In this document: piece by piece, positions 1 through 64,000 of the stretch
Layout: each line of letters starts with the position of its first letter
Position numbering within the stretch: the first letter of the stretch is position 1
Sequence record: OR924452
Length of the DNA: 64,000 nt
Source: Escherichia phage 241
Direction: 5' to 3' (one strand)
Made by a program: the position numbers and the translations under genes
Notes under the pieces: generated by a model
The model's input: the letters and a program-made list of their open reading frames with translations, nothing else
What the model was told of the DNA's origin: nothing
The model's database searches: none

Positions 1-1
1 A

Positions 2-385
2 TCCAGTACTCAACTTTCTTTCAAAGGCACATATTTTGAAACGGGTGACACGTCATTCAATGGTACAGTATTCAGCCTTGTTGGTTGGTGTACTCTTAAC
101 TTTGAAGAATGTCTTGTTTATTTGAACAACACCACAAACTTCGTGTCTTCTGGTGGTTCTGGGCAATCTGCTGGCGTCTTGGGTCTAACGATTAAATCTC
201 AAGGTAACGTGTGGCGTAAAACTGACGCGGGGACAACCACAGTGTTTGCAGTTGACCCAGTCACTAATAAACAAGCCTTAGTTGGATCCGAAATATTGAA
301 TGCTGCGAGTGGGGCAACTATCGCATATTGGGCTGGTGCCGTCCCACCTGGCACATACACGGCTCCAATCAGTGTTGCATTTTAA
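2..385 (+). CDS. tail fibre / tailspike protein, C-terminal fragment (5' end lies outside window)
   Basis: Reading frame open from window start to TAA at 383-385; Gly/Ser/Thr-rich C-terminus; followed by hairpin terminator. Confidence 0.5.
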   Translation, partial: SSTQLSFKGTYFETGDTSFNGTVFSLVGWCTLNFEECLVYLNNTTNFVSSGGSGQSAGVLGLTIKSQGNVWRKTDAGTTTVFAVDPVTNKQALVGSEILNAASGATIAYWAGAVPPGTYTAPISVAF

Positions 386-388
386 TTT

Positions 389-412
389 CCCCCTCCTTCG
401 GGAGGGTTTATT
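389..412 (+). terminator. rho-independent terminator
   Basis: CCCTCC-TTCG-GGAGGG hairpin followed by TTTATT. Confidence 0.6.
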
Positions 413-432
413 AGAAAAACAGGAGATTCATC

Positions 433-2913
433 ATGAATCCGCAATTTGCTCAACCGAAAGGTTCTACTTCAAAAGAAACGAACAAAGATAGCATCGCCCG
501 TAAATTTGGGTGCAAAAAGTCGGAAGTCGTTTATGCCAAAGCGGGACAGTCTTTGTCTGGTTATAAAGTGATCTACGATAAGGTGTCTCAACGTGCCTAC
601 GCTCTCCCTTCTAACATTGGTGCTGTAACGGTCACCAGTTTAGTTGACGGCATCCTCACGCACTCTGGAGGCACTGTAGATTTGGGTGCGCTGGCGGTGT
701 TGCGTGAGGAATACGTCATTCTGATAGAAAATTTCACTTCCGGATTTACGATTCGTGTCAAGAACGAAGTCGTGAGCGATGGAGTGAATTTATACCGCTG
801 GGGTGGTGGTTTACCAAAGACTGTCAATGCTGGTGAAGATCTAGACTCCACTGGAGGGATTAGCGTGGGGGCGTGGATTAGCGCGGGCGTTGCTTCATTG
901 AGGAACGATCTTGCTGCTAATGATGGGTTTAAATTTATTGGGCAATGTCCAGATATAGCAACATTAAGGACAATTGAACCTGGCGTCAATGGTCAAAGAA
1001 TTATATTACGGCAACATACGGCTGGAACTGGTCTTGGCGGCGGTTCATTTAGGGCTGTAGTTGATGGCACCGGATATGAAGACGATAACGGAGTGGTTAT
1101 TAAAACAACTGGCGGTGCCGCCTGGCTACGCCTCAACGCAGATAGAGTTAATCCGTTTATGTTTGGGGCAACAGGTGGTGTGGACGACACTGTGGCTGTT
1201 CAGGCCAGCGTAGATAGTGGTCGAGCCACCGAACTAACTGCGCCATTCAACGTCACTTCCATTAAGCTGAAGAAAAAATCTGCAAGTATCTACGGGTCAG
1301 GTATGCACATCTCAAGGCTAGTGCAAAAACCAGGGGTGGCTGGTGACTGTGTGGTTATTGAAGATACCTGCTCGCTTATTAAATTGGATAATTTCGGTAT
1401 TTACGGAACTGGTGCACAGCAAGATACTGCATTCACTGCGGGAACGCGTGGATTAGTTGTTCCAACCCCCACCGGACTTTCTACAAACTACCCATTTAAC
1501 ACATCAGCAGACCCACGAAGGGATTTGTGTATCAACAACGTGCATATTGCTGGGTTTGATGAGTATGGACTTAAAATCGAAAATGGAAACTTTTCAGTAT
1601 CAACGACAAACCTTCTTATTAACCACATTAATCAAGTTGGTGCGTATTGCGCAACAACAGACTGGACTTGGACAAATATCCAGATAAATACCTGTGGTAA
1701 GGAGTGTCTTGTCTTAGATGGCGCTGGCAACGCCCGTATTATTGGTGCTAAACTTATTTGGGCTAACTGGCAACCATATGCTGCTTCAGGTAGTTACCCT
1801 GGATTGAAGATAAACAATTGTCAAAACATTACTATGAGTGCTACAGAGGTTCAGGACTGCGGTTCTGATGGCATAATCTTTAAAGACAGTTATTCTATTT
1901 CAATTTCAGGACTAAACACGAACAGAAACAGCATAAACAGCAACTACTCATATAACAACTGCGTATTTGATAGTTGCGACGTTACAATTGATGGGTTCGT
2001 TGGTCTTAACTATTCTTCAAACTCAGGTTCGGGGATACCTTCCAGTGCCGCTAATTTTAGATTCCTGTCTTCAGATTGTACCGTAGTCGTAAACGGAAAT
2101 GTAGAGTCAGAGTATCTCGGTATCTTGTTCCGTGGTGATAACAATATTATTCAGCCAACGAATTCAGACCTTAAAATAAATGGATTGATTAATTACGATA
2201 AAACAAGCATTACATTTCAAAATGTAATGCCTTCATTCGATGGTGTTAGTACCACTCCTGTATTCGTTCCCGCCCCATCAATTATAGGCCAGGCAAACGG
2301 ACTTCGTTTGTCACAAGGAAATAAAGACAAAATCAGGTATACAACATCCAGAGTTCCAGCTGGTGGCGTGTCACTATCTGCAATTCTAATACCAACAATA
2401 ACTGGCGCTGAAACGTTTAATATTATTGTTCTGGGTACTGGATTTGGCTCTACCAACAATAGCCTCTACTTTCAGTTAAATGTCGACTCATCAGGAAATC
2501 AAAGCGTTGCATTACTTATCAGTGGCGATGGTCAAACACAAGTTCTTTCTGGGGTGATTCCGGATGAATTTAAGATACAAAGTGGAGTTCCGTACCATTT
2601 TGCATTGGGTGCTGCTCCTGGGAGATTCTGGTGGAGTATATTAAATATTCAAACAGGTTCACGTATAAGAAGGGCATTTAGACGTGATTACTTAAGCGCT
2701 CCATTTAACAGCTTATTTGGTAATGATGTTTCTATAAATTTCTTCTCAGGTGAAGGTTCATCAGATGAAGCATGCTCTGGGATTGGGGCAAAAGTTTATG
2801 CTGGAGCATTCAGTTCTGAATCTGATTATTGCGCAAGCAGATACTACAGTTTGTACAATCCTATAGACCCATCTAAAATGTTTAGCTATAGAACACTTGA
2901 TGGCTCCATATAA
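433..2913 (+). CDS. tailspike protein with pectate-lyase-like right-handed beta-helix (probable polysaccharide depolymerase)
   Basis: 826 aa; motif VNPFMFGATGGVDDTVAVQASVD typical of pectate-lyase-fold tailspikes; repetitive N/S/T/G-rich beta-helix-like segments; AGGAGA RBS before ATG. Confidence 0.7.
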   Translation: MNPQFAQPKGSTSKETNKDSIARKFGCKKSEVVYAKAGQSLSGYKVIYDKVSQRAYALPSNIGAVTVTSLVDGILTHSGGTVDLGALAVLREEYVILIENFTSGFTIRVKNEVVSDGVNLYRWGGGLPKTVNAGEDLDSTGGISVGAWISAGVASLRNDLAANDGFKFIGQCPDIATLRTIEPGVNGQRIILRQHTAGTGLGGGSFRAVVDGTGYEDDNGVVIKTTGGAAWLRLNADRVNPFMFGATGGVDDTVAVQASVDSGRATELTAPFNVTSIKLKKKSASIYGSGMHISRLVQKPGVAGDCVVIEDTCSLIKLDNFGIYGTGAQQDTAFTAGTRGLVVPTPTGLSTNYPFNTSADPRRDLCINNVHIAGFDEYGLKIENGNFSVSTTNLLINHINQVGAYCATTDWTWTNIQINTCGKECLVLDGAGNARIIGAKLIWANWQPYAASGSYPGLKINNCQNITMSATEVQDCGSDGIIFKDSYSISISGLNTNRNSINSNYSYNNCVFDSCDVTIDGFVGLNYSSNSGSGIPSSAANFRFLSSDCTVVVNGNVESEYLGILFRGDNNIIQPTNSDLKINGLINYDKTSITFQNVMPSFDGVSTTPVFVPAPSIIGQANGLRLSQGNKDKIRYTTSRVPAGGVSLSAILIPTITGAETFNIIVLGTGFGSTNNSLYFQLNVDSSGNQSVALLISGDGQTQVLSGVIPDEFKIQSGVPYHFALGAAPGRFWWSILNIQTGSRIRRAFRRDYLSAPFNSLFGNDVSINFFSGEGSSDEACSGIGAKVYAGAFSSESDYCASRYYSLYNPIDPSKMFSYRTLDGSI

Positions 2914-2917
2914 CAAA

Positions 2918-2944
2918 AACCCCGCTTCAGCGGGGTTTTTATTT
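2918..2944 (+). terminator. rho-independent terminator
   Basis: CCCCGC-TTCA-GCGGGG hairpin followed by TTTTTATTT directly after the tailspike stop. Confidence 0.7.
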
Positions 2945-2966
2945 CTATCTGTCTGTTGGCTGTATA

Positions 2967-2974
2967 CTAAATAT
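2967..2974 (+). promoter_or_regulatory. late-promoter-like motif CTAAATAT
   Basis: CTAAATAT about 30 nt upstream of ATG 3006; TATAAAT also present at 2978-2984. Confidence 0.4.
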
Positions 2975-3005
2975 CTCTATAAATGGCACTCGATGGAGCA
3001 TCAAA

Positions 3006-6000
3006 ATGCAATCTACAAATCTAAACCGTCGCCCGTATTGGGACGACTGGAATCCTGGAAAACGGTTTTCACGGATTCTTTTTCGCCCGATGCCTATTAA
3101 AGTTCAGACTCGTGAACTAAACCAGATGCAGACTATTCTGCAAGATCAGATTGAAAAGCTGGGAAACCATTTGTTCAAAGATGGATCTATGGTTATCCCT
3201 GGTGGTCTGACGATTACCAACGCCGCTGTATCTATGAAATTCACTCTGGCTGGCGGTACTGAGTTTACTGATCTGGAAGGGATTACTGAACTTTATGTTC
3301 TGGGAAAAGACAATAATGCCAAAGCGCGTGTGCTATCTCTTGAACGTGATCTGTCTGCTCCGGATACGATGTTGGCCATCCTTGAAATGACAGAAGTGGG
3401 TAATGCAGATGGCTTCCACGTCAACGACAATCTGTATTTCCAAACCTATGACGTCAATGACAACTTCATTCGTATTGGTTATGGTATCGCAGCTGCGGTG
3501 ACTGGTTCTATCGTCGCTCGTATGACGAAGGGCGTTTACTTCATTCGTGGGATGTTCCTTGATGTTGATGACGCGACTCTCATCGTCGATAAAACTTCAA
3601 ACACTTCTTCCCATCGCGTCGGGTTTAAAGTCACTGAAACCATCGTGACTGAATCTGAAGACGAATCCCTTTATTCAAACGCTCAGGGAACGATTAACTC
3701 CAAAGCCCCAGGCGCTCATCGTCTTCGAATAGATCTGGTCTTATCTCGATTTGATTATGATGCTGTGGTTGAAGACTTTGTTGAACTGGCCAAAGTTCGT
3801 GATGGTAAAATCCAGTCTATGGTGACTCAGTCCACCTATAATATTCTGGAAGACACGTTGGCTCAACGGACGTATGAAACCAACGGCGATTACAACGTTT
3901 CAACGCATCAGATCGACATCCGCGAACACCTGAAAGTCAATAACAATGGTGGTGTATTCAATGCTGCTGATGGCGGCGACGAAAGTAAATTCGTGTCTGT
4001 AATGAAACCAGGTATTTCCTATGTTCGCGGTCGTCGTATCGAAAACGTCGGGGAAGAGTTGGTGATCGTTGACAAGGCACGGGATACCGATGTCCTGAAT
4101 AACACGCCTGTCGCAGTTGCTACAGGGAATTATCTGGTCACCAAGAACTCCAAAGGTGTTCCAGTAATATCTCGCACTGTGCGATACAAGTTATTGAACG
4201 CATCTGGCGCTGCTCAAGCCACGGCGTTGTGTATATCCGCTGAACGCAATTCAACTGAATTCCGTCTGTACATGCGTGATTTGGTTGTGACTGGGGACGC
4301 GTCCACTATCACCAAAGTGTCTTATGAAGAAAGTGGTATCACCATGTTCTCTGCTGAACTGGAATCCAACCAGTTTAACCAGAGTTCTATGGTAGACTTG
4401 ATCTTCTCTCTTCCGGTCTTCGGTGTTAAAACATTAGCGCCAACAGGTTCCGTGGATATCAACTACACAGTCCTCAGAACTTATAAGGTGACGCTAGACA
4501 GCAGCGGTTCTGGTTCTATTTCAGCTCCGCTGGGATATAGTTTCTCTCCTGAATTTTCGTTGTATTCTTCTGCGAAATCCGATGGTTCAGAAGCGCAATT
4601 TGATATCTCTGGCTCTTTGTCACTGACTGGTTCTCCGGTGGGTTCGGCTTTGCAGATTTCCCTGGGTAGCGGTAATGCTAACCAGTCAATCAATTTGCTG
4701 GCACTGATGATCCGCACTACGGCCACGATCAAAACGAAGACGATAACTGAAACCACAGAGTCTGTGACTTTTACTTCCCAAACCAGTAGACCTCTGGCAA
4801 ATCACGACGGCTGGAAATTGGTATCTGTCAAAAATGATACTGGCGCGGACGTGACTTCGAGCTTCACCCTCGACGGTGGCCAACGCGATGCGGGATATTA
4901 CAAGGCTAATCTGTTATCCACCGCTGGAGCCATTTCAGGGACGTATACGGTGGTGTATCAATACTTCGCGCATAGTTCGGGGGATTTCTTCTCAGCGGAT
5001 TCGTATACTTCAATGGATTACAAAGATATCCCGAATTATACATCCTCCACATCAGGGGCGGTGTATGGTTTGGCCGATAGCCTTGATTTCCGTCCGAAAA
5101 TTACCAACGGGACATCCGACACTGATATGGTTCGCCCGAATACGGCTGTCATCCTGGACACAGAGTATTATTTGCCTCGTATCGACGCGATTTATCTGGC
5201 AGATAATGGCGTGTTTGGTGTAGCCCGTGGCATCAGTTCCAACAACCTGGCGTCCCCAGCAATACCTGCAAACTCCATGCGTTTGTATGAACTGTTGATT
5301 CCCCCATACACGCCGAATATCGATGATATACAAATTCGCACCATCGATAACCGTCGTTATACGATGCGTGATATCGGTAAACTGGAAACGCGTATTTCCA
5401 ACGTTGAATACTACACCTCTCTGTCGCAGCTGGAATCTTCGGCGATGACACAACAGGTATTTGATCCAATCACGGGTAATCCGCGATTCAAAAACGGTAT
5501 CGCCGCCGATCCATTCAAAGACTTCCGTCTTATTGATGATCTGTCTGAAGATTGGATGGGATCTATCGATACGGAAAATGGACGTTTGCGTCCGTTTGTT
5601 CAACAGAACGCCGTTGACATGACTCCAGTAGGCTGGAACAAAGTGATGGATGGTATGGTGGTTTGTAACTACACGCCTGAAATCTCCGTGAACCAAGAAT
5701 ACGCGACGACGACGATCAACGTTAACCCGTATGCTGTATTCAACTGGGAAGGTTTCTTGAAGATTAACCCGACCACGGATTACTGGTTTGAAAACTACTA
5801 TGTCGCCCCGCGTGTTATCAATGAAACGATCAACACTCGTGGTACTGTACAAGAAGGTTCGGTGTACGGGACGTGGCGTACTGTTTCTGTTTCTGATCGT
5901 GTTTGGGAGCCGCATGGCGCTGGTGGTGTGTGGTGGGGATACCGCTATCGCACGACTGTTTCTGCCCGTGATGTCACCACATACACATACACGGACAAAA

Positions 6001-7844
6001 CAACCACGACCATGACTGGCGAACAGATTGTGGAAACGCAGGTTATCCCATACATGCGCGAAATTGATATTTCTTTCGACGCTTCTGGGTTGCGACCTTT
6101 CACTCGCATGTATGCATTCTTCTCAGGTCGTGATGTGAATCTGTATTGCAAGCCGAATGGTGGTAATTTTGGTGACCCAATCACCACTGATGCCAATGGC
6201 GCAGTCAAAGGCGTGTTCCGCGTTCCTCAGAACGATACGATCAAGTTCAACACAGGTGACAACGTGTTCCGCTTGACGGATAGCCCCGTTGACAGTAAAT
6301 CTGCGGATGATACGCTGACTAATGCTGAAATTGTTCACAAATCTTTCGGTAAGAAACAAGGGATTCAAAAGACCTTTGTCAATACTCGAGTTCTGGGTTA
6401 TACCGCAAGCACCAGCACCGAAACCAGCACTTCTGAAGTTGTGGTCGACCAATGGCGTGATCCAATTGCCCAATCGTTTATGGTGGCAACTAAGATCGGT
6501 GGTGAATATATCGAAGGCGTGGAAGTATTCTTCTCCACCAAGTCACGTGATGTTCCGATCACCCTGGAAATTCGCGAGATGGAGAATGGCTTACCATCCC
6601 ATACCGTCATAACTCGTAAAACTTTGAACCCATCTGAGGTGACGATCTCTACAGACTCGTCTGGCGGTACGAAGTTCACCTTCGATTATCCGGTATACTT
6701 GCAAGCATCGACTGAGTTTGCTATTGTTCTGTTGGCGAATACTCAGGATTACAACGCGTATATCGCGGAAATGGGCAAGAAAAACCTTCTGTCCAACGAA
6801 TATATCGCCAAACAACCGTATACAGGGGTGTTCTTCACTTCTTCAAACGGTTCTACATGGTCTCCCAACCAGATGGCAGATATGAAGTTCCGTGTTTATC
6901 GTTGTAACTTTGCTGCTGGTCAGAACGTTGTAACATTTGATCCGAAACTTGGACCGAAACAACGTCCGCTGGGGTTGAACACTCTCAACTGTGTGAGCGG
7001 GTCTTCTGTCGTGACCGTGTTTGCACCTGGTCATGGTTTGGTTGCTGGGAACAATGTCACTCTGTCTGAATTGACAGGCGGTTGTGGCTTTACTCCTGAA
7101 CAACTTAACAAAACGTTTACTGTGACAGATGCGAGCTATACTTCATTCAAGATTGACGTCGGTTCAGCAGCAGACAGCAACGGGCAAATCGGCGGGGATA
7201 ATGCTTCGTTCTTGGGCAATTATCTGGTTGATATGTTCTATGCGAGTGTTACAAATTCAGCTCTGGAAGGTTCGATTCTGAAATTGGAATACCGTTATCG
7301 CGATGCCACTTCAAATTCTATGTCTGATTGGGCTGAGTTTGAAACTGACACTGACGTGGCGTTGCCGACTGAAGGGATCTATCGTCAGGTTGGGGATTTC
7401 CAGATCCGAGCCACCATGACGCGCAGTGAAAACAACGTGTACACCGCTCCAATGATTGATGGCGATGACCTGAGCGTAATCTTCAACTCATACGGCGTGG
7501 ATCCATTTGAAGATGTCTTCAAATATGTGACAAAAGACATCGGATTTGATAACCCATGTTCGACTGTGAAGTTGTTCTTTGGTGCAATGCTCCCATCTCA
7601 GTCTTCTATGAAGGTGCAGGTGAAACTTCTTAGAGCAGGTCAGGAGATGGATAGTGTGGCTTGGGAAGATGTTACTCCAACGTCGCCTCTGGTCAACGAC
7701 GGTTCTACATTCTTTGAATATGAATACGACAAGACTGTGGCGAGCAATAACCCGTTTGTTGGCCTGAAAGTCCGAGCGCTTGTACGGGGGAACCGCGTTG
7801 CTCCTCCATCATTCAAAGACTTCCGTCTTATTGCTCTGGCATAA
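3006..7844 (+). CDS. large virion structural protein (1612 aa), probable tail fibre / baseplate-associated adhesin
   Basis: Long uninterrupted ORF with late-promoter-like motif upstream; position between tailspike gene and neck gene 13; no specific family recognised. Confidence 0.55.
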   Translation: MQSTNLNRRPYWDDWNPGKRFSRILFRPMPIKVQTRELNQMQTILQDQIEKLGNHLFKDGSMVIPGGLTITNAAVSMKFTLAGGTEFTDLEGITELYVLGKDNNAKARVLSLERDLSAPDTMLAILEMTEVGNADGFHVNDNLYFQTYDVNDNFIRIGYGIAAAVTGSIVARMTKGVYFIRGMFLDVDDATLIVDKTSNTSSHRVGFKVTETIVTESEDESLYSNAQGTINSKAPGAHRLRIDLVLSRFDYDAVVEDFVELAKVRDGKIQSMVTQSTYNILEDTLAQRTYETNGDYNVSTHQIDIREHLKVNNNGGVFNAADGGDESKFVSVMKPGISYVRGRRIENVGEELVIVDKARDTDVLNNTPVAVATGNYLVTKNSKGVPVISRTVRYKLLNASGAAQATALCISAERNSTEFRLYMRDLVVTGDASTITKVSYEESGITMFSAELESNQFNQSSMVDLIFSLPVFGVKTLAPTGSVDINYTVLRTYKVTLDSSGSGSISAPLGYSFSPEFSLYSSAKSDGSEAQFDISGSLSLTGSPVGSALQISLGSGNANQSINLLALMIRTTATIKTKTITETTESVTFTSQTSRPLANHDGWKLVSVKNDTGADVTSSFTLDGGQRDAGYYKANLLSTAGAISGTYTVVYQYFAHSSGDFFSADSYTSMDYKDIPNYTSSTSGAVYGLADSLDFRPKITNGTSDTDMVRPNTAVILDTEYYLPRIDAIYLADNGVFGVARGISSNNLASPAIPANSMRLYELLIPPYTPNIDDIQIRTIDNRRYTMRDIGKLETRISNVEYYTSLSQLESSAMTQQVFDPITGNPRFKNGIAADPFKDFRLIDDLSEDWMGSIDTENGRLRPFVQQNAVDMTPVGWNKVMDGMVVCNYTPEISVNQEYATTTINVNPYAVFNWEGFLKINPTTDYWFENYYVAPRVINETINTRGTVQEGSVYGTWRTVSVSDRVWEPHGAGGVWWGYRYRTTVSARDVTTYTYTDKTTTTMTGEQIVETQVIPYMREIDISFDASGLRPFTRMYAFFSGRDVNLYCKPNGGNFGDPITTDANGAVKGVFRVPQNDTIKFNTGDNVFRLTDSPVDSKSADDTLTNAEIVHKSFGKKQGIQKTFVNTRVLGYTASTSTETSTSEVVVDQWRDPIAQSFMVATKIGGEYIEGVEVFFSTKSRDVPITLEIREMENGLPSHTVITRKTLNPSEVTISTDSSGGTKFTFDYPVYLQASTEFAIVLLANTQDYNAYIAEMGKKNLLSNEYIAKQPYTGVFFTSSNGSTWSPNQMADMKFRVYRCNFAAGQNVVTFDPKLGPKQRPLGLNTLNCVSGSSVVTVFAPGHGLVAGNNVTLSELTGGCGFTPEQLNKTFTVTDASYTSFKIDVGSAADSNGQIGGDNASFLGNYLVDMFYASVTNSALEGSILKLEYRYRDATSNSMSDWAEFETDTDVALPTEGIYRQVGDFQIRATMTRSENNVYTAPMIDGDDLSVIFNSYGVDPFEDVFKYVTKDIGFDNPCSTVKLFFGAMLPSQSSMKVQVKLLRAGQEMDSVAWEDVTPTSPLVNDGSTFFEYEYDKTVASNNPFVGLKVRALVRGNRVAPPSFKDFRLIALA

Positions 7845-7896
7845 ATAATGTTGAAAGGTGGGCGTAAAGCCCACCAAACCAATAGAGGATAAAGAT

Positions 7897-8145
7897 ATGC
7901 GTGGAATGAAAGTACAGGGGCACGCATCCATGTTGAGAAGCAGTTCTTGTCCAGGCGCGATCATTTGTACTGATCATGCTGCAGGTATGGCTGCATTGCA
8001 AGCCCGTCAACGCAACGAAACCCGTGAAGCCACCATTGTTGAACAATCAAACCAGATATCGAATCTGGAGGCGACGATCAAAATGATGGCTGAAAAGTTG
8101 GGGATAGAAATCCCCGAAGGAGGTCAGAATGGCGACGCAAGCTGA
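7897..8145 (+). CDS. hypothetical protein (predicted coiled-coil)
   Basis: ATG at 7897 preceded by GAGGA; ORF track start at 7858 is GTG inside a hairpin. Confidence 0.4.
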   Translation: MRGMKVQGHASMLRSSSCPGAIICTDHAAGMAALQARQRNETREATIVEQSNQISNLEATIKMMAEKLGIEIPEGGQNGDAS

Positions 8146-8470
8146 AAGATCTGGGCTTGATATCCGTGGTATCTTGACTGCTGTCGTGGCTTCTGCATTG
8201 GTCTCGGCGGCGTCGTTCCTTTGGTTTATGGGTGGGATGGAAACACGCGTGAATGTATTGGAGCGAGATTCTAATAAAATGGATCAGGTCCTTCAAAAGG
8301 TGAATGACATGAGTGAGCGCATGGCGATCATGAATACAGACCTCGCATATGTCAAACAAAATATGGCTGAGTTAAAACTCAATAGCAGCAGCCTATCAGA
8401 CGATGTCCGCACATTGCGGATTACTGTATCTGATTTGCAGCAACGAGGGAATAACAATGGCCGTCAATAA
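8129..8470 (+). CDS. hypothetical membrane protein (single N-terminal TM helix plus coiled-coil)
   Basis: Hydrophobic stretch ILTAVVASALVSAASFLWF near N-terminus; overlaps neighbours by short ATGA-type junctions. Confidence 0.45.
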   Translation: MATQAERSGLDIRGILTAVVASALVSAASFLWFMGGMETRVNVLERDSNKMDQVLQKVNDMSERMAIMNTDLAYVKQNMAELKLNSSSLSDDVRTLRITVSDLQQRGNNNGRQ

Positions 8471-9209
8471 AATTCGCGACAAGAAATCTTTTATGAACTA
8501 TGTCTTGCGTAAATTGGGCGCTCCGGTCATCCAAATTAACCTTGACAGTTCACAAGTAGAAGATGCTGTTGATGATGCTCTACAGAAGTTTTGGGAATAT
8601 CATCGCGACGGTAGCCAAGATGCGTTCTTCCTGTACCAAGTTAAGCAAGAAGATATCGACAAGGGTTATATTGAATTCCCAGAAGATATTGACGATGTGA
8701 TTGAAGTTATCCCTGGACCTCCTATTGAGTCAATTGGAAACTGGGCAACTCCTCAATGGCAAATGGCCCAAGCCATGCTTGTACCAAAAGCGGCGCTTGT
8801 GTCTATTCGTCTCATTGATTACGTTTCCATGCAACAGCGCCTGTCTGATATCACAAGCGTCTTGAATGTTCGTCGTAATTTTGTGTACAAGAAGTTCCAG
8901 CGACGCCTTTACCCGCAATTTGCTGCCACCATTGATGAAACTCTGGCTTTCCGTTGTTATCAGAATATCGACCCCGAATCGGAAGAAAACGCTGAAGCAT
9001 GGAATGACATGTGGTTGAAAGCGTATGCGACTGCATTGGTTAAGCGCCGTTGGGCTGAGGTGCTTAAGAAGGCAAGAGGCATCCGTCTCCCAGGTGGTAT
9101 CGAACTGGATGGTGATAGTATGTTCAGTGAGGCCGAGACCGAGATAGAGCGGTTGGAGGAAGAATTGCGTACTGGTCAGCAATACCCTATCGATTTTATG
9201 ATGGGATAA
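8457..9209 (+). CDS. neck protein, T4 gp13-like
   Basis: N-terminal LRKLGAPVIQINLDSSQVEDAVDDAL resembles T4 gp13 LRRLGAPIINVELTPDQI; first gene of conserved 13-23 block. Confidence 0.75.
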   Translation: MAVNKIRDKKSFMNYVLRKLGAPVIQINLDSSQVEDAVDDALQKFWEYHRDGSQDAFFLYQVKQEDIDKGYIEFPEDIDDVIEVIPGPPIESIGNWATPQWQMAQAMLVPKAALVSIRLIDYVSMQQRLSDITSVLNVRRNFVYKKFQRRLYPQFAATIDETLAFRCYQNIDPESEENAEAWNDMWLKAYATALVKRRWAEVLKKARGIRLPGGIELDGDSMFSEAETEIERLEEELRTGQQYPIDFMMG

Positions 9210-9210
9210 G

Positions 9211-9240
9211 AGAAGGCGGGTTATCCCGCCTTTCTTTTTA
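9211..9240. terminator. bidirectional rho-independent terminator
   Basis: AAGGCGGG-TTAT-CCCGCCTT hairpin flanked by A-run and T-run, between convergent genes. Confidence 0.65.
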
Positions 9241-9450
9241 TAACTTGATGTCGCGGTCGGAAGGATTTGAATTTGCTAGAATATAACCATCAACCAAGTT
9301 CTTTTCATCCCACCATTCAATAAAATCATTTCCCTTTTCGTCTTTGATAAGACCCACAATGTTATATGAACCATCGGCGATTTTAGCGTCTACACAGATA
9401 ATTCTCACACGCCTTCCGTCACGAGTTTCTTTAATATCTTCAACCTTCAT
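9238..9450 (-). CDS. hypothetical protein (70 aa)
   Basis: Minus-strand ORF between genes 13 and 14, ends at the bidirectional terminator. Confidence 0.45.
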   Translation of the reverse strand: MKVEDIKETRDGRRVRIICVDAKIADGSYNIVGLIKDEKGNDFIEWWDEKNLVDGYILANSNPSDRDIKL

Positions 9451-9481
9451 TTATCAATTCCTCAAAAGAATTAATGATTGA

Positions 9482-9489
9482 CTAAATAC
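9482..9489 (+). promoter_or_regulatory. late-promoter-like motif CTAAATAC
   Basis: About 22 nt upstream of ATG 9512; followed by CTTCAAAATTGAG, also seen before the sheath gene. Confidence 0.5.
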
Positions 9490-9511
9490 CTTCAAAATTG
9501 AGGGTAAAGTC

Positions 9512-10153
9512 ATGGCTACTTCGAAATATTTCAATTATACAGCACACCAAGGTACTCAGAAATTAATTGACGACTTGGTGGTCGAGATGATACAACTACG
9601 TGGGATTGACGTCAAGTATATTCCACGTTCCATCGTTGAAAAATACCCAATTTTAAACGAGGCTGAACATAAATTCGACCAGGCGTTCGATATCGAAGTA
9701 TACATGCAAGATTACCAAGGCTTTAACACCCAAATGTGGGAGAAGTTTGGCGGTATTCAATTACAAGATGAAGTGACGTTCACCATTGCTCGTCGCCGTT
9801 TTTCAGAAGTGATTGGTAATGGGCCAGGACTTGAGCAGATGCCTCAAGAAGGTGATTTGATATACCTCCCAATGGCGAACAAGATATTCAAAGTGAATAA
9901 CCCGAATAACGACGAAGAATTTATGCAATTCGGTAAATGGTACACATATTCCTTACCGTGCACGTTGTTCCAATATGGTAATGAAGATTTTGATACTGGT
10001 GTATCTGAAATTGACGACATCGATAAACGTTTACAAGATCTAGACGGCGATGGTGTCTACAAAGATGCCAGTCTACAGACAGATAACCAATTTGCGGACG
10101 AAATAGAGAAAGATCTTTCGCCCAATAAAATGAAGATAGACTTCGGGGAATAA
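9512..10153 (+). CDS. neck protein, T4 gp14-like
   Basis: Position and size in conserved 13-14-15 order. Confidence 0.55.
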   Translation: MATSKYFNYTAHQGTQKLIDDLVVEMIQLRGIDVKYIPRSIVEKYPILNEAEHKFDQAFDIEVYMQDYQGFNTQMWEKFGGIQLQDEVTFTIARRRFSEVIGNGPGLEQMPQEGDLIYLPMANKIFKVNNPNNDEEFMQFGKWYTYSLPCTLFQYGNEDFDTGVSEIDDIDKRLQDLDGDGVYKDASLQTDNQFADEIEKDLSPNKMKIDFGE

Positions 10154-10155
10154 TC

Positions 10156-10854
10156 ATGGCCAGACCATTTGAAAAATATTTCTACCATGAATCGTTGTTG
10201 AAATACATTCATGTCTTCAACGCTATCATGTCAGATTTAAAAGTCAAAACCGAACGTGGCTTGATGGAAATCCCGCTGCATATGGCTATTGGCCGTCGCA
10301 ATGACCTCAACAGGAACGTGCCAGCCAATATGCTGCCATTTGCGACTATGTCCTTCGGTCAATTTGAAATTAATAAACAAGTGACCAAGTCGTATCATAA
10401 TCAGATATCGACTGCAACTGCGCGGTCCAAACAACGAATTCCGATCATTATAGATTTTGAATATAACATCAGAACGAAGAAACTGGTCGAAATGCTACAG
10501 GTGTTGGAACAAATTTATTCTGTGTTCACTCCTTCTATTGATTGTCAGATAAAAGACAACGATACGTTATCTCAAGATCAAAACGTGAAGATTATGTTGA
10601 CGTCCCATACCATTTCCGATAACTGGGAAGGGGATGCCGCTGAATCACCCCATATAGATTGCACCTTTAATTTTCAATTACATGGGCACATTTATGGCGA
10701 AGATTATTGGGTCGATGACGGCTCTGGCGGTGGTGATCCGAACGTTATCAAAGAGATAATTATTGAAATGTCTAATGATTTGAACACGCCATGGTCGGAA
10801 CTGCCTGAGTGGTTCCGAGTTGACAAAGATGGCATACATCATCCGGAGGATTGA
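10156..10854 (+). CDS. tail sheath stabiliser / tail completion protein, T4 gp15-like
   Basis: Synteny between gp14-like gene and terminase genes. Confidence 0.55.
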   Translation: MARPFEKYFYHESLLKYIHVFNAIMSDLKVKTERGLMEIPLHMAIGRRNDLNRNVPANMLPFATMSFGQFEINKQVTKSYHNQISTATARSKQRIPIIIDFEYNIRTKKLVEMLQVLEQIYSVFTPSIDCQIKDNDTLSQDQNVKIMLTSHTISDNWEGDAAESPHIDCTFNFQLHGHIYGEDYWVDDGSGGGDPNVIKEIIIEMSNDLNTPWSELPEWFRVDKDGIHHPED

Positions 10855-10856
10855 TC

Positions 10857-11537
10857 ATGAGCAATATGTCAGAAAGGTTACTTGCGACGCTAGACGCGGT
10901 GACTGCCAGAGATGAAGTTGGTAAGGAGGCGATGGAAGCCGTCTCTCCACGTCCAGGTATTGACTTCGATGAAAAAACGGGCGAGTGGTTTGGTGAACGC
11001 CCAGAAGGTTATCAGCCGATTCCAGAACCTCCATCATTGGAAGATATCGCGTCCAAAGAATCCAAGGTTCCGGAGTTTGCGGATACTGATGCCACAACAG
11101 ATTACAAGCGAATACGCGATACGACATACGCCATGCAGGAAGCCACGATGTTCATGATGGGGCAAGCTGCTAAATTAGCTGCATCTACCGAAGCCCCAAG
11201 AGCGTTTTCTGTGTTTCGTGAATTGGGCGAACTCATGCGCGGCCTGAACAAAGACCTGATGGAAAACCAAAAAACCATCAAAGCTGTGACAGGGGATAAA
11301 GAACCGCCGACTGATGACACAACCGTGGATGTTACCACTTCACCCGACGGGACCACAACAGTATCTGTTGGGAAGAAAGCGAGATCTTCGCGCGATTTAT
11401 TGAAAACGATCGAAGATGCACGCCGCCGCGCTGAAGAACGCGCTCAGGCAAAAGCCACCCAACAAACCGAAGATGAAATTATCGACGGTGAAACGGTTGA
11501 CGTGAAGGAAAAAGACGATGGCGTATCAGAAGCGTGA
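10857..11537 (+). CDS. terminase small subunit, T4 gp16-like
   Basis: Immediately upstream of and overlapping the large terminase gene; GGAGGA RBS before ATG 10857; acidic/charged C-terminal region. Confidence 0.55.
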   Translation: MSNMSERLLATLDAVTARDEVGKEAMEAVSPRPGIDFDEKTGEWFGERPEGYQPIPEPPSLEDIASKESKVPEFADTDATTDYKRIRDTTYAMQEATMFMMGQAAKLAASTEAPRAFSVFRELGELMRGLNKDLMENQKTIKAVTGDKEPPTDDTTVDVTTSPDGTTTVSVGKKARSSRDLLKTIEDARRRAEERAQAKATQQTEDEIIDGETVDVKEKDDGVSEA

Positions 11538-13728
11538 TATAGAATATGCTCCGATAAAAACGGGGTTTAAAATCGACGACGTGAAATTGCGTATGGACCA
11601 GACGTTCATGCGCAAGCCTTCTGTGCGCGCTCCACGAGTCGAGTTGATGCTAACAGATGAACAAGAAGACGAATTTGTTGAATGTTCAATGGACGCACAT
11701 TACTTCGCTGCCAATTACTACAAGATAACGACAATCGATAAAGGCTTTATCCTTTTCGATATGCATGATTATCAGAAACAATTATTTCACGATTTTCAAG
11801 ATTATCGTTTCAATGCCGTTGTCCAGGCGCGTCAGTCCGGTAAATGCGTCCGTGGTGATACTCTTGTTTATGTCTATGATACAGTCAGTCAACAAGAGTT
11901 GCATCTCACCATAGAAGAGCTTCACAAGCGCTTCGAAGGACCGAACCATGCTGTGCCACTGAATACCATTGGCAACCACAATAAGTTTGTAGACAGCCGT
12001 TTCGGGAAACGATATTTTGTTGAGTCCGACACTGGCTGGGTTCCGGTTATTGCCGCTCATAAAACGAAAGAATACGCTGAATACGTGGTCAGGACTGAAA
12101 CCGGACGCACAATTCATGTCGCAGATGAGCACATGTTCTTCAATGAATATGGGCGCGAAGTATTTGCTAAAGACATGGAGGCCGGAGATGCCATAATGAC
12201 CCAGGAGGGAATAGAATTCATCTCTGAGATCTGGGAGACTGGTGAGTACCACCACATGTATGACTTGCAAGTCAAGTCCAGCGATCAACGTTATTACACG
12301 AATGGGTTCCTCAGCCATAATACCACGGTCGTGGCTGCGTTTCTTCTTTGGTATGCGATGTTCCACTCAGACAAAGAAATCGCGGTACTGGCAAACAAAG
12401 AGAAACAAGCGATTGAAATTCTTGACCGTATCAGGAAGGCGTATCAGGACCTCCCATTCTTCCTTCAGCAGGGTTGTGAGAAGTTTGGTTCTACACTGAT
12501 AGAGTTTGAGAACGGCTCTAAGATATATGCTTATGCAACGTCTTCGGACTCTATTCGTGGTCGTTCTGTATCTCTCTTGTACGTGGACGAAGTCGCGTTC
12601 ATCGAAAATGACTTTGAATTTTGGGAATCAACATTCCCAGCGATCGCATCTGCTGATACTTCACGTTGTATTCTTACCAGTACTCCGAAAGGCCAGCGAG
12701 GGTTGTTCTATGATATCGTCACCAAAGCAGACCCGCGCCATCCACAATACAACGATTTCCATCTTACCGAAGTCCCTTGGTACAAGGTTCCGGCGTACAC
12801 CAAAGACCCTGATTGGGAAACCAAACAACGCGCTCGTCTGGGGGATGCCCGTTTTGACCAGGAATTTGGAATCAAGTTCCGTGGTTCTGTAGGTTCATTG
12901 ATACCAGCCAAATGCTTGGATAAAATGACATCCAAGTTATATCGAGAGCCTAATGAGTTCACCAAAATTTACAAGGAATATGACCCGCAACGCATCTACT
13001 TCGGGATTGCAGATACGGGGAAAGGTGTTGAAGGAGATTATTCGGTTCTGACAATTCTGGATATAACGGAATACCCGCATGTCATAGCGGCCAAGTACAG
13101 GAACAATACAATACCTCCGATGATGTATGCATACACGATAGCTGATATGTGTACTGAATACGGGGAGTGTCCAGTCCTTGTAGAAACCAACAACGACGTT
13201 GGTGGACAGGTTATTACAATCTTGTATCAAGAAATTGAGTATCCAGAGATTATATTCACGTCGACGGATAACAAAGGGACAGGGAAACGGATTGGTGGTC
13301 GTAAACCAGAGCCAGGCATTAACACCAACAGGAAAGTGCGATCTATTGGTTGTGCTAACCTGAAAGCGCTTATTGAGAAAGAAATGTTGGTGATCGAAGA
13401 CCAAGACACGATAGATGAACTCAGCACATTCGTGTTCCGTGGTGCGCGTTATGAAGCAGATGATGGATGTCACGACGACTGCGTTATGCCGTTGGTATTA
13501 TATTCTTGGGCAGTTAAACAAGAATGGTTCAGTGATCTGACTTCTACCAGTATTTCTCAAGACATGAGAAATAGAATGTCTTCGACTGAGTCACAACAAG
13601 TATTCCCATTTGGTGGTTTAGTCGTGGGAGACACTCCATCTGGAACTGAGCATCTCCCTGGGTTCGGTGGTGTTCAAGTCTTCGACGAACGTTCAGGGAT
13701 GACAATGGACGAGTGGTTTAAGAATTGA
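11518..13728 (+). CDS. terminase large subunit, T4 gp17-like, interrupted by a mini-intein
   Basis: RFNAVVQARQSGK...TTVVAAFLLWYAMF matches T4 gp17 [24 protein letters not shown] once residues 110-268 are removed. Confidence 0.9.
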   Translation: MAYQKRDIEYAPIKTGFKIDDVKLRMDQTFMRKPSVRAPRVELMLTDEQEDEFVECSMDAHYFAANYYKITTIDKGFILFDMHDYQKQLFHDFQDYRFNAVVQARQSGKCVRGDTLVYVYDTVSQQELHLTIEELHKRFEGPNHAVPLNTIGNHNKFVDSRFGKRYFVESDTGWVPVIAAHKTKEYAEYVVRTETGRTIHVADEHMFFNEYGREVFAKDMEAGDAIMTQEGIEFISEIWETGEYHHMYDLQVKSSDQRYYTNGFLSHNTTVVAAFLLWYAMFHSDKEIAVLANKEKQAIEILDRIRKAYQDLPFFLQQGCEKFGSTLIEFENGSKIYAYATSSDSIRGRSVSLLYVDEVAFIENDFEFWESTFPAIASADTSRCILTSTPKGQRGLFYDIVTKADPRHPQYNDFHLTEVPWYKVPAYTKDPDWETKQRARLGDARFDQEFGIKFRGSVGSLIPAKCLDKMTSKLYREPNEFTKIYKEYDPQRIYFGIADTGKGVEGDYSVLTILDITEYPHVIAAKYRNNTIPPMMYAYTIADMCTEYGECPVLVETNNDVGGQVITILYQEIEYPEIIFTSTDNKGTGKRIGGRKPEPGINTNRKVRSIGCANLKALIEKEMLVIEDQDTIDELSTFVFRGARYEADDGCHDDCVMPLVLYSWAVKQEWFSDLTSTSISQDMRNRMSSTESQQVFPFGGLVVGDTPSGTEHLPGFGGVQVFDERSGMTMDEWFKN
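11845..12321 (+). mobile_element. mini-intein (159 aa) inserted in terminase Walker A motif between Lys and Thr of GKT
   Basis: Insert begins with Cys (CVRGDTLV), ends with His-Asn (FLSHN) and is followed by Thr; flanking exteins rejoin to a canonical P-loop; too short for an endonuclease domain. Confidence 0.8.
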
Positions 13729-13731
13729 TCA

Positions 13732-13739
13732 CTAAATAT
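13732..13739 (+). promoter_or_regulatory. late-promoter-like motif CTAAATAT
   Basis: About 40 nt upstream of sheath ATG 13781; followed by CTTTCAAATTGAG. Confidence 0.5.
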
Positions 13740-13780
13740 CTTTCAAATTGAGCGAAACTCTACCGAGAAGGAATAACATT

Positions 13781-15676
13781 ATGGCAACTCAAAGCTTCAG
13801 CGTTGCGCCGTCCGTACAGTGGACTGAGCGTGATGCCACGCTTCAGACTTCTCCGTCCGTGGTTGTTCAGGGCGCGACAGTCGGCAAATTTCAATGGGGT
13901 GAAGTCGAACTCCCAGTGCTGGTGACTGGTGGTGAGACGGGTTTGGTGAAGAAATTCTTCAAACCTAATGACAGCACTGCGACAGATTTCCTTGTGATTG
14001 CAGACTTTTTGTCTTACAGCTCTATGGCATGGGTGACTCGTGTTGTTGGTCCTCTGGCCAAGAACTCTGTCACCAAAGGCCAGACAGCCATCACGATCAA
14101 AAACAAGCTGGATTTTGAAACAGCAAGTCCGTCAGCGTCTATCACTTGGGCTGGTCGTTATCCAGGATCTCTGGGAAATGACATCGCCATCAATGTTTGT
14201 GACTCCGCTGGATTTCCGACCTGGGAATTCCGTAACAACTTTGCGTACGCACCTCAATCTGGTGAATTCCATGTTGTGGTTGTAGACAAAGTTGGGCGCA
14301 TTACTGACTCTGCAGGCGCAGTCGGTCAGGTTGATCGTATATCTGTTTCTGGCACGGCAACTGCAGCTGGCACCATCAGTGTGGCAGGTGAAGATATTGC
14401 ATATCTGGATACTGATACTCCGGCCACTTTGGCGACCAAAATCGGCGCGGCGCTGACGGCGCTGACAGATGTTTATTCTTCTGTCGTTGTTAAGTCTAAC
14501 ACTGTCATCGTGACCCATAAAGCTATTGGTCCCCAGACAGTTACTGCTATTGTTCCAGATGATAAGGGGCTGACTGCAACCGCCGTGATTACCACTGTTG
14601 GCGCATCTGGTTCTATTATCGAAAAATACGAACTCATGCAGAACACACAGGGTTCCAAAAAGTCCGATGGCGCGAATGCGTACTTCAAAGATGTCATCAA
14701 TGATACATCAAATTGGGTGTACACCTTCGCTACCGCTCTGGCCGCAGGTGTTGTTGAATTAGAAGGCGGCGTAGACGACTACAATATCAACCGTGTCGCG
14801 GCTATCCAAGTTCTGAACAACGCCGAAGCATATGATGCGAAGCCAGTATTTGCATACTGTGAAGAGTTGATTGAACAACAGGCATTAATCGACTTGTCTA
14901 CCGAGCGAAAAGACACCGTTTCCTTCGTGTCGCCTTTGCGTGATACTGTGGTCGGCAACCGTGGCCGTGAGATGGACGATGTGGTCGCTTGGCGTGAAAG
15001 TCTGGTGCGCGACTCCTCCTATTTCTTCATGGACGACAACTGGGCATACGTGTACGATAAATACAACGATAAGATGCGCTGGATCCCTGCTTGCGGCGGT
15101 ACAGCGGGTGTTTGGGCACGTAGTATTGAAATCGCGGGTATCTACAAATCTCCTGCGTTCCACAACCGTGGCAAATACAACAACTACAATCGAATGGCGT
15201 GGTCTGCGTCTTCCGATGAACGTGCCGTGTTGTACCGCAACCAGATTAACAGCATCGTGACCTTCTCCAATGAAGGTATCGTGTTGTATGGTGACAAAAC
15301 TGGTCTGACTCGTCCGTCTGCTTTCGATCGTATCAATGTTCGCGGTCTGTTTATTATGGCAGAACAGAACATCGCTGCAATCGCCAAATATTACCTTGGT
15401 GAGAACAATGATGCGTTCACTCGCAGTCTGTTCAGCAACGCTGTTCGTCCTTATATTCGCCAGCTGGCAAATATGGGTGCGATCTACGATGGTAAAGTCA
15501 AGTGTGACGAAGATAACAACACTGCTGACGTCATCGCGGCAAATCAGATGGTCGCTGGTATCTGGCTGAAACCGGAATACAGCATCAATTGGGTGTATCT
15601 TGACTTTGCTGCAGTTCGTCCGGATATGGAGTTCTCTGAAATTGAATCCGGCGGCGGCATCGTTGCTGCTTCTTAA
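13781..15676 (+). CDS. tail sheath protein, T4 gp18-like
   Basis: GKFQWGEVELPV...FLSYSSMAWVTRVVGP resembles T4 gp18 GKFQWGPAFQI...FLQYGNDLRVVRAV; ORF track start 13748 is TTG, ATG at 13781 has GAGAAGGAA RBS. Confidence 0.85.
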   Translation: MATQSFSVAPSVQWTERDATLQTSPSVVVQGATVGKFQWGEVELPVLVTGGETGLVKKFFKPNDSTATDFLVIADFLSYSSMAWVTRVVGPLAKNSVTKGQTAITIKNKLDFETASPSASITWAGRYPGSLGNDIAINVCDSAGFPTWEFRNNFAYAPQSGEFHVVVVDKVGRITDSAGAVGQVDRISVSGTATAAGTISVAGEDIAYLDTDTPATLATKIGAALTALTDVYSSVVVKSNTVIVTHKAIGPQTVTAIVPDDKGLTATAVITTVGASGSIIEKYELMQNTQGSKKSDGANAYFKDVINDTSNWVYTFATALAAGVVELEGGVDDYNINRVAAIQVLNNAEAYDAKPVFAYCEELIEQQALIDLSTERKDTVSFVSPLRDTVVGNRGREMDDVVAWRESLVRDSSYFFMDDNWAYVYDKYNDKMRWIPACGGTAGVWARSIEIAGIYKSPAFHNRGKYNNYNRMAWSASSDERAVLYRNQINSIVTFSNEGIVLYGDKTGLTRPSAFDRINVRGLFIMAEQNIAAIAKYYLGENNDAFTRSLFSNAVRPYIRQLANMGAIYDGKVKCDEDNNTADVIAANQMVAGIWLKPEYSINWVYLDFAAVRPDMEFSEIESGGGIVAAS

Positions 15677-15682
15677 AAGATC

Positions 15683-15708
15683 AACCCCGCTTCGGCGGGG
15701 TTTTCCTT
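15683..15708 (+). terminator. rho-independent terminator
   Basis: CCCCGC-TTCG-GCGGGG hairpin followed by TTTT, after sheath stop. Confidence 0.7.
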
Positions 15709-15732
15709 TATCCCACATATTTGAGTTATTGA

Positions 15733-16191
15733 ATGATATACGCATACAAAATTGAAATGGTTTGTAATGGAAAGGTCTACATCGGTGTGACCAATGACCC
15801 ACAACGAAGATATGATCAGCATTTTGCGAATGCCTTTCATCATGGAGTCCAAAGTGAATTGTATGACGCCATGCGTAAGTATGGAACATCTGGATTTACT
15901 TTCGTTGTAATTGCTCAGACCGATGAAGTCCATAAATGGGAATTAGAGAAGCAACTCATCGCTCAATATAATTCTTATGAGATGGGTTACAACATGAATA
16001 AAGGCGGTAATGATGGAAGTCATATGCTGGGTAAAACTGCAGCAAAATTGACATCCACAGGTGAACACATTGGTCTTGTTTCTCTCATAGATCCCCGTTG
16101 GGAATTGTGTGAAATCGAACCTGTTTCAAGTAATGTTCACCATGGTTTCGATCTTTCTTCTATGAAGATTAAAAGATTGACGACTAATTAG
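15733..16191 (+). CDS. GIY-YIG homing endonuclease (free-standing)
   Basis: N-terminal IYAYKIEMVCNGKVYIGVTNDPQRRYDQH matches GIY-x10-YIG with conserved Arg/His; inserted between sheath and tube genes. Confidence 0.7.
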   Translation: MIYAYKIEMVCNGKVYIGVTNDPQRRYDQHFANAFHHGVQSELYDAMRKYGTSGFTFVVIAQTDEVHKWELEKQLIAQYNSYEMGYNMNKGGNDGSHMLGKTAAKLTSTGEHIGLVSLIDPRWELCEIEPVSSNVHHGFDLSSMKIKRLTTN

Positions 16192-16221
16192 AATTGTGTA
16201 CTCTTATTTGGAGATATAAAA

Positions 16222-16755
16222 ATGGCGACAGTCAATGAGTTTCGCGCAGCCATGTCACGAGGGGGCGGCGTACAACGCCAACACCGCTGGCGTGTGACTG
16301 TAAACTTTCCTTCTTTTGTTGCTGGTTCCGACACAATTCGCGACGTGTCCTTGCTGGCTGTAACTACCAACACCCCGACAGGTCAGCTGGGTGAAATTCT
16401 GGTGCCCTGGGGTGGTCGTGAACTTCCATTCCCAGGCGACCGTCGTTTCGAAGCACTGCCTGTAACATTCATTAACGTTGTGAACAACGCGCCGTACAAC
16501 GCATTTGAAGTGTGGCAGCAATTCATCAATGGTAGTGAAAACAACCGCGCCAGCGCGAATCCAGATGATTATTTCCGTGATATCATCATGGAGCTTCTGG
16601 ATGCGAATGACAATGTCACCAAGACATGGACTTTGCAGGGTGGCTGGCCTCAAAACCTCGGCCAATTGGAACTCGATATGTCTGCGATGGACTCTTATAC
16701 ACAGTTCACCGTCGATCTGCGTTATTTCCAAGCCGTGTCAGACAAATCTTTATAA
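16222..16755 (+). CDS. tail tube protein, T4 gp19-like
   Basis: C-terminal GGWPQNLGQLELDMSAMDSYTQFTVDL resembles T4 gp19 GLWPTNVGELQLDWDSNNEIQTFEVTL. Confidence 0.8.
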   Translation: MATVNEFRAAMSRGGGVQRQHRWRVTVNFPSFVAGSDTIRDVSLLAVTTNTPTGQLGEILVPWGGRELPFPGDRRFEALPVTFINVVNNAPYNAFEVWQQFINGSENNRASANPDDYFRDIIMELLDANDNVTKTWTLQGGWPQNLGQLELDMSAMDSYTQFTVDLRYFQAVSDKSL

Positions 16756-16822
16756 TGTCCTCGGTGCTGGGGGAATCATATTCCCCCTCACTAATTACAA
16801 GAAAATGTTGAGGACTTAGATC

Positions 16823-18505
16823 ATGGCTGGATACGGCAGAGGGTTCTTCGGTTTGTTTGGCGGCGGCGGTTTGGTGAACGCTAAAGTCGACACCGATAAG
16901 TTAGCCCAAAAACAAGATGAACGGTTGCTAACCAAAGCGACAGTTGTTGCTCTGGACGACGCTCAAGACGGTTCTATAATCCTTCAGGGTGGTGCGAACA
17001 CCTACAACTATGTTGGCGTTGAAAGTGAACTTCTCAGCGTTAAAACAGTTGTGGAAGAATATCAGTCCATGGCTCAACAGCCTGAAATTCGCAAAGCGGT
17101 GGACATTATTGTCAATGATGTTGTCACCTGTGAGGAAGATGAAACTCCAGTGACAGTAAACCTTGACAAAGTTGAAGGGATATCTGATACTGTTAAAGAA
17201 TCTATCACTGAATGCTTCAAAGAAGTTATGCACTTGATGGACTTTGACAATACGGCATATCAGAAGATCCGGAAATGGTATGTTGACGGTCGACAAGCAT
17301 ATCATGTCATCGTTGATCCCACGAATAAAAAAGGCGGGATCAAGAAATTGGTTATGCTTGATTCTCGTTGCATTCGTCCTGTCTATATCGTTGAGAAGGC
17401 GATGCGTGAAGGTGGTATCGAAGCAATAGAATCTGTAACGCTGAAATATTATTACAACCCGAATTACAACCGGAACCAATTCACTGGTCAGTCAGGGACT
17501 TCTCAAAACTTCCAGCCTTCACAACAAGAACTCGTATTCGATGACGAAAGCATTGTTTACATCGATAGTGGTGAAGAGCCATTGGCCAATGGTATTGTCC
17601 CAGGCCTTTTAAATCCTGCTATCCGTCCGTTGAACAACCTGGTTACGACTGAAGATGCGACTGTAATTTATGCCATCACTCGCGCCCCTGAGAAACGCGC
17701 ATTCTATCTTGACGTCGGTACTCTCGGTAAGAAATCTGCTGAAGAATACATGACCATGATGATGGGTAAATTCAAAAACCGCAACGCATATGACCGCACC
17801 ACTGGTAAGATAACAGGTAATGCCCATCTTATGGGTATTGCAGAGGATTATTGGTTGCCGCGCCGCGAAGGTCAGAATGCTACAGAGATCGCGACTGTTG
17901 GTGGTGGGAATCAATTGGGCGAAATGGATCACGTGAACTATTTCCGTGAAAAACTCTATGATGCTCTAATGATCCCTAAGAGCCGCCTCCAAGAGGAAGG
18001 ATCTATTAACATTGGGGGTTCTAACCTTGCGGAGATTACACAGGAAGAGCTGCGTTTCAGCAAGTTCTGTGCTGGGTTACGTCGTCGTTACTCCCATTTC
18101 TTTATGGAGTTTTTACGTCGCCAATTAATTTTGAAAGGCGTGACTGACGAAAAAGATTGGAATGAAAAAATCAAGCCGTTTATTAAGTTTGAATTCACTT
18201 CTGATAGCTATATTCGTGAGCAACAAGAAAACGCCATATTAAATGATCGCCTGGCTTCTCTGAACACTGTTGAGCCTTTTGTTGGTTCTATATTCTCCAT
18301 CGATTATGTCATGCGGAATGTTCTGCGTATGTCAGACGAAGAAGTTAAAGAACAACAGGCTAAGATCGCGGAAGAGAAGAAGAAAGGTCTCTATCCGAAG
18401 GTTCAAGCAGATGAAACTGGCAATTATAGTGGTTCAGATGTTAGTCCGTTGAAGTTTAAACCTGAGACTATCCCATTCTCCGGTTCAACAGACGATAGTA
18501 TTTAA
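16823..18505 (+). CDS. portal vertex protein, T4 gp20-like
   Basis: WYVDGRQAYHVIVDP and VIYAITRAPEKRAFYLDVG...EDYWLPRREGQNATE match T4 gp20 blocks. Confidence 0.9.
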   Translation: MAGYGRGFFGLFGGGGLVNAKVDTDKLAQKQDERLLTKATVVALDDAQDGSIILQGGANTYNYVGVESELLSVKTVVEEYQSMAQQPEIRKAVDIIVNDVVTCEEDETPVTVNLDKVEGISDTVKESITECFKEVMHLMDFDNTAYQKIRKWYVDGRQAYHVIVDPTNKKGGIKKLVMLDSRCIRPVYIVEKAMREGGIEAIESVTLKYYYNPNYNRNQFTGQSGTSQNFQPSQQELVFDDESIVYIDSGEEPLANGIVPGLLNPAIRPLNNLVTTEDATVIYAITRAPEKRAFYLDVGTLGKKSAEEYMTMMMGKFKNRNAYDRTTGKITGNAHLMGIAEDYWLPRREGQNATEIATVGGGNQLGEMDHVNYFREKLYDALMIPKSRLQEEGSINIGGSNLAEITQEELRFSKFCAGLRRRYSHFFMEFLRRQLILKGVTDEKDWNEKIKPFIKFEFTSDSYIREQQENAILNDRLASLNTVEPFVGSIFSIDYVMRNVLRMSDEEVKEQQAKIAEEKKKGLYPKVQADETGNYSGSDVSPLKFKPETIPFSGSTDDSI

Positions 18506-18512
18506 AGTTCAA

Positions 18513-18520
18513 CTAAATAT
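18513..18520 (+). promoter_or_regulatory. late-promoter-like motif CTAAATAT
   Basis: About 25 nt upstream of ATG 18547. Confidence 0.45.
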
Positions 18521-18546
18521 AGAAAATTAATTCGGAGATCAAAATC

Positions 18547-18717
18547 ATGAGCGCAATTGATATCGTTCGTGCAGTAATTGACGGTGACACTGAAACTGCT
18601 GTTGCAGAATGCAACATGGAACTTGATGCACGTAGTCAAGAACTATTGAACCAAGGCACAGCATATGTTCTGGATTCTATCGCAGCCGATATGAATTCAA
18701 ACAACAACGGCCAGTAA
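18547..18717 (+). CDS. small head/prohead protein (56 aa), position of T4 gene 67/68
   Basis: Short ORF with GGAGA RBS between portal and prohead protease genes; below the ORF-track size cut-off. Confidence 0.35.
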   Translation: MSAIDIVRAVIDGDTETAVAECNMELDARSQELLNQGTAYVLDSIAADMNSNNNGQ

Positions 18718-18725
18718 GGAGATGC

Positions 18726-19043
18726 ATGATGGAAATCACAGAGATCGCCACGTTCGCTGATTTCCTGGCCTCTCGTATGGACGAGCAGCGAGTCATCGAT
18801 AAAGTGAACGCTCGTGGTAAACGCCGCCGCCGCTTGAAATGTGCCCCTGGGTTCAAATTGTCGGCTGATGGTTCACGTTGTGAAGTTATGGACGCCAGCG
18901 AACGTCGTGTTCGCAAGATCGGCAACCGCAAAGCCCTCCGCTCTAAAAAGCGTATGGGAATGGGCTATCAACGTAAAATCGAGCGCCGCAAGAAAAAGGC
19001 TATGAAGTTCCGCAAAATGATGGGACTGAGTAAGAACAAGTAA
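18726..19043 (+). CDS. prohead core / internal basic protein (105 aa)
   Basis: Highly basic Arg/Lys-rich protein between portal and prohead protease, where T4 encodes prohead core proteins. Confidence 0.45.
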   Translation: MMEITEIATFADFLASRMDEQRVIDKVNARGKRRRRLKCAPGFKLSADGSRCEVMDASERRVRKIGNRKALRSKKRMGMGYQRKIERRKKKAMKFRKMMGLSKNK

Positions 19044-19050
19044 GGAGTTT

Positions 19051-19719
19051 ATGATGAAACTGTTGCGTGAGATCACAGCGATAGGGAAGGATCTTCAAAT
19101 CGGTGAGGCCACAACCTCAACTGGTGGGAAGGCCATGTTCATCGAAGGTCCGTTTGTGATGTGTAACCAAGTCAACCGTAACGGGCGTAACTATGATCTA
19201 CAGAAAGTGGGTATTCCTGCTGTCGAAGCATACGACAAAGAGTATATCCAAGATCGTCGCGCAATCGGTGAAGTCACACATCCTGACTATCCTTTCCCTA
19301 ATTTAGTGGAAGCTGCGCTCAAAACCGAATCCCTTCGCTGGGAAGGCACTAATGCCATCGGTCGGGCGAGAATTTTAAACACACCAAAAGGCCAAATCAT
19401 TCGTGCATTGGCCGAAGCAGACTTCAATCTGGCCGTATCTACTCGTGGCCTGGGTGAGACTAAGTCGGTAAGCGGTTATGATGATGTTCAGCCTGGCTTT
19501 ATGCTTACCGCCGTTGACGCAGTTGACCGTCCTTCTGGACAAGTTTGTTATGTTAAGGCTGTGAGTGAATCTGTTGAATGGCAGCTGGACGAGGCTTCGG
19601 GTATTTGGATGCCTCGTGATGTTAAAGGGAAAGTTGTAGACCAGTTGGTGAAAGCCAATATCCAGGTTGAAGACGATTTCCTGCGCCGCCTTGATGCAGC
19701 ATTGAATCATCTGGGCTGA
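19051..19719 (+). CDS. prohead core protease, T4 gp21-like
   Basis: IGEVTHP, IGRARILN and VSTRGLGE match T4 gp21 GELNHP, YGRARVIEG, VSSRGLGS. Confidence 0.85.
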   Translation: MMKLLREITAIGKDLQIGEATTSTGGKAMFIEGPFVMCNQVNRNGRNYDLQKVGIPAVEAYDKEYIQDRRAIGEVTHPDYPFPNLVEAALKTESLRWEGTNAIGRARILNTPKGQIIRALAEADFNLAVSTRGLGETKSVSGYDDVQPGFMLTAVDAVDRPSGQVCYVKAVSESVEWQLDEASGIWMPRDVKGKVVDQLVKANIQVEDDFLRRLDAALNHLG

Positions 19720-19730
19720 ATTTCAGCTCA

Positions 19731-19738
19731 CTAAATAC
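19731..19738 (+). promoter_or_regulatory. late-promoter-like motif CTAAATAC
   Basis: About 27 nt upstream of ATG 19766. Confidence 0.45.
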
Positions 19739-19765
19739 TGAAAAATCGTTCAGAAGGAAACTATC

Positions 19766-20605
19766 ATGAAACCTGAATTGCAAAATCTGTTTGAAGGCGT
19801 TAACGGCATCAGCCCAGATTTCCTGGATAAAGTATCCAATTTGCTGGAATCGAAAGTTGAAGCGGCTCGTCTGAAAGCTATCCAAGAAACCGAAGCAGCT
19901 GGCAACGTCGAGCGCCTGAATCTGGTAGAATCTCACCAGAAAGAAATCGCCGACCTGAAAGAAAATTTCATTCTGCAATTGGCTGGGAAAGTTGACTCAT
20001 TCCTCAACGCGGTGGTTGAAGAATGGGCTAACAAAAATGCCCCAGCTATTGACGCTCAGATCAAAACTGAAGCTGCTGAACGCTTCCTCACTGGTTTCTC
20101 CAACGTGCTGAAAGAAGCAGGTGTGAGTTTCGCTACTGACCCAGACGGTCAGATTGCCGCCCTCACCAGTCGCCTTGCTGAAGCAGAACAACGCGCCAAC
20201 ATGGCTAATACAGAGTTGAGCCAACTCAAAGAAAGCGAGACTAAACGCCAGCGCACCGACGTAATTGATCGCATTTGTGAAGGTATGGTTGACACCAAGA
20301 AAGACACTGTTGTCAACCTGCTGGAAGGTATTGAATTCCAGACCGAGTCTGAATTCGAATCGCGTGTTCGCACCTTCCGTAATCTGGTAGAAGGTAAAGA
20401 TGACTTCTCTGACAAAGTCGGTAAAGACAATGAAAAGGGTAAGCCAGATGGCGACAAGGCTGAAAAAGACATCAAAGAAGGTAAGAAACAGAAAAAAGAA
20501 GGTGATGTTGTTGACGACGATAAAGACGACGACGACAGAGACGAAGTTGGCAAAGAAGTCAACGAAGCCGTCCGTCGCCAGATCAGCGCCATTCTGAACG
20601 GCTAA
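19766..20605 (+). CDS. prohead scaffolding protein, T4 gp22-like
   Basis: Acidic, alanine/glutamate-rich, coiled-coil-like protein with poly-Asp tail; between protease and major capsid genes. Confidence 0.7.
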   Translation: MKPELQNLFEGVNGISPDFLDKVSNLLESKVEAARLKAIQETEAAGNVERLNLVESHQKEIADLKENFILQLAGKVDSFLNAVVEEWANKNAPAIDAQIKTEAAERFLTGFSNVLKEAGVSFATDPDGQIAALTSRLAEAEQRANMANTELSQLKESETKRQRTDVIDRICEGMVDTKKDTVVNLLEGIEFQTESEFESRVRTFRNLVEGKDDFSDKVGKDNEKGKPDGDKAEKDIKEGKKQKKEGDVVDDDKDDDDRDEVGKEVNEAVRRQISAILNG

Positions 20606-20696
20606 TTTTAGCAGCCACAGCCCTCGAAAGGGGGCTTGATTTTGAACTACTAAGTAATTTCAACTTAACTGAATATCAATGTAAGGAACGAGCATC

Positions 20697-22019
20697 ATGA
20701 CTAAGAAACTTGTAACCGAAGAAATGCGCAAACAGTGGCTGCCAGTTCTCCAAAAAGAATCTGAAGCCATCCAACCTCTGTCTGCCGAAAACGTAACCAT
20801 CCGTCTGATGCAAAACCAGGCCGAGTGGAACGCTAAAAACCTGGGCGAATCCGACGCTCCTGGTTCTGTAAACAGCACTGTCGGTAAATGGCAGCCAGTC
20901 CTGATCGACATGGCAAAACGTCTGGCGCCGATCAACATCGCAATGGACTTCTTCGGCGTTCAGCCGCTGTCTGGTCCTGATGGTCAGATCTTCGCACTGC
21001 GTGCTCGCCAAGGCGTTGGTGACGGTTCTACTACCGCTCAGGCGCGTAAAGAACTGTTCATGAACGAAGCCGATTCCGGCTACTCTGGTGATGGCACTGT
21101 ACAGGCTGGTGACCCGTCAGGCTTCAGTCAGGCTGAGATCGAAGGTTCCGGCTCTGTCGTGACCACTATCGGTAAAGGTATGCCGTCAACCGACGCGGAA
21201 CTGCTGGGTACTACCACCAATCCGTGGGCGCGTGTTGGTATCACCGTTCAGAAAGCGACCGTTACTGCCAAGTCTCGCGGCCTGTATGCTGATTACAGCC
21301 ATGAACTGCGTCAGGATATGATGGCAATTCACGGCGAAGACGTGGACAATATCCTGTCTGACGTGATGGTAACTGAAATTCAGGCGGAAATGAACCGTGA
21401 ATTCATCCGCACCATGAACTTCAGTGCTGTTCGTTTCAAAAAATTCGGCACCAACGGTGTTGTTGATATCGCGCAGGACATCTCCGGTCGTTGGGCGCTG
21501 GAAAAATGGAAATTCCTGACTTTCATGCTGGAAGTCGAAGCGAATGGTATCGGCGTTGACACCCGTCGTGGTAAAGGCAACCGTGTTCTGTGTTCTCCGA
21601 ACGTGGCGTCTGCTCTGGCGATGTCCGGCATGCTGGACTATGCTCCGGTTCTGCAGGAAAACACCAAACTGGCTGTTGACCCGACTGGTCAGACCTTCGC
21701 GGGTGTTCTGTCCAACGGTATGCGCGTCTATGTTGACCCGTATGCTGTAGCAGAATATATCACCCTGGCGTACAAAGGCGCGACTGCGCTGGATGCTGGT
21801 ATCTTCTTCGCACCGTATGTGCCGCTGGAAATGTACCGCACCCAGGGTGAAACCACCTTCGCTCCGCGTATGGCGTTCAAAACCCGTTACGGCATCTGTG
21901 CTAACCCGTTCGTTCAGATTCCGGCTAACCAAGACCCGCAGGTTTACGTGACTGCTGACGGTATTGCTCAAGACAGCAACCCATACTTCCGTAAAGGTCT
22001 CATCAAATCTCTGTTCTAA
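20697..22019 (+). CDS. major capsid protein, T4 gp23-like
   Basis: INIAMDFFGVQPLSGPDGQIFALRARQG matches T4 gp23 NLIAFDICGVQPMNSPTGQVFALRAVYG; C-terminal AFKTRYGICANPF matches GFKTRYGIGINPF. Confidence 0.9.
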   Translation: MTKKLVTEEMRKQWLPVLQKESEAIQPLSAENVTIRLMQNQAEWNAKNLGESDAPGSVNSTVGKWQPVLIDMAKRLAPINIAMDFFGVQPLSGPDGQIFALRARQGVGDGSTTAQARKELFMNEADSGYSGDGTVQAGDPSGFSQAEIEGSGSVVTTIGKGMPSTDAELLGTTTNPWARVGITVQKATVTAKSRGLYADYSHELRQDMMAIHGEDVDNILSDVMVTEIQAEMNREFIRTMNFSAVRFKKFGTNGVVDIAQDISGRWALEKWKFLTFMLEVEANGIGVDTRRGKGNRVLCSPNVASALAMSGMLDYAPVLQENTKLAVDPTGQTFAGVLSNGMRVYVDPYAVAEYITLAYKGATALDAGIFFAPYVPLEMYRTQGETTFAPRMAFKTRYGICANPFVQIPANQDPQVYVTADGIAQDSNPYFRKGLIKSLF

Positions 22020-22039
22020 TCAACAGGTTTTGATAAACA

Positions 22040-22064
22040 AACCCCGCCATGTGCGGGGTTTTTC
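22040..22064 (+). terminator. rho-independent terminator
   Basis: CCCCGC-CATGT-GCGGGG hairpin followed by TTTTT after capsid gene. Confidence 0.7.
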
Positions 22065-22115
22065 TTTATAGGGATATGTAAGATAATAAAGCCTCATTTA
22101 TCAAAGGAGGTTAAA

Positions 22116-22352
22116 ATGTCTCATCAATTATCCGGCGGTGCCATCGATACTCTATTCGTTCTTTTCTGGTTTGGACCTCGTGAAGCTGGGGAAATACCTG
22201 CTAAATCTGGAGAAGCCGAATTGGCATCCCTGGGGTTTTGTAAACGAGTTGATGTTAAAAACGTACCAAAAGGTCGAGATACACATCTGTGTGTACTCAC
22301 CGAGGAAGGTTACAAATACGCATATCTGAAATATGTTTCTCAAAATACGTGA
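22116..22352 (+). CDS. hypothetical protein (78 aa), possible small winged-helix protein
   Basis: Strong AAAGGAGG RBS; function guess is weak. Confidence 0.5.
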   Translation: MSHQLSGGAIDTLFVLFWFGPREAGEIPAKSGEAELASLGFCKRVDVKNVPKGRDTHLCVLTEEGYKYAYLKYVSQNT

Positions 22353-22439
22353 TTGTTTATCGTAACGATTTAATACGCGAATAGTTCAATAACAATTCCT
22401 GTTGTACGATATAACTTTCTTACAACAGGAGTATCAGTC

Positions 22440-22754
22440 ATGACAACCCGAAATATTACCTCTGAACAATCCGTGTCACAAATCCTCATTAATTCCCGCA
22501 CCCAAAAAGAACGTCTTTTTGACATCCTCACTAATGTGATCAATATTCGTCGACAATTAGATGGTGAATTTCCCGAATCTGATTCTGAAGAAAAATCAAC
22601 ATACAATCCAGGTCTTGTTGGTGCTATCCTTAACATACAAGGAGAGCAGGACGATATCATCGATAGAATCAATGCCCACATGGACGTCATCCATACTAAA
22701 CTGGGAACGTTTTATCACCCAAATTGTGAAGACGAGTCTAAAGATAATTGTTAA
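22440..22754 (+). CDS. hypothetical protein (104 aa)
   Basis: ORF with AGGAG RBS. Confidence 0.5.
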   Translation: MTTRNITSEQSVSQILINSRTQKERLFDILTNVINIRRQLDGEFPESDSEEKSTYNPGLVGAILNIQGEQDDIIDRINAHMDVIHTKLGTFYHPNCEDESKDNC

Positions 22755-22815
22755 TGTTTTCAATAAATGGGTAATGAACCATCATTACCCAACTTTCACA
22801 ATAGGAATACAACTC

Positions 22816-23010
22816 ATGGCAAAAGAAACTCTTAACAATGAAAACTCCAACTTTGCAGAATGGCATACCGAATTAGAGCGCGTTGCCCGTTCTCAACATG
22901 GTTCTGCCGCTGATGCAGATGCTTGGCGTGAAGATTATGAATCTGGCAAAACTCCACGTCAGGCTTGGGAAGACGAATGGGGGTGGGATGATGCCGACTC
23001 TAATCCGTAA
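22816..23010 (+). CDS. hypothetical protein (64 aa)
   Basis: ATG at 22816 chosen over upstream non-ATG start that overlaps previous gene. Confidence 0.35.
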   Translation: MAKETLNNENSNFAEWHTELERVARSQHGSAADADAWREDYESGKTPRQAWEDEWGWDDADSNP

Positions 23011-23221
23011 GATATATCTGGATAAGAACTATTTGGAATCTAAAATCGAAATTTTCACGGCTCAAAAAATATTTGAAGACGGTGAAACGAGATATTATCT
23101 GAAGCCAGATCTTTATCTACCAGGAAGTAATTTGAATTGCGACATAACCCAAATGGACGGCACGATCATTCGTTGGGAGTTGGCAAGTCAAGAAGACTCA
23201 TGCAACCATTTATCACTTTGA
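22988..23221 (+). CDS. hypothetical protein (77 aa)
   Basis: ATG at 22988 overlapping end of previous ORF; alternative frame. Confidence 0.3.
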   Translation: MMPTLIRKIYLDKNYLESKIEIFTAQKIFEDGETRYYLKPDLYLPGSNLNCDITQMDGTIIRWELASQEDSCNHLSL

Positions 23222-23236
23222 AGAGAGAACTACATC

Positions 23237-23677
23237 ATGTCAAAAGGAAAATACATATTCATCAGCCCCGCCACGAAAGAGTTCTTCATCTCCGACGTGA
23301 AAGATCGTGTTGAGAAGTTCCGCTACATGCGCAGCTATGGTTTGCCATCTGGTGATATTGATTATCAGTCACTGGACAATGATCGCCAGGATCTGATTGA
23401 TGACGGCTGGCGTTTAGTCCCCTCCCCTCAGTACATCCACATCAAGCTGTACTACATGAAGGACAGCGGGAAGTATTATTCTGAAGGCGAACTTGTCCTC
23501 AATCGCGGCGAGGCCGAGGCCGAACCTGCTAAGAACTGGATGATGGCAATGGATCAAATCCGTGGACTGCTAGATTCCGGCAATCTGCCTGGCCTGATCA
23601 AGGGTTCTAAATTCGACGTGTTCGTTACTGGCCAGGGTCATCCTGGTGGTTATCCGCATTTGTTCCGTATTAACTGA
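23237..23677 (+). CDS. hypothetical protein (146 aa)
   Basis: ORF preceded by AGAGAACTACATC-ATG initiation context. Confidence 0.5.
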   Translation: MSKGKYIFISPATKEFFISDVKDRVEKFRYMRSYGLPSGDIDYQSLDNDRQDLIDDGWRLVPSPQYIHIKLYYMKDSGKYYSEGELVLNRGEAEAEPAKNWMMAMDQIRGLLDSGNLPGLIKGSKFDVFVTGQGHPGGYPHLFRIN

Positions 23678-23685
23678 GGTCCGAT

Positions 23686-23922
23686 ATGAGAATCAAAAAG
23701 ATTGGAGCAAGCCCGTTGACGGGCACTATCTTCCAAGGTACATTGAATACCAAAACCAGTATGTGGGTAGGTGAGAAGACCGACGTGACTAACGACTGTG
23801 TAGCGGCTACGGCTGAACACATGCGCCACATCAAGAAAGACTACTGCTTCCCTACTAAAGACGGCAAGTTCCTGGTGCTGAGCGCTGAGGTTCACGACAC
23901 TCTTCCTGATCGCTTCAAATAA
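23686..23922 (+). CDS. hypothetical protein (78 aa)
   Basis: ORF with GAGG RBS. Confidence 0.45.
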   Translation: MRIKKIGASPLTGTIFQGTLNTKTSMWVGEKTDVTNDCVAATAEHMRHIKKDYCFPTKDGKFLVLSAEVHDTLPDRFK

Positions 23923-23947
23923 ATTTAAAATTTATTCAATAAACGGG

Positions 23948-23976
23948 GTTTACTTCTTCAATAAACCCCGTATACT
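23948..23976 (+). promoter_or_regulatory. sigma70-like early promoter (-35 GTTTAC, -10 TATACT, 17-nt spacer)
   Basis: GTTTACTTCTTCAATAAACCCCGTATACT; same architecture repeated at 58621 and 42577/42929. Confidence 0.5.
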
Positions 23977-24025
23977 TCATTCCATAAGCAGCACAACACT
24001 GACTCTGAAATGAAGGAACTACATC

Positions 24026-24490
24026 ATGACAACCGTAAAAATCTCCGTCTGGGCATTCAACAATTTCACCAAATTTGACGCGTTTGTTAAAAACGCTCTG
24101 GGCATCACCAACATAGAATCTTTCACTTCTTATGACCGCGAAGATCAGGTCAAAATGCTTCGTCCTGAAATCGACCTTGACGCAATGCTGAACGCCATCA
24201 AGAATCACGATGACAATCTGGCTGAATTCGAAAACCTCCGCACCTCTATCTTCAAAAAGAATGGCGGCATCCGTAAGCTGAGCAACAAAACCATCAAATA
24301 TGTCACCGAAGGGTTCTTTGTGGTGTTCGACTTCATAGAAACCAAGCCGAACGAACTTCGTAAAGATTTAGACGGCAACGTTATCACCCTGAAAATGTTT
24401 GGCGAAGCCAAGGCCGATATGATGCGTGATGGCCTGTGTGATGAGACATTCACATACGACGAATATTGCGATCAGTGCCAAGATCTGTAA
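24026..24490 (+). CDS. hypothetical protein (154 aa)
   Basis: ORF downstream of early promoter; GGAACTACATC-ATG context. Confidence 0.5.
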   Translation: MTTVKISVWAFNNFTKFDAFVKNALGITNIESFTSYDREDQVKMLRPEIDLDAMLNAIKNHDDNLAEFENLRTSIFKKNGGIRKLSNKTIKYVTEGFFVVFDFIETKPNELRKDLDGNVITLKMFGEAKADMMRDGLCDETFTYDEYCDQCQDL

Positions 24491-24558
24491 TTTGTTCTAA
24501 ACCATTTGAACGGGTATGTTAAAATCATACCCAACCCCTACAAATAGAGGACTATAAC

Positions 24559-24876
24559 ATGGCTTGTAAAACACCAGAAATGAAATTAGTTGTTTCTTCA
24601 AAGGGGCGTCGCAGCCGCAGTCGAAATCTCATCACCCGTTTAGATATTCTACGTCAAAAATATCAAGCCCACAGCGTATTCACACGCATCCGTAACGCAT
24701 TAAAGGAAGGGCGAACCGAGTTGGAGCTATATCGTCCAAACGGTTCGACTCGTGCGTATCAGACCACCGACGGCTTGCTGGAACTGATCCGCCTGAGTGG
24801 GATGACAATCGAACCCCGCTCGTCAGGGACTCCCCTGTGCTCCCTTTATGTCATCGGCAATCTTGGGGCGCTGTGA
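24559..24876 (+). CDS. hypothetical basic protein (105 aa)
   Basis: ORF with AGAGGA RBS. Confidence 0.45.
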   Translation: MACKTPEMKLVVSSKGRRSRSRNLITRLDILRQKYQAHSVFTRIRNALKEGRTELELYRPNGSTRAYQTTDGLLELIRLSGMTIEPRSSGTPLCSLYVIGNLGAL

Positions 24877-24881
24877 GTTCT

Positions 24882-25304
24882 ATGAAGAAATATGTCGTGC
24901 TCATTACAGGTTCCCGCTCAATAACCGAGCGGGATAAAATCTTCGCCAAACTGGATGAACTGTTAGATCCCCACGAGATCGAAACTTTTATAGAAGGTGA
25001 AGCGGTTGGTGTGGACTTGATATCTCGTGATTGGTGTGAAATCAATTATGTCCATGTTACGCCAATGGGGATCCCTAAGGATTATCACACGATATATGGG
25101 AAAGGCGCAGGAAACCAACGTAACAAAGATATGTTAGACAAAGCTACAACCCTGGCCAAACAAAAAGGTCTTGAGGTCTTTGGAATTGCGTTATGGGATG
25201 GTTCGTCTACTGGGACGCAAGACATGATTACCCGCATGAAAAAAGCAGGAGTCAATGTCAATATCACTCTCATGGGCAAACCCAAAACCAAACGATTGTT
25301 ATAA
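24882..25304 (+). CDS. possible SLOG-family (LOG/DprA-like) nucleotide-binding protein
   Basis: N-terminal VVLITGSRS and GxxxGxD pattern suggest a Rossmann-like SLOG fold; weak. Confidence 0.35.
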   Translation: MKKYVVLITGSRSITERDKIFAKLDELLDPHEIETFIEGEAVGVDLISRDWCEINYVHVTPMGIPKDYHTIYGKGAGNQRNKDMLDKATTLAKQKGLEVFGIALWDGSSTGTQDMITRMKKAGVNVNITLMGKPKTKRLL

Positions 25305-25326
25305 ATATGTTTGCCTTCACACCCAT

Positions 25327-25509
25327 ATGGAGTTAGCTATGCTGCAATTAATTTTGATTCTTTGCGTCGCTTTTACCATGTACTTTCTGGCGCGAATCAG
25401 TTATATCACACTAAATGATCTGAAAAATACACCACGCGAACCTAAATTTATATTTCTAAAGAAATACACCAAAAAGTTCTGCGAGAATTTTATCTATCAT
25501 CTTCCATGA
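25327..25509 (+). CDS. small hydrophobic protein (about 60 aa)
   Basis: Hydrophobic segment LILILCVAFTMYFLA; start ambiguous (25327 or 25339). Confidence 0.3.
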   Translation: MELAMLQLILILCVAFTMYFLARISYITLNDLKNTPREPKFIFLKKYTKKFCENFIYHLP

Positions 25510-25540
25510 TTATAAATACCCCCAAAATTGGGGGTATTTT

Positions 25541-26269
25541 ATGAACGCACAAATCTACGATGTCCTTTCCTCTGGTAACGCATTTAGCAACCCGCTTCCG
25601 TCCCTCTCCGGTCCCTCACAGGATTTAATCACCAGTGGTAGTACCAATATACCATTGATAACTGCCAACGCGACTCCGGAAATGCAGTTGGCTATGTCAG
25701 CAGGTGGATTAACACCAGATAAACTTACAGCAGCCACAAACATGTATAGCTCTGCCAACACGGGGATAACGACACTGAACACATATGGCGACCAGAGCAT
25801 AAATGAAGCGTATTCAAGAATTGGGACTTCCGTTTCATATAAATCAGGTTTGAAAAGTATATCACGGGAACCAAACAATTGTGACCTGATCAACAAAGCA
25901 TTCGGTGTTGTTCAGGATCTAGGCCGCCAATGGTTAAACGCTATGGAAGGCGCTCTCCAGACTGTGACTAACAAGATATCGGAATTGTATGACATGATTA
26001 TGGAAGGTGCCTCAGAAGGTATGGCAAAACTACAGCAATTGGCTGCTGAAGTAACAGGACATATCAATGAGGCAATAACCGCCGTCAATGGAGTTATAAA
26101 CGATATCACCGATGGGATAGCTGCAGAACTTGCTCATATTGAAAGTATGATCAAAGAATGTCTAAACTTCTCTTTTGCGAATGTTCTTGGAGAATGGGCC
26201 AAAGATCTCTGTGCTGGAGGCGTTATTGATAAAATAGGGACTCCAGAATTAAAAGAGTCCCTGAAATAA
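25541..26269 (+). CDS. hypothetical protein (242 aa), possibly late/structural
   Basis: Preceded by TATAAATA (25511-25518) adjacent to a CCCCC-AAAATT-GGGGG hairpin. Confidence 0.5.
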   Translation: MNAQIYDVLSSGNAFSNPLPSLSGPSQDLITSGSTNIPLITANATPEMQLAMSAGGLTPDKLTAATNMYSSANTGITTLNTYGDQSINEAYSRIGTSVSYKSGLKSISREPNNCDLINKAFGVVQDLGRQWLNAMEGALQTVTNKISELYDMIMEGASEGMAKLQQLAAEVTGHINEAITAVNGVINDITDGIAAELAHIESMIKECLNFSFANVLGEWAKDLCAGGVIDKIGTPELKESLK

Positions 26270-26890
26270 TCAATGTCTAGCGGGGAGAACTCCCACTGGT
26301 TCGATACCTTCCATCACCAGGGAGTTCACCCCAACATCACTCATTCGAATCCATACTTTACCGCCTGGTCTTATTTCATAGATGTTCATTTCATTACCCA
26401 CAGCAGATCCATTAACGAAAACACCCTGAGTGGCAATTCGGATCGGAGATTTGGTGTTATTAACTATCTGAAATGATATTGCAACGTCTCTGGTGATTTC
26501 TACGTCCCTTGCTTGAGTATTCCTTCTAAGTTTGTCAAAGAAAGAAGGATTGAAAGTCGCTATGATGCTATTATTCTGAGAGTAATAAATACTTGCGGAT
26601 AGATATGGGATCTTTCCTTCGTCACCTTTCCTCAATAGGGGAATCGTGGTTTTCCAGTATGGTCTCAGTGACTGGTTGTTATCATCAAAACAACCAACAG
26701 CTTGAAGAGTCTGGAAGTTCTGAAAATCAGATACTACTTGATTCAGAATATTTTTATTGCATTTATCAATGTCGGCTGAGATGTTAACAGGTATGGTTCT
26801 GATTTCAGGATCCCAGAGGTCGGTTACAGAAATGACGGACGTGACAAAGATACGGCAACTTGTGAGTGCAAGCACCATTATCATCGTCAT
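26270..26890 (-). CDS. predicted lipoprotein (minus strand)
   Basis: Within ORF 26270-26968, internal Met gives MTMIMVLALTSC signal with lipobox LTSC. Confidence 0.5.
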   Translation of the reverse strand: MTMIMVLALTSCRIFVTSVISVTDLWDPEIRTIPVNISADIDKCNKNILNQVVSDFQNFQTLQAVGCFDDNNQSLRPYWKTTIPLLRKGDEGKIPYLSASIYYSQNNSIIATFNPSFFDKLRRNTQARDVEITRDVAISFQIVNNTKSPIRIATQGVFVNGSAVGNEMNIYEIRPGGKVWIRMSDVGVNSLVMEGIEPVGVLPARH

Positions 26891-26953
26891 GATCCATTTT
26901 CTGAATCCGCGTATCAGGAACACTAAAACGTTCTCCACAGCAAAGGTGCTAAC

Positions 26954-27451
26954 ATGACAGGTGTACAATTCAAAAACGAAAATCCTAATTTCGCGGCTTC
27001 CGATAAATGGCGCTTAACTATCGGAGACCTGATATTGCTTACTCGTTCAATACATGACTTCAGTATTCCTGGAGTGTATTCTGAAGGTATCGAGGGACCA
27101 TCCCCTGGCGATGTGCTCAACTCCATACCTTCAGAACGTCTCACGTATGACCCCATCGTATTTACGTTCGTTATCGATGAGAGTTGGTACAACTGGGAAC
27201 AGATTTACAATTGGATTGCGTCTAATGCTGGATCTGATTTAGCTGTCAGCCGCGACATCACCATCGACCTTCTTGATAACATGAATCGACCTGTTGGTCT
27301 ACAATTGTTGTTGGAAGAAGCCCGTCCCACAGCTTTGGATAACGTATTGGTGGATGTGGATGCTGCGGTTCCCCAACTGGTCACGACTGTCACGTTCAAA
27401 TATTTGAAACTGACTCCGACTCGCGTCACCCGCGAAATTGATAAACAATAA
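26954..27451 (+). CDS. hypothetical protein (165 aa), possible tail-tube-fold baseplate protein
   Basis: Weak similarity in residue pattern to tail-tube family proteins; upstream of uvsY. Confidence 0.3.
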   Translation: MTGVQFKNENPNFAASDKWRLTIGDLILLTRSIHDFSIPGVYSEGIEGPSPGDVLNSIPSERLTYDPIVFTFVIDESWYNWEQIYNWIASNAGSDLAVSRDITIDLLDNMNRPVGLQLLLEEARPTALDNVLVDVDAAVPQLVTTVTFKYLKLTPTRVTREIDKQ

Positions 27452-27489
27452 GTTATAATACAGAGAGTTGAAACAGCAGGGAATAAATC

Positions 27490-27945
27490 ATGAGCGAAAC
27501 AAAACTTGAAACGATGAAAACCGAAGATATAATGGCAGAATTGGAACCTCTTATTTCGGTAAATCCTGAAGACATGAACTTAGACCAAATGTCATTGAAA
27601 ATTGGTCGTTCGTGGATGACTGTGCAACGCCATTATATTCGTGAAGGAAGATATCTGGAGTATCTAACTGGCAAATTCCGCCAAATAGATCTCTATTTAC
27701 GCCGATTTTATGCAGGGGAATTGCCGCCCAACGTTTATGTTGAACGCCCATTAAAAGTTCGACCCCTGAAATCTGATATAGACGTATGGGTAAAAGCAGA
27801 TGATGATTATATCGAATTGTCTAGCATGCTTCAAGAGCAGAAAGCCAAAGTCAAGTTCATCGAAAGTTGCTTAGATCGTTTGAACAAACTCGGATATGAA
27901 GTGAAGAATGCTATTGATTGGCGAAAATATTTGGATGGGATGTAA
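27490..27945 (+). CDS. uvsY: recombination mediator UvsY-like
   Basis: C-terminal CLDRLNKLGYEVKNAIDWRKYLDG resembles T4 UvsY ALDAIKSRGFAIKHIQDMRAFEAG; adjacent to uvsW as in T4. Confidence 0.6.
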   Translation: MSETKLETMKTEDIMAELEPLISVNPEDMNLDQMSLKIGRSWMTVQRHYIREGRYLEYLTGKFRQIDLYLRRFYAGELPPNVYVERPLKVRPLKSDIDVWVKADDDYIELSSMLQEQKAKVKFIESCLDRLNKLGYEVKNAIDWRKYLDGM

Positions 27946-28691
27946 TGGTTTCTCTACAGGCTTTGCGCAAACTTAATGACTTTGAAAATCGTCATCATAC
28001 ATTTCAGCAATATTCCTTGCCGTTTAAGGAACTGACTTGCGTAACTACCGAAAATGGTCGTCACTATGTTTCTCCCACTGGAGTCAAACTAACTTCAGTG
28101 ACGACCATGTTAGGGCGTACTGGTGACCACACATGGTTAGAAGCCTGGCGGGACAAGTTGGGGCATGAAGCTGCTGATATAGAAACACATCGTTGCGCAG
28201 ACCGTGGGGAAAAACTTCATTTGGCTTGTGAGTTGTATCTCAAAAACAGACCAATGAAGGAAGTTCTGGAAGCTGCAGGGGAATACGTGTTTATGTTCAA
28301 ACAGGTTTTCCCCTACCTTAACAAAATGAGCAAGATATATGCACAAGAGATTCCATTATATAGCGAAGTCCTGGGTCTTGCTGGTCGTGTTGACCTTATC
28401 GGGGTTTACGAAGGAATTCCAAGCATAATCGATTTCAAAACATCCAACACCCTGAAAACTCGGAGCATGATAGAAGATTACAGCATTCAACTATGCCTGT
28501 ACTCAGTCATGTTTCAACAGATGTTTAATGTTAAGATCGAACGTTTGGTCAATATTATATCTAATGAAAATTCTCTTGTCCCGACTATAATCGAATTTAA
28601 TCGAAAAGACGTTATTTCTAAAATGTTTGATCGTGTTCGCCTGTATCATAAAATGGATAAAGAACAGAACGGGATCTGGGCGGATCGCTAA
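27945..28691 (+). CDS. PD-(D/E)xK family nuclease (Cas4/RecB-like fold)
   Basis: GRVDLIG...IIDFKTS matches the D...(D/E)xK core; ATG 27945 overlaps uvsY stop (TAATG). Confidence 0.5.
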   Translation: MVSLQALRKLNDFENRHHTFQQYSLPFKELTCVTTENGRHYVSPTGVKLTSVTTMLGRTGDHTWLEAWRDKLGHEAADIETHRCADRGEKLHLACELYLKNRPMKEVLEAAGEYVFMFKQVFPYLNKMSKIYAQEIPLYSEVLGLAGRVDLIGVYEGIPSIIDFKTSNTLKTRSMIEDYSIQLCLYSVMFQQMFNVKIERLVNIISNENSLVPTIIEFNRKDVISKMFDRVRLYHKMDKEQNGIWADR

Positions 28692-28695
28692 ATAC
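28688..28695 (+). promoter_or_regulatory. late-promoter-like motif CTAAATAC
   Basis: About 25 nt upstream of uvsW ATG 28720 (uvsW is a late gene in T4). Confidence 0.45.
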
Positions 28696-28719
28696 TCCAT
28701 AATATTGGGGGAATTAGTG

Positions 28720-30225
28720 ATGTCAGAAATTCAAATAATCAAAGTTAACGAAGTGCGCATGCGAATCTTGGCGGAGGACTATATCCGCGAAGAACTCAAT
28801 GATTACTTCAAATTTGAAGATCCTAATTTCCAACCGAATCCCTTCAGTAAATGGGATGGCGTGGTACGCTTGTTCACAAAGAGTTCTGGTCTTATAGACA
28901 TCGGTCTGTTGTTTGAGGTGTTTAAGTTCTGTAAGATGAATGGTTACACCATCAAATTAGATCCCGCCTTAAAATATATCCAAGATATACCAGACGAAGA
29001 GATACATACATTTATCAATTCCCTGAACGCTGTTTACCGTGATGAAAACAAGCAATACCAAATCGCAACAGTGCGGGACTATCAATTCGACTCAGTGGCC
29101 ACAGCAATACGCCAATCCAGATGCGTGCTAGAAGCGGCTACGAGCGCGGGTAAATCGTTTATTTTGTACATCATGGCGCGTTACTACAGGCAACGCAGAG
29201 AGGCACTGGAAAGCAATCTCAAGACGTTGATCGTTGTACCTTCCATTCACTTGGTGACTCAGTTGTATGACAACTTTGAGGAATACAGCCATGGCACAAA
29301 TTGGAATACCATGATGAATGTCCAGATGATATGTGAAGGCGCAACAAAGGACATATTCAAGCCCATAGTCATTTCTACATGGCAGGGTATTCAGAATCAG
29401 CCCAAAGAATGGTTCCATCAATTTGGGGATATTGTTGTCGACGAAGTACACACATCTAAATCTGAAAAGCTATCTTATATCCTGAACAACTGCATTAATG
29501 CTGACCAAAGATTGGGAGTAACCGGAACCCTCGCGAATACAAAGGTTGCAGGGTTGCAGGTCGTTGCCCATTTTGGAGCATACCATAAAATTATTACAGC
29601 ACGTGATTTAATAAATCTTGGTTATGCCACAGATATCCATGTCAACATGATTGAAGTCATACATCCCATGGCGGATTGTATAGAAATGCATGGTGCTGAG
29701 TATCAAAAGGAAATAGAATTCCTCATAGCGAATGAACGTCGAAACGAGTTAATAGCCAGAATGGCATTGTCTTTGAAAGGTAACGTGGCCGTTATGTTCG
29801 AACGCATTGACGCCCATATGATGATTGTTTATGAAATGCTTTCAGCCGTTAAGAAAAACGTATTTGTCATTAACGGCGAAGTTAAGACAGAAGTTCGTAA
29901 ACAAATTCAGGCAGCGATGGAAGAGGGTGAAGATATAACACTGCTGGCATCTTATGGGACCATGCAACAGGGAGTGTCGATCAAAAAACTTCATCATTTG
30001 ATATTGGCACACCCGAGTAAATCCTATATCCGTGTCATACAGACTTTAGGGCGTCTCATGCGCCAGCACTCTTCAAAGGATGTCGCCAAGATCTGGGATT
30101 TAGTAGACAACTTGCGTTACAATGGATTCTCGTACAACCATGCTCTCAGACATTCGCATGAGAGATATAAATTTTATCTTATGGAGCGACACCCTGTACA
30201 AATGAAGAAAGTGTCGCTCCAGTAA
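28720..30225 (+). CDS. uvsW: ATP-dependent DNA helicase UvsW
   Basis: EAATSAGKSF Walker A, IVVDEVH Walker B; VISTWQGIQNQPKEWFHQFG matches T4 UvsW VVGTWQTVVKQPKEWFSQFG; 501 aa from ATG 28720. Confidence 0.9.
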   Translation: MSEIQIIKVNEVRMRILAEDYIREELNDYFKFEDPNFQPNPFSKWDGVVRLFTKSSGLIDIGLLFEVFKFCKMNGYTIKLDPALKYIQDIPDEEIHTFINSLNAVYRDENKQYQIATVRDYQFDSVATAIRQSRCVLEAATSAGKSFILYIMARYYRQRREALESNLKTLIVVPSIHLVTQLYDNFEEYSHGTNWNTMMNVQMICEGATKDIFKPIVISTWQGIQNQPKEWFHQFGDIVVDEVHTSKSEKLSYILNNCINADQRLGVTGTLANTKVAGLQVVAHFGAYHKIITARDLINLGYATDIHVNMIEVIHPMADCIEMHGAEYQKEIEFLIANERRNELIARMALSLKGNVAVMFERIDAHMMIVYEMLSAVKKNVFVINGEVKTEVRKQIQAAMEEGEDITLLASYGTMQQGVSIKKLHHLILAHPSKSYIRVIQTLGRLMRQHSSKDVAKIWDLVDNLRYNGFSYNHALRHSHERYKFYLMERHPVQMKKVSLQ

Positions 30226-30226
30226 T

Positions 30227-30571
30227 TCATTTGTCTTGGTTCACATAGGCGGGGGTCGCCTCGCCTTCTTTGTCAGAACCGAATAAACAACCCATCGTGC
30301 TGATGCATTGTTGTAGAACTTCTGGATCCAGAATCTGACACAACAGTTGTTCATTACATTCCAGCAATGGGACAACTTTCACTTCCCGCGCCTGTCCTTG
30401 TTGAATAATGCCGACATATAGACCTTTGGTGTCTGGCAGTAACGGGATCACCATCATTGGTGTCACAACAAACTTAGAAGTGCAATAGAGGCTGTGTAGG
30501 TAAACACCTTTCAATGCCGGACATGCTTCTTGTTCTTCCCCCACTGCATATAAACCCACGAATTGTTTCAT
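30227..30571 (-). CDS. hypothetical protein (114 aa, Cys-containing)
   Basis: Minus-strand ORF divergent from gene 45. Confidence 0.45.
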   Translation of the reverse strand: MKQFVGLYAVGEEQEACPALKGVYLHSLYCTSKFVVTPMMVIPLLPDTKGLYVGIIQQGQAREVKVVPLLECNEQLLCQILDPEVLQQCISTMGCLFGSDKEGEATPAYVNQDK

Positions 30572-30906
30572 ATATTACTCTCTTGTTAGTAAACATGACT
30601 ACATAATAATTTCATGCTGTGTTTAGACCAAATAAATTATTTTGCTAGTTGAATAAAAATCGCTTTCTTGTTGAACAAACCGTGCGTAATATACGAGTTG
30701 TGAGCTTTGCGAGCAACGAGTATTATCACGAGCGAAGCGAGTAGACTAATAAAGAAAGGTTTATTAAAACAGAATACTATAAATGCCGTCAGGCATTTAT
30801 TTATCGCGCGTAGGGCATTTTAACACTTGTTCTATAACTGCAAACACGCGATACTAATTTGCGTCAAACATGACTTGAACCCCACTATATTTTGAGGATA
30901 TAAACA

Positions 30907-31575
30907 ATGCAAGAGATCACTCTCTCTGAACGTACTTTACAACTGCTGGCCAACTTTGAAACCATTTGCCCTTCTATCGTTCTGGCACCTGGTAAAAAGC
31001 TGCGCACTGTTAACGACTCCAGCACCGTCATCGCTATCGCTGACATCGACGAAGACTTCCCGTTTGAATTCCCTATTTTGGATCTGACCAAACTTCTGGC
31101 CATTCAGCGTCTGCCTAGTTTCAAAGGCGGTAAAATCGAAATGTCGGAAGATCATATTTTACTGAAAGGTGAAAACTCGCAGCTGCAATTCTGGCGCTCA
31201 GCAAAAGAATTGACTGTCGTTCCTGCCGACAGCATTGATCTCCCGTCCGTTGAATTCGAAGCGACGGTCACTCCTGAAAAAATGAAAGAGCTGACCCGCG
31301 CCTGTTCTACTCTGGGACACAAAACTGTTCGTCTGGTTGCCAGCGGCGGTAAAACCCGTCTGGTCGGTACGACTACGACTATCGATAATTCCAACGATTA
31401 CACCGTTGAATTGGGTGAAACTGCTCTGGCTGATTTCGCTATGCCTGTCGACGTTGTTAACCTGAAAATGATCGAAGGCAACTATGTGATCCGCGCCTGT
31501 GCTGAAATGCAGCTTGTTAACTTCCAGTCGGCTGACGGCACCATCAACTACTACGTTGGCATGCAGCTGGATTAA
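30907..31575 (+). CDS. sliding clamp, T4 gp45-like
   Basis: 222 aa; N-terminal LQLLANFETICPSIVL resembles T4 gp45 TALLKNFATINSGIML; followed by clamp-loader genes. Confidence 0.85.
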   Translation: MQEITLSERTLQLLANFETICPSIVLAPGKKLRTVNDSSTVIAIADIDEDFPFEFPILDLTKLLAIQRLPSFKGGKIEMSEDHILLKGENSQLQFWRSAKELTVVPADSIDLPSVEFEATVTPEKMKELTRACSTLGHKTVRLVASGGKTRLVGTTTTIDNSNDYTVELGETALADFAMPVDVVNLKMIEGNYVIRACAEMQLVNFQSADGTINYYVGMQLD

Positions 31576-31603
31576 TCAATATCGCTTCGGCGCTTTATTA
31601 TCG

Positions 31604-31630
31604 GTGGCGGGGTTATTATCCCGCCCTTTG
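31604..31630 (+). terminator. hairpin terminator / attenuator between genes 45 and 44
   Basis: GGCGGGG-TTATTAT-CCCGCC hairpin followed by TTTG. Confidence 0.5.
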
Positions 31631-31655
31631 AAATGTTTTATCTAAAGAGGCTGCA

Positions 31656-32645
31656 ATGTCCAACATTACTATCGTTACAGACCAATACGCGTGGGAAAAC
31701 AAATATCGTCCTGATAATTTAGATGAGATCGTTCTCCCCTCAGACGTCCGTGCCAAGATCCATGGTTATGTTACCTCTGGCAACGGAAACATCCCCTCTA
31801 TGCTGTTCTACTCCCCTCAGCCTGGTACGGGTAAAACTACTTCTGCTCTGGCCGTGTGCAATGAAATCGGTTGTGTGAAACCTCTGATGATCAACGCATC
31901 GCTTGACAACAGCATTGATGTGATTCGCGATCGTGTTATTCAATATGCTACTGGCGTCAGCGTTTTCGGTGGTCGGAAAGTCGTCATCCTCGACGAAGTT
32001 GAGCGTCTTTCTATGGCGGCTCAGGAATCATTGAAAGGTATCGTGGAAAAGGTTTCCAAGAACTGCTCGTTTATCCTGACCACCAACGCCAAACAGCGTG
32101 TCAATGAGCCTCTGCGTTCTCGTTGCCGTGAAATTGATTTCATCTGGTCCGAAAAAGAAGCCGACGAAGTTAAACTTCAATTTATGCGTCGTTGTGCCGC
32201 TATCCTGACAGAAGAAGGCATTCCATACGAAGCTGGTGTTATTGCGTCGATTGTCAAGTCGTATTTCCCCGACAACCGTAAGATTATGGGCACCCTTCAG
32301 GATAATGCCACCACGTTTGGTAAAATCGATGAACGTGCTTTAGCTCAGGTGAAAGCGGGTGAATTCCAGGCGCTGGTCGATTTCTTAAAGGCCAATGATT
32401 GGGCTGGTATGAAGCAATGGGTGACCGACAACCAAAACTACATTACAGAGGACTTCTACTCTCGGTTTTTCCATTTCTGTGTCCCACAGAACAAAGAGAA
32501 GACTCCTTTGATTCAGAACGAATCTATCCCAGATTTGGTCTGCGTTTGTGGTCAGTCACAGATTGAACATCGTTCAGTTGGAGACGTCTGGTTACACGGC
32601 GTTTACTTCCTGACCAACGTCATGCTCAACATCAAGTGGAAGTGA
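31656..32645 (+). CDS. clamp loader large subunit, T4 gp44-like (AAA+ ATPase)
   Basis: Walker A PQPGTGKTT, Walker B VVILDEVERL; synteny 45-44-62. Confidence 0.85.
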   Translation: MSNITIVTDQYAWENKYRPDNLDEIVLPSDVRAKIHGYVTSGNGNIPSMLFYSPQPGTGKTTSALAVCNEIGCVKPLMINASLDNSIDVIRDRVIQYATGVSVFGGRKVVILDEVERLSMAAQESLKGIVEKVSKNCSFILTTNAKQRVNEPLRSRCREIDFIWSEKEADEVKLQFMRRCAAILTEEGIPYEAGVIASIVKSYFPDNRKIMGTLQDNATTFGKIDERALAQVKAGEFQALVDFLKANDWAGMKQWVTDNQNYITEDFYSRFFHFCVPQNKEKTPLIQNESIPDLVCVCGQSQIEHRSVGDVWLHGVYFLTNVMLNIKWK

Positions 32646-32649
32646 TATT

Positions 32650-33072
32650 ATGGCCGCTCCGTCACTGTTCGATTACCTGGGTGCTCTGAACAGCACCAAA
32701 GAGAATCTGTTGTTGACCGAAGACCCCGAAATCAGAAAGGCATTTGATCCTTTCATGACTCGGCGCGGCCTTGCCCAGAGTAAAGACACGTTGGTGGTTG
32801 CAGAACGAATGAACCACTTTCATGCCATTACTCCTTGGATGCAATGGAACCTTGCGTTTCATAGCATTCCGGCGAAACGCCGTTATGGCAAATGGTCTAA
32901 GAAAGGAGCCATGGACCCTGATGTAAAATTGATTTCTGAGTATTACTACATCAGTCCTGAAAAGGCTTCTGAGTATGTTCGATTCCTGCCGAAAGAAGTC
33001 CTGGCTGAAATCAAGGCGAAGGTCGAACGTTCCAACAGCAACGAAAAAGCTAAACCGCGCAAGGCTAAGTAA
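32650..33072 (+). CDS. clamp loader small subunit, T4 gp62-like
   Basis: AKRRYGKWSK resembles T4 gp62 RGKRYGKWAK; synteny. Confidence 0.7.
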   Translation: MAAPSLFDYLGALNSTKENLLLTEDPEIRKAFDPFMTRRGLAQSKDTLVVAERMNHFHAITPWMQWNLAFHSIPAKRRYGKWSKKGAMDPDVKLISEYYYISPEKASEYVRFLPKEVLAEIKAKVERSNSNEKAKPRKAK

Positions 33073-33101
33073 TTCAAATTATTGTTAAAGGGGTACGAGT
33101 C

Positions 33102-33566
33102 ATGGCGCGTAATACGCTGGACATCTTGAAACTTTCAGCTGTTAACGATGAGGCCAGCATCGTTGATTGTATGGTTGAAGTTCAATTGAACCAAGATAAA
33201 CCAGGAATTTTCCTGGGTATCAAGGAAACGCTGAGCCGCATCGGGGTGAACACTCGTCAAGAGCCGAATACCCTGTACCAAACATGTCATATTCTGCATA
33301 AATTTGGCAGATATCACATCGTGCACTTCAAGCATCTTTTCATGCTGGATGGGCATTACAACGGCTTTACGCGTGAAGATGTCCTGCGTATGAATCGGAT
33401 TATTCGGCTTTTGGAGCAGTGGAATATGGTTAAAATACTGCATCCGGAACAGATTACCGAAGTTGCTGATATGTCTCGAATCAAAGTTGTAAAACATGAC
33501 CAAGTTTCTGATTGGAAACTGGTTCCAAAATATACCATCCGCCCGAGTCGGGCGAAAAGCGAATAA
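33102..33566 (+). CDS. regA: translational repressor RegA
   Basis: QTCHILHKFGRYHIVHFKHLFMLDG and DWKLVPKYTI match T4 RegA; start may be the internal Met at 33171, which aligns with the T4 N-terminus. Confidence 0.85.
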   Translation: MARNTLDILKLSAVNDEASIVDCMVEVQLNQDKPGIFLGIKETLSRIGVNTRQEPNTLYQTCHILHKFGRYHIVHFKHLFMLDGHYNGFTREDVLRMNRIIRLLEQWNMVKILHPEQITEVADMSRIKVVKHDQVSDWKLVPKYTIRPSRAKSE

Positions 33567-33582
33567 CTGGAGTCGCTATATT

Positions 33583-34446
33583 ATGACAACTACATTTAAT
33601 AAAAACGTGAGACTGAATCTGGCTTTTGGTAATGCTGCAGGGGACGTGACCGCCCCCGACTTTAGCAAAATACGCAATCAGGCGAAACTCGTGCTGGAAG
33701 AGACCCGCGAACTTCTGGAAGCGGCTTATTACGATCATCAAGTGGTTCTAACATTAGAATTGAATCCTCGAGAAAGCGAGACGCCGACCACTACCGAAGA
33801 TCTGATGAAAGCCATCATGGACGCGCAGGGTGATATCACTACTGTTAACGACGGTGTGGCCCATATCGCGGGTTTCAATGGCGATGAGTGCTTACAGCGC
33901 GTGTTTGCTTCCAACATGAGCAAGTTTATCCGCTCTGAAGATGAAGTCGGTCCGGCTCTGGACTATTACTATTCTCGCGGTTTCCCTGATGGGCAATTGC
34001 GTGTGGAAGGCGAATTCCCTCAGGCATGTATTAAAGTTAATGAAACTGTCGTTTGGAATGGTAAAGAATATCCTAAAGGGAAATTCCTTAAAAACATGGC
34101 CGTTTTCCAAGAGCCTGATTTTTCTGACATGCTGACCAAAACTCCTTCCCGTCAGATCAACGATATCGTTGCCAGCATGGCGATTGAAGAAGGTCAGGTG
34201 TTTATCGATGATCTCAATGGCGTGGCGTTGGTATCTCCGAACACATTGGGTGTAATCCTTTCCATGGCTGTTGAAAAAACTTCTCAACCTGTAGAGATCG
34301 ACGGGCAAATCGAAAGTTATGTGCCAGCGTTCATCGTGGATGACACCAATATGCCTAAGCTGTGTGGGGTGTGGGGTTCTAATGTTCGTGTTTATGCGAG
34401 CACTCCAGTGCAGAACACGGTAACACACCTCTCCCGTATCGATTAA
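33583..34446 (+). CDS. hypothetical protein (288 aa)
   Basis: ATG 33583 follows regA stop; no family recognised. Confidence 0.5.
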   Translation: MTTTFNKNVRLNLAFGNAAGDVTAPDFSKIRNQAKLVLEETRELLEAAYYDHQVVLTLELNPRESETPTTTEDLMKAIMDAQGDITTVNDGVAHIAGFNGDECLQRVFASNMSKFIRSEDEVGPALDYYYSRGFPDGQLRVEGEFPQACIKVNETVVWNGKEYPKGKFLKNMAVFQEPDFSDMLTKTPSRQINDIVASMAIEEGQVFIDDLNGVALVSPNTLGVILSMAVEKTSQPVEIDGQIESYVPAFIVDDTNMPKLCGVWGSNVRVYASTPVQNTVTHLSRID

Positions 34447-34468
34447 TATAAACCGTTATTCATTAAAC

Positions 34469-34497
34469 AACAGAGGCTATAATGGCCTCTGTTTTTG
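34469..34497 (+). terminator. rho-independent terminator
   Basis: CAGAGGC-TATAATG-GCCTCTG hairpin followed by TTTTTG. Confidence 0.6.
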
Positions 34498-34515
34498 TAT
34501 TCTAGAGAGGATACC

Positions 34516-35739
34516 ATGAAAGATAAACCGTGTGACATTCCTTATTGCGGTGTTCGGGAAACCAAAATTAAATCTGCACACCCCACGTTAAGTCCATTCC
34601 ATAAACAACTCGCATACGAATGGATGAGTGAGCGCTATAAGATCCACGTGAGAAAGGACGTCCAACGTCTTCCTGCTCCTTGGACGGATAATCCCATACT
34701 ACGGCAGGTCAAGTTCTGTAACGTCCGGAGAGAGCACGACAGGCAGTCTCTTAACCTGATCAACAATATCGTCAAGAACGATGCTCTGGGCATGGCCGAC
34801 AAGATGTTCAACTGTGTTCTGTTCCGCATGTTCAACCTCTGGGACCCGATCAAGGCTATCGGTGACGCTCGTACTATCAAAGAGTTCGCAAACATCGATC
34901 TTGATGCAACCCGCAAAAGTCTTCAGGAATTTGAGGCCAACGGTGGTAAGATCTTCACCAATGCCTTCAACACAGGCGGTCTAAAGCAGTGTCTGGCGTT
35001 CCCCGAACTCGTTGTCAACCACAAGGAGCAGCGCTTTGGTGGTATGATGGTTAAGGTACACCGTGTTGGCCAGGGTATCGTTGATGAATTGGATTACAAG
35101 GTCGCCAAGAAGCTGGTTGAAGAAAATCCTGGGGAGTACACGATCGAGGGCTGGGAGCCGTACATGCCGATGCGTGTTATCCGTTCCCTGAAGGCATTTG
35201 TCAACAAGTATCCTGATTATTTCAATGATCTTTTACGTCTTGACTCTCCGCTGAAAGTTTACCAGCGCATGTATGACGACATTGAAGGGCTTGGGCCATT
35301 CCTGGCATATCAGATATGGGTGGACTTCACATACATCCCTGAGTATCCATTCAGTGAGAATCACTTCACCATCGCTGGCCCAGGTTGCCGTGCGGGTATT
35401 GACCTGATGTTCCTGGATAAGGACGGTATGACTCATGAAGAGTGCATCTTCTGGGTTCGAGATCACCAGTATCAATTGTTTGCCCAGTATGGTTATGTCC
35501 AAGAGCAGTTCTGGTCAGCCGAAGCGCCGGAAGATCAGTGCATGAATGTCATGCAGCTGGAGAACATGTTCTGTGAATTGAGCAAGTACACCCGCTGTGT
35601 TGAGGCTATTGAGAGAGGGGAAAAGCCACGCGGCAAGGTCGGTTACGATGGAGGCGGAGAATACAAAAAGCGGTGCGATGAAGTTGTCCTTAAACGCGGT
35701 TCCGTCAATTTGTTAGATCGTTTGAAGAAACCTGAATAA
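34516..35739 (+). CDS. hypothetical protein (407 aa), Cys-rich
   Basis: ATG 34516 with GAGAGGATA RBS; no family assignable by inspection. Confidence 0.5.
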   Translation: MKDKPCDIPYCGVRETKIKSAHPTLSPFHKQLAYEWMSERYKIHVRKDVQRLPAPWTDNPILRQVKFCNVRREHDRQSLNLINNIVKNDALGMADKMFNCVLFRMFNLWDPIKAIGDARTIKEFANIDLDATRKSLQEFEANGGKIFTNAFNTGGLKQCLAFPELVVNHKEQRFGGMMVKVHRVGQGIVDELDYKVAKKLVEENPGEYTIEGWEPYMPMRVIRSLKAFVNKYPDYFNDLLRLDSPLKVYQRMYDDIEGLGPFLAYQIWVDFTYIPEYPFSENHFTIAGPGCRAGIDLMFLDKDGMTHEECIFWVRDHQYQLFAQYGYVQEQFWSAEAPEDQCMNVMQLENMFCELSKYTRCVEAIERGEKPRGKVGYDGGGEYKKRCDEVVLKRGSVNLLDRLKKPE

Positions 35740-35851
35740 AGAATCGCTTTACTTCATTCTTCAATAACCCCCTTTCAACGTATATTGACCTCACTTTAAC
35801 GACGCGCCCATTTAGGGCGCTCAATTTGAACTGAAACAGGAAGACTACACC

Positions 35852-37873
35852 ATGGCAGAATTTAAACCTTTCGCAACGGCTGTTAATGATAACGTGCTGG
35901 CGATGTCCGCAACTGGTCTGTTCATGACCAACGTTGATAAAGATGCTCTGTGGGATTTGTATTTGGCATCCTTCCCAGCTGGTACCAACCCGATGTACCG
36001 CGAACGCACTGAACACGACTGCACCTGCTGTAAACAATTCATCCGTAATATCGGCGGCGTCGTGACTATCGATGCTGACCTGAACGTTATCTCGATTTGG
36101 GACAACATTGAGCTGGGTAACGAATACGATGTGGTCGCGGCGGCGTTATCTGCATATGTCAAACAACACGCAATCGTTGATGTGTATTTCAACGATTCTG
36201 CTAAAGTCGGCCTGTCTCATAACCACGAATCTGGTGAAGACGGCAAAATCCGCACGTATAACCATTTCCACACAGAACTGCTCGGCAGCTATGTCCTGCG
36301 TTCTGATGCTATCGCATCTAAAAAAGGTGAAATCCGACAGGCTATCGAATTATTTGAACGCGGTCTGCGTGAAATTACTCTGGAATCAGCAGAAATCGTT
36401 CTGGAATTGATTGATCAGAATTCTTTGTATCGCGGTGCTGAACATAAAGCTGCGGTGATGGGCTTCGTAGTAGCCAAGACGGCATATGAAGAAATCCCAG
36501 AATCTAACCGTTCTCTGTGGGCATGGCGCACTGGTTATCGTTCAAACAATCATGTTCCACATGGCATTCGCAACACCGTTATCGGTACTCTGTTGACGGA
36601 TATCAGTGAAGGCGTGGAACTGGAAAAGGCCGTTAAGTCGTTTGAAACCAAAGTTGCCCCAGCGAACTACAAACGCCCGACGGCTCTGGTCTCCAAGTCC
36701 ATGATCGAAAACGCTCAGAAAGAAGTGATTGCTCTCGGTCTGGAAGATTCGCTGGCGCGTCGTTATGCAGTTTATGACGACCTGACGATCAATAACGTTC
36801 TGTTTGCAGACCTGGCTGCTCAAAAAGCGATGGATCCATTCGCTCAACTGGCCGCCGAAGTGAAAACGCCGACCAAGTCTCTGGATAAAGTTGAAGAGAT
36901 TGGCATTGATGACTTCCTGAGCAATATTCTGCCGAAAGCGCATTCGATGGAAGTGCTGGTTGAAAACTCGCATACTGGCAACCTTATGTCTCTGGTCGCT
37001 CCGGCTATTGCAGGTGCTCCTAACCTTTTCAAATGGGGCAACGGTTTCTCATGGTCATACAACGGCGAAGTGGCCGACTCCATCAAAGAGCGTGTGAAAG
37101 CGGCTGGCGGTAAAGTCGACGGGTTCCTCCGTGTATCCCTGGCCTGGCACAACAACGATGACCTCGATCTGCATATGTTCTTTAACAATATGGAACATGT
37201 GTACTTCCGCGATCGTCGTTCAATGACTGGTGCTCATCTCGATATCGACATGAACGGTATGGACGGCATCGACCCGAACCGCTCTCCGGTAGAAAACATC
37301 ATCTTCACTGATGAAAGAAAGTTGCGTGACGGTGAATATCGTTTTGAGATTCACAACTACAACCAACGTGAAAAGATCGACGAAGGGTTTGAAATTGAAG
37401 TTGAATACAAAGGCGCTACGCAACGTTTCAGCCACAATGGGTTAAAAGACCAGGGGCGCATCACTGCCGTCGTTCTGACTGTTAAAGACAAACAAGTCGT
37501 TAGCATCAAGTCTGAGCTGGCGAATGTTGATAAATCCAAAGAAATTTGGGGCATTAAGACAGCGACCTTCCAGAAGGTACAGCTGGTCCTGAACTCACCA
37601 AACCATTGGGATGGTGAACAAACTGGCAACAAGCACGTCTTCTTCATCTTGGAAGGTTGTGCGAATCCTGAAGGTACTCGTGGTTTCTACAATGAATATC
37701 TGAAGCCGGAACTGGATAAACATCGTAAGGTTTTTGAAATGCTGGGTAGTAAAATGAAAGTACAACCCAACGAAAACCAACTGTCTGGTCTGGGGTTCTC
37801 GACAACGCAACGCAACCATGTGTTCGTCAAAGTGTCCGGCGCGTTTAACCGTACTGTAAAAGTCATTTTCTAA
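35852..37873 (+). CDS. hypothetical large protein (673 aa)
   Basis: Long ORF with GGAAGA RBS; conserved-looking HDCTCC motif near N-terminus; no family recognised. Confidence 0.6.
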   Translation: MAEFKPFATAVNDNVLAMSATGLFMTNVDKDALWDLYLASFPAGTNPMYRERTEHDCTCCKQFIRNIGGVVTIDADLNVISIWDNIELGNEYDVVAAALSAYVKQHAIVDVYFNDSAKVGLSHNHESGEDGKIRTYNHFHTELLGSYVLRSDAIASKKGEIRQAIELFERGLREITLESAEIVLELIDQNSLYRGAEHKAAVMGFVVAKTAYEEIPESNRSLWAWRTGYRSNNHVPHGIRNTVIGTLLTDISEGVELEKAVKSFETKVAPANYKRPTALVSKSMIENAQKEVIALGLEDSLARRYAVYDDLTINNVLFADLAAQKAMDPFAQLAAEVKTPTKSLDKVEEIGIDDFLSNILPKAHSMEVLVENSHTGNLMSLVAPAIAGAPNLFKWGNGFSWSYNGEVADSIKERVKAAGGKVDGFLRVSLAWHNNDDLDLHMFFNNMEHVYFRDRRSMTGAHLDIDMNGMDGIDPNRSPVENIIFTDERKLRDGEYRFEIHNYNQREKIDEGFEIEVEYKGATQRFSHNGLKDQGRITAVVLTVKDKQVVSIKSELANVDKSKEIWGIKTATFQKVQLVLNSPNHWDGEQTGNKHVFFILEGCANPEGTRGFYNEYLKPELDKHRKVFEMLGSKMKVQPNENQLSGLGFSTTQRNHVFVKVSGAFNRTVKVIF

Positions 37874-37910
37874 TTGATTTGACAACAACTTCGTAATAAG
37901 GAACAAAGAA

Positions 37911-38282
37911 ATGTTTGATCAAGCAACCCGTTTAAAACTGCGTTTTAACTCCAACAAAGGTCTGCTGTCTGTTGAGCAGGTTTGGGATCTGAATCTGAAC
38001 GCACTGAACGAGCTGGCGAAAGATCTGAGCCGTCAGGTGAAAGAAGCAGCCAGTGATGAAGAAGACTTCATCGGTGTGAAAAGCGCGGTCGATTCTCAGT
38101 TACAACTGCGGTTCGATATCGTGAAAGCGATCATCGGTGTTAAACTGAAAGAACGCGATGAAAGCGCGACCGCAGCAGAGCGTAAAGCGAACAACCAGGC
38201 GATCATGGAACTGATCCAGCGTAAGAAACAACAGGAACTGGAAGGTCTGTCTGTTGAAGAACTGGAAAAACTCCTGAAATAA
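37911..38282 (+). CDS. hypothetical protein (123 aa, predicted helical)
   Basis: ORF with AAGGAA RBS, followed by strong terminator. Confidence 0.5.
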   Translation: MFDQATRLKLRFNSNKGLLSVEQVWDLNLNALNELAKDLSRQVKEAASDEEDFIGVKSAVDSQLQLRFDIVKAIIGVKLKERDESATAAERKANNQAIMELIQRKKQQELEGLSVEELEKLLK

Positions 38283-38301
38283 TCTGTCGGCTCCGGCCTG
38301 A

Positions 38302-38330
38302 GAAACCCCGCACACGGCGGGGTTTCTTTT
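38302..38330 (+). terminator. rho-independent terminator
   Basis: GAAACCCCGC-ACACG-GCGGGGTTTC hairpin followed by TTTT. Confidence 0.7.
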
Positions 38331-38341
38331 GGACAAAAATC

Positions 38342-38752
38342 ATGAAATCTATTACGTGTGATTACTGCGGTCAACCTGCCCAATACGTCGGGGGTGATGT
38401 TGTATACCCCCACCGCCCCGATCTCCGCAATCTGAAGTTCTGGGTATGCTCGCCATGCGACGCTCGTGTGGGTTGCCATACCCATGGGGATGGTAGACAA
38501 CCTCTGGGAAGGATGGCGAATGCCGCTCTCCGTGCTGCTAAGCAGGAAGCTCATAGATCGTTTGACCCTATCTGGAAAAGTGGGCAGAGGAGCAGGAGTG
38601 ATGCTTACAGCTGGCTGGCTCATAATTTGGGGATCAAGAAGCGCGATTGCCATATCGGCTTGTTCGATATCGATATGTGCCGTAAAGTAGTCGCTGTGTG
38701 TAATCAACTAAAGGCACAAGATAATGTCAAAGGAAATACAAGAAGCATTTGA
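38342..38752 (+). CDS. zinc-ribbon protein (two CxxC pairs)
   Basis: CDYCG...CSPCDARVGCH cysteine pattern. Confidence 0.5.
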   Translation: MKSITCDYCGQPAQYVGGDVVYPHRPDLRNLKFWVCSPCDARVGCHTHGDGRQPLGRMANAALRAAKQEAHRSFDPIWKSGQRSRSDAYSWLAHNLGIKKRDCHIGLFDIDMCRKVVAVCNQLKAQDNVKGNTRSI

Positions 38753-38975
38753 AAATTTATCTCAGGTAATGACCGACTGCAACCGCCGGAATTATTGTGA
38801 TGAAGCGTATACCAAATTGAAAACTGCTGTTGAAACCGAGCTGGCAGGTCTTTCCGTTTTCAAAGATATTCAGACCGAAGCGCTATATCTGTCGGATGAA
38901 GATTTAAGGCGTTGCCCCCGCAAGATTTACCAATTACTGGATCGTTTGGTGAAAGTGGGGGTGAATAATGGGTAA
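38724..38975 (+). CDS. hypothetical protein (83 aa)
   Basis: ORF overlapping neighbours by short junctions. Confidence 0.4.
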   Translation: MSKEIQEAFENLSQVMTDCNRRNYCDEAYTKLKTAVETELAGLSVFKDIQTEALYLSDEDLRRCPRKIYQLLDRLVKVGVNNG

Positions 38976-39693
38976 TCGTGAAGGGATTAAACTCACACCA
39001 GAACTTCTGAAGTCACATATTGCTGAAGTGATTTATGAAGACCGTGAAGTTGGTGGTCACCGCGTCATTACATGCCATTTCAAGATGGACAATGGGTTCG
39101 TTGTGTGGGGTAAGAATAGTTCCACATCGGTAGACCCTGCCAACTTCGATGAAGAAATAGGCAAGCAGCTGGCCTATGAAAAGACCTTTTCTCAACTGTG
39201 GGAACTGGAAGCATATCGCGCGATGGTAGAAAAGCAGATCATCGATGTGTCTGCCGAAGATGCTAAGATCAACATTGATGAATATGTGTCAGAAAGGGAA
39301 GCGATACATGAGATGGGTGGTTCTGAATTTCTTAAGGGTAAAGGACAATCCATCGTGTTTCGTCATCCCAAAGATCCAAGTCGGGGATTTCGCGTTGAAT
39401 TTGTTCGCACCGATAATGAACGTTATAACGAACGACGCAATGGTGAGGCACGATCTTTGGTGGAAGCGTATCTTCGCTCGTTCATGACTTCTGAAGATCT
39501 AAATTCTGAACTTGTCCTGCGTTTGGCGAAAACGTGTAATGCTGCTTCAGGGGATTATCCGTGGTGTGACCTGTCAGAAGACAAACGCCAAGCAGCCTGT
39601 GATCGTGTTAAGAAATTCTTGTTAGATCCAAAAGCCCAACCTGGCGATTCCGTAGGGGCACTGTATAGAGCCATTGTGGTGTCCTACTTGTAA
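38968..39693 (+). CDS. protein with N-terminal N4-gp49 / Sf6-gp66-like domain
   Basis: VITCHFKMDNGFVVWGKNSSTSVDPANFDEEIGKQLAYEKTFSQLWELEAY resembles the phage gp49/gp66 family signature. Confidence 0.5.
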   Translation: MGNREGIKLTPELLKSHIAEVIYEDREVGGHRVITCHFKMDNGFVVWGKNSSTSVDPANFDEEIGKQLAYEKTFSQLWELEAYRAMVEKQIIDVSAEDAKINIDEYVSEREAIHEMGGSEFLKGKGQSIVFRHPKDPSRGFRVEFVRTDNERYNERRNGEARSLVEAYLRSFMTSEDLNSELVLRLAKTCNAASGDYPWCDLSEDKRQAACDRVKKFLLDPKAQPGDSVGALYRAIVVSYL

Positions 39694-39960
39694 TTCTTCA
39701 AAAGTCTTTCAAAATCAATAACGTCCGGCAAAATGCTGGGCGTTTCAATTAATAAGCCAAGGTATAATGGCCCAACTGAAAACGCGGGGGAATTTCTTTG
39801 TCCAAGCCATTCATTCGTTCCGGAGTTGATTCTCTAGACTCCCAGTTTAAGCCGAGCGAAGTTTTAATCCAACAAATTGAAACCAATCGTGAATTCATAG
39901 AACACATGTTGGCAAAGCCGGAAGGTGAAGCCGCTCAAACCACCAAAGAAGGTAATAACG

Positions 39961-42177
39961 ATGATTGAATCATTAACATTTAAAAATGCGGTAGCAACCG
40001 TCGCGCCGTCTAACCATGTAATCGTTGTGGATATCTCCGGTTCCATGTACCGTTCACTTCCTGAAGTTCGCAAGCATCTGAAGGAAAATCTCCCGTCTCT
40101 GGTTAAACCAGAAGATACCGTCAGCATTCTTTACTTTTCATCCCGTGGTGATTTCGGTACGGTATTCGCTGGCCGTCAGATCAATAGCGCGACCGATCTC
40201 AGTGAAATCAATAAACTGATTGACCGCTTCCTGCAACCGTCCGGTTGTACGGGATTTGTAGAACCTCTGAAGTTGGCTGCTGAAACCGCGTTGAGCCTGA
40301 ACAAACCTGGTTATGTCAATAACCTGGCGTTCATGACCGACGGCTATGACAACTGCTGGCGCTCGAATGAAATTCTGGCAGCAGCTGAAGTACTGCCCAA
40401 GGCGTTCGATAATATTACATTCATCGAATATGGCTGGTACTGTAACCGCGAACTTCTGGCCCTGATGTCCGAGCGTTCTGGCGCGACTCACGTGTTTGCC
40501 GAAGGTCAGACTGAATATCAGACCGAACTGGAAAACGTACTGAAATCATCTACGCCGAAAGTGGTTGTTGATGTTCCCCTGGTTTACACTCATGCCATTT
40601 ACGTTGAAAACGGCGTGGCAACTGTGCTAGCCGTACAACCCGATGAAGAACACCCGATTGGCCACGTCAGCATCCCTGAAAGCGTTTCTCAGCTGTGGGT
40701 TGTAAACCCTGACATGATCGACCAGCTGGATAATCTGGCAGACACCCAGGCGGCATACGTGCTGGCATTCTATGGCGTGTACACCATGGACGCCGATCTG
40801 GTCTGGGCCGCGCTGAAGAAGACGGGTGACGTCCGCTTCATCAAACAATACAGCAACTGTTTCACCAAGCAGGACTATTCCAACATCAAAGTCGATCTGA
40901 CCCAGGCTATCGTGGATGAAACTCTGCGCGGCGTAGATGGCATCGATTACAATATGGTTCCAGCTGAAGATGCAACGACCATTGTTGATGTCTTGACCTA
41001 CCTGGCCGAAGCCGATGTCTCTGTTGTCACTAAGCATCCGCTGTTCTCTTACAACAGCATCGGTCGCGGTACTGTGCAGAAAGTTGATGACACTGAAGAC
41101 AAGCTGGCTGAACAAATCGCCGAAGCCAAAACCAAAGCAGAGCGTAAAGCGCTGGCTCTCAAACTGGCTGAGCACGAAGATTGGACGCCGGAATTTACTC
41201 CGGTTGATGACAAAGGGATTGTCCCAATTAGCAATCTGGTCTACAATTCAGAGCGCCCTAACATCAGCATTCAGACCGTTCAGCATGGGACGGTTGTTGT
41301 GCCGGAGTTCGTACAGAAGAAATATGAACTCCCTGAAGAACTGGGAACCTGGCGTTATCGTAATTACACCATCGTCAAAGATGGAATCATCAACCTGAAG
41401 ACGATGCCGATTACTGCCGAATCTCCGATTGTCCGAGCTAAGGTTGTCCAAGATTTGATCGCCATGGGCGTTAATGTATTTGGTGGACCGGAAATCTTCA
41501 TCGTTAATTTAGAAAGTGTTCCGATGGTCAACCGCGCCATGACCAAGAACATCAGTGCTGCCGAATTCTTCGCTGACAACGTTCGTCGCGAAGCGCTGAA
41601 GGCAAAACAGAAAGTTCTGAAATTCTATCGTGATGAACTGGTTGGCAAAGGCAATGCAACTGGTCTGGCTTCTAAATATGGTAAAGAAGCCGCCGATTTC
41701 TTGTCGGCAAATGGCATTCGCGACTACGGGTTCTCGCCGAAAACTACTTCTGTGGAATCAACCGATGTCTACATGAGCCGTGAGCTGAATGTGAAAATCA
41801 AAGGTGCTTCGTCGCTGCCGAGCATTGCGTCAGTTATCAAAAAGCAAGCAGATGGTAAAAAACTGAATGTCGCTGATCAGTTGATTGCCAATGCTCTGGC
41901 CGAATACGACGCTTTTGTTAAATCTCCAATGATCACCAGCGTACCTGAAGAGACTCAGAAAAAGCTGATTGAAAGCTGGATCGGAGACGCAGCAAAAGCG
42001 GCCATTAACGAAGTCCGCGCCCTGAACAAAACGCTGTCTAAAGTCGTTTACGGCATCGTCGCTGGTCATGGTTGGTTCACTGATTTGGATCTGGAAGAGT
42101 CTACGATGGATGTAGAAGTTGATGGGGTGAAATACACCGTCACTGCCGAACTGGCCGAAAAAGAAATCAAAATCTAA
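39961..42177 (+). CDS. von Willebrand factor type A (vWA) domain protein with long C-terminal extension
   Basis: MIDAS motif VVDISGSM (DxSxS) and downstream MTDGYDN; ATG 39961 preferred over upstream GTG 39925. Confidence 0.65.
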   Translation: MIESLTFKNAVATVAPSNHVIVVDISGSMYRSLPEVRKHLKENLPSLVKPEDTVSILYFSSRGDFGTVFAGRQINSATDLSEINKLIDRFLQPSGCTGFVEPLKLAAETALSLNKPGYVNNLAFMTDGYDNCWRSNEILAAAEVLPKAFDNITFIEYGWYCNRELLALMSERSGATHVFAEGQTEYQTELENVLKSSTPKVVVDVPLVYTHAIYVENGVATVLAVQPDEEHPIGHVSIPESVSQLWVVNPDMIDQLDNLADTQAAYVLAFYGVYTMDADLVWAALKKTGDVRFIKQYSNCFTKQDYSNIKVDLTQAIVDETLRGVDGIDYNMVPAEDATTIVDVLTYLAEADVSVVTKHPLFSYNSIGRGTVQKVDDTEDKLAEQIAEAKTKAERKALALKLAEHEDWTPEFTPVDDKGIVPISNLVYNSERPNISIQTVQHGTVVVPEFVQKKYELPEELGTWRYRNYTIVKDGIINLKTMPITAESPIVRAKVVQDLIAMGVNVFGGPEIFIVNLESVPMVNRAMTKNISAAEFFADNVRREALKAKQKVLKFYRDELVGKGNATGLASKYGKEAADFLSANGIRDYGFSPKTTSVESTDVYMSRELNVKIKGASSLPSIASVIKKQADGKKLNVADQLIANALAEYDAFVKSPMITSVPEETQKKLIESWIGDAAKAAINEVRALNKTLSKVVYGIVAGHGWFTDLDLEESTMDVEVDGVKYTVTAELAEKEIKI

Positions 42178-42183
42178 ATCTAA

Positions 42184-42210
42184 TTGGCGGGGAAACCCGC
42201 CTTTACTTTC
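42184..42210 (+). terminator. hairpin terminator
   Basis: GGCGGG-GAAA-CCCGCC hairpin followed by TTTACTTTC. Confidence 0.5.
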
Positions 42211-42215
42211 AGGAA

Positions 42216-42533
42216 ATGAATATGAGCAACAAACCGACTTATGTTGATGTCATGCGCGATTTGGCCCAATACGCATGTGACAACCTGAACATGGAAACTT
42301 GGCGCAACGGCGATCATAAAGAAAAGTTCGATAATATCGACGACAACATCGATGCGTTGGCTCCTCTTCGGGCCAAGAGCGATCTCGGCGGTGATGATCT
42401 TGACATGATTGAACTCATCATGGAAGTTGAAGAACAATATGATGTTGAAATCAGTGATGACTGGGTAGGCAAACATGGTGATGATCCCACGCTCGGCGAA
42501 TTAGCTGAATTGGTAGTTGCCCTCCGCAAATAG
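42216..42533 (+). CDS. acyl-carrier-protein-like protein with Asp in place of the phosphopantetheine-attachment Ser
   Basis: LGGDDLDMIELIMEVEEQYDVEISDD resembles ACP LGADSLDTVELVMALEEEF...IPDE but has DDL instead of DSL; start may be 42222. Confidence 0.5.
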   Translation: MNMSNKPTYVDVMRDLAQYACDNLNMETWRNGDHKEKFDNIDDNIDALAPLRAKSDLGGDDLDMIELIMEVEEQYDVEISDDWVGKHGDDPTLGELAELVVALRK

Positions 42534-42537
42534 CAGA

Positions 42538-42566
42538 AGTCCCCAACAAACCGTTGGGGATTTTTA
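42538..42566 (+). terminator. rho-independent terminator
   Basis: CCCCAAC-AAACC-GTTGGGG hairpin followed by ATTTTTACTTTT. Confidence 0.65.
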
Positions 42567-42655
42567 CTTTTAGGGGGTTTACTCTAGAGAAAGGATACCC
42601 TATTATCCAATAACACCAAACGTCGGGTTTGGTATTTGAAATGAAGGAATATAAT
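42556..42655 (+). repeat. direct repeat copy A (promoter plus 5' leader), about 100 bp
   Basis: GGGGATTTTTACTTTTAGGGG..TTTAC...CCTATTAT..CAATAAC shared with copy B. Confidence 0.6.
42577..42606 (+). promoter_or_regulatory. sigma70-like early promoter (-35 GTTTAC, -10 TATTAT)
   Basis: GTTTAC, 17-18 nt spacer, TATTAT; within repeat copy A. Confidence 0.45.
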
Positions 42656-42874
42656 ATGGCTATCTCACAAACCGTTGACCTCAAACCGTTTCATCTTAAC
42701 AACTTACCAAACGTGAAACTGGTACTATACAAAGATCCCTCAAATTTTTGTTGGGTGGCCAGTTGTGACACACATAACAACCGCCGTGCTGTTTGGGACT
42801 TCCCTCCAACAGACGAAGGGCGTGTTGAGGCCATCCGAAAACTAGAATTTGAAAATCTAAAACGGACAGCCTGA
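42656..42874 (+). CDS. hypothetical protein (73 aa)
   Basis: ATG 42656 with GAAATGAAGGAATATAAT-ATG context. Confidence 0.45.
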   Translation: MAISQTVDLKPFHLNNLPNVKLVLYKDPSNFCWVASCDTHNNRRAVWDFPPTDEGRVEAIRKLEFENLKRTA

Positions 42875-42892
42875 GATACCAAATAACAGAAA

Positions 42893-42925
42893 TCCCCAAT
42901 AATTTATTGGGGATTTTTACTTTTA
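42893..42925 (+). terminator. rho-independent terminator
   Basis: CCCCAAT-AATTT-ATTGGGG hairpin followed by ATTTTTACTTTT. Confidence 0.6.
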
Positions 42926-43003
42926 GGGGTTTACTTCTTCTAACGAATATCCTATTATTCAATAACTGGCTAACGTGGGGTTGGCTAGAAAAGGAGATAC
43001 AAA
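42909..43003 (+). repeat. direct repeat copy B (promoter plus 5' leader)
   Basis: Imperfect copy of 42556-42655. Confidence 0.6.
42929..42958 (+). promoter_or_regulatory. sigma70-like early promoter (-35 GTTTAC, -10 TATTAT)
   Basis: Within repeat copy B. Confidence 0.45.
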
Positions 43004-43243
43004 ATGAAACTACCAGGTCATATTGAAGTTTATATGCGGTTATACAAAGAAGGTAACGCCGCTGCTAAAGAACTACACGAACTGATTTTGTCATATGGCG
43101 TTAAGTCTGTTACAGAAGTAAAGAACAACAAAATAGACGGCGAATATGTGTCAATCAATGGGCGTGGTCTGAAAACCAACCCAACATATTTTGTGGGTGT
43201 CCATTTAGACACAGGGAAAGAAGTCGTGGAGATCGTGGCATAA
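43004..43243 (+). CDS. hypothetical protein (79 aa)
   Basis: ORF with AAAGGAGA RBS. Confidence 0.5.
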   Translation: MKLPGHIEVYMRLYKEGNAAAKELHELILSYGVKSVTEVKNNKIDGEYVSINGRGLKTNPTYFVGVHLDTGKEVVEIVA

Positions 43244-43482
43244 TGTCTAATAAGAAAGTTGAAACGACGGTAGAAATTGATCGTAATTGGGGATTACTCC
43301 GCGCTAAAGGTTTTCGTCGCGTTTATATGACCAAGGAAGTTTATGTTCAGCGTCGTGACGTTATTATCAGCAAGAAAGGTAAAGACTGGGTTGCCGAAGA
43401 AGTTGATGTTGAGACTGGCGTCGTCGGCAAGGTGAAGGCCAAGGCCGCGATCCTCTTCGCTCTTCTGAAGCATATCAATTAA
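43243..43482 (+). CDS. hypothetical protein (79 aa)
   Basis: ATG overlaps previous stop (TAATG). Confidence 0.45.
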   Translation: MSNKKVETTVEIDRNWGLLRAKGFRRVYMTKEVYVQRRDVIISKKGKDWVAEEVDVETGVVGKVKAKAAILFALLKHIN

Positions 43483-43493
43483 TTCTATAATTT

Positions 43494-43522
43494 ACGGCGG
43501 GGTATGATTATCCCGCCTATTT
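43494..43522 (+). terminator. rho-independent terminator
   Basis: GGCGGG-loop-CCCGCC hairpin followed by TATTTG. Confidence 0.5.
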
Positions 43523-43542
43523 GAAATTGCAGGAACTATATC

Positions 43543-43821
43543 ATGACAGATCAAAGAAGTATTGCTCGTTCGGAAATCAAAGATATTATACAGAGCAAGA
43601 CCAACGAAACTCATGTTCAATCCAGAATGCTATCTCGATTTGTTGAAATTAAGTTCGACATTGAAGAGAATAACAATCGGAGAGCGCTGGAGGGGATGTT
43701 GGCGATTATCTTGCGCCACGTCACCGATTCAACATATGATATGGATGATTTAACTCGTTTGTTGAACGCCCAGAATATCGTTGGGACTTCTGTTCGTGAA
43801 TTGCTGTTTAAGTCTGAATGA
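43543..43821 (+). CDS. hypothetical protein (92 aa)
   Basis: CAGGAACTATATC-ATG initiation context. Confidence 0.45.
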   Translation: MTDQRSIARSEIKDIIQSKTNETHVQSRMLSRFVEIKFDIEENNNRRALEGMLAIILRHVTDSTYDMDDLTRLLNAQNIVGTSVRELLFKSE

Positions 43822-43858
43822 ACTAACTAAGGGATAACCATATATCCCGAGGTGTGTC

Positions 43859-44308
43859 ATGTTTCTTACATCCTTTATTGACTGGATGAATATCATAAAT
43901 GGCCTGAGGATTCCTGTTGGGAATCTCGGGCTTTCTCGTTCTTCTATGCCGCAAATCGATGCAGACAAACAAGAAGATTTTCACAAATATCTTGAAGATA
44001 ATGGCGTGTCCATAGATGCCGCACAAGTGCCCATCAAAATGCTTCGTCTTACCCAGAATGAAATCAATAAAATGAAGGTCTGGAAGATCATGAAGCAAAT
44101 CAGAAATAAGAAACCCATGGGTCGAGTTTGGGTGTCTTCTGACAATTACGTTGTTGACGGTTCTCACCGATTTGTCGCTGCGTTGAACATGGATGGTAAA
44201 CAGCGAATGAAGGTCTACAAAGTTGATTTGCCTGCGATGGAATTCGTAAAACTCGCCAAACAATTTCAGGGTGTGCGGTACAGAACGGTCAGCGATACCC
44301 GTTTCTGA
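43859..44308 (+). CDS. ParB-like nuclease domain protein
   Basis: VVDGSHRFVAALNMDGKQRMKVYKV matches the ParB/Srx DGxHR signature. Confidence 0.5.
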   Translation: MFLTSFIDWMNIINGLRIPVGNLGLSRSSMPQIDADKQEDFHKYLEDNGVSIDAAQVPIKMLRLTQNEINKMKVWKIMKQIRNKKPMGRVWVSSDNYVVDGSHRFVAALNMDGKQRMKVYKVDLPAMEFVKLAKQFQGVRYRTVSDTRF

Positions 44309-44387
44309 ATACGATAGTTTATTGAAACCCTTTACTCAACATGGTGAGCCGACTATCATTTTATCCAATGAAATAAGGAGAATCACC

Positions 44388-45077
44388 ATGAAACGTTTAA
44401 TCATCGGGGTTGTGCTGGCTGGTCTGGCACTTCCTGCCACCGCCAAGCTGAACTCCACAGGTGAAAAACTGTGGTCTGATCTTTCCTACTGTGCTGGGTT
44501 CTCCCAGGCGGTCGCTATCGACAAGTCCGGTTCCATAGAGAATTTTGCTGAACTTTGGAACACGGGTAACGTCTCCACTGCTGTTGTTAATGCTGGGATT
44601 GAGTTCAACCGTTACAAACAGGGAGCCTACAACTTGAAAGGCTACCTGAATGACGATGAATTTAACCGAGGAGGCATGGAGGCTGGCGATCTCATCATGA
44701 CTGGCCGTATGGGTACACAAGGCCGTATGACTGTAAGGCAATGCCGTTCTCTCCCCTCTCCGGCATTACAGAAGGGTGTGCAAATCGGGCGTCGACATCT
44801 GGATCTGATTAATGATGGCAACCAATGCATCAAGGTGTTTGAATATAGTGCCGACCAAGAATCAGATCGACGTTTGAAAAAGGAATGGCGGACACGTGCC
44901 CTTGGATTGAGAGCATGGCTGGTGGAAAATGATCATTATTATGAAGACCGTGTTCAGAATGGTTTGAAAGATCTTTCCACTAATTTGTCTGTCAATCTTG
45001 ATGATCCCAGGCTTGCCCGTGAACTCAAGCAAACAAGAATTGACTGTGATAATATGATGAAGGAGAACGAAAGATGA
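44388..45077 (+). CDS. secreted/periplasmic protein (signal peptide)
   Basis: MKRLIIGVVLAGLALPATA signal peptide; AAGGAG RBS; ATG 44388 inside ORF 44271-45077. Confidence 0.5.
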   Translation: MKRLIIGVVLAGLALPATAKLNSTGEKLWSDLSYCAGFSQAVAIDKSGSIENFAELWNTGNVSTAVVNAGIEFNRYKQGAYNLKGYLNDDEFNRGGMEAGDLIMTGRMGTQGRMTVRQCRSLPSPALQKGVQIGRRHLDLINDGNQCIKVFEYSADQESDRRLKKEWRTRALGLRAWLVENDHYYEDRVQNGLKDLSTNLSVNLDDPRLARELKQTRIDCDNMMKENER

Positions 45078-45394
45078 GAAACATAATATTCTTGTTATTC
45101 TTTTCTATGTTGGCATCATTCCAAGTTGTGGCAACTCCGGCTAGCAAATTGAATATGTGTGCGGCGTGGTTGTCTACTTATCAACAATTTCACCCTGATG
45201 ATAAAGATACATCCATCCTTTTATCAGATTATGAAGGTGAGTTGAAACGCCTTGATCTCTACAGCGTGGATCAAATAGAGAATGCTTTGGATTTGCCAAT
45301 GATGGAGTCCGCTGCCGACAATAGCAAACAGACGATCAAAGATCTGACTATGTGTCGGGAAATAGCGACTAATTTCGTTGGAAATCAAAGATAA
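45074..45394 (+). CDS. small secreted protein (signal peptide)
   Basis: MRNIIFLLFFSMLASFQVVA signal peptide; overlaps previous gene by 4 nt. Confidence 0.5.
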   Translation: MRNIIFLLFFSMLASFQVVATPASKLNMCAAWLSTYQQFHPDDKDTSILLSDYEGELKRLDLYSVDQIENALDLPMMESAADNSKQTIKDLTMCREIATNFVGNQR

Positions 45395-45441
45395 TTTTCA
45401 GGTTAAAATTTAACTTCCATTGAACTGAAAGGAAATACTTC

Positions 45442-46251
45442 GTGATGATTATTACCAAAAAGATCGCCGAATCGATCATTGAAAAGAATAAGATGTTCGC
45501 GCCCAACAAAGCAAAGGTCATTCTGATTCACGAAGACGGGCGCGTCATCTTCGCTGAAAAGTTCGAGCAGGGTTGTGCTTTCTGGTTCGCAGACACTATG
45601 CGCGAAAGTAAGCTGCAGGGCATCATCTATAAACTGACTCTGGTTGCCAAGCGCAATGATCAGGGTGATTGGGTTACGGTCTGCGATTTTAGCTCTAAGG
45701 TTGAAACTAAACCCAAAACCCGCCAAGAAAGGATTTTAGAGGCTCAGGAAAAACTTCGAGTCGCTCGCACATCATCCGCGGAGAAGCCGGAAATCAAACC
45801 AGCCGTTATGCCTGTCACCAATAATCCGCTCCCACCTGTGGGTCAAAAGGCTTTCGAACAATATGTTGAAAAGAGAAGAGAAGAATCCATGAAGCCTCCG
45901 GTAGAAAATAATGATGAGTCCGAATTTATTTCAATACGACAGTTGTGTCCGCAAGAACAACGCTATTCTTCTCCAAATGATTTATTTGTGTCATTCCGAT
46001 GCAACGGAAAGATCATATTGTGTAAAACTCTGCGTGAACAACTACCATGGCCGAACATCAATATGATGGTAAGCCGGAATTTTAAACGATTTGCTATTAG
46101 TGAAGGGAACGATTATCCCGTAAACAAGAGCGGAACGTATGCCAACAAACATATGTCTAGTAAGTTGTCTTTCCCTAACGATTCTGGCACTATTCGTGTT
46201 CGTTTAGAATGGGATGAAACCCTGAACATGTATGTTGGTGATATAAAGTAA
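45442..46251 (+). CDS. hypothetical protein (269 aa)
   Basis: ORF with GAAAGGAAA RBS. Confidence 0.5.
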   Translation: MMIITKKIAESIIEKNKMFAPNKAKVILIHEDGRVIFAEKFEQGCAFWFADTMRESKLQGIIYKLTLVAKRNDQGDWVTVCDFSSKVETKPKTRQERILEAQEKLRVARTSSAEKPEIKPAVMPVTNNPLPPVGQKAFEQYVEKRREESMKPPVENNDESEFISIRQLCPQEQRYSSPNDLFVSFRCNGKIILCKTLREQLPWPNINMMVSRNFKRFAISEGNDYPVNKSGTYANKHMSSKLSFPNDSGTIRVRLEWDETLNMYVGDIK

Positions 46252-46308
46252 TTCAATAACAATCGGGCGGTTATTATTAAACCGCCTTTTATTTGAGAGA
46301 TCTATATT

Positions 46309-46980
46309 ATGGACAAATCTTATCCTATCATCCTTGGCGCAGACCAAGGAAACCTTCGATTCTCAGAACCTTGTTATATTGCTTATGCCCGTGTTGGTGG
46401 GGACAAATACGTGTATTGCCAACATGACTGTGGGCGTGGTACAGGCATCCTTCATTACACGATGAATGACACGACGATGGTCTCTTTGAAGCCAGAAGAC
46501 GTTGTGTTGGCGAGGCGGGTTTACATCGACTTCAACGCGATGCACAATAATGAAATTGACGCACGTTATCATGCCATGAAATGTATGGAAGGTCATGGGA
46601 TTATCTATCGTATTGATCACTTCGATGATTTCACTCAATCGATTGATTGGTTTGTTTCTGACAAAGTGATGGGCGAACGGATTGTTACGACTTCTTGGGC
46701 GCATGCAGAACAACTCAGGGTTTCCACTGATGCTTACGGAGAAGTAGACGCGTTGTGTCATAAATTCCGCATTTCGGTGGATTGTAACGAAGACCTGGGT
46801 GAAGAGATCCAATGGACTGCCGAATCACCACATTTTCGCGGACTTGAGATGCGTTCCGAAAGCCGTTCCCGCGCCGTCGTTCAATTAGTCCTGTGGGCGT
46901 TCTACCAGCGTACCCCGTTCTCTTACATGGGGCAGAAAGGAATTGATGAACTACTTAAATCCCACTCGGTGGAGGTGTAA
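46309..46980 (+). CDS. hypothetical protein (223 aa)
   Basis: ORF; no family recognised. Confidence 0.5.
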   Translation: MDKSYPIILGADQGNLRFSEPCYIAYARVGGDKYVYCQHDCGRGTGILHYTMNDTTMVSLKPEDVVLARRVYIDFNAMHNNEIDARYHAMKCMEGHGIIYRIDHFDDFTQSIDWFVSDKVMGERIVTTSWAHAEQLRVSTDAYGEVDALCHKFRISVDCNEDLGEEIQWTAESPHFRGLEMRSESRSRAVVQLVLWAFYQRTPFSYMGQKGIDELLKSHSVEV

Positions 46981-46981
46981 T

Positions 46982-47269
46982 ATGTCCGGTGTATGGTGTG
47001 ATGTATTATTAGTGAGATTTTCAAACGGGATGGATAATCAGATCATTTCATTCTTTTATCCTGTTCCCTTTTCTTCTATGGGTCTGACTGTCAAGCGCGT
47101 TCTTGACATAGAAGAAAAACTCAACGCCATGCCGTATATGGCGCGACCACACGTGCTGGGTTGTGAACTGTTAAACGAAATGATGATTGACGAGAATCTT
47201 GTTGAAACAATTATCACGCGTGAACAGATGAAAACCATACTGTCTCAGGGAGAACCCCATGTCGAATAA
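46982..47269 (+). CDS. hypothetical protein (95 aa)
   Basis: ATG 46982 directly after previous stop. Confidence 0.4.
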   Translation: MSGVWCDVLLVRFSNGMDNQIISFFYPVPFSSMGLTVKRVLDIEEKLNAMPYMARPHVLGCELLNEMMIDENLVETIITREQMKTILSQGEPHVE

Positions 47270-47579
47270 ACCGTTTGAACTTAAATTTCGCGTTTGGCAT
47301 ATTCCCCAGGTTCCTGGGATCGCTTTTCATGTTGAGGTTCCAACATTTGAAGAAGCGCAGCGCCTGAAGAATACTCTGGCTGATTACGACCTGTTTCAGT
47401 ATAACAATAACATCAAGCCGGATTATTGTAATGCTTCCGGCGTTCAAATATACCAACATGATCTGACTGAAGAAGATCTAAATGATATGGGTCTGGATGA
47501 TCGTTGGGTTGATATCGAAGATATTGACGAACTCAACGATTATTTTGATCATCTGCGTAGCACAGGGTGGGAAATATGA
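47259..47579 (+). CDS. hypothetical acidic protein (106 aa)
   Basis: ORF overlapping neighbours. Confidence 0.45.
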   Translation: MSNKPFELKFRVWHIPQVPGIAFHVEVPTFEEAQRLKNTLADYDLFQYNNNIKPDYCNASGVQIYQHDLTEEDLNDMGLDDRWVDIEDIDELNDYFDHLRSTGWEI

Positions 47580-47785
47580 TCGGGTTAATCCGTTATCTGT
47601 TCATATTCGTAATTTCAACATTCATTTTATTTTTCTTTTTCAAATACTTGAAAGAGACTAAAATCTACCGAAGTAAACGTTGGCGCAAACGGGTGAGGGT
47701 AACTTTCCTGCTGCTGATTTCTTCGGTTACAATAACCGCACTCACATTGGGTGCATATATCTACATTTTTGAAGGGATACATTGA
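47567..47785 (+). CDS. small membrane protein (two predicted TM helices)
   Basis: Hydrophobic segments IGLIRYLFIFVISTFILFFFF and VTFLLLISSVTITALTLGAYIYIF. Confidence 0.4.
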   Translation: MGNMIGLIRYLFIFVISTFILFFFFKYLKETKIYRSKRWRKRVRVTFLLLISSVTITALTLGAYIYIFEGIH

Positions 47786-48576
47786 TGTTCAAGAAATTGG
47801 TGTTCGGTGCAATTATGGTTCTGGCTGCAAGTCTACTTTCTGGTTGTGGTGGCGTTATCGATGAAGGTAATGTCGGCGTTCGCACCCAATGGGGTGAAGT
47901 AGACATGAACCCTGTAACAGCGGGGATCTACACCAGCTTTGTTTCAAGCGTGGATGTTTACACGACCAAAGAAGCCGTTGTGAGTCTGACTAAAATGACG
48001 CCAAAGGCCAAAGACAACCTGACTCTGGAAGACTTGGATGTGGATGTTTATTACACACCCAATGTCGCAAAGGTTCCGTGGTTCCATACCAAATTTGCTG
48101 GCCAGAGCGCTGAACTCGATGATGGCACGATAGCGGTGGGTTTCAATCTAGTTAAAACTGCTGCAGCATCTTCTTCGATGGACGCCGTTTCTTCTCTTGA
48201 TTCTATGACAATCCACACCCAACGTGCTGAATTAGAGAAGATGATTAAAGACCGCACTCAGCAACAATTAGAGACTGCAGCGCCTGGCATGTTCACAATC
48301 ACACGCGTGTTGGTCAAAAAGGCGCTGACGGATCCTTCTATTGAGCAGTCTATCCGTGATAATGTTATGGCGGACAAACGATTGGATACGGCAAGAAAGA
48401 ACGTTGAAATTCGCGAGCAAGAAGCCCAAGCGAACCAGAAACTGACCACTTCGCTGACGCCTGAATATCTTCAACATGAATATAACATGGTATTACAATC
48501 ATGTGCCAACAGTGGAAAATGTACTCTGATCGTTGACGGATCCGGCTCAGGTAAAATGCTGAACGTCGGCAAATAA
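47782..48576 (+). CDS. SPFH/band-7-like lipoprotein
   Basis: Signal with lipobox LLSGC; beta-rich N-region followed by helical Ala/Gln/Glu-rich region, reminiscent of SPFH domains. Confidence 0.45.
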   Translation: MMFKKLVFGAIMVLAASLLSGCGGVIDEGNVGVRTQWGEVDMNPVTAGIYTSFVSSVDVYTTKEAVVSLTKMTPKAKDNLTLEDLDVDVYYTPNVAKVPWFHTKFAGQSAELDDGTIAVGFNLVKTAAASSSMDAVSSLDSMTIHTQRAELEKMIKDRTQQQLETAAPGMFTITRVLVKKALTDPSIEQSIRDNVMADKRLDTARKNVEIREQEAQANQKLTTSLTPEYLQHEYNMVLQSCANSGKCTLIVDGSGSGKMLNVGK

Positions 48577-48659
48577 ACGCTTTATTCAATAATATTTGTT
48601 AGGTAAGCTGTAGTCCTCTTGTAGTGAAACATTGTAAACAACTAACTGGAGTAATCCGA

Positions 48660-48938
48660 ATGAACCGTACTGATTTTATCGCTCACATCGCCCAGACTCA
48701 GGGTATGACCAAAGGCGAAGCAGAGAAGATCGTGGCATCTTTTATCAACGGCGTAAAAACTGCAGTCGCAGCTGGCCAATCTGTCCAATTCGTCGGCTTC
48801 GGCGCGTTTGAAGTTAAACATCAGGAAGCGCGCACTGGCCGCAACCCGCTGAACGGGCAAGCGATTCAGATCGAAGCGAAAAATGTTGTTAAATTCAAAG
48901 TCGGTGAAGGTCTGAAAGCTGCTGCCAACGGCCAGTAA
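48660..48938 (+). CDS. HU-like histone-like DNA-binding protein
   Basis: QFVGFGAFEVKHQEARTGRNPLNGQAIQIEAKNVVKFKVG matches HU/IHF [39 protein letters not shown]. Confidence 0.85.
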   Translation: MNRTDFIAHIAQTQGMTKGEAEKIVASFINGVKTAVAAGQSVQFVGFGAFEVKHQEARTGRNPLNGQAIQIEAKNVVKFKVGEGLKAAANGQ

Positions 48939-48988
48939 TCACATCCAGAGCGGTCGTGCCTAGCACAGCGTGTTAGGCTAAAAGAGAA

Positions 48989-49016
48989 AGCCGAGGTTAA
49001 TGCCTCGGCTTTTTCG
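48989..49016 (+). terminator. rho-independent terminator
   Basis: AGCCGAGG-TTAATG-CCTCGGCT hairpin followed by TTTT. Confidence 0.7.
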
Positions 49017-49063
49017 TTGTTGGAATTCGGGTAAACTATAACAGAACCCAAAGGAGGAACAAC

Positions 49064-50785
49064 GTGACAGCATTTAATCAATACCGAAAGGCAATTGACG
49101 CCATAGGCCGTAAGGTTCCTATAGAAGAAATACAAAGCCTTGCCAAAAACGAATTTCCATATGACAAGGCGAACCAAGGCCAGATGGAATGTATCGTCGA
49201 AGCCGTTGATGCCTTGGTCAACAAAAAGGTCAAACACGTGATCATTGAAGCCCCAACTGGCGTGGGGAAATCTTTGATTGGGACAACAATTCATAAAGTG
49301 ATTCGCCATTTGGTTTTACAGGCCGATCCTTATGGGCAATTCCGCACGTCTATCAGTACGCCCACCAAAGGTCTACAAGATCAGTATGCTGCTGAAAAGG
49401 CGGTGGCGATAGACATCCTGAAAGGCAAGAAGAACTATCGTTGCCACGTACACCCAGATGTGTATTACAACGCCGTGCAATGCCGTATAGCATGCCGCGA
49501 CGGGCATTGTAGCAAACGCCGTTGTCCTTATGTACAGGCGCGCAATTTATGGACTGATATTTCGTCATTGCGTTGCACTAATGCAGCTATGATGATTGAG
49601 ATGTGCACCACCATCTGTATGAAGCCTGAAAACCGTTCCGATATGCTGATCTTAGACGAGTGTCATAAGATGCCCTCTACGCTCCTAGAGCACACGATAA
49701 TGGAATACAATACAAAGGCTGTGGATGGGCTGCGAACTATCCCCGAAGGGAAGGAGATAGTCTCTATCATTGCCGATATCGTAGAACGCACCAAGGACTA
49801 TGTCTTGGGCAAGTTGTATTCCTTGTCCGGTGAAATGCATTCGATGTTTGAAGACCTCCATCTTAAAGTGGAGTCTTTGTTGGAAGTTCTTGAAGAATTG
49901 GTTGAAGATGACCGCCTGAGTGAAAGCCAGGTGATGAAACTCGCCGACATTATCGATGTACTACACAATCTGAGTGATTATTGTGGTATTATGTCTCAGA
50001 CAAAGGCCAGCACCTTTATCGTACAGGAAAAGGGAGATGACTTTATTCGGTTTAAACCCGTCATGCCTTCTGATGTAAGTGAATTTGGATTGTTCAGGAA
50101 AGCCGATTACCATGTTCATATGTCGGCAACAATCTGCGGAATCGATTCATATGCCCGTTCCTTGGGTATCCGCCAGGGGGATTATCATTCAATACAGATT
50201 GGAAATCCAATCCCAATTGAAAATCGGAAAGTCAACTATATGCCCATCGTTAAGATGACCAACAACATGGGCGATTATGAAATGAAAAGGCTGACGGAAT
50301 ACATTGATGAAATAATCGCATTCCATCCAGGGCAATCTGGCATCATACATACAGTGAGCTATGATCGCGCATTAGCAATACAAAAATTCAGCAAATACCA
50401 GAACTTTATCCATGTGCCACGCACCCGAAAGGCGTTGATGGATATTATGGAAAATGCCTTCAGGACAAAAACACCTTGTGTTATTGCCAGTCCGGCCATG
50501 GAAGAAGGATATGACTTCAAAGGTGATTACAGCCGATTCCAAATACTGATCAAAGTTCCTTACGATTATTTGGGTGATCCATTGATCGCACATATTAATT
50601 CAGTGGATCCGTCTGCGTACTTCCGCAACGCAGTATTGCGCATTGTTCAGATGTGCGGACGTTCGGTCAGGGGTGTGGATGACTGGGCTGCAACATACAT
50701 AATCGATTCTTCCTTTGAATCTCTTATGATGCGCAACCCAGAGTTCTTCCCAACCTGGTTCACCGATGCAGTATTTGAAGTTTAA
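49064..50785 (+). CDS. DinG/XPD-like superfamily 2 helicase with Cys-rich (putative Fe-S) insertion
   Basis: Walker A IIEAPTGVGKS, DEAH-type box LILDECHKM, Cys cluster CHVHPDVYYNAVQCRIACRDGHCSKRRCPY between them; GTG start with AAAGGAGG RBS. Confidence 0.65.
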   Translation: MTAFNQYRKAIDAIGRKVPIEEIQSLAKNEFPYDKANQGQMECIVEAVDALVNKKVKHVIIEAPTGVGKSLIGTTIHKVIRHLVLQADPYGQFRTSISTPTKGLQDQYAAEKAVAIDILKGKKNYRCHVHPDVYYNAVQCRIACRDGHCSKRRCPYVQARNLWTDISSLRCTNAAMMIEMCTTICMKPENRSDMLILDECHKMPSTLLEHTIMEYNTKAVDGLRTIPEGKEIVSIIADIVERTKDYVLGKLYSLSGEMHSMFEDLHLKVESLLEVLEELVEDDRLSESQVMKLADIIDVLHNLSDYCGIMSQTKASTFIVQEKGDDFIRFKPVMPSDVSEFGLFRKADYHVHMSATICGIDSYARSLGIRQGDYHSIQIGNPIPIENRKVNYMPIVKMTNNMGDYEMKRLTEYIDEIIAFHPGQSGIIHTVSYDRALAIQKFSKYQNFIHVPRTRKALMDIMENAFRTKTPCVIASPAMEEGYDFKGDYSRFQILIKVPYDYLGDPLIAHINSVDPSAYFRNAVLRIVQMCGRSVRGVDDWAATYIIDSSFESLMMRNPEFFPTWFTDAVFEV

Positions 50786-51549
50786 TAACCTGCAATAAAC
50801 GATAAATGGCACTTGATATTTGGTTCAAGTGTCGTTATCGTGATGATCATATTATCCACATCTTGGCTGAAAGATATATTTGCTATTGGTTTAGTCTGAA
50901 CGTGGTTGTACAGGCTGTATATCAAATCTTCACCACGGTATCCGACTTTACCATCAGTATCCTGCCAATGGCCTAACGTGGATTCATGAGCATGTACTCG
51001 GAATTCTATCATATGGAACAATGCTTTTGGGATTGTTTTCAGTATGCTGGTTCCGACAACAGGGATATCAATAGCAGAGTCGTTGGAATTGCCCTCATAT
51101 ACTGACGCCCAACCAAATGTTGGATCTCCCCCCGCTACTGGAGTTCTCTTCCAGTATTGGAATTCCGGATTTCCAGCAGCATTCTTTTGTAGAAGGATAA
51201 CTTCACCGCCTTCAAAATTAGAAGTGTCTATATCATCACGTGCTAATAAATCAGCTGGAGAACCAATAAATTTCCAGGTTTCGCGATCTAAAATAGACTT
51301 ATAATAATCGGTGAATACGTTACTGTCGTCAGCTGCGTTGATTGCGTCTTTAAGACCTTCACCTGTGACCATCTCATTGAGTTTTAGCCACATGTTTTTG
51401 ACAGCTGACGCAGCTGCGACTTGACCTTCAGTCCCACCCGCCGTGTAGTCATAAACGATGTCCAGCTTTTGTATGGAATCATTTATAGACAAGAGCAAAC
51501 GCTCAATTTCTGGGGCGGTCAGACTGAAACGATATGCGCGTTCTGACAT
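50782..51549 (-). CDS. hypothetical protein (255 aa, minus strand)
   Basis: Opposite-strand ORF between helicase and RNase H genes. Confidence 0.45.
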   Translation of the reverse strand: MSERAYRFSLTAPEIERLLLSINDSIQKLDIVYDYTAGGTEGQVAAASAVKNMWLKLNEMVTGEGLKDAINAADDSNVFTDYYKSILDRETWKFIGSPADLLARDDIDTSNFEGGEVILLQKNAAGNPEFQYWKRTPVAGGDPTFGWASVYEGNSNDSAIDIPVVGTSILKTIPKALFHMIEFRVHAHESTLGHWQDTDGKVGYRGEDLIYSLYNHVQTKPIANISFSQDVDNMIITITTLEPNIKCHLSFIAGY

Positions 51550-51591
51550 GATTCGTTCCTCATCGATAAAACCAGTTTGGGATACTTATAC

Positions 51592-52119
51592 ATGATTGAA
51601 ATATACACTGACGGGGCATCTTCCCCGCAGAAGACACAAGCCGCAGGTTGGGCATTTGCTATCAGTCCAATCACTGGAGAGCAATGGAAAGTGTTTTATG
51701 GGTATTTACCCCCACCGTCAACGAATAATATCGCTGAGTTGCTTGGGGTTATAAATGCCTTGAAGATTCTATGGAAATTCTCTAATTGCGGGGAACGCTG
51801 TATTCCCTCAGCCCGTATTATATCCGACAGCCAATATGTTATCAATAGTGTTTTGGAGTGGCGTAGAAAATGGGAATATGAAGGGATGCCGCCTAAGAAC
51901 ACAGAACTCCTACTCGAATTGTTCAATTATTATGACAAAGTTTGTTCAATTTGTGAACTTGAATTAAAATGGGTGAAAGGTCATGCGGGGAATATCGGCA
52001 ACGAAATCGCAGATCAGTGGAGCGTCAGAGCCAAAGAAAATAGCTCGATGGTTCTTGAAAATAATCGTTTTCTGGTCAGAAAGGTTGTTGGTTCTTTCAA
52101 TGAATTCATTGGTATTTGA
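51592..52119 (+). CDS. ribonuclease H (RNase HI family)
   Basis: IYTDGAS...GWAF...NNIAEL...ISDSQYVIN...KGHAGNIGNEIADQWS match RNase HI catalytic blocks; ATG 51592. Confidence 0.8.
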   Translation: MIEIYTDGASSPQKTQAAGWAFAISPITGEQWKVFYGYLPPPSTNNIAELLGVINALKILWKFSNCGERCIPSARIISDSQYVINSVLEWRRKWEYEGMPPKNTELLLELFNYYDKVCSICELELKWVKGHAGNIGNEIADQWSVRAKENSSMVLENNRFLVRKVVGSFNEFIGI

Positions 52120-52130
52120 GGATTATCACG

Positions 52131-52901
52131 ATGGGTATGAATTTTGTAGACAGGGGTGATAACGTCACCAAATATTTCACTGACGAAGATAATGATCGAG
52201 TTGTGGGGATATTGCGTGATTGGATCCCTGCTCGTAAAAAGGCATTAGCCGAAGGAACACCCCTACCAAGAATCCCCAATTACGTGGCCATGAATGTTCA
52301 GATGATAATCAAGAATATGAGTATGCGCTACAACTACCGTGATTATCCATATCGTGAAGACATGGTGAGTGAAGCGGTTGTGAACATCCTTCGTTACCTT
52401 CACACCTTTGACGTTAGCCATATCGGCAAGAAAGGAAAGATCAACTTCTTCTCTTGGGTGACTATGTGTGCCGATCGATCATTCGCCAAGAAACTCACGA
52501 GTGAAGAAGAACACAACTACATTAAATTGCGTTCCTTTGAAGAAGCAGGTGGGTTCGCAGCTTTATCGGATGACCCAGACTTCCAACAACAAACCTTCGT
52601 TGATAGCACTGGGATAACGATGGACTTTCGTGAACGCATCGGTAATTTCGAAAATAAGAAAGAAGCCCAGCGTGAAAAGGAACGCCAAAAGCAAACGGCT
52701 ATCAAAGAAGAGGAAAAGAATAAGAAAATCCCTCGCGGTATACTTCAATGTCTTACGAAGAGTGAAAATACCATTACCGCTGACGCCGAAGATAATTCAG
52801 ATAATGACTTCGGCTCTACTCAATTTAGTCTTGAAGATATAATGGACAGCCCCACATTGTTAGCCGAATCAGTTGGAGAAAAGAATAATGGCGATTGCTA
52901 A
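52131..52901 (+). CDS. late-transcription sigma factor, T4 gp55-like
   Basis: ILRDW, NILRYLHTFD and NFFSWVTMCADRSFAKKL parallel T4 gp55 IIDWKTEL, IKGLHNFD, AYITQACFNAFVQRIKKE; upstream of genes 47/46 as in T4. Confidence 0.6.
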   Translation: MGMNFVDRGDNVTKYFTDEDNDRVVGILRDWIPARKKALAEGTPLPRIPNYVAMNVQMIIKNMSMRYNYRDYPYREDMVSEAVVNILRYLHTFDVSHIGKKGKINFFSWVTMCADRSFAKKLTSEEEHNYIKLRSFEEAGGFAALSDDPDFQQQTFVDSTGITMDFRERIGNFENKKEAQREKERQKQTAIKEEEKNKKIPRGILQCLTKSENTITADAEDNSDNDFGSTQFSLEDIMDSPTLLAESVGEKNNGDC

Positions 52902-54003
52902 AATTGGCGATTTACACATCGGGAGCCGCAATGGTTCCCGTTACGTTCGTGAATTCATAAAGAATTATCTCATCAACTATTTTATTCCCGAATTGGTAGA
53001 TGCAGACATTAAAGAAGTTTGGCAATTCGGCGACACATTTGATGTTCGTAAATTTATGTACGGGCGCGACAAAGATTGGTTGAAAGATGAACTGACTCCA
53101 GCCCTGAGAAAGGCGGGTATCAAATGGAATGGCATCGTTGGAAACCATGATATCACCTTAGAAGAATCTAACCGTATCAACTGGCCATCCTATCTGAATG
53201 AATTAGCGCCAGACGTCTATCATTATTACAGTGAACCCACTGAAGTTTCGATTGAAGGCGAAAAGGTATTGCTTCTCCCATGGATCAATAAAGAGAATTA
53301 TGATGCATCTGTTAAAGCGATACAAGATACAGACGCCAAGTACTGTTTTGCGCATCTGGAGTTGGCAGGGTTCAAAATGTACCAGTCCTCTGTATGTGAT
53401 AAAGGTCAGATCGACGTGGCGCTCCTTTCCAAGTTCGAACGCGTGGATACCGGACATTTCCATACCCGTTCGATGGAAGGTAACATTCAGTATATTGGGA
53501 CTCCTTATCACCTTACCTGGGAAGACCATAAAGACGGGACGAACCGAGGATTCTATGTAGACGACATGAAAGGCGGGGAATTGTTTATTCCCAACAACGA
53601 GCAACAAACGTTGTTCCGATTCATCGAATACGACTACACCCAAATGTCTTCCGACACCGAAGGAAACTGGATTGACCCAGATTGGCTAAACAATGGTTTG
53701 GGTATTGAAGGGCAAATCGTTAAAGTGATTGTACAGAACCGCGATAATGCCAAGCATTATGAAAAGTTCTGCGACGCGCTGAAGCGCTGTAAATGCATCG
53801 ATTACAACTTTATAGATCGGACTATCACAGTCTCGTCTGAGAAGGTAGAAGTCACTGAAGAGATGGTGGCGACTGATGCTGTGGAAGTCCTGAAGAAAGA
53901 TATCCGCGCCGCCAATAATATCCAGCGCCCTGAAAATGTTTGCAAATTAGCAGAACAATTCTATAATGCTGCCCAACAACGCCTGAACACATTGGATGCA
54001 TAA
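52888..54003 (+). CDS. recombination endonuclease subunit, T4 gp47-like (Mre11/SbcD family)
   Basis: N-terminal IAKIGDLHIG phosphoesterase motif, GNHD and GHFH motifs; synteny with gp46. Confidence 0.8.
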   Translation: MAIAKIGDLHIGSRNGSRYVREFIKNYLINYFIPELVDADIKEVWQFGDTFDVRKFMYGRDKDWLKDELTPALRKAGIKWNGIVGNHDITLEESNRINWPSYLNELAPDVYHYYSEPTEVSIEGEKVLLLPWINKENYDASVKAIQDTDAKYCFAHLELAGFKMYQSSVCDKGQIDVALLSKFERVDTGHFHTRSMEGNIQYIGTPYHLTWEDHKDGTNRGFYVDDMKGGELFIPNNEQQTLFRFIEYDYTQMSSDTEGNWIDPDWLNNGLGIEGQIVKVIVQNRDNAKHYEKFCDALKRCKCIDYNFIDRTITVSSEKVEVTEEMVATDAVEVLKKDIRAANNIQRPENVCKLAEQFYNAAQQRLNTLDA

Positions 54004-54005
54004 TA

Positions 54006-56339
54006 ATGAGCAACGTAGATCTATTATCAAAATTTGGTTCGCTGTTGAAAGAAGCGGACGCTCCTGTTATTGTTGAAGCACCATTTGAAATCCGTGGGGA
54101 TATTACTCACAAACTGACTTTCCATCGTGGTCGCGCTAAGAACTTTCGTTCTATCGGTAATGAATTCATGGAAATTGATTACCAACGCAATTCGGCAACC
54201 TTGGTTACATCCGATGACAATGGCGCTGGTAAATCCACCATGCTTGTCTGGCTGCTGTTCTTCGTTCTGTACAACGACACGTACAGCAAGAAAGAGAAGA
54301 AAGCCGGATTGGTTAACTCTCAAAACAAAAAGGAATGCGTGGGTGAAGTTGAGTTCTCAACTCGCGGTAGTGAATGGAAAGTCCGTCGGGGTATCAAACC
54401 AGATTTTGTAGAAGTTTATCAGATGGTGGAAGGAGAGTGGAAGCAAGTCGTGAACGATGCGGCCAAAGCTGATATGAACAAGTACATCGTGAATCTCATC
54501 GGCGTGGACCAGAAGATGTTCGAGAACTCTTTGGTTTTGGGCAAGGAGAAGTTTATTCCTTTCACAGAGATGTATACCGCTGACCGCCGCGCCATGGTTG
54601 AAACAATTTGGGACTTGGGTTTCTTCAGCCTGATGAATGAGGATGTTAAAGCATCTATCAAGGCGGTAACGAACGAACTCACGACGGTCACCAATGATTA
54701 CGCCTTTCATGATGTGAATCTAAAAGGCCAGCAAGCGCAGTTGGAACAGATCAATAATTCCAATGCGATGATTCAGCAACAATCTGCGGATATCCTTGTC
54801 CAAGAGAAGGAACGTCTGAATAGCCTGAATTCAGATATCGGCGCAGTGCAGGAACAACTGACAGAGTCCCGTGCTCAAGACTCTAAATTGGAATCAGAAT
54901 TATCAGAAGTCCGTAATCGCCTGAACGCTGAAATGAAGGTGGATATCGATGCCATCAATGACGAGTATTTTGCCAAAATTCAAGCGGTTCAGGATGAGGC
55001 TGATACCAAGGCTGAAGACTATGAACGTATCGAGGTGTCTGATGGCGAACGTTCATTACAAGAAATTCGGGAGAGAATGGCGGTAGTCGCGGAACGTAAA
55101 AATGATCTGGTCAGCCAACGGAATGCTAACCTGGATGAACTGAACAAAGCATTAGCGCGGCGTCAGCAGGGTGAGAACTTCCGTATCAAATTCGTAACAG
55201 AAATGGAAGGACATGAATCTGCCATCAAACGTTTCCACGATATGGGCACTTGCCCTACGTGTACGCAATTAGTGTCGGACGATACCAAATCACGCATTGA
55301 AAGTCAATATTATCCGCAAATCAGTGAACTGACTGACAAGATTCTTCAGGTTGACACAGCCCTAGAAGAAGTTAATTCCCTGATTGAGAATTACAACGTC
55401 AAAGATTCAGAATTATCTTCTCAGATTTCGGTTGTTGACAAAGAACTGGATGCTTTGCGCAATGAAATCCGAGAAGCGGAATCAGCGATTGCTGCATTAA
55501 AACGCGACATCCAAGGATTCTATGATGTGGCAGCTGTTGAGAAAACATCTTTACAGCGGGAACAACAGTCCAAAATTAACGATATCCTCAAGGCCGTAGA
55601 CACCCGTTACGAAGATATCACGACGTCAATCCGTCAAGCGCGTGAGCAGCTCTCTAAGAGCATCAACGACACGACTGATAAACTCACCAGCCTGAAATCA
55701 CGCCGTGCCCCTCTGGAGGCATCCATTGCCGATTTAGAGCGTAAATTGGCGGTTAAGCCGACACCAACTGACGCCCTGGAAGAAGAGATCGCTCGCATCA
55801 CGGCGTTAATGGAAGATCTGAATGCGCGGCGCGTAGAGTTGGATGAGAAATTGCAAGACCTGAACCATCTTCTGTTCTTCCTAAAAGATGATCAGACCAA
55901 GGCTCGAATTATCAGCCTGTATTTGCCTTTCCTCAATAGTAAAATAAACGAGTATCTTGAAGCACTCAATATGTTCTTGGATATTGCTGTTGATGACACA
56001 TTTGAAATCACCATGAGCGCTGCAGGCCGTAAAGGGCAAAGCATCTTCTCATTATCTACTGGTCAGCGTAGTCGCCTGAACCTGGCTGTGACATTAGCTT
56101 TACGCGATGTTGCAAACCTCAAGGCGTCAGTGCAATGTAACCTGTTTGTGTTAGATGAAATCCTTGAGAACATGAGTGAGCGCGGCGTACAAGAATCGGT
56201 TGAGATGCTGAAGCATAAATTTGGCGGGAACAATCTGTTCGTTATCAGTCAACGCGAGCAGGAATTCCAAGAGTATTTCCAACACAACATCCGTTATGGT
56301 CTGCGTAATGGTATGACTGAAGTGATTAAGAAGGATTGA
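54006..56339 (+). CDS. recombination ATPase, T4 gp46-like (Rad50/SbcC family)
   Basis: Walker A DDNGAGKST, long central coiled-coil, C-terminal FVLDE Walker B. Confidence 0.85.
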   Translation: MSNVDLLSKFGSLLKEADAPVIVEAPFEIRGDITHKLTFHRGRAKNFRSIGNEFMEIDYQRNSATLVTSDDNGAGKSTMLVWLLFFVLYNDTYSKKEKKAGLVNSQNKKECVGEVEFSTRGSEWKVRRGIKPDFVEVYQMVEGEWKQVVNDAAKADMNKYIVNLIGVDQKMFENSLVLGKEKFIPFTEMYTADRRAMVETIWDLGFFSLMNEDVKASIKAVTNELTTVTNDYAFHDVNLKGQQAQLEQINNSNAMIQQQSADILVQEKERLNSLNSDIGAVQEQLTESRAQDSKLESELSEVRNRLNAEMKVDIDAINDEYFAKIQAVQDEADTKAEDYERIEVSDGERSLQEIRERMAVVAERKNDLVSQRNANLDELNKALARRQQGENFRIKFVTEMEGHESAIKRFHDMGTCPTCTQLVSDDTKSRIESQYYPQISELTDKILQVDTALEEVNSLIENYNVKDSELSSQISVVDKELDALRNEIREAESAIAALKRDIQGFYDVAAVEKTSLQREQQSKINDILKAVDTRYEDITTSIRQAREQLSKSINDTTDKLTSLKSRRAPLEASIADLERKLAVKPTPTDALEEEIARITALMEDLNARRVELDEKLQDLNHLLFFLKDDQTKARIISLYLPFLNSKINEYLEALNMFLDIAVDDTFEITMSAAGRKGQSIFSLSTGQRSRLNLAVTLALRDVANLKASVQCNLFVLDEILENMSERGVQESVEMLKHKFGGNNLFVISQREQEFQEYFQHNIRYGLRNGMTEVIKKD

Positions 56340-56341
56340 TC

Positions 56342-56650
56342 ATGGGAAGTCTGATCCGTGTATCAAAGAAATCCAAGGGCGCTGAAAAGCGCCTGTACAA
56401 AGCCGTTCGCCTGATGATCCTCTACAAGTACACTGCTGAGAATCAATGCTGGCGCAAGAAGACGCGTGTCCGCTACCAAGTCGCCCAGTACCAGATGAAG
56501 CAACGCGTTATCCGTTTGGCGATGAAGATCGCAGGAAATTACAAGTATTGGACATGTGAGGCTGTGGGCAGTCGCAAGGCAATTGACCTTGTCGAAGACC
56601 GGAATCTGTCTTTCCTGATCAATCTATCGGATTATGAGGACATGTCGTGA
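56342..56650 (+). CDS. hypothetical basic protein (103 aa)
   Basis: ATG 56342 with AAGGA RBS. Confidence 0.45.
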   Translation: MGSLIRVSKKSKGAEKRLYKAVRLMILYKYTAENQCWRKKTRVRYQVAQYQMKQRVIRLAMKIAGNYKYWTCEAVGSRKAIDLVEDRNLSFLINLSDYEDMS

Positions 56651-56976
56651 AAGTCGTCCACTTCAAGAAGGAGCCATATGACGTCTACATTGGGCGGCCT
56701 GGCAAATGGGGTAATGACTTCGAAGTCAAAGACCATGGGCGCGGCGTTTGTATCGAGTTATTCGAAGACGATTTGTATGTGCGTCTGATTGAAGGGGAAA
56801 TCACTGAGGATGAACTCCTTGAACTGGACGGAAAGATTCTAGGGTGCTGGTGTAAACCACGCCCCTGCCACGGGGATGTTTACGTCAAAGTGATCGGTCG
56901 TATTAAACTATTCCGTAAGTTGGGTAAATCTTTTACTGAATATTTGAGACAAACATATGTCAGAAGAGAAAGATGA
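56647..56976 (+). CDS. DUF4326-like protein
   Basis: VYIGRPGKWGN and GCWCKPRPCHGDV match the DUF4326 signature; GTG start overlapping previous stop. Confidence 0.5.
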   Translation: MKVVHFKKEPYDVYIGRPGKWGNDFEVKDHGRGVCIELFEDDLYVRLIEGEITEDELLELDGKILGCWCKPRPCHGDVYVKVIGRIKLFRKLGKSFTEYLRQTYVRRER

Positions 56977-57241
56977 AATACAGATTGCTTGTGATATCGC
57001 TGTGGAATTATGGAATCAGCGAAATAAACATCATCAGGTAGCATTGACACCAAAACGTTACCTAGAGCAAGGTGGGTTGATCGTTGTTGACGCCGTCTTG
57101 GGTTTCAACAAGTACACAGATATGCAAATCCTCCAAGGGGATTTCATAGTGGCATCAAAATCAGCATGGGACGATCCTATGGAGTTTGTCTACGGCTGGT
57201 TAGAGTGTATTGAGGAATCATACCATCTGATCTACGAATAA
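56957..57241 (+). CDS. hypothetical protein (94 aa)
   Basis: ORF followed by hairpin. Confidence 0.45.
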   Translation: MSEEKDEIQIACDIAVELWNQRNKHHQVALTPKRYLEQGGLIVVDAVLGFNKYTDMQILQGDFIVASKSAWDDPMEFVYGWLECIEESYHLIYE

Positions 57242-57245
57242 GGTG

Positions 57246-57270
57246 AAGGGCACTAAATATCAAGTGCCCT
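57246..57270 (+). terminator. hairpin terminator enclosing a late-promoter-like motif
   Basis: AGGGCAC-TAAATATCAA-GTGCCCT followed by TTATCTTTT. Confidence 0.5.
57253..57260 (+). promoter_or_regulatory. late-promoter-like motif CTAAATAT
   Basis: Lies in the loop of the hairpin, about 75 nt upstream of ATG 57338. Confidence 0.4.
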
Positions 57271-57337
57271 TTATCTTTTAACCCTGTCAGGAGGCTCAAT
57301 CGAGCTGCAAGTCGACAAACACATAAGGAACGCCATC

Positions 57338-57955
57338 ATGACGATGACAACGTTGAAGGCCATGGCCTTGTCCGTGACCTTTACCATTGCCAGCGGGAGT
57401 GTGCACGCTTCCCAAAGTACCACCCAATGTGATTACGAATTTTCTGATCAGCAACTTTCAACTATGGCCACTGCCTATCACATAGGCAAACAGCAAGACC
57501 TTGGTTTCACCCTAGCCGCGATATCATGGAGGGAAAGCCGCGCCGGAGAAGATGTGGTATCCATGCGGAATAACCTGAAATCGGCTAATATGGGGGCATT
57601 CCAAAATCGAGTCCAAACCGTTGGGAAACGGGAGGGATGCAAAACACAGAAGTGTTACGCCAACGTGGCGATTAAATTGCTGGTCAATCAAGAGTACGCA
57701 GCCAATGCAGCCCTTGATGAAATGAATTTCTGGCTTGGGTATCATAACCAAAACATCCGCAAATCGCTCTCCTCTTACAATGCCGGTTTCAGTCGTAACC
57801 AAAAATCCAATTCATACGCTGCTGATGTCGTGAAGAAGGCTAAATATCTTCAACGATGTGTGTCTTTCAAAGGCATGGCAATAAACCCGAAGGTCGACCC
57901 AGGAGTGATCGCCATGAATAAGCGCACGATTGAGAAACTCAAGAGGACCCGATAA
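57338..57955 (+). CDS. lytic transglycosylase (SLT domain) with N-terminal signal sequence; endolysin candidate
   Basis: Signal-like MTMTTLKAMALSVTFTIASGSVHA; SLT motifs WRESRAG (catalytic Glu-Ser), SANMGAFQ, SSYNAGF. Confidence 0.65.
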   Translation: MTMTTLKAMALSVTFTIASGSVHASQSTTQCDYEFSDQQLSTMATAYHIGKQQDLGFTLAAISWRESRAGEDVVSMRNNLKSANMGAFQNRVQTVGKREGCKTQKCYANVAIKLLVNQEYAANAALDEMNFWLGYHNQNIRKSLSSYNAGFSRNQKSNSYAADVVKKAKYLQRCVSFKGMAINPKVDPGVIAMNKRTIEKLKRTR

Positions 57956-58593
57956 TGAATATCACTCCATCTCAGACCGGATACGAGCACTTAATGGTGT
58001 TTATTGCGATTCAGGGGGCAAAAGAAGGCATCATCAGTTCTGAATATTCTGGAACGATGCGCCTGGCTGATTATGTTGCTCCCGAAGCGTTTATCAAGAA
58101 ATGTGTCGACGCATGGTGCCTTTATGCTATCGGCACGTATCCTACTCCTCCGGCAGGTGAGCTACTGTTTACCGTTCCGACCCCAGCCGCTGGCGACACA
58201 GACGCGATCTTTGCTGATATGTTGGCCAAAGGTTATCTGGCATATGATAGTGCTCACAATGTCTATGACTTCTCGGCGTTGAATCGTATCTTCGGATACA
58301 CCATAACATCCGAAGCCAATATTCCCGACTATGGAATTCTGGCATGGGGTATTGACGGTCTCGGCGCAACATATGCGTCTTCTGATGTTGGTCCTGTATT
58401 GATTGACACAGGTGTGACAATGGAGCAATACATGTCACAATTCCCTCAGCATAATGTTACCGGAAGCGACATCATTATTGTCTATCCTGGTTCTAATGCG
58501 TTGTCCCGCCTGGTGGACGGCTGGAAGCCTCAGCTGAAGGACATCGTTGCTGGAATCAGATTTCACATCCCTGTCGTCAATCCCACACCTTAA
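57955..58593 (+). CDS. hypothetical protein (212 aa)
   Basis: ATG overlaps previous stop. Confidence 0.5.
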   Translation: MNITPSQTGYEHLMVFIAIQGAKEGIISSEYSGTMRLADYVAPEAFIKKCVDAWCLYAIGTYPTPPAGELLFTVPTPAAGDTDAIFADMLAKGYLAYDSAHNVYDFSALNRIFGYTITSEANIPDYGILAWGIDGLGATYASSDVGPVLIDTGVTMEQYMSQFPQHNVTGSDIIIVYPGSNALSRLVDGWKPQLKDIVAGIRFHIPVVNPTP

Positions 58594-58620
58594 ATTATTC
58601 AATAAAAGGGGCAAACGCCC

Positions 58621-58649
58621 CTTTACTTCTTCAATAACCCACGTATAAT
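58621..58649 (+). promoter_or_regulatory. sigma70-like early promoter (-35 CTTTAC, -10 TATAAT, 17-nt spacer)
   Basis: CTTTACTTCTTCAATAACCCACGTATAAT following a GGGGC-AAAC-GCCCC hairpin. Confidence 0.5.
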
Positions 58650-58697
58650 TCTAAACATAAGCAGTACGACACCAACTTGAAAAGCAGGAACTATATC

Positions 58698-59066
58698 ATG
58701 ACCAAAACTGAATTGAACAACATTCTGAACGTTGCTGGGTACAAGAATATTCTTCGTGGGAACAACAAAATCGCGCGTGACCGTAGCAACAAAATCATCA
58801 AGGGGTTTCCCCTGTGTAAAACTGGTCCGCTCGATATCAGCAACCCGTCCAAGCGCTTGTTTAAAGACTTATTGCGTGAACTCGGCACTAAAGGCCTGGT
58901 GCTAGATAAAAAGGATGACCTGGTTGACTTTGGCATCGCGGTTATGAAGATTGCCAAATTCAAAATAACTCTGTGCGTACAGACAATTCAGACATATGAC
59001 TACTCTGAAGGCCGTGACCCGAATTACGAAACAAAATATGTCAACGTAAGGATTGAAGGGTTATAA
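58698..59066 (+). CDS. hypothetical protein (122 aa)
   Basis: CAGGAACTATATC-ATG context; ORF track start 58677 is further upstream. Confidence 0.45.
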   Translation: MTKTELNNILNVAGYKNILRGNNKIARDRSNKIIKGFPLCKTGPLDISNPSKRLFKDLLRELGTKGLVLDKKDDLVDFGIAVMKIAKFKITLCVQTIQTYDYSEGRDPNYETKYVNVRIEGL

Positions 59067-59147
59067 TACGAATATGCGGGGGCTTGATGCCCCTTTCTTT
59101 TCGCTAATTAAGGAAAACCGCACCGATTTATTATCAGGAGAATTACA

Positions 59148-61532
59148 ATGGCCATCCAATCTTTCTTAAATTTCCTTGACGAGTCCAAACAATTGGACGA
59201 AGCGTTTAACTCCGCTCCATACGAATTGACTTTCGGCAAGAAAAATGCTGGTGACATTTTCTTCACGTTCGTAGACGAAGATGAAAAAGAATTCCGCATC
59301 CAATTTTATACCCCGCAGGGGCTGGGCAAGAACGTTCGTCAGGTCTTCATAGGCCAGAAACGTGGTTCAACCTATCCAGACGCAATCGGTCGTTTCAAAA
59401 ACCCAATGCGTGTCATCGCATCCATGATCGAAGCGACTAAACAATTCATGGCGACACCGCTGGGTAAAACCATTGATGGGTTTGCGATTAACTTCTCCAA
59501 GAAAGCTCTAGAACGCGGAACGACGTTACTCCCAAAAATTATTCGTCAATCTGGTCTGAAGCAGAAACTCAACGTCATGGATCTGACTTATACCCCAATC
59601 CCTGACCGTGCCTTCGTATGGGTTGTACGCAAAGGCAAGGATCCTGCTCAGGTATTCGATGGTCCGAAAATGAAAGGCGTGACTTGGGACGACCCAGACA
59701 AAGTCGGTGACGTTCCTGACCAGGCTGCTCGTGACGCCGCACTACAAGGTGACATGGATGATTTGAGCCAATCCATAAATGCCGATTCTCGCTGGATTCT
59801 GACCAAAGCTGATCATACTCAGCCTATGCTGGTCTGGTCTGGTAAAGAACGTGGGCGGACTATTACCGCCAATATCGCACCTCACGCGAATGAACCTGGT
59901 GTGTATGCTGGTAGTATCATGAACGAGAAACGGATCCGCGCTCAATCCCCAGACGCTATTGTACGCCAACTGGGATTACCGCAGATCCCTGTGAATATTC
60001 TGAATGATTTCACCAAGCAGTCGTCCATCTTCTGGAAAGAGATGACGGGGGATTCTGGAAAAATAGACATGCAGACTTTGCCAAAAACAGGATCTGTGGA
60101 TGACTTACGAAATCAGGGTTATATTGCTCGCCTTCTGGGGATTGTAGACACATATGCTCCACAACAGGTCGGTATGTATGCAGGTGAGAAACTAACACGA
60201 ATCGGCGCGGGCAAATATCGTACTTCGGGTGGTCTGGACATTCAGGTTTATTTCTGGGGAATTGTCAACGGAAAACTTTCTGTAGAAGTGGTTTCTGATT
60301 TATCTGGCAATGAACAGCTGATGCTGGAAGGCGACGTGAAAAACGCTGCTTTTGAAATCGTCAGTGCGATATCCCGTGCTGCTGATTCTCAGTTCAAAGG
60401 TGAAGTGGAATGTCGTGTTGTTCCAATCAACGGTGCCCCATACCCGATTCAAAAGGTTTCCCGTTCCCAGGGTTATTCTTATGTCGATTGTATTTCGTTT
60501 ACCTTGAAGATCGCCGATGCATTGTTAAATCGTTTTACTCTGGGTAAGGCAGTCAAACTCGATCTGATAAAAGAGTTCCCTCGAACGACGTTTATTGTTC
60601 GTTATGACTGGCGCAGCAAAGATACTCTGATGGTCCAGTCTTCTGATGGGAAGACTATCTTCGGCGAAATCAACACAAATTCCAGTGATAACGCTGTCAT
60701 CACTGCGAACCTGAAAGCCCCAAGCAATGCGAAGATATTTGGTGAAACCGTTCATGGGTTCTCTGTGGCTTGGGACTTCCAGTTCCCTGCGGGTAGCCAG
60801 CTGCAAGCCGCACGGTTCGTTACGAACGTGACTTACGACTTCGATCGTAATAAGGCCAACATCACGACCATGCTGACCGAAAATGGCCGAAATGTAGTCA
60901 ACAGCAGCGGATATGACATTCAGTTATCTGTCAAGTCTGTGCAAGATGCGTTGAATGAGACTTCACAACGCCTGAAAGACGCTGCGGCTCAATTGAGCCA
61001 TCTCAGTTCATCAAACTATAACCCGAACAAGCTGTTTCTGAATGATATCACCGTCAGTAAGTTTGGTGCAATTATGTTCCAAGACAAAGATCTGGCGCAG
61101 TCTAGAAACCGCACTGCAGTCATTGATGCCCTGGCTCGCGCCAAAGACCAAGCTGCTGGGGGCAAGAACAGCAGCGATCTGGCCACATATTCCGATTCCA
61201 TCCGCAACAGTGCTCCCAACGGACGAGATCTTGATTGGCAGGTATACGTGACCAATAGCGGCGCAGTTCTTAACGTCGATTGGAGTATCACCTTCCGTCG
61301 CAACACAACCGAAGGTGCATATCGTGAGTTCAAAGATCAGATCAACCGTGCTAACCAGTATTTACAAACGGTATACAACGATGCGAAATCGAAGGGATAT
61401 AACCCGACAGAGCCAAACCTGATGACTCTGGCTCGTGCCCAGCAGTCCGACGAATGGGCGGCAAGTAACGGGGAAAGCGCATACAGTGAGTATGAGCAGT
61501 CTCTGGGCGGCAATCTTCAGATTAAGATCTGA
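59148..61532 (+). CDS. large hypothetical protein (794 aa); candidate virion-packaged internal protein
   Basis: AGGAG RBS; amphipathic acidic N-terminus MAIQSFLNFLDESKQLDE; shares SPDAIVRQLGLPQIPVNILNDF module with downstream gene. Confidence 0.5.
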   Translation: MAIQSFLNFLDESKQLDEAFNSAPYELTFGKKNAGDIFFTFVDEDEKEFRIQFYTPQGLGKNVRQVFIGQKRGSTYPDAIGRFKNPMRVIASMIEATKQFMATPLGKTIDGFAINFSKKALERGTTLLPKIIRQSGLKQKLNVMDLTYTPIPDRAFVWVVRKGKDPAQVFDGPKMKGVTWDDPDKVGDVPDQAARDAALQGDMDDLSQSINADSRWILTKADHTQPMLVWSGKERGRTITANIAPHANEPGVYAGSIMNEKRIRAQSPDAIVRQLGLPQIPVNILNDFTKQSSIFWKEMTGDSGKIDMQTLPKTGSVDDLRNQGYIARLLGIVDTYAPQQVGMYAGEKLTRIGAGKYRTSGGLDIQVYFWGIVNGKLSVEVVSDLSGNEQLMLEGDVKNAAFEIVSAISRAADSQFKGEVECRVVPINGAPYPIQKVSRSQGYSYVDCISFTLKIADALLNRFTLGKAVKLDLIKEFPRTTFIVRYDWRSKDTLMVQSSDGKTIFGEINTNSSDNAVITANLKAPSNAKIFGETVHGFSVAWDFQFPAGSQLQAARFVTNVTYDFDRNKANITTMLTENGRNVVNSSGYDIQLSVKSVQDALNETSQRLKDAAAQLSHLSSSNYNPNKLFLNDITVSKFGAIMFQDKDLAQSRNRTAVIDALARAKDQAAGGKNSSDLATYSDSIRNSAPNGRDLDWQVYVTNSGAVLNVDWSITFRRNTTEGAYREFKDQINRANQYLQTVYNDAKSKGYNPTEPNLMTLARAQQSDEWAASNGESAYSEYEQSLGGNLQIKI

Positions 61533-61540
61533 TCATCAAG

Positions 61541-61552
61541 CCCCTTCGGGGG
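61541..61552 (+). terminator. short hairpin
   Basis: CCCC-TTCG-GGGG immediately before the late-promoter-like motif. Confidence 0.35.
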
Positions 61553-61560
61553 CTAAATAC
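61553..61560 (+). promoter_or_regulatory. late-promoter-like motif CTAAATAC
   Basis: About 20 nt upstream of ATG 61582. Confidence 0.45.
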
Positions 61561-61581
61561 ATCAAAATCCTTAGGAGATCC

Positions 61582-62130
61582 ATGATGAAACCGTTTATCG
61601 AATATTTTAAAGAACAAGCCCAGCAGCCGCAAACTCATGGCGGTATACAAGGCAAAAGTGTAACCATCACTAAACAAGCCGATGGAACACAATGGTGCTC
61701 CGGCGCTACCGTGACCCAGATCACTCCTGACAATCAGGCCGATGTCTATAATCTGGAATTGACTAATGGCAACACCATCAAAGTGAAGCTAACTCCAGAC
61801 CAGACCCACGGCATTACCCAAGGCCAAGAAGTTGTTGCCGTCCATGATGGTTTTGAATTTTTCTTCGGCAAGTCAGCTGACAAAGGTCAGGTTACTGAAG
61901 CGGAAGGCTGGCGTTTCGTCGGTGACCGTGGCGCTCATATTCTGATGTATGACGCAAAAGTTGGCGGTGCCTCCACTATCCTTCGCAGTCCAACAGATCG
62001 AACCAAATTTGTTGGTGGTCTCATCAACGGTAGAAAAATTTTGGGTAATTCCCCAGAAGAACTGGCGGCAAAATTAGGTCTTCCAAAAATTCCTGATAAT
62101 TTATTAAAATCGTTTTTTGGTAAAAAGTGA
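61582..62130 (+). CDS. hypothetical protein (182 aa) paralogous over a C-terminal module to the 794-aa protein
   Basis: ATG 61582 with AGGAGA RBS preferred over non-ATG start 61435; C-terminal SPEELAAKLGLPKIPDNLLKSFF. Confidence 0.5.
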   Translation: MMKPFIEYFKEQAQQPQTHGGIQGKSVTITKQADGTQWCSGATVTQITPDNQADVYNLELTNGNTIKVKLTPDQTHGITQGQEVVAVHDGFEFFFGKSADKGQVTEAEGWRFVGDRGAHILMYDAKVGGASTILRSPTDRTKFVGGLINGRKILGNSPEELAAKLGLPKIPDNLLKSFFGKK

Positions 62131-62148
62131 TTATAAAATACAATCCCC

Positions 62149-62156
62149 CTAAATAC
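62149..62156 (+). promoter_or_regulatory. late-promoter-like motif CTAAATAC inside hairpin
   Basis: CCCCCT-AAATACA-GGGGG hairpin with motif in the loop, 30 nt upstream of ATG 62187. Confidence 0.4.
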
Positions 62157-62186
62157 AGGGGGATTTTCTTTTTAGGGGTAAATATC

Positions 62187-62540
62187 ATGGTCAATGCGAG
62201 TATATTCATCAACCGTGGACTGCTTGCTATAGCCCACTCCCATGCCCTCCACTTCGTTACAACGTCCTATGCCAAGCACAAGGCACTCGGGGAGTTCTAC
62301 GGGGAACTGGAGGACTTGCTGGATACCTTCACAGAGGCATATATCGGCGCGGGTGGTGTATATGTCCCAGGGTTTGAGAATATTAAACTGTACAACCCAG
62401 ATCCTATATCGTATGTCAACAGTGTTGTTATCGACGTAAACGGAATTTATGGTCAATGCGACAGCCATCTTCAAAATACGCTTGATGAAATCAAAACTTT
62501 GTGCTATCAAACGATTTACAAACTGAAGCAATTGTCCTAA
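62187..62540 (+). CDS. hypothetical protein (118 aa)
   Basis: ATG 62187 downstream of motif. Confidence 0.45.
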   Translation: MVNASIFINRGLLAIAHSHALHFVTTSYAKHKALGEFYGELEDLLDTFTEAYIGAGGVYVPGFENIKLYNPDPISYVNSVVIDVNGIYGQCDSHLQNTLDEIKTLCYQTIYKLKQLS

Positions 62541-62603
62541 CTCAATAGGATCATCGTCAGGTTATAATTTTGCCCATTCGTCATCAATAGGATACAGATA
62601 ACA

Positions 62604-63221
62604 ATGGGCAAAATCTTTATACCTTCTCACTCAGAAGGTTGTCAAATCGCTGCAAAATTTCTACACAAACAAATGAATTGTGGTGCTGTGTTCGTAGAAC
62701 CAAATTCATTCGATAATCGTGAATCCCCTGACGCCATCGGGTTCAGACCTGGGGGTTGTTCTATATTAATGGAAGTTAAAGTCTCCCGCGCCGACTTCCT
62801 GACAGACAAAAAGAAACCTCATCGCATGAATCCTTCCATAGGCATGGGAGCATATCGTTTCTATGTTTGCCCAGCAGATGTTATTAAAATTGAAGACCTC
62901 CCTCCCAAATGGGGTTTGTTGTACTTCACCCCTAGAAAATCTTTGAAGCCCGTTCACGTTCCGAATATGCAATATTCCTCTTTGTCTTCACCGGAACATT
63001 ATGCATCATATTTGTCTAAATCTTTGGGCAAAAGAAGTCCTACAGATATCCCTCCTTATCTATTAGGGTACAAACAGATGCTGGAAGAATTTGCCCACTT
63101 TGATCGCAATCAGGTTGCGGAACAAAATATTCTGTATGGGGCTTGGCGACAGCTTTGCATAGCTCAAAGTCGCGGGGTGGATTATAATGTGACAGAAGTA
63201 TTCCAAAGGCCAAATATCTGA
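62604..63221 (+). CDS. hypothetical protein (205 aa), possible PD-(D/E)xK nuclease fold
   Basis: PDAIGF...ILMEVKVS resembles a D...ExK core; weak. Confidence 0.4.
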   Translation: MGKIFIPSHSEGCQIAAKFLHKQMNCGAVFVEPNSFDNRESPDAIGFRPGGCSILMEVKVSRADFLTDKKKPHRMNPSIGMGAYRFYVCPADVIKIEDLPPKWGLLYFTPRKSLKPVHVPNMQYSSLSSPEHYASYLSKSLGKRSPTDIPPYLLGYKQMLEEFAHFDRNQVAEQNILYGAWRQLCIAQSRGVDYNVTEVFQRPNI

Positions 63222-64000
63222 TGAAATTCTTAGACGAACAATACATCAATTTTCTCGCCCCCCGACTTGATAAATTCAGTTGGGAACGTGTTGGCGCTGT
63301 CGCCAAATTTCGTTGCCCATTATGTGGGGATTCTAAGAAGAGTGCCAACAAGCGTCGTGGTCACTTCTTTTATGATCGTGATGACGATGTGTTTCGTTTC
63401 AAGTGCCACAACTGTAATGAAATGAGCGGTTGGGCGTTTGAATTCTGGTTGAAGAAGTTTGACGAGCGTCTGTATAATGAATACAACCTTGAAAAATTCA
63501 GAATCATGGGGGATACCAGTTCCCGCCCGTTACAAAAACTCAAACCACTACAGCGCCTGACCCAGACAGCACGTATCGGTTCTCAGGTCGCCAAACGGGA
63601 TGAAGAGCACCTTGGGAATATGATACGCCTTGATCTTCTTGACCGTGATCATATCGCCCGTCGTTATGTTGAAGGCAGGGGAATGCCGGAGAGCACGTTA
63701 TCTTTGTTGTATTACAGCAGGAATTTTCGTCAAGATCTTCTGAGTTTCGAAACGGATGTTGAGAAGCAGAAGAAGATACCCGAAGATGAGCGGCTGGTAA
63801 TCCCATTCTGGACCCAAGACGGGCGCATGAAGATAGTTCAGGGGCGCGCATTCGGCGATAACCTTCCTGATGGGGTATTACGGTATGCCACTGTCAAGCC
63901 TAAGAACGAAGACACTAAAATCTACGGGGAAGAGCGCATCATTTGGAACAAAACAAAGTTGGTAGTAGAAGGTCCAATTGATAGCTTGTTTCTACCTAAT
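63221..64000 (+). CDS. DNA primase, T4 gp61-like (3' end beyond window)
   Basis: Zinc-binding FRCPLCGDSKKSANKRRGHFFY...CHNCN and KIYGEERI...VVEGPIDSLF match T4 gp61 FRCPVCGDSK and KIYGVERV...VLEGPIDSLF; frame open to window end. Confidence 0.85.
   Translation, partial: MKFLDEQYINFLAPRLDKFSWERVGAVAKFRCPLCGDSKKSANKRRGHFFYDRDDDVFRFKCHNCNEMSGWAFEFWLKKFDERLYNEYNLEKFRIMGDTSSRPLQKLKPLQRLTQTARIGSQVAKRDEEHLGNMIRLDLLDRDHIARRYVEGRGMPESTLSLLYYSRNFRQDLLSFETDVEKQKKIPEDERLVIPFWTQDGRMKIVQGRAFGDNLPDGVLRYATVKPKNEDTKIYGEERIIWNKTKLVVEGPIDSLFLPN

Follow-up and report, generated by a model that had tools for sequence, protein, structure and literature searches.

A probable mosaic accessory region of Ackermannviridae with an Acb4-family gene and an ACP look-alike

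Our analysis suggests that a 6.7-kb stretch of the window (the whole 64,000 nucleotides analysed from Escherichia phage 241, record OR924452) is an accessory region of Ackermannviridae with a mosaic make-up, whose units are each inherited and terminated on their own and are not the parts of one machine, a reading to which we give a probability of about 0.72. At least three modules are independently inherited (Table 1): the 673-aa and 123-aa genes, which are a two-gene module of many unrelated virulent phages; the DUF3268, 83-aa and Acb4-like genes, which overlap one another and make up a second unit with the Acb4-family protein last; and the 56-aa, vWA and ACP-like genes, a putative protein-binding device. 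The original prediction had taken the block for a single undescribed system of seven genes, a view that does not agree with the different distributions of these genes across phages, their reshuffling within one genus and the four hairpins that split the block. The middle of the block, with its Acb4-family gene and, in sister phages, the RyR fusions and the NAD+ pair, supports its guess of an anti-defence role, though not of a single system. Known functions or independent action, which it had held to be incompatible with one system, were found for part of the block. What the analysis shows directly is which genes the block contains, where it is bounded, which families its genes belong to, that the ACP-like protein has lost its serine, that the 673/123 pair is linked and that the region is mosaic; biochemical activities and timing of expression are predictions.

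Table 1. Features of the accessory block and its upstream border (positions in the window).
Feature	Position	Strand	Evidence or remark
ViI gp160, aGPT-Pplase1-type DNA-glycosylase-fold protein; upstream neighbour outside the block	34495..35739	+	Pfam HMUDK_hel, E 3e-83
Candidate promoter TCAATAAC-N12-TATATT, 5' of 673-aa gene	35761..35786	+	weak evidence
673-aa protein, large virus-only family	35852..37873	+	precomputed Pfam label PF26675; phrog_1735
123-aa helical partner	37911..38282	+	phrog_2018; directly 3' of 673-aa homologue
Intrinsic terminator closing 673/123 unit	38300..38328	+	-21.2 kcal/mol, z -5.9, then UUUU
136-aa DUF3268 zinc-finger protein	38342..38752	+	PF11672, E 7e-38
83-aa protein	38724..38975	+	phrog_9847; overlaps genes on both sides
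241-aa protein, Acb4-family domain at residues 9-85	38968..39693	+	PF13876, E 9.7e-13
Hairpin, probable terminator, 3' of Acb4-like gene	39720..39744	+	-15.9 kcal/mol, z -5.5
56-aa gene, TTG start	39798..39968	+	phrog_8656, E 5e-40
738-aa vWA protein	39961..42177	+	VWA, E 8e-7
GC-rich hairpin, vWA / ACP-like intergenic	42186..42201	+	-13.8 kcal/mol, z -4.2, then UUUACUUU
105-aa acidic protein, ACP fold, pseudo-ACP	42216..42533	+	PP-binding, E 5e-7
Intrinsic terminator closing the block	42536..42563	+	-17.1 kcal/mol, z -5.4, then UUUUU

Gene content, boundaries and inheritance

All seven predicted open reading frames are present on the + strand at their predicted coordinates, and homologues of each of the seven families occur in hundreds of phage records. 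The block nevertheless contains eight genes, because a 56-aa open reading frame occupies what had been described as a 267-bp untranslated gap (39694-39960), of which only 104 bp, including the hairpin at 39720-39744, are non-coding. Relatives have this gene annotated as a CDS. It is conserved in every allele, at identities down to 45% in the alleles other than the window's, and in three further genera; it uses the ribosome-binding site of a 119-aa gene that the window has lost by a clean 360-bp deletion relative to phage Guerrero. The terminators predicted at 38302 and 42538 are both real, with folding energies that were attained by none of 200 shuffles. The Matapan record annotates both, and that of phiCbK annotates one after the homologous pair.

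The four hairpins (at 38300, 39720, 42186 and 42536) divide the block into four units, and overlapping starts and stops are confined to the insides of these units. A TATAAT (39763-39768) lies downstream of the hairpin that follows the Acb4-like gene; in phage ChubbyThor the orthologous gene is followed by the same hairpin and TTTCAATT...TATAAT layout, with changed stem bases. Read-through of the weaker hairpins could give one long transcript. The candidate promoter 5' of the 673-aa gene is retained before the orthologues of divergent Kutterviruses and of Erwinia phage Bue1, and its motif is not significantly enriched in the window (4 observed vs 1.2 expected). The block has no T4-type late promoter TATAAATA, and we found no transcriptome literature on Ackermannviridae. 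No Rfam family, including the DUF3268-associated RNA motif, matched at gathering thresholds, and the sole low-score match was a terminator hairpin. The PADLOC defence library gave no matches, and NCBIfam gave vWA and ACP matches only, all of them sub-threshold.

The backbone, initially read as T4-type, is in fact that of a Kuttervirus (ViI/Vi01-like, Ackermannviridae) with T4-like replication genes, and is 99% identical to Vi01, Matapan and ST2. Members of Kuttervirus have exchanged, deleted or replaced the genes in the middle of the block but keep those on its flanks at 82-100% identity, a range that holds for the 673-aa, 123-aa and vWA genes; the Acb4-like and 56-aa genes exist as two alleles each, with identities to the window's genes of about 97% for one and about 45% for the other. 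The middle genes also differ in their wider occurrence. DUF3268, whose zinc-finger match bears out the earlier zinc-ribbon call, has a distribution of its own (681 phage records, including phages of Pseudomonas, Vibrio and Enterococcus), is missing in one locus (L028) and is fragmentary in Dickeya phage XF4. The 83-aa gene was present, among the loci examined, only in L001-L003, L018-L020 and L025, that is, in some Kutterviruses only, and the Acb4 domain has again its own phage distribution. Comparative genomics, proposed earlier as a check, revealed that the genes of the block are not inherited together; only the sub-pairs 673-aa plus 123-aa and 56-aa plus vWA (with the ACP-like gene) are.

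A connection of the block to thymidine hypermodification was considered, since the upstream neighbour, gp160 (Vi01_130c/orf00160), belongs to the hypermodification gene set and was among the five ViI gene products used in the lysate reconstitution of 5-NeOmdU (PMC5889632). We draw no such tie, because the published pathway dispenses with the block genes and the 673/123 pair is also encoded by phages for which hypermodification is not known.

The 673-aa and 123-aa pair and the counter-defence island

The two genes of the first unit are tightly linked. A 673-aa homologue lies directly 5' of the 123-aa gene at all 27 loci where tblastn matched the 123-aa protein, and at 29 of the 29 loci examined, from unrelated phage families, once phiCbK and TsarBomba are added by alignment and HMM. 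Linkage was judged mainly from GenBank phage records, because scanning viral contigs with a profile of the 123-aa protein returned mostly Kutterviruses. The smaller protein retains 34-38% identity in phiCbK, TsarBomba and Paxi, and the family of the larger one extends over Ackermannviridae, phiCbK-like phages, Bastillevirinae, Schitoviridae, Vequintavirinae and Vibrio phages. The 673-aa protein starts with an alpha/beta domain bearing an H-x-C-x-C-C motif, followed by a helical domain, and its C-terminal alpha/beta domain is interrupted at about aa 420-555 by a TerD/DUF2135-like beta-sandwich. Neither the protein nor its family profile has a significant PDB match by sequence, and a BFVD search returned uncharacterised viral proteins only. 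MoxR-like and DUF2201 genes were seen near the pair only in Alteromonas phage AD45-P4 and in Paxi. A phage Ter system, comprising the TerD-like domain and the vWA protein, was also considered and set aside, as no TerD-family domain accompanied by TerB, TerC, TelA or TerF components was found, and the TerB, TerC and TelA genes are absent.

From fold, motifs and neighbourhood a role can be proposed for this virus-only pair, found in phages from Bacillus to Salmonella to Caulobacter, though we regard it as rather unlikely: the TerD-like insert might act on a universal small molecule by binding or processing it, nucleotide-derived immune signals and metabolites being examples. It is possible, at odds well short of even, that the pair instead belongs to the module of DNA replication and nucleotide metabolism, where it would serve a universal substrate as enzyme or as scaffold; it would then have no part in counter-defence and merely abut the island. 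The identity of 40-50% that the 673-aa family maintains across the divide between Gram-positive and Gram-negative hosts would fit such a module, as would its neighbours: DNA polymerase in KB57, the clamp-loader small subunit in Bacillus phage 0524phi7-1, RegA, MazG and Pplase genes 5' of the pair in the window, dCTP deaminase and ThyX nearby in Paxi and, adjoining short relatives in Pamexvirus and Bosavirus, ribonucleotide reductase, PNK and ligase. However, Limestonevirus has lost the pair, with the large protein reduced to aa 1-89, which makes it dispensable there; searches of Pfam, NCBIfam and PDB matched the pair to no known enzyme family; and in Taipeivirus it is directly followed by NAD+ reconstitution genes.

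The gene described earlier as "gp49-like" does match Phage_gp49_66 in Pfam (E 1e-12), and by its sequence the 241-aa product is a member of the Acb4 family (PF13876, 48.9 bits over aa 9-85, against a curated cut-off of 27). This is a family of anti-CBASS cyclic-dinucleotide sponges, of which all eight homologues tested bound 3'3'-cGAMP (bioRxiv 10.1101/2024.12.30.630793). A profile of seven domain sequences had Acb4 itself as top PDB match (9e4w_A, E 1.8e-7, residues 14-87 of 97), whereas the single 241-aa sequence alone did not reach 9E4W. Acting presumably as an oligomer, the protein would sequester CBASS cyclic-dinucleotide signals and the host effector would not be activated. We mapped the 3'3'-cGAMP contacts of SPO1 Acb4 onto the window protein ourselves, through the profile alignment to 9E4W and a list of the contact residues: K36 corresponds to R32, F48 to F44, E49 to V45, V56 to S54, Y57 to V55, F62 to F60, N63 to D61, I66 to I64, T70 to L68 and K81 to E79. 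Four of the ten contacts are conserved or conservatively replaced (K36 as R, F48, F62 and I66), five differ, and N63 is a backbone contact; N4-type homologues have the same residues as the window protein at these positions. With four of ten contacts kept, in a 241-aa fusion instead of a sponge of about 100 aa, the protein may accordingly bind a different ligand or have lost binding.

In sister Kutterviruses and in Erwinia phage Bue1, the orthologous gene encodes a fusion of the Acb4-like domain to a RyR domain of the RyDEP type, with PF02026 matched at E 2e-10 in a sister allele (locus L022) and 8e-10 in Bue1 gp100. The window allele aligns with the sister allele over aa 1-228, lacks the RyR core and has no PF02026 match even at E <= 1. 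The alignment identifies its C-terminal part as the remnant of a RyR-domain fusion, and the anti-Thoeris activity of the RyDEP type is probably absent from it. The RyDEP family counters Thoeris and is located inside NARP1 loci (bioRxiv 10.64898/2026.05.28.727677). The window has no NARP1 Prs-like (Adps) or NamPT-like (Namat) genes. In Agtrevirus, a Prs-like plus NamPT-like (NAPRTase-family) pair occupies the exact position of the supposed gap of the window, and in Taipeivirus such a pair lies one junction upstream, directly 3' of the 123-aa gene; the Prs-like and NAPRTase-family genes were seen in this region in phages ChubbyThor and Magnus. The activity of this NAD+ pair in Ackermannviridae was deduced by others from homology. 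From the Acb4 match, the RyR domain of the sister phages and the location of the NAD+ reconstitution pair, we infer that the middle of the block is a counter-defence island. The junction after the second unit is a recombination hot spot at which counter-defence cargo, namely the RyR domain, the NARP1 pair and the 119-aa gene, is exchanged, and the genes neighbouring the Acb4-like one are good candidates, though unproven, for other counter-defence roles.

The vWA and ACP-like proteins and the case for a single system

The third unit begins with the 56-aa gene, whose stop overlaps the ATG of the vWA gene by 8 nt. Its acidic C-terminus was considered as a MIDAS ligand and set aside; we draw no conclusion from it, because the overlap with the vWA start codon explains its conservation. 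The vWA call stands (Pfam VWA, E 8e-7): an N-terminal vWA domain with a complete MIDAS (DxSxS...T...D) is followed by a beta-sandwich and by some 480 C-terminal residues without a fold match, and a sequence comparison of the whole protein with PDB gave nothing significant. It occurs in Ackermannviridae, in the T4-like Pseudotevenvirus and relatives, in AR9 and in Rhizobium phages; in Lw1 and AR9 the other genes of the block are absent beside it.

It appears improbable that the vWA protein, alone or together with the ACP-like one, serves as a chaperone of assembly or as a minor part of the virion, in the manner proposed for the MoxR-vWA pairs of other viruses. Viruses do have known MoxR-vWA assembly chaperones (PMC7824862), one vWA relative is annotated as "minor tail protein", and peptides of the vWA, ACP-like and 673-aa proteins were detected in purified Sajous1 virions, but with one to three spectra per protein as against hundreds for structural proteins (PMC10892097). 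Moreover, the AAA+ MoxR partner is missing, with no AAA domain in any of the eight genes or the annotated flanks, and the vWA gene sits among pre-late replication and accessory genes, outside the structural module.

Somewhat less credible still is the notion that all seven or eight products act together as one undescribed host-takeover or anti-defence system. The genes are indeed contiguous, on the same strand and closed by a strong terminator, with approximate synteny throughout Ackermannviridae; the order 673-aa, 123-aa, DUF3268, Acb4-like ... vWA is roughly kept out to Bue1, a point against our reading in that it is compatible with some functional coupling. On the other hand, every component differs in its phage distribution, terminator-like hairpins lie inside the block, and alleles are replaced and genes lost inside a single genus. 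Limestonevirus retains the vWA and ACP-like genes but is without the 673/123 pair, and the DUF3268 and Acb4-like genes are mostly gone from it; in XF4 the same two genes are kept, with the 673-aa, DUF3268, Acb4-like and NamPT genes present as fragments only. The 673/123 pair, for its part, stands alone in at least eight other lineages.

The ACP-like call holds as to the domain, the PP-binding HMM being matched at 30.4 bits against a cut-off of 20.8, but the defining serine is missing. The family is restricted to Ackermannviridae (271 records), and all NCBIfam ACP models score under their cut-offs. The motif DLGGDDLD aligns with DLGADSLD of E. coli AcpP, with Asp at the phosphopantetheine serine position, where 19 of 19 aligned phage homologues have Asp or Glu; this replacement excludes a carrier function at the canonical site. 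The protein keeps the ACP recognition helix but has no capacity to carry phosphopantetheine there, and most likely acts as a host-ACP mimic or decoy, or as an acidic ligand; fold, motifs and neighbourhood point to the role that we propose for its unit. Least probable of all is a true carrier, modified at a non-canonical residue and serving phage acyl transfer or DNA modification such as the nearby thymidine hypermodification, for despite the PP-binding score and a gp160/aGPT-Pplase1 gene about 6.5 kb away, the attachment serine is replaced in every homologue aligned, the neighbourhood has no acyltransferase, synthase or PPTase, and 5-NeOmdU synthesis was reconstituted from kinase, gp247 and gp226 with no ACP-like protein (PMC8989533).

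Wider readings and comparison with known systems

More tentatively, both modules flanking the Acb4-like/NARP1 hot spot might be new counter-defence or host-takeover devices, although we regard this as rather unlikely. The 56-aa, vWA and pseudo-ACP trio could combine a non-modifiable mimic of holo- or apo-ACP with a MIDAS-bearing binder that captures or inhibits host ACP-client proteins. Ackermannviridae are widely used in the biocontrol of Salmonella and E. coli, and knowing which accessory genes counter CBASS, Thoeris and NAD+-depletion defences would help to predict host range. An anonymous "gp49-like" gene becomes a testable candidate for an Acb4-family sponge, located in a cargo-exchanging recombination hot spot, and two defined unknowns are offered to experiment: the 673/123 pair shared by unrelated phage families, and an ACP look-alike devoid of the prosthetic-group serine.

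Among known systems, SPO1 Acb4 (PDB 9E4W), the founding member from a Bacillus phage, shares its core GF...G...F..E.G motif with the 241-aa protein, which is longer (241 vs about 96 aa) because of its C-terminal extension. The window allele differs from RyDEP/RyR proteins in lacking the core HESW..GW.YG..K.HP..VPY. The insert of the 673-aa protein resembles the TerD and DUF2135 (YfaP, COG4676) calcium-binding beta-sandwiches, yet there is no TerD Pfam match, DUF2135 is weakly matched in just 3 of 40 family members, and the domain sits inside a far larger protein specific to viruses, unlike in TerD-type proteins and phage-borne Ter gene sets. In contrast to the MoxR-vWA chaperone pairs, the vWA gene of the window has no adjacent AAA+ partner, and to the combination of vWA and beta-sandwich known from ArnB, the Sec23/24 trunk and ITIH its product adds the long C-terminal part. 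Finally, the ACP-like protein departs from E. coli AcpP (PF00550) in its longer, unrelated N-terminal part, in the replacement of Ser36 by Asp or Glu in all phage homologues and in having no partner enzymes encoded nearby, but shares with it an ACP-type helical fold signature, strong acidity and 52% identity over the 31 residues of the attachment loop and recognition helix II.

Distribution and layout of the block

Our analysis does not support the original prediction that the block at 35852-42533 is a single undescribed seven-gene system, since each protein has its own distribution, the middle genes are reshuffled within Kuttervirus and units have been naturally lost in Limestonevirus. In tblastn searches of each block protein against 50,697 phage records, the 673-aa protein was found in 557 records, from Ackermannviridae, Caulobacter phiCbK-like phages, Bacillus Bastillevirinae, Schitoviridae, Vequintavirinae and phages of Vibrio, Xanthomonas and Pseudomonas, and the spread of the 123-aa protein matches it. 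The vWA protein (503 records) occurs in Ackermannviridae and, at 48% identity, in the T4-like Pseudotevenvirus and related phages; matches in AR9 and Rhizobium phages are at 23-26% identity, and no other block gene lies beside the vWA gene in Lw1 or AR9. The ACP-like protein is restricted to Ackermannviridae (271 records), and DUF3268 (681 records) and the gp49-type domain (517 records) each differ again in distribution. Across Kuttervirus, the 673-aa, 123-aa and vWA genes are 82-100% identical; the 83-aa gene is carried by only some genomes, DUF3268 is missing from one, a 300-bp insert is found in two, and the gp49-like and 56-aa genes have two alleles each, ~97% and ~45% identical to those of the window.

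The Dickeya Limestoneviruses have kept the vWA and ACP-like genes, have a 673-aa gene reduced to residues 1-89 and carry DUF3268, the gp49-like gene and NamPT as fragments beside a homing endonuclease (fragments are found in BFVD too). These natural deletions show that the units of the block function independently. In Dickeya phage XF4, the eroded region lies beside the homing endonuclease F-LimVI and consists of an 89-codon stub of the 673-aa gene, DUF3268 fragments, a truncated Acb4-like gene and a 111-aa NamPT fragment, with intact vWA and ACP-like genes next to it.

The seven ORFs first proposed are all there, their domain calls are correct (Pfam), and both proposed terminators are strong hairpins followed by U-runs (-21.2 and -17.1 kcal/mol, neither energy being reached in 200 shuffles). 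The supposed 267-bp untranslated gap is an error, as it holds a 56-aa ORF. This ORF is kept in Agtrevirus and Limestonevirus at 59-66% identity, its second Kuttervirus allele is 45% identical, and a shorter ORF occupies its position in Taipeivirus; in every case the stop codon overlaps the vWA ATG by 8 nt. Alignment with phage Guerrero revealed the clean loss of a 360-bp, 119-aa gene from the window phage, a deletion that joins the RBS of the lost gene to the 56-aa ORF, where a TTG start is now used. The 119-aa gene, whose product has no Pfam match, is kept in Guerrero, ChubbyThor, Magnus and others. A further hairpin lies in the remaining 104 bp of the gap, and its arrangement with TATAAT also follows the orthologue in the Shigella phage ChubbyThor, with stem bases changed; a fourth hairpin sits between the vWA and ACP-like genes. 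With the 56-aa ORF included, the terminators and further hairpins split the block into units, laid out as [673-123] T [136-83-241] hairpin [56-vWA] hairpin [ACP-like] T, and start/stop codon overlaps occur only within the bracketed units.

Coordinates of features in the window and in comparison loci (L-handles)
Feature	Sequence	Coordinates	Strand	Remarks
ViI gp160 (= Vi01_130c/orf00160)	window	34495-35739		directly upstream of block
673-aa gene	window	35852-37873	+	
673-aa gene	Vi01 (L003)	4001-6020		
Hairpin	window	39720-39744		-15.9 kcal/mol, then TATAAT
119-aa gene, deletion site	window	39780-39800		
119-aa gene, aligned segment	Guerrero (L001)	12944-13305		
56-aa ORF	window	39798-39968	+	phrog_8656 match, E 5e-40; CDS in Matapan and Guerrero annotation
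Terminator	window	42536-42563		
Promoter-like motif, first copy	window	42578-42606		
Inverted repeat	window	42890-42916		12 bp
Promoter-like motif, second copy	window	42930-42958		
Promoter-like motif, third copy	window	44331-44359		
Eroded region	XF4 (L010)	3829-6180		
MoxR/DUF2201 genes	AD45-P4 (L034)	1-3884		
MoxR/DUF2201 genes	Paxi (L006)	4574-6786		
Adenylyltransferase gene	KB57 (L035)	5210-6298		
Acb4-family and Tad2-like genes	N4 (L038)	517-1370		

Along its whole length, the 6.7-kb block shares 99% identity with the Salmonella phages ST2, Matapan, Mooltan and Vi01 and with many other Kuttervirus genomes, and 260 phage records match it in all. In annotated relatives, the block lies on a long + strand run, behind UvsY, nuclease, helicase, sliding clamp, clamp loader, RegA, MazG-like pyrophosphatase and aGPT-Pplase1 and ahead of small genes, DenV, a ParB-like gene, spanins, helicase, RNase H, gp55, gp46/47 and primase; the backbone is therefore ViI-like (Kuttervirus, Ackermannviridae) with T4-like replication genes. 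ViI gp160 was among five gene products used to reconstitute 5-NeOmdU thymidine hypermodification (PMC5889632), and a kinase, gp247 and gp226 suffice for the defined pathway (PMC8989533). Its Pfam label, HMUDK_hel (5-hmdU DNA kinase helical domain, E 3e-83), is misleading because gp160 has no kinase-domain match; the literature and GenBank place it in aGPT-Pplase clade 1. Downstream of the block, the sigma-70-like promoter motif TTTACT-N17-TAT(T/C)AT has three exact copies and, with one mismatch allowed, occurs 5 times in the window versus 1.3 expected, a count reached in no shuffle. The first copy comes after a terminator and the second just past an inverted repeat, and these combinations resemble repeated early-gene cassettes of a terminator and a promoter.

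The 673-aa and 123-aa pair

Homologues of the 673-aa protein number more than 7,389 and hardly vary in length. The protein has the precomputed label PF26675; it had no match in Pfam (a copy without PF26675), NCBIfam or the PDB sequences, and its relatives in BFVD are all uncharacterised viral proteins, one from a giant virus. In its AF2 model (pLDDT 82.9), an alpha/beta domain at the N-terminus, with a conserved H-x-C-x-C-C motif, is followed by a helical domain and a C-terminal alpha/beta domain, the last interrupted at ~residues 420-555 by an inserted beta-sandwich. Relatives of ~540 aa in Pamexvirus, Bosavirus and Ralstonia phage RP13 have neither the insert, which is TerD-like, nor the small partner. 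Those of Pamexvirus phiH2 (L013) and Bosavirus FMYAK-P1 (L015) directly adjoin ribonucleotide reductase genes, and that of FMYAK-P1 precedes polynucleotide kinase and ligase. The Vi01 reference genome has two CDS annotations for the 673-aa gene, Vi01_129c and Vi01_128c, both 'orf00158', which points to a frameshift or an error in the sequence near codon 485. The split probably explains why Sajous1 has two adjacent products, gp179 and gp180, named 'putative DNA-directed RNA polymerase'; none of our searches supported an RNA-polymerase label for the 673-aa protein.

The 123-aa helical protein shows 34-41% identity in phiCbK, TsarBomba, Paxi, Bue1, Alteromonas AD45-P4, KB57 and Vibrio Nahantvirus. 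A 673-aa homologue lies immediately upstream in 27/27 loci with a tblastn match to it (a 66-aa ORF intervenes in one), and with the pairs of phiCbK and TsarBomba, for which alignment and HMM gave confirmation, the linkage comes to 29/29; in phiCbK an annotated terminator follows the pair. Its neighbours are often genes of replication or nucleotide metabolism (DNA polymerase, clamp loader, RNR, dCTP deaminase, MazG) and, in Taipeivirus, NAD+ genes, and the pair is dispensable in Limestonevirus. Two readings are live: the pair may be an enzyme or scaffold related to nucleotides, or it may form a counter-defence module whose target is a universal small molecule. Another NAD-related neighbour occurs in the Klebsiella phage KB57 (Vequintavirinae), which encodes a putative nicotinamide-nucleotide adenylyltransferase ~1.3 kb downstream of the pair. 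In two podovirus lineages, genes for a MoxR-type AAA+ ATPase and a DUF2201 protein (metallopeptidase and vWA-like) lie just upstream, directly adjacent in AD45-P4 and ~2 kb away in Stenotrophomonas phage Paxi, and this may be a sign that the pair is repeatedly associated with vWA-type proteins.

The ACP-like protein and virion traces

The 105-aa protein matches PP-binding (Pfam), and over the attachment loop and helix II its identity to E. coli AcpP is 52%. The position of AcpP Ser36 is Asp in the window protein and Asp or Glu in 19/19 phage homologues from four genera, and the protein therefore fails the defining test of a carrier protein. We read it as a putative non-modifiable ACP mimic or acidic ligand. 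Keating and colleagues are said to have found in 1995 that overproduction of apo-ACP is toxic to E. coli, which would make a role as a host-directed decoy plausible. The trace peptides (1-3 spectra) of the vWA, ACP-like and 673-aa proteins in purified Sajous1 virions (PMC10892097) do not argue for a structural role.

The Acb4-like gene and its surroundings as a probable counter-defence island

Residues 9-85 of the 241-aa protein match Pfam PF13876 ("Phage_gp49_66"; 48.9 bits, cut-off 27), which is the Acb4 (anti-CBASS 4) family; Acb4 of SPO1, 96 aa long, is a tetrameric sponge sequestering 3'3'-cGAMP, a ligand bound by 8/8 tested homologues, and several homologues have "extensions" (bioRxiv 10.1101/2024.12.30.630793). 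A profile of the window domain and six homologues had the solved Acb4 structure 9E4W as its best PDB match (E 1.8e-7); a search with the single sequence did not reach 9E4W. When the published contact residues were mapped through the profile-9E4W alignment, four were kept or conservatively replaced (K36R, F48, F62, I66) and five were changed, and the ligand preference of the 241-aa protein therefore cannot be assumed.

The second Kuttervirus allele and gp100 of Erwinia phage Bue1 are Acb4-like fusions to a RyR domain (PF02026, E 2e-10 and 8e-10, above cut-off), consistent with the frequent fusion of Acb4 domains to other sponges (bioRxiv 10.1101/2025.07.12.664507). RyDEP, the RyR-domain proteins of phages, either break down or sequester the cADPR signals of Thoeris, and have been found within a NARP1 locus (bioRxiv 10.64898/2026.05.28.727677). 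The window allele aligns with the fusion over residues 1-228 but is without the RyR core. In phage N4, a Tad2-like gene (PF11195) directly follows an Acb4-family gene, which would place an anti-CBASS and an anti-Thoeris sponge side by side.

Prs-like and NAPRTase-family genes fill the junction equivalent to the window's "gap" in Agtrevirus (ChubbyThor) and directly follow the 123-aa gene in Taipeivirus (Magnus). This pair has the same gene architecture as NARP1 (NAD+ reconstitution pathway), and the connection between NARP1 and the variable RPPK/NAMPT genes found in Agtreviruses has been made before, in a review (PMC11721090). The Acb4 match, the RyR fusions and the Prs-like/NAPRTase-family pair thus indicate that the region between the 123-aa and vWA genes acts as a counter-defence island whose cargo can be exchanged. 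The anti-defence role originally proposed holds for this core of the block, with its Acb4-family gene, RyR fusions in the sister allele and NARP1-type pair in sister genera, but not for one seven-gene system. The two well-delimited modules flanking the Acb4-family gene are reasonable experimental targets, and the block as a whole adds another example to a known type of region, the phage counter-defence/accessory hot spot, here with a recognisable Acb4-family gene.

Follow-up and report, generated by a model that had tools for sequence, protein, structure and literature searches.

The window analysed here is a 64,000-nucleotide stretch of Escherichia phage 241 (OR924452), a Vi01-like Kuttervirus of the Ackermannviridae. 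On its plus strand an uninterrupted reading frame for a vWA protein runs from a GTG codon at 39925 to a stop codon at 42177, within a 4-kb stretch that shows 98.6–99.1% identity with the Salmonella phages vB-SalM-SJ2, Vi01, Mooltan and others, each of them a Kuttervirus. The gene and its immediate borders carry the following features.

39798..39968, plus strand: 56-aa ORF with a TTG start, matching phrog_8656 (E 5e-40) and annotated in phages Guerrero and SeF3a
39925..39960, plus strand: upstream in-frame extension of the vWA gene from the GTG (750 aa), the mechanical ORF start and the less likely one
39961..42177, plus strand: coding sequence of the vWA/MIDAS protein (738 aa plus stop), placed by the ORF list, an upstream GAAGGT and a full-length phrog_2426 match
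42186..42201, plus strand: terminator-like GC-rich hairpin, GGCGGG-GAAA-CCCGCC, followed by a T-rich tract, 9 nt past the vWA stop codon

The start of the gene is most likely the in-frame ATG at 39961, which has the Shine-Dalgarno-like GAAGGT about 9 nt upstream and gives a protein of 738 aa, the length found in most GenBank records and database homologues. The GTG is used in few records (for example SeF3a), and alignments with homologues begin at the ATG. The preliminary description correctly placed a real ORF at 39961-42177, but its length of 750 aa fits the GTG start only; the 12-residue discrepancy arises because that length counts from 39925. With some 740 stop-free codons at 46–49% GC, a chance origin is excluded and the ORF is a real, intact gene. 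Its product is 100% identical to a protein of Salmonella phage vB_Sen_ST2, and the gene is publicly annotated in SJ2/Vi01-like phages as ‘VWA domain-containing protein’. The protein matches PHROG 2426, a catalogued phage family with no assigned function, over its entire length (E = 0, 1258 bits; residues 1–738 on profile positions 2–736 of 736).

The stop codon of the 56-aa ORF overlaps the vWA start codon (ATGATTGA), which suggests possible translational coupling of the two, and this ORF is not conserved beside the vWA gene outside the Ackermannviridae. In Guerrero it is called a ‘putative acyl carrier protein’, apparently on account of a G-V-D-S-L-D motif; its 56 residues are too few to make an ACP fold. 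An ACP-like gene directly follows the vWA gene (42216-42533, plus strand; Pfam PP-binding E 4.8e-7; PHROG 4154, ‘acyl carrier protein’). Its product reads L-G-G-D-D-L-D-M-I-E-L where the canonical ...D-S-L-D... would be expected, so that, going by the AcpP motif, an Asp presumably takes the place of the phosphopantetheine-bearing serine. In that case a true carrier role would be impossible, and the protein may be an acidic mimic. Relative to Guerrero, the window lacks at about 39794-39803 a 368-bp segment (L001 12796-13163) that carries the 119-aa ORF GUERRERO_123. The flanks of this indel are 99–100% identical, and because of it megablast matches are returned in two or three pieces.

Domain architecture and conserved residues

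Numbered from the ATG, the protein can be divided into the following parts.

40018..40509, plus strand: vWA domain core, residues 20–183 (Pfam VWA)
40030..40044, plus strand: MIDAS motif D24-I-S26-G-S28, with D in 244, the first S in 243 and the second S in 244 of 246 family members
40249..40251, plus strand: MIDAS threonine T97, conserved in 246 of 246
40339..40341, plus strand: MIDAS aspartate D127, inside T126-D127-G128...N131, with D127, G128 and N131 each conserved in 246 of 246
40546..40710, plus strand: beta-sandwich, about residues 196–250, probably completed by an N-terminal strand at residues 3–6 (structural comparison)
40711..40920, plus strand: predicted helical bundle, about residues 251–320 (helices 250–318 in the AF2 model), with conserved G289-D290 and N-C-F-T-K303-Q304-D-Y-S
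40921..42174, plus strand: orphan C-terminal module, about residues 321–738, mixed alpha/beta and confidently modelled, of no known fold

The Pfam VWA domain (PF00092) is found above its gathering cut-off (29.9 bits against 23.8, E 8e-7), and the phage protein has the Rossmann-like alpha/beta fold of vWA domains. Its MIDAS is complete, with D24-x-S26-x-S28, T97 and D127 all present, so that the intact motif (DISGS...TDG) reported in the preliminary description is borne out and extended by the threonine. The five MIDAS residues are 99–100% conserved in an alignment of 246 full-length homologues, which includes representatives of clusters at 50% identity, and they are intact even at 22–27% identity, in Bacillus phage AR9 gp067, Ralstonia phage RP13 ORF156 and Rhizobium phage RHph_Y65. 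Since neither loss of the MIDAS among homologues nor a Rossmann fold of another kind was seen, the vWA/MIDAS call holds. As judged from the alignment, this shows a MIDAS under strict selection for metal and ligand binding, and does not indicate what is bound.

Beyond the vWA domain, a beta-sandwich is packed on it, and the AF2 model has the order N-terminal strand (3–6), vWA domain, strands (200–248) and helices (250–318). ArnB, YfbK and Sec23-24 have in common a vWA domain that splits a beta-sandwich, followed by a helical bundle (ArnAB paper, PMC12852372). Because strand, vWA domain, strands and helices come in matching order, we assign the modelled residues 1 to about 300 to a core of the ArnB/YfbK/Sec23-24 type, in which the bundle, judged by domain order, is probably the equivalent of the ArnB/Sec23 helical domain. 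The best structural matches are to ArnB, ITIH and Sec23-24 rather than to BchD or NorD, with 300–305 residues for Sec24 and 252 residues for Sec23A.

Each of these relatives differs from the phage protein in other respects. The prokaryotic vWA proteins of ArnB architecture (ArnB/ArnE of Sulfolobus, Catenulispora 4fx5 and E. coli YfbK) are 11–16% identical to it in sequence, and at 380–430 residues they stop after the helical bundle, whereas the phage protein runs on for about 420 residues. ArnB has a zinc-finger/FHA partner, ArnA, for which no conserved counterpart was found; nor was a pairing with a kinase or phosphatase, and the protein contains no zinc finger, the feature that docks on the sandwich, with phospho-regulation, in the ArnB class. 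The likeness to Sec23/Sec24, the COPII coat core, is one of architecture only: the phage protein is without the N-terminal zinc finger, a gelsolin-like domain was not detected and there is no membrane-coat context. ITIH1/ITIH4 give the best sequence-profile match and a near-best structural match to the vWA domain plus flanking sheet, but these proteins are secreted by eukaryotes and have a VIT domain, a different C-terminal part and unrelated biology. Nothing sets the protein apart from PHROG 2426, of which it is a member and which is found in the Ackermannviridae, RB43-like T4 relatives, AR9 and others.

Searches of Pfam (with 13 family members as well), NCBIfam, PADLOC and the PDB, the last by sequence and by profile, matched nothing in the part following the vWA domain, and the whole protein has no PADLOC match at E <= 0.1, that is, to no known defence or anti-defence family. 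The preliminary description had about 550 C-terminal residues uncharacterised; this stands for sequence matching, but some 60–120 of them can be assigned structurally, to the beta-sandwich and probably to the helical bundle, which leaves about 420–480 residues as an orphan alpha/beta module. This module may be a new fold. Its invariant or near-invariant residues are R432-P-N434-x-S436, R467, D474-G475, K551, G590-F-x-P593, D602-x-Y604, S617 and W705-F706. Conservation of at least 93% (n=246) is found for D290, K303, Q304, Y364, R432, N434 (100%), S436, R467, D474-G475, N524, K551, G590-F591, D602, Y604, S617 and W705-F706, most of which are kept in relatives at 22–27% identity. Family members have a mean net charge of about -14; the protein is acidic, as is its conserved C-terminal hairpin, which ends ...EKEIKI.

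Distribution of the family and its genomic neighbours

Searching by word index gave 240 homologues, almost all 700–770 aa long and with full-length alignments down to 34% identity, and tblastn located the family in 503 of 50,697 phage records. Its carriers include Ackermannviridae that infect Salmonella, Escherichia, Klebsiella, Dickeya, Serratia, Erwinia and Aeromonas. RB43-like and related T4-type phages with Klebsiella, Enterobacter, Cronobacter and Citrobacter as hosts also carry it, as do Pseudomonas phage pf16, Rhizobium T4-like phages, Bacillus phage AR9 and Ralstonia RP13; loci in IMG/VR include contigs of 300–450 kb. A profile of the C-terminal part alone matched 1338 clusters formed at 50% identity, 857 of them at E <= 1e-30. 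Among the best 150 of the 1338, most matches begin at about residue 250–300 in proteins of 700–800 aa, the rest (about one-fifth to one-quarter) are two-stretch matches or short, probably truncated, sequences, and no clear alternative architecture was seen. Throughout the family the C-terminal module goes together with the vWA part, in a fixed architecture.

Among cellular genomes, sampled as one per species across 185,579 species, the family turned up at only six loci. One of these (NZ_JBHSCL010000010.1, ‘Flagellimonas marina’, 178,077 bp) encodes proteins 69–91% identical to ORFs of phage RB43, itself 180.5 kb, and is most likely a T4-like phage genome, contaminant or co-sequenced, outside the bacterial chromosome. 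The other five are in islands or MAG contigs with no common context. The family is thus essentially confined to phages, and with 1338 clusters it is not rare, contrary to the initial view of vWA proteins in phages. No functional study of the family was found; papers mention the vWA annotation only in passing.

For MoxR ATPases, the window ORFs of at least 90 aa were scanned for Walker-A motifs, and the annotation of the close relative Guerrero (all but about 6 kb of its genome) and the neighbours of the gene in 42 lineages were examined. The scan yielded two helicases and one 152-aa ORF, and a MoxR ATPase was found neither in the window, nor in that part of the Guerrero annotation, nor recurring within 8 kb of the gene in the 42 lineages, in agreement with the lack of a nearby partner reported earlier. 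In Bacillus phage AR9, g028/g029 resembles a classic MoxR-vWA pair and is expressed from early on (Table S4, PMC5312081); this pair is distinct from the family studied here.

Clustering of all ORFs within 8 kb of the vWA gene at 92 loci (42 lineages when grouped at 55% identity) did not identify a plausible specific partner gene. The commonest neighbour family, topoisomerase II, occurs in six of the 42 lineages, and NAPRTase, a TnsA-like nuclease, the major capsid protein and PhoH follow, each in at most six. Small flanking ORFs were rejected as conserved partners, having no similarity between lineages. A DUF3268 zinc-finger gene lies 1.2 kb upstream of the vWA gene (38342-38752, plus strand; Pfam E 7e-38). 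It was considered as an ArnA-like partner and rejected, its distribution being unrelated to that of the vWA gene: it is present in 681 phage records, mostly unrelated siphophages of Pseudomonas, Vibrio, Xanthomonas and Enterococcus.

The 673-aa gene upstream (35852-37873, plus strand; PHROG 1735), with which co-occurrence had been raised in the preliminary description, is similarly rejected as a partner. The phyletic distributions are discordant, the gene being also in Xanthomonas phages and apparently absent from RB43-like phages, and the two are neighbours in only 4 of 42 lineages. The 673-aa protein matches nothing in Pfam, NCBIfam, PADLOC or the PDB sequences and is named ‘putative DNA-directed RNA polymerase’ in some records. 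It is conserved in full length (40–50% identity) in phages that differ widely from one another, namely in Caulobacter phiCbK-like, Bacillus Bastille-like, Vibrio, Stenotrophomonas and Phaeobacter phages and in cyanophages, and constitutes a second large orphan family that deserves separate study.

Expression signals, timing and location

In this window the vWA gene belongs to a co-directional block of replication, recombination and nucleotide-metabolism genes, and its settings are similar at loci L015 and L016, in RP13 and in RHph_Y65. The hairpin at 42186..42201 is the only plus-strand terminator-like site between genes in the region 35.5–43.5 kb, and terminators are annotated at the equivalent place in phages Mooltan and Matapan. 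As this sole site comes after the vWA stop codon, the 673-aa gene and the vWA gene may share one transcription unit in this phage.

The motif CTAAATA occurs on the plus strand at 2967, 9482, 13732, 18513, 19731, 28688, 61553 and 62149, about 25–35 nt before the start codons of mostly structural genes, and looks like a late-promoter element of this phage. It is absent from the intergenic region upstream of the vWA gene. Nor does the T4-type TATAAATA occur upstream of the gene; this consensus is found only twice in the window, which is chance level. A TATAAT at 39763-39768, upstream of the vWA gene, is without a -35 element. A repeated cassette on the plus strand, at 23936-23995 and 58599-58660, has a GC-rich hairpin overlapping or preceding TTTACTTCTTCAATAA(A/C)CC(C/A)CGTATA(C/A)T, with -35-like TTTACT and -10-like TATACT or TATAAT, and is probably, from its motifs, a combined terminator and early-promoter unit. 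Looser relatives of it are at 35748-35786, upstream of the 673-aa gene, and at about 42930-42965.

The AR9 homologue is a late-class gene, with FPKM of 0.96, 106 and 431 at 5, 20 and 40 min. Evidence on timing is therefore mixed, since by contrast the gene in phage 241 is in a block of replication genes with no CTAAATA upstream. In the virion proteome of a Vi01-like phage the vWA protein was retrieved once, compared with 196–311 times for structural proteins, and the AR9 annotation leaves the homologue unmarked as a virion protein while several of its neighbours are marked. We read the vWA protein as non-structural.

Possible roles of the vWA protein

It is quite possible, if a little short of probable, that the protein is a stand-alone, soluble, acidic, non-virion adaptor that depends on its MIDAS. 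This reading builds on what the analysis shows: the fold, the conservation of the MIDAS, the fixed architecture, the absence of a MoxR or other conserved neighbour and a distribution restricted to phages. That the MIDAS captures a ligand, that the protein acts as an adaptor and what kind of target it has are what we infer. The N-terminal 300 or so residues would present a vWA domain with complete MIDAS, packed against the beta-sandwich and the helical bundle. By analogy with the ArnB/YfbK/Sec23-24 class, the partner would complete a Mg2+ or Mn2+ at the MIDAS with an acidic or phosphorylated side chain, and the C-terminal 420–480 residues would bring a second activity, binding or catalysis, to bear on the partner once captured. 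As the family occurs in phages of both Gram-negative and Gram-positive hosts, the partner would be either a bacterial component of very wide conservation or a protein that large myoviruses share.

If the conserved polar residues of the C-terminal module formed an enzyme active site, ‘adaptor’ could be too weak a word. The module would then be an enzyme of new fold, acting for example on a nucleic acid or nucleotide-derived substrate, and the vWA domain would only target or regulate it. Thirteen polar residues at least 93% conserved over a span of 330 residues (D290, K303, Q304, R432, N434, S436, R467, D474, N524, K551, D602, Y604 and S617), mostly kept in relatives at 22–27% identity, and the recurrence of the gene in DNA-metabolism blocks speak for such an enzyme, which we nevertheless think unlikely. 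Those same blocks, here and in L015, L016, RP13 and RHph_Y65, count against a late morphogenesis or maturation factor, i.e. a non-structural chaperone or scaffold for heads, tails or packaging whose MIDAS holds a structural protein. AR9 kinetics that are late, like those of the portal protein, are in keeping with this role, as are the confinement of the family to large contractile-tailed and jumbo phages and the location of the gene in several lineages 2–5 kb from major capsid protein, prohead protease or baseplate genes. However, these structural neighbours are on the opposite strand and found in only 4–5 of 42 lineages, and a late-type CTAAATA is missing upstream in this phage, making an assembly role distinctly unlikely.

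The features examined disfavour three other explanations. The protein might be the substrate-adaptor half of a MoxR-vWA remodelling or chelatase pair (as in CobS/CobT, BchI/BchD, RavA/ViaA and NorQ/NorD), borrowing a MoxR ATPase of the host. This is very unlikely: besides the lack of a phage MoxR gene in the window, in the Guerrero annotation covered and among recurrent neighbours in the 42 lineages, the MoxR-associated proteins CobT, BchD, ViaA, NorD and CbbO differ from the phage protein, which is without a cognate AAA+ gene, has its vWA domain N-terminal, finds its best structural matches elsewhere and is unrelated in its remainder, and with hosts from Bacillus to Rhizobium and marine bacteria a shared host MoxR would be hard to expect. 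An adhesin of the virion or tail, using the vWA domain extracellularly as in pilus-tip adhesins, is highly improbable in view of the single proteomic retrieval, the unmarked AR9 homologue and the non-structural gene block; in addition, an identity of 34–50% kept up from end to end in phages whose hosts are unrelated would not be expected of receptor-binding proteins. A Ku-like DNA-end-binding protein would share the N-terminal vWA domain of Ku70/80, but the beta-barrel/ring core of Ku does not follow it here, and this identity is improbable in the extreme.

The gene, its vWA annotation and the PHROG 2426 family are already public. To these we add the assignment of an ArnB/Sec23-24-type core, the strict family-wide conservation of the MIDAS, a C-terminal module of no known fold, the absence of a MoxR or conserved neighbour and the late expression of the AR9 homologue. 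On present evidence the outcome is a better description of an annotated family, and a new system is not revealed. The protein is among the larger conserved phage proteins without a function, carried by Ackermannviridae used in biocontrol of Salmonella, E. coli and Klebsiella, by RB43-like T4 relatives and AR9-type phages, and on many environmental contigs of 300–450 kb, and its strictly selected MIDAS offers a precise experimental handle on what such phages grip inside the cell. Should the target of the proposed adaptor be a host complex, a new mode of host manipulation would come to light; should it be a phage protein, a missing accessory factor of assembly or replication would be identified. 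A bolder possibility, on the unlikely side yet worth stating, is that an ArnB-type head and a new-fold C-terminal module with a conserved site make up a phage-specific, AAA+-independent machine, which would capture a universally conserved bacterial or phage component via the MIDAS and modify or sequester it. If true, this would be a new class of phage effector, with more than 1000 sequence clusters in large myoviruses and jumbo phages.

Follow-up and report, generated by a model that had tools for sequence, protein, structure and literature searches.

A conserved acyl carrier protein-like protein of Ackermannviridae phages with an acidic residue at the phosphopantetheine attachment site

In hundreds of deposited phage genomes, one small gene bears the label “acyl carrier protein” and is counted among the auxiliary metabolic genes. 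The window analyzed here, a stretch of 64,000 nucleotides from Escherichia phage 241 (record OR924452), encodes such a protein, in which the serine that receives phosphopantetheine in acyl carrier proteins (ACPs) is replaced by aspartate. What could a protein built like a carrier do for a virulent phage when the attachment site has been lost? In the full-text literature we found annotation-level mentions of the gene only, and no study of the substitution in these phages, no transcriptome timing the gene, and no characterized phage ACP mimic.

The gene and its relationship to acyl carrier proteins

The first-pass annotation had called the product ACP-like because of the segment LGGDDLDMIELIMEVEEQYDVEISDD (residues 57 to 82), which resembles helix II of ACP. 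The Pfam profile PF00550 (PP-binding) matched the protein with 30.4 bits (gathering cut-off, 20.8; E = 4.8e−7), over profile positions 25 to 67 only, and the match to PP-binding_2 was below threshold. The profile of PHROG 4154 (“acyl carrier protein”) aligned residues 3 to 105 on its positions 1 to 108 (E = 1.8e−55). A phmmer search of all PDB sequences matched more than 100 chains, which were exclusively acyl carrier proteins. The top match was the ACP of B. subtilis (E = 7e−7), where DLGgDdLD was aligned on DLGaDsLD. Smith-Waterman alignment with E. coli AcpP placed the attachment residue Ser36 opposite D61. The AlphaFold2 model, built from 20 homologues, had a pLDDT of 77 and a pTM of 0.70. 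When this model was compared with the PDB using Foldseek, the top 20 matches were all ACPs, with probabilities of up to 0.99 and a target-normalized TM score of 0.72, but with E values of only about 0.08. Phage ACPs were matched in the viral structure set (BFVD).

With PF00550 above threshold and solved ACPs matched at about 1e−6, the similarity is well beyond chance and not spurious, and the structure prediction points the same way, since the model retrieves ACPs alone. The fold evidence is moderate, given the pLDDT of 77 and the Foldseek E values. Its sequence and its predicted fold both place the protein in the ACP/PP-binding superfamily.

The features of the locus are collected in Table 1. 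The second in-frame ATG is the probable start of the gene, because orthologues begin with MSxKPTY and the gene of phage bering is annotated in this way; the Vi01 annotation of 105 aa probably includes two residues too many. The sequence AGGAA lies 5 to 6 nt upstream of this second ATG (42222), and the first in-frame ATG is at 42216. Asp and Glu account for 26 of the 105 residues. The GAT codon of Asp61 is at least two substitutions away from every serine codon, so the aspartate is not a sequencing slip. The N-terminal region is about 25 aa longer than that of AcpP, lies outside the Pfam match, and carries a conserved KPTYVEVMRxLAQYAxxNLN helix.

Table 1. Features of the ACP-like gene and its neighborhood in the 64,000-nt window
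Feature	Coordinates (strand)	Product or residues	Basis or remarks
ACP-like ORF	42216..42533 (+), stop codon included	105 aa	pI 4.1, net charge about −16
Probable true start of the ACP-like gene (second in-frame ATG)	42222 (+)	103 aa	
N-terminal region of the ACP-like protein	42222..42365 (+)	about 50 residues	Predicted helices 9-23, 26-30, 34-39, 41-48
Loop and helix II (“recognition helix”) equivalent, DLGGDDLDMIELIMEVEEQY	42381..42440 (+)	residues 56-75	Family alignment
GAT codon opposite the phosphopantetheine-attachment Ser (Ser36, mature E. coli AcpP)	42396..42398 (+)	Asp61	HMMER, pairwise, and MAFFT alignments
W-x-G-x-x-G-D-D-P-T-x-G motif, before the last helix	42462..42497 (+)	residues 83-94	Family alignment
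Small ORF overlapping the VWA start codon	39798..39968 (+)	56 aa	Part of a conserved three-gene order
VWA gene, N-terminal VWA/MIDAS domain (DISGS)	39961..42177 (+)	738 aa	Pfam, PHROG 2426
GC-rich stem-loop GGCGGG-GAAA-CCCGCC, between the VWA stop codon and the ACP-like ribosome-binding site	42186..42201 (+)		10/10 orthologous loci
Hairpin and T-run (intrinsic-terminator-like), just 3' of the ACP-like stop codon	42535..42571 (+)		Comparable hairpin in 8/10 orthologous loci

The 4.5 kb around the gene share 98% identity with Salmonella phages SJ2 and Vi01 and match 264 phage records, whose retrieved taxonomy is Ackermannviridae (e.g., Kuttervirus). Judged by this similarity, the gene belongs to the genome of a Vi01-like (Kuttervirus) virulent myovirus. 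Two records with other host names, OR844942.1 (Enterococcus phage Efm 3-10) and MN871475.1 (Pseudomonas phage Pa-sanjiao), carry the Kuttervirus gene with 96% and 89% protein identity, respectively; it looks as if their host labels were wrong or the samples mixed.

Conservation of the docking helix and fate of the attachment serine

The protein was found by tblastn in 271 phage records, in 270 of them with at least 80% coverage. The sole match outside the Ackermannviridae type was Brevundimonas phage Bajun (42% coverage). A word-indexed search of 5.8 billion proteins returned 19 clusters, and a HMMER profile search of 1.84 billion representatives added about 10 full-length relatives (E ≤ 1e−10), beyond which the matches grade into ordinary ACPs. 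The resulting family alignment comprised 34 distinct sequences (34 to 100% identity) from Kuttervirus, Agtrevirus, Limestonevirus, and Taipeivirus, a divergent copy from Miltonvirus, and metagenomic relatives.

The attachment serine is replaced throughout this family: the corresponding column contains Glu in 26 sequences, Asp in 8, and Ser in none. The first-pass reading of an aspartate at this site is thus right for this phage and fails as a family rule, Glu being the usual residue; what is conserved at residue 61 across the alignment is “acidic”, not “Asp”. A Ser-bearing orthologue, which would have spoken against the substitution as a family trait, was not found down to 34% identity, and only unrelated phage ACPs have the residue. 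These keep DSLD, as seen in ORF97 of Vibrio phage ICP1, the ACP of Brevundimonas phage Bajun, and a gut-phage contig, which indicates that the loss of Ser is lineage-specific and maintained.

The rest of helix II is retained. Residues D60, L62, I65, E66, M69, and E72, the equivalents of D35, L37, V40, E41, M44, and E47 in AcpP, are identical in all 34 sequences, and D63, E73, F/Y75, I79, and D81 (D38, E48, F50, I54, and D56 in AcpP) are nearly invariant. In AcpP, D35, E41, and E47/E48 form ion pairs with AcpS (bioRxiv 10.1101/2025.01.28.635281), and mutation of positions including M44, F50, and I54 abolishes binding of SpoT, MukB, FabZ, FabA, and PlsX or destabilizes the fold (PMC3340395). The conserved set of the phage protein covers both the AcpS ion-pair residues and these mutation-sensitive positions. 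A further motif, W..G..GDDPT, is specific to the family, with no counterpart in canonical AcpP or in the divergent Miltonvirus copy (W83 in 31 of the 34 sequences, G85 in 31, D89 in 32, D90 in 31, P91 in 33, and T92 in 32).

Between pairs of orthologues, dN/dS ranged from 0.06 to 0.31 (Nei-Gojobori), and at least 16 positions are invariant or nearly so across the 34 to 100% identity range. One peptide retrieval was reported for gp186, the orthologue in phage Sajous1 (PMC10892097). Taken together, these ratios, the conserved positions, and the peptide indicate that the gene is real, functional, and under selection. The loss of the defining catalytic residue might have suggested a functionless, decaying remnant of a captured ACP gene, but given the selection, the peptide, and an ORF that is intact in 271 phage records, the probability of this is negligible, and the conservation data refute gene decay for practical purposes. 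At the level of sequence comparison, selection is shown to retain the docking helix together with an acidic side chain at the attachment site.

Similar substitutions were seen in other lineages. ACP-like proteins with Asp or Glu at the site (GVDDLD and GADELD) are encoded on two unrelated phage-like contigs and one cellular-looking contig (L008 6001-6249, L010 6001-6297, and L009 6001-6420). On the phage-like contigs, one of the genes lies among RNR, ThyA, and Gam-like genes and the other near ThyX. We drew no frequency of Ser-less ACP-like proteins from these searches, because the query profile favors such proteins, but the sequences suggest that the switch from Ser to an acidic residue may have arisen more than once. 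A common neighbor of these genes was considered and rejected: the overlapping gene is Mu Gam-like in L008, and its counterpart in L010 is unrelated. No relatives of the metagenomic Ser-less protein P0083 were found in cultured phages.

The known phosphopantetheinyl transferases, such as AcpS and Sfp, require a Ser hydroxyl at the N-terminus of helix II. With Asp or Glu in its place, the protein should receive no 4'-phosphopantetheine by the known Ser-O-phosphodiester chemistry, and the earlier statement that it cannot be phosphopantetheinylated is borne out by the absence of Ser from the site in all 34 family sequences. No alternative Ser modification site is conserved in the family (S55 is mostly Lys and S4 is variable). 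A tblastn search with E. coli AcpS as the query revealed no AcpS-type gene in any Ackermannviridae record; the same search found a genuine phage acpS in Microcystis phage MaAM05. Host phosphopantetheinyl transferases could serve in principle. No acyl or lipid functions are annotated near the gene, nor does a recent study of Vi01-like phages by annotation and proteomics list any acyl-transfer or synthase function in its annotation tables.

A protein that is still a carrier, modified elsewhere or by a non-canonical carboxylate chemistry, would fit the conservation of T92 and of K6/K54 and the filing of the protein by Pfam under PP-binding. However, T92 is the ordinary N-cap Thr of the last ACP helix in the family alignment, the known transferases demand the helix II hydroxyl while the family has no conserved Ser, and the AcpS-like gene and the acyl-transfer and synthase annotations are all missing in these phages, so that a residual carrier is very improbable. 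As far as sequence analysis allows, it is established that the protein is not a carrier. The GenBank name “acyl carrier protein” is, on the same grounds, right about the fold and wrong about the function, because the protein cannot carry anything. Many of the genomes mislabeled in this way are those of phages considered for therapy or biocontrol of Salmonella, E. coli O157, Klebsiella, and Dickeya.

The locus and the candidate partners

The gene lies in a region of replication, nucleotide metabolism, and takeover functions, with genes for a sliding clamp, a clamp loader, RegA, an NTP pyrophosphohydrolase, a 5-hmdU DNA kinase-like protein, a ParB-N-like protein, and spanins. The kinase-like gene (34495-35739; PF18723, E = 2.7e−83) is of the thymidine-hypermodification pathway. 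It adjoins a gene for a 673-aa protein (35852-37873), whose orthologues carry DUF8224 and which some records name “putative DNA-directed RNA polymerase”, without Pfam support. In some relatives, a phosphoribosyltransferase and NAPRTase-family pair of the NAD salvage or reconstitution type is found just upstream of the block described below (L003 3027-5542 and L005 2987-5502); in the window, the pair is absent from this position.

The ACP-like gene follows the small ORF and the VWA gene, the latter at a distance of about 40 nt, and this order is kept in Kuttervirus, Agtrevirus, Limestonevirus, Taipeivirus, and metagenomic relatives down to 34% identity. We compared the spacer between the VWA and ACP-like genes in 10 orthologous loci (the window plus L002-L005, L007, and L016-L019). 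The arms of its stem change in a compensatory manner (GGCGGG/CCCGCC, GCCGGG/CCCGGC, and GGGGGC/GCCCCC), and the stem-loop could adjust the ratio of the two proteins as an intercistronic attenuator or as an RNA-stability or processing element. The 63-nt stretch with the terminator-like hairpin after the ACP-like stop codon had a predicted folding energy of −25.5 kcal/mol (RNAfold); such a terminator would make the ACP-like gene the last of its transcription unit. From the conserved spacer stem-loop and this downstream terminator, the VWA and ACP-like genes appear to be co-transcribed.

A cassette is repeated downstream, at 42535-42606 and 42890-42958. It consists of a CCCCAA..TTGGGG hairpin, TTTTTACTTTTAGGGG(G)TTTACT, a 17-nt spacer, and TATTAT. 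Its sequence is suggestive of a terminator and, after it, a phage promoter, an arrangement that recurs between the small genes here. The hairpin/TTTTTACTTTTAGGGG cassette downstream of the ACP-like gene is conserved in most orthologous loci.

The small ORF itself contains “GVDSLD”, and its position is conserved; in phage Guerrero, it is labeled “putative acyl carrier protein”. The possibility that it supplies a complementary Ser-bearing piece was rejected. It has no Pfam match and its Ser is variable (S, C, T, or N, or the motif is absent), so the annotation in Guerrero is probably wrong and the motif a coincidence.

The VWA protein was found in 486 phage records, including the T4-like Slopekvirus (KP15 and Miller), Shewanella phage Thanatos-1, Pseudomonas phage pf16, and Bacillus phage AR9. 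Its MIDAS residues (DxSxS...T...D) are nearly invariant over the whole VWA family, and for its C-terminal part of about 540 aa we found no informative structural relative. Within 2.5 to 3 kb of the VWA gene, no ACP-like ORF was found in KP15, Thanatos-1, pf16, or Tedavirus (Ackermannviridae). In Miltonvirus KNP4, a Serratia phage, an ACP-like protein of 90 aa is encoded three ORFs downstream of the VWA gene (L014 5570-5842). It has “NFDELD”, with Glu at the Ser site, and is of canonical length, lacking both the N-terminal extension and the GDDPT motif; the record is unannotated.

Considering all these data, the ACP-like protein is most likely a protein-binding mimic or adaptor. Having permanently lost the capacity for 4'-phosphopantetheine, a protein of the ACP fold would work as a docking module. 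Made among replication and host-takeover genes, it would present the acidic face of helix II (D60, D63, E66, E72/E73, and D81, with M69) in the way ACP does, and the carboxylate of Asp/Glu61 would occupy the place of the holo-ACP phosphodiester, imitating the surface and the charge of the carrier while the reactive arm is absent. The first-pass suggestion that the acidic residue mimics the phosphoserine holds in one respect, since an acidic residue is selected at the site (Glu or Asp in 34 of 34 sequences); this is consistent with a phosphodiester mimic but does not prove it. What we infer is the docking through helix II, the mimicry of charge, and, most of all, which partner is bound.

Several partners can be envisaged. 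The protein could be directed at the host, as a decoy that binds the basic ACP-docking sites of host ACP clients and acts as a dead-end competitor of AcpP, a reading that we consider possible and put forward only tentatively. Candidate targets would be AcpS, PlsB, LpxA/LpxD, and the Fab enzymes, as well as the non-lipid clients MukB, SpoT, and IscS; a decoy of host lipid synthesis, as the first-pass annotation proposed, would be plausible. Its alternative, a structural ACP-fold protein, may apply as well, since a partner within the phage, the adjacent VWA protein, is about as plausible as a host one. Apo-ACP arrests growth and is a stronger inhibitor of PlsB than holo-ACP, although SpoT was reported not to bind apo-ACP (PMC3896788), so some clients need the pantetheine arm that is missing here, which counts against a decoy. 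The best PDB matches, moreover, are Bacillus-type rather than enterobacterial AcpP, and there is no sign of a close tailoring to the host. Strong conservation is also seen in parts peculiar to the family (the N-terminal 50 aa, W83, and GDDPT), for which a generic AcpP decoy would have no use; these parts suggest a dedicated partner, and the conserved place downstream of the VWA gene points to a partner in the phage. The protein might then be an accessory subunit or adaptor of the 738-aa VWA/MIDAS protein, co-transcribed with it and docking via helix II. In integrin I-domains, an Asp or Glu of the ligand completes the coordination of the MIDAS metal, and by analogy the acidic residue 61 might do so here. 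A partnership of this kind would account for the three-gene order kept in four cultured genera and in distant metagenomic relatives, for the compensatory changes in the spacer stem-loop and the terminator after the ACP-like gene, for the near invariance of the MIDAS residues, and for the family-specific surfaces of the ACP-like protein; both proteins were also detected in Sajous1 preparations, with one retrieval each (PMC10892097). Yet gene order is conserved throughout these genomes, which makes the adjacency weak evidence. The VWA protein is also far more widespread than its putative subunit and keeps its MIDAS where no ACP-like gene is nearby, the ACP-like gene of KNP4 is three ORFs away, and the Ser-less ACP-like genes of other phage contigs have no VWA neighbor. 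We put this assignment forward just as tentatively.

A general polyanionic mimic, for example of nucleic acids, that sequesters a DNA- or RNA-binding host or defense protein by its charge of −16 is improbable. The pI and the number of acidic residues would suit it, as would the DNA-metabolism neighbors, which two other Ser-less ACP-like genes share (one lies next to a Mu Gam-like gene, the other near ThyX). Small acidic DNA mimics of viral origin are also known to target MukBEF, an AcpP-binding complex (Cell 2025, PMC7617805). The charge does not, however, exceed what ordinary AcpP already has (−15), which makes it an inherited trait and not a novelty. The invariant residues coincide exactly with the docking positions of ACP instead of forming a periodic, phosphate-like array, and the neighbors of the other Ser-less ACP-like genes are mutually unrelated.

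Host ACP clients and the phage VWA protein are about equally defensible as partners, and both are plausible. We slightly prefer the host clients because the universal ACP docking residues, including the AcpS ion-pair set, are all preserved, because unmodified ACP potently inhibits PlsB and growth, and because the gene sits among takeover genes. A broader proposal would be that Ackermannviridae, and independently other phages with D[D/E]LD proteins, deploy a viral holo-ACP mimic that jams or hijacks an ACP-dependent hub of the host, with AcpS, PlsB, and LpxA (envelope lipid synthesis) or MukBEF, SpoT, and IscS as candidate hubs. This is speculative and on the unlikely side; if true, it would mean that a virus targets the ACP interaction network by mimicking the carrier itself, the first such case.

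Whatever the partner, the switch from Ser to an acidic residue with an intact docking helix amounts to a natural experiment on which ACP partners can be bound when the pantetheine arm is missing. Should a host ACP client be the target, the protein would represent a new mechanism of host takeover and, ready to hand, a protein that inhibits an essential network of antibacterial targets (AcpS, PlsB, and Lpx). If it is the phage VWA protein, the ACP-like protein would give a first handle on a large and widespread phage protein.

Comparison with known carriers and mimics

The phage protein shares with bacterial AcpP (PF00550) homologous sequence, the small acidic helical bundle, DxLD at the start of helix II, the full acidic docking set of this helix, and equivalents of the stabilizing F50 and I54 (Y/F75 and I79). 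It differs from AcpP by Asp or Glu at the Ser position, by about 25 extra N-terminal residues, and by the W..G..GDDPT motif, and its gene is carried by a virulent phage without lipid, polyketide, or NRPS genes around it. The proteins of ICP1 (ORF97) and Bajun, which belong to PHROG 5934, are likewise small phage homologues of ACP with the same GenBank product name. They have DSLD and could be phosphopantetheinylated by host enzymes, whereas the PHROG 4154 family never has the Ser.

By analogy, the closest functional precedent is the apicomplexan mitochondrial ACP. In P. falciparum mACP, the Ser is changed to Phe, and the protein binds Isd11-Nfs1 without phosphopantetheine (bioRxiv 10.1101/2021.04.13.439690; PMC8547962). 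Both proteins have the ACP fold, have lost the Ser while remaining essential or conserved, and retain the glutamates of helix II. In mACP, the carrier has become a purely protein-binding subunit and the substituted residue adds to the interface. The replacement is nevertheless different, since mACP has a hydrophobic Phe with a co-evolved pocket, while that of the phage protein is strictly acidic and preserves the charge of the holo form. The apicomplexan protein works in a eukaryotic organelle with an LYR-protein partner, whereas no LYR-like partner is evident in the phage, and each lost its Ser independently.

Apo-ACP and AcpP(S36T) are also ACPs without the prosthetic group and provide a functional precedent for the decoy reading. 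They are artificial or transient states of a host protein, whereas in the phage a dedicated gene encodes the protein, which has diverged and bears a carboxylate at the site. Finally, T7 Ocr and gp5.9 resemble it as small, strongly acidic early phage proteins that occupy a site meant for a host macromolecule. They have other folds and mimic DNA rather than a protein cofactor, so that the likeness is one of mechanism, without homology.

Follow-up and report, generated by a model that had tools for sequence, protein, structure and literature searches.

Two copies of a composite regulatory sequence in Escherichia phage 241, cassette A (42527-42655, + strand) and cassette B (42880-43003, + strand), bound a mobile 353-bp gene module, and comparison of the sequences with those of related phages supports their designation as a pair of cassettes resembling the PeSLs (promoter-early stem-loops) of T4-like phages. 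Such a pair is undescribed in the Ackermannviridae in the papers searched. (Positions refer to the window, that is, the entire 64,000-nucleotide stretch of DNA that was analysed.) The interpretation that we consider likely is that A and B are PeSL-type composite cassettes that insulate gene X and the gene pair Y-Z, and that recombination between them shifts the 353-bp module.

The working of such a cassette can be outlined as follows. The terminator hairpin with its T-run would end the upstream transcript; a σ70-type promoter would be read by the host RNA polymerase, presumably early in infection; a stem-loop at the extreme 5' end of the mRNA would most likely shield it from 5'-end-dependent decay; and an SD site and start codon would complete the cassette. 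Gene X, or the gene pair Y-Z, would then each constitute an insulated transcription unit. Recombination between the two cassettes would delete or insert promoter A, gene X and terminator B (353 bp in all), and might take place within one genome, between co-infecting genomes or via an excised circle. We infer the promoter, terminator and leader activities, and the early timing, from sequence; the location of the breakpoints points to homologous recombination as the probable mechanism.

The cassettes are set in a variable region that extends from an acyl carrier protein (ACP) gene to a ParB-like gene. Phage 241 is placed in the genus Kuttervirus (Vi01-like, Ackermannviridae) by a 4-kb region that is ~97% identical to Salmonella phage Vi01, Mooltan and other Kuttervirus; 251 phage records match this 4-kb region around the repeat. 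The ACP gene (42216-42533, + strand; PF00550 PP-binding, E=4.5e-7; phrog_4154) encodes a protein that is 100% identical in amino acid sequence to that of STML-13-1, and the left end of cassette A takes in the last bases of this gene, stop codon (42531-33) included. Gene X (42656-42874, + strand; 72 aa; phrog_22629, E=3e-38), the cargo of the variable module, ends with a stop codon at 42872-74, upstream of terminator hairpin B. Gene Y (43004-43243, + strand; 79 aa; phrog_14608) is the first gene of the second unit, and its stop codon is overlapped by gene Z (43243-43482, + strand; 79 aa; phrog_804) at ATAATG, ahead of a hairpin at 43496-43517 (+ strand; fold energy -19 kcal/mol) that closes this unit. 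Each of X, Y and Z falls into a PHROG family of its own, none with an assigned function, and a Pfam search finds no domain in any of them. Gene Z is conserved in all relatives; gene Y is present in the Vi01-type relatives and absent from all other sampled X-bearing phages. The initial annotation had seen here a promoter-gene-terminator unit repeated with different cargo. The cargo does differ, X and Y being unrelated proteins (phrog_22629 vs phrog_14608), but the second unit holds two genes rather than one.

The direct repeat itself is real but longer than the ~100 bp (42556-42655 and 42909-43003) originally assigned to it. Place and right-hand ends are as annotated; the repeat starts ~29 nt further upstream, at 42527 and 42880, and spans ~125 bp, taking in the entire terminator hairpin and a few preceding bases. 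Position 42556 therefore falls in the 3' arm of that hairpin instead of inside the terminator T-run, where the repeat had been thought to begin. Both copies do end at the ATG of a small gene (the ~75-aa genes of the initial annotation), at 42656 for X and at 43004 for Y. A gapped global alignment of 42527-42656 with 42880-43003 has 97 of 131 columns identical (74%), and the self-alignment proposed as a check places the pair well above shuffled background, with a local alignment score of 55 as against 9.9 +/- 1.9 (maximum 20) for 500 shuffles.

Similarity between A and B is distributed unevenly. It is high (~85-100% identity) in the hairpin, T-run and -35 element and low in the leader and the -35/-10 spacer, which have diverged strongly. 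The conserved part includes an exact 23-nt core, TTGGGGATTTTTACTTTTAGGGG (+ strand), which occurs at 42554-42576 in A and 42907-42929 in B and nowhere else in the 64-kb window. The 21-mer at the center of this core, GGGGATTTTTACTTTTAGGGG, likewise has exactly two sites in the window with up to 3 mismatches allowed, where 0 are expected. Vi01, Guerrero and Mooltan have a single cassette, from which copy B does not differ at any position from the core onward. Spacer and leader of copy A, which make up its right half, match no other sampled cassette, and the promoter spacer has no exact match in IMG/VR or in JGI metagenome contigs. An assembly artefact was considered as the source of the repeat and rejected: an exact repeat of 23 nt could not make an assembly collapse or expand, and the NCBI record of phage 241 has X among its annotated genes.

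Terminator hairpin A (42535-42565, + strand) has a 13-bp stem (42535-47 / 42553-65) and the loop AAACC, followed by the tail ACTTTTAGGGG; its fold energy is -19.0 kcal/mol (z -4.9). Terminator hairpin B (42888-42918, + strand) folds into a 14-bp stem with the loop ATT (-16.9 kcal/mol, z -4.25) and is a loop-flipped version of the Mooltan hairpin; the orthologous hairpin carries a terminator annotation from the Mooltan authors. The stems are of the type CCCC...GGGG, the outer A-U pairs draw on the adjoining T-run, and the tail 3' of the terminator hairpin is TTTTTACTTTTAGGGG. These are the features of an intrinsic terminator: GC-rich stems that are followed by, or partly paired with, TTTTT-AC-TTTT. 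A terminator consensus scan does not list the + strand sites of A and B, and we think that it misses them because the stem extends into the T-run.

Downstream of the terminator, each cassette carries a candidate promoter on the + strand with a 9/12 match to σ70 elements. As the initial annotation noted, GTTTAC and TATTAT are present in both copies: promoter A (42577-42606) has its -35 GTTTAC at 42577-82 and its -10 TATTAT at 42601-06, promoter B (42929-42958) the same elements at 42929-34 and 42953-58. The spacer is 17 nt in both (counted from TTTACT to TATTAT), and ATTTTTACTTTTA is located 5' of the -35 element. An alignment of 20 distinct cassette copies, drawn from Kuttervirus, Agtrevirus, Limestonevirus (LIMEstone1), one Yersinia phage and metagenomic contigs, shows TTTACT and TATTAT to be invariant and the spacer always to be 17 nt long, with spacer sequences of at least 5 unrelated types. 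Fixed hexamers at a fixed distance, separated by sequence that is free to vary, are the footprint to be expected of selection on a σ70 promoter.

Promoters of this type are sparse. The pattern TTTAC-N17/18-TAnn[AC]T has only seven sites in the 64 kb, with an SD and ATG downstream at five of the seven (23949, 42578, 42930, 44331 and 58622) and a stable hairpin ahead of three of those five. The window thus contains two close cassette copies and three looser promoters of the same type; cassettes A and B and the 23.9-kb promoter sit in variable blocks. According to the CBA120 paper, the early promoters of ViI-like phages are not identifiable by informatics (PMC3184105), while eight σ70-like promoters are listed for AG3 (PMC3121705) and five early promoters are proposed for LIMEstone1 (PMC3296691). 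A non-exhaustive search of the literature found no transcriptome or transcription start site study of Ackermannviridae.

A second hairpin begins ~8 nt past the -10 element, which puts it at the predicted 5' end of the mRNA. Leader hairpin A (42615-42633, + strand) is ACCAAAC-GTCGG-GTTTGGT, with a fold energy of -8.6 kcal/mol that is, taken alone, no better than that of shuffles (z -0.6); leader hairpin B (42966-42988, + strand) is CTGGCTAAC-GTGGG-GTTGGCTAG, with a fold energy of -12.6 kcal/mol (z -4.6). The SD and ATG follow at 42643-58 in A and 42993-43006 in B, the SD GGAG of copy B (42993-96) lying 3' of the leader hairpin. Comparison among copies provides a separate view of both structures. 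Helix 1, the terminator hairpin, is 96.9% paired in the 20 copies. In helix 2, the leader hairpin, 89.9% of alignment cells are paired, as against 32-58% when the partners are slid, and 6 of its 9 pairs change on both sides. The two helices together are 94% paired (32-58% with the 3' partners slid), and both are maintained across copies through compensatory and G-U changes. The many G-U pairs of the leader hairpin argue for an RNA structure of the + strand, not a DNA operator. A scan of 41800-44400 against Rfam 15 gives two sub-threshold hits only, of 30 and 24 bits (cutoff 47).

Stem-loops at the 5' terminus stabilise E. coli mRNAs, the ompA leader being an example. The phage 241 leaders resemble the ompA type in having a hairpin that lies within a few nucleotides of the predicted 5' end and is followed by an SD region free of structure. 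On the other hand, a stabilising role is putative in phage 241, and the loop, which is conserved as G-rich (G-N-N-G-G), could alternatively serve as a protein-binding site.

Evidence that the cassettes take part in gene exchange comes from relatives that differ by precisely one module. The 353-bp module (42577-42929, + strand: promoter A, leader A, gene X and terminator B) is absent from Guerrero, STML-13-1 and Vi01. Alignment of the window with its closest relatives, Guerrero and STML-13-1, leaves a single clean extra segment of 353 bp whose ends lie inside the 23-nt core (placement is equivalent anywhere in this core, and the aligner put the module at 42554-42906). The flanks are identical at 54/54 and 93/93 positions, and identity to the left is 99-100% over >1 kb. 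In Vi01, ECML-4, Guerrero and Mooltan, the ACP gene is followed by one cassette and then by Y-Z, with no X. The single cassette of Vi01 and Guerrero matches copy A exactly from its left end up to the core and copy B exactly from there to the Y ATG; it is, in other words, a chimera, and STML-13-1 likewise has one cassette of this chimeric make-up. The check on presence or absence in relatives that had been suggested thus yields a clear unit indel, although it is the first unit (X) that varies and not the second.

Two further pairs of phages differ in the same manner. Det7 and the IMG/VR genome L020 are distinguished by a 356-bp X-module indel with its breakpoint in the cassette hairpin and flanks that are 99-100% identical, and two contigs of one metagenome (L028 and L021) by a 356-bp X-module indel with breakpoints in the cassette. 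The flanks at the three indels are 91-100% identical (99-100% in two of the pairs), each indel leaves one intact chimeric cassette, and the three are independent events involving three X alleles with 72-74% amino acid identity to the X of the window. The breakpoints vary, from T-run and core in the window to hairpin in Det7/L020. The earlier suggestion of modular shuffling at a recombination substrate gains support from these comparisons: the 353-bp indel, the chimeric cassettes and the two additional 356-bp indels are all consistent with it.

The cassette also offers the homology that such exchange would use. Between the hairpin's 3' arm and a point slightly beyond the -10 element, the window is 93-98% identical to LIMEstone1, SW16-7, Det7 and pertopsoe, whereas the surrounding genes are only 66-92% identical in nucleotide sequence in the same comparison. 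This non-coding core is thus the best-conserved DNA of the locus, and as such would supply portable homology.

How much of the resemblance between A and B is specific to the two cassettes deserves scrutiny, since part of it is a regulatory grammar used throughout the phage (the terminator tail and the translation-initiation consensus). If the similarity were grammar only, the indels would be illegitimate events that chanced on intergenic DNA. Several observations can be read in that sense: the tail motif TTT(T)nCTTTn(n)AGG recurs behind five separate hairpins of the + strand (at 22.06, 42.20, 42.56, 42.92 and 62.16 kb; 13 pattern matches in the 64-kb window, many of them overlapping, vs 1.6 expected); the promoters at 23.9 kb and 58.6 kb have TTTACTTCTTC and the SD context in common with the cassettes; and several other indels of the window end at plain start/stop junctions without a cassette, which implies that cassettes are not the sole route to indels. 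Elsewhere in the comparison with Guerrero, the sequences also tend to begin or cease to differ at hairpins between genes or at sites of translation initiation. For efficient homologous recombination, 23 nt of exact homology, and 74% identity over ~125 nt, is short. Nevertheless, the exact core is confined to A and B, both breakpoints fall at homologous positions of two cassettes in three independent pairs, and a perfect chimeric cassette is left each time, which is not expected of illegitimate joins. Grammar with chance joining is accordingly judged unlikely to be the whole explanation.

A different history would be that the intergenic region between ACP and Y was recently duplicated in tandem on the spot (by replication slippage, for example), with cargo acquired or diverging later. 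The copies are indeed direct repeats 353 bp apart, and the bases ahead of hairpin B (CAAATAACAGAA) resemble the 3' end of ACP genes. However, X is not of the same protein family as Y, copy A has a right half that matches no other copy in this or any sampled genome, unlike a recent in-situ copy of B, and the arrangement of X between two cassettes ahead of Z is old and widespread, being found in Agtrevirus, in Det7-type and pertopsoe-type Kuttervirus and in a Yersinia phage. On this last ground a recent duplication in situ is rejected, and we regard the duplication history as improbable. Still less credence attaches to an enzyme-driven mobile element, which we rate as very improbable, whether it were a transposon or MITE, a cassette with a homing endonuclease, or an integron-like gene cassette for which the hairpin would be the site of site-specific recombination. 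The hairpin is a near-perfect palindrome with a loop that is flipped in relatives, and homing endonucleases are common in the family (GIY-YIG genes in Guerrero; 14 homing endonucleases in LIMEstone1, PMC3296691). Yet the 72-aa X has no Pfam domain, the module neither contains nor adjoins a nuclease, transposase or integrase, and direct cassette repeats are found in place of terminal inverted repeats or a target-site duplication beyond the cassette, so a transposon or homing element is rejected. The breakpoints also differ among the three pairs, as they would in homologous and not in site-specific exchange.

Recombination between PeSL-type cassettes, which remains the preferred reading, accommodates either direction of the event. 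Sampled genomes and contigs present the locus in several arrangements (a slash standing for a cassette): ACP/Z in L008, L011-13, L020-22 and LIMEstone1 (L029); ACP/Y-Z in the Vi01 type; ACP/X/Z, with two cassettes, in Det7, pertopsoe, L028, the Agtrevirus phages pSal-SNUABM-02 and SW16-7, and the Yersinia phage CAU_YEP3; ACP-X-Z, with no second cassette, in the Klebsiella phages L006 and L030; and, solely in this window, ACP/X/Y-Z. X comes after Z in L031, a short Logan contig, and so is not tied to one slot. INPHARED contains no phage record that extends across the X-cassette-Y junction or has X at >80% nucleotide identity; the exact X protein is on no indexed contig, the closest non-self X proteins in a set of 5.8 billion have identities of 79% and 73%, and a search of IMG/VR, JGI metagenomes and proteins found no donor of the window's X module.

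Gain of X by phage 241 is favored by the ~120 Vi01-type records that lack it, and by the right half of copy A, unique among sampled cassettes and absent from IMG/VR and JGI metagenomes. Retention of X, with loss elsewhere, is favored by the fact that X has diverged from Det7-type X (74% amino acid identity) no further than has the ACP allele next to it (60%), and by mechanism, a deletion between direct repeats being the simplest event. Deletion is the likely direction in Det7 vs L020. For the window, gain from an unsampled donor and retention of a module lost by relatives stand at about even odds.

PeSLs are ~100-bp motifs with a stem-loop, an AT-rich stretch, a σ70 promoter and an SD-ATG; they precede ORFans in hyperplastic regions of the T4-like phages RB49/phi1, T4/PST and KVP40/nt-1, and recombination between flanking PeSLs removes or inserts an ORF, with one chimeric PeSL remaining (Arbiol et al. 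2010, PMC2839356; Comeau et al. 2014, PMC4122927). The PeSL stem-loop, often of poly-G/poly-C, serves as terminator or attenuator, and a genome has many PeSL copies. The likeness of the phage 241 cassettes is considerable: both kinds of element are intergenic and combine a stem-loop (here a putative terminator), an AT-rich stretch and a σ70-like promoter with the SD-ATG of a small ORF of unassigned function; both lie in a variable region, where an ORF between two cassettes has as its counterpart a single chimeric cassette in a close relative. The marks of a PeSL that can be read from A and B are thus a predicted σ70-like promoter, a stable stem-loop, and indels that are bounded by cassettes and leave a single chimeric one. 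The differences are also clear. The phages are Ackermannviridae here and T4-like myoviruses there, and the five promoters of this type in 64 kb compare with ~50 per genome in RB49/phi1. The stem-loop is always upstream of the -35 element here, and the 5' end of the leader forms an additional, covarying hairpin. Circular excision products (mini-circles) are a further mark of PeSLs; in phage 241 these, like the promoter and terminator activities, are putative. A literature search turned up no paper linking PeSLs with Ackermannviridae, Vi01, CBA120 or Kuttervirus.

The consensus -35 element of T4 early promoters is GTTTAC, which is also the -35 sequence of the phage 241 cassettes. T4 early promoters are strong and σ70-dependent, with -35 and -10 elements and A/T-rich upstream DNA (Hinton 2010, PMC2988021), and are used by unmodified host polymerase right after infection (PMC2988021). 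The cassettes share with them the possession of -35 and -10 elements and of A/T-rich upstream DNA but differ in lacking the TGn of an extended -10, their -10 being TATTAT, and the ViI-like phages differ from T4 in having neither MotA nor AsiA.

For a family whose early promoters have proved hard to identify (PMC3184105), the cassettes provide a concrete, conserved design of promoter, terminator and leader, and they would extend the PeSL route of gene gain and loss from the T4-like phages to another family of large lytic phages. Some Ackermannviridae are under development for biocontrol and are engineered by homologous recombination. For such work the cassette may be thought of as a predictable site of instability, at which the 353-bp module can be lost, and as a natural landing pad at which genes could be inserted together with the signals for their expression. 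A bolder proposal, which we hold to be doubtful, is that the ~60-nt core, whose 93-98% identity extends over at least three genera of Ackermannviridae, is itself a transferable vehicle: excised circles of cassette plus ORF would move small early genes, X included, between slots and between genera, in the manner of an integron without a dedicated recombinase, and the leader hairpin, with its conserved G-rich loop, would act as a novel cis-regulatory RNA to which some phage factor binds.

The hairpin at 43496-43517 that closes the second unit also marks, as a conserved feature, where the variable slot to its right begins, and in Guerrero a replacement of cargo begins directly after the ATG that follows it.

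Gene X (72 aa, 42656-42874), which cassette A precedes in the window, is not confined to this position among relatives. In a 1.1-kb contig (Logan SRR31629366, 1-1114; L031) the order is cassette, gene Z, hairpin, X and, further on, a ParB-like gene, so that X lies after Z in the slot that a 92-aa gene occupies in the window. The acyl carrier protein (ACP) gene comes in two deeply diverged alleles with ~60% amino acid identity, a Vi01 type of 103-105 aa and a Det7 type of 107 aa (comparison of window 42216-42533 with L005, L007, L028, L029 and L034-36). The X of known phages is linked to the Det7-type ACP, and that of the window adjoins the Vi01 type. Directly upstream of ACP, the vWA genes of the window and of Det7 share 95% identity.

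The slot that follows gene Z (43243-43482) is itself variable. Within the last 80 nt of Z, identity to Guerrero, Vi01 and ECML-4 falls from ~99% to ~81% (window 43400-43830). The 92-aa gene, next after Z in the window (43543-43821), is replaced in Guerrero by two other small genes, and Vi01 and Mooltan carry denV (endonuclease V) as an insertion that separates Z from the 92-aa gene. The replacement after Z starts exactly past the conserved hairpin, Shine-Dalgarno (SD) sequence and ATG.

In an alignment of 20 cassette copies, which includes window 42541-42559 and 42894-42912, the stem of the terminator hairpin is kept and the loop occurs in either orientation between close relatives. (For example, AAACC in cassette A of the window and in Guerrero is GGTTT in L025, L008 and L011; AATTT in cassette B of the window is AAATT in Mooltan; ATTT in ECML-4 stands against AAAAT in L023.) The orientations AAAC and GTTT are exchanged between the two cassettes of pertopsoe, and likewise between those of L028. 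The outer stem is "corrected" to a perfect palindrome in window cassette B and in the cassettes preceding X in Det7 and Z in pertopsoe. As read from the alignment, the orientation variants look like the products of recurrent hairpin flipping or of quasipalindrome template switching.

The SD of gene Y, the first gene behind cassette B, is GGAG (42993-42996), the motif at which the T4 endoribonuclease RegB cleaves; it is absent from the SD of X, which reads GAAGGA. The X unit and the Y-Z unit may therefore differ in post-transcriptional shut-off. Homologues of both RegB and RegA are annotated in Guerrero.

The tail TTT(T)nCTTTn(n)AGG(G) recurs behind five different terminator hairpins on the + strand (at 22059, 42202, 42562, 42915 and 62164); there are 13 overlapping matches to the pattern, where 1.6 would be expected. 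In the copies at 42.20 and 62.16 kb, AGG(G) also provides the SD for the gene that follows.

A second promoter-leader repeat is dispersed, its copies (23905-24030 and 58580-58702) lying 34.7 kb apart and sharing the pattern ...ATTATTCAATAAA-GGGG-TTTACTTCTTCAATAA-..-TATA(C/A)T-..CATAAGCAG..-TGAAA.G.AGGAACTA.ATCATGAC. In Guerrero, the orthologue of either copy cross-matches the other copy at 76-81% identity. The 23.9-kb copy lies in a variable block (22.0-24.7 kb). A 676-nt segment (22076-22751; two small ORFs of 78 and 104 aa) that Guerrero lacks is inserted directly 3' of the terminator that closes a gene of 440 aa (20697-22019), which, judged by its position relative to the Guerrero annotation, presumably encodes the major capsid protein. 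Guerrero in turn carries additional stretches of 720, 368 and 297 nt at window 15706-15732, 39795-39803 and 47573-47580, respectively; since GIY-YIG nuclease genes are annotated between its structural genes, the 720-nt stretch may represent such a gene.
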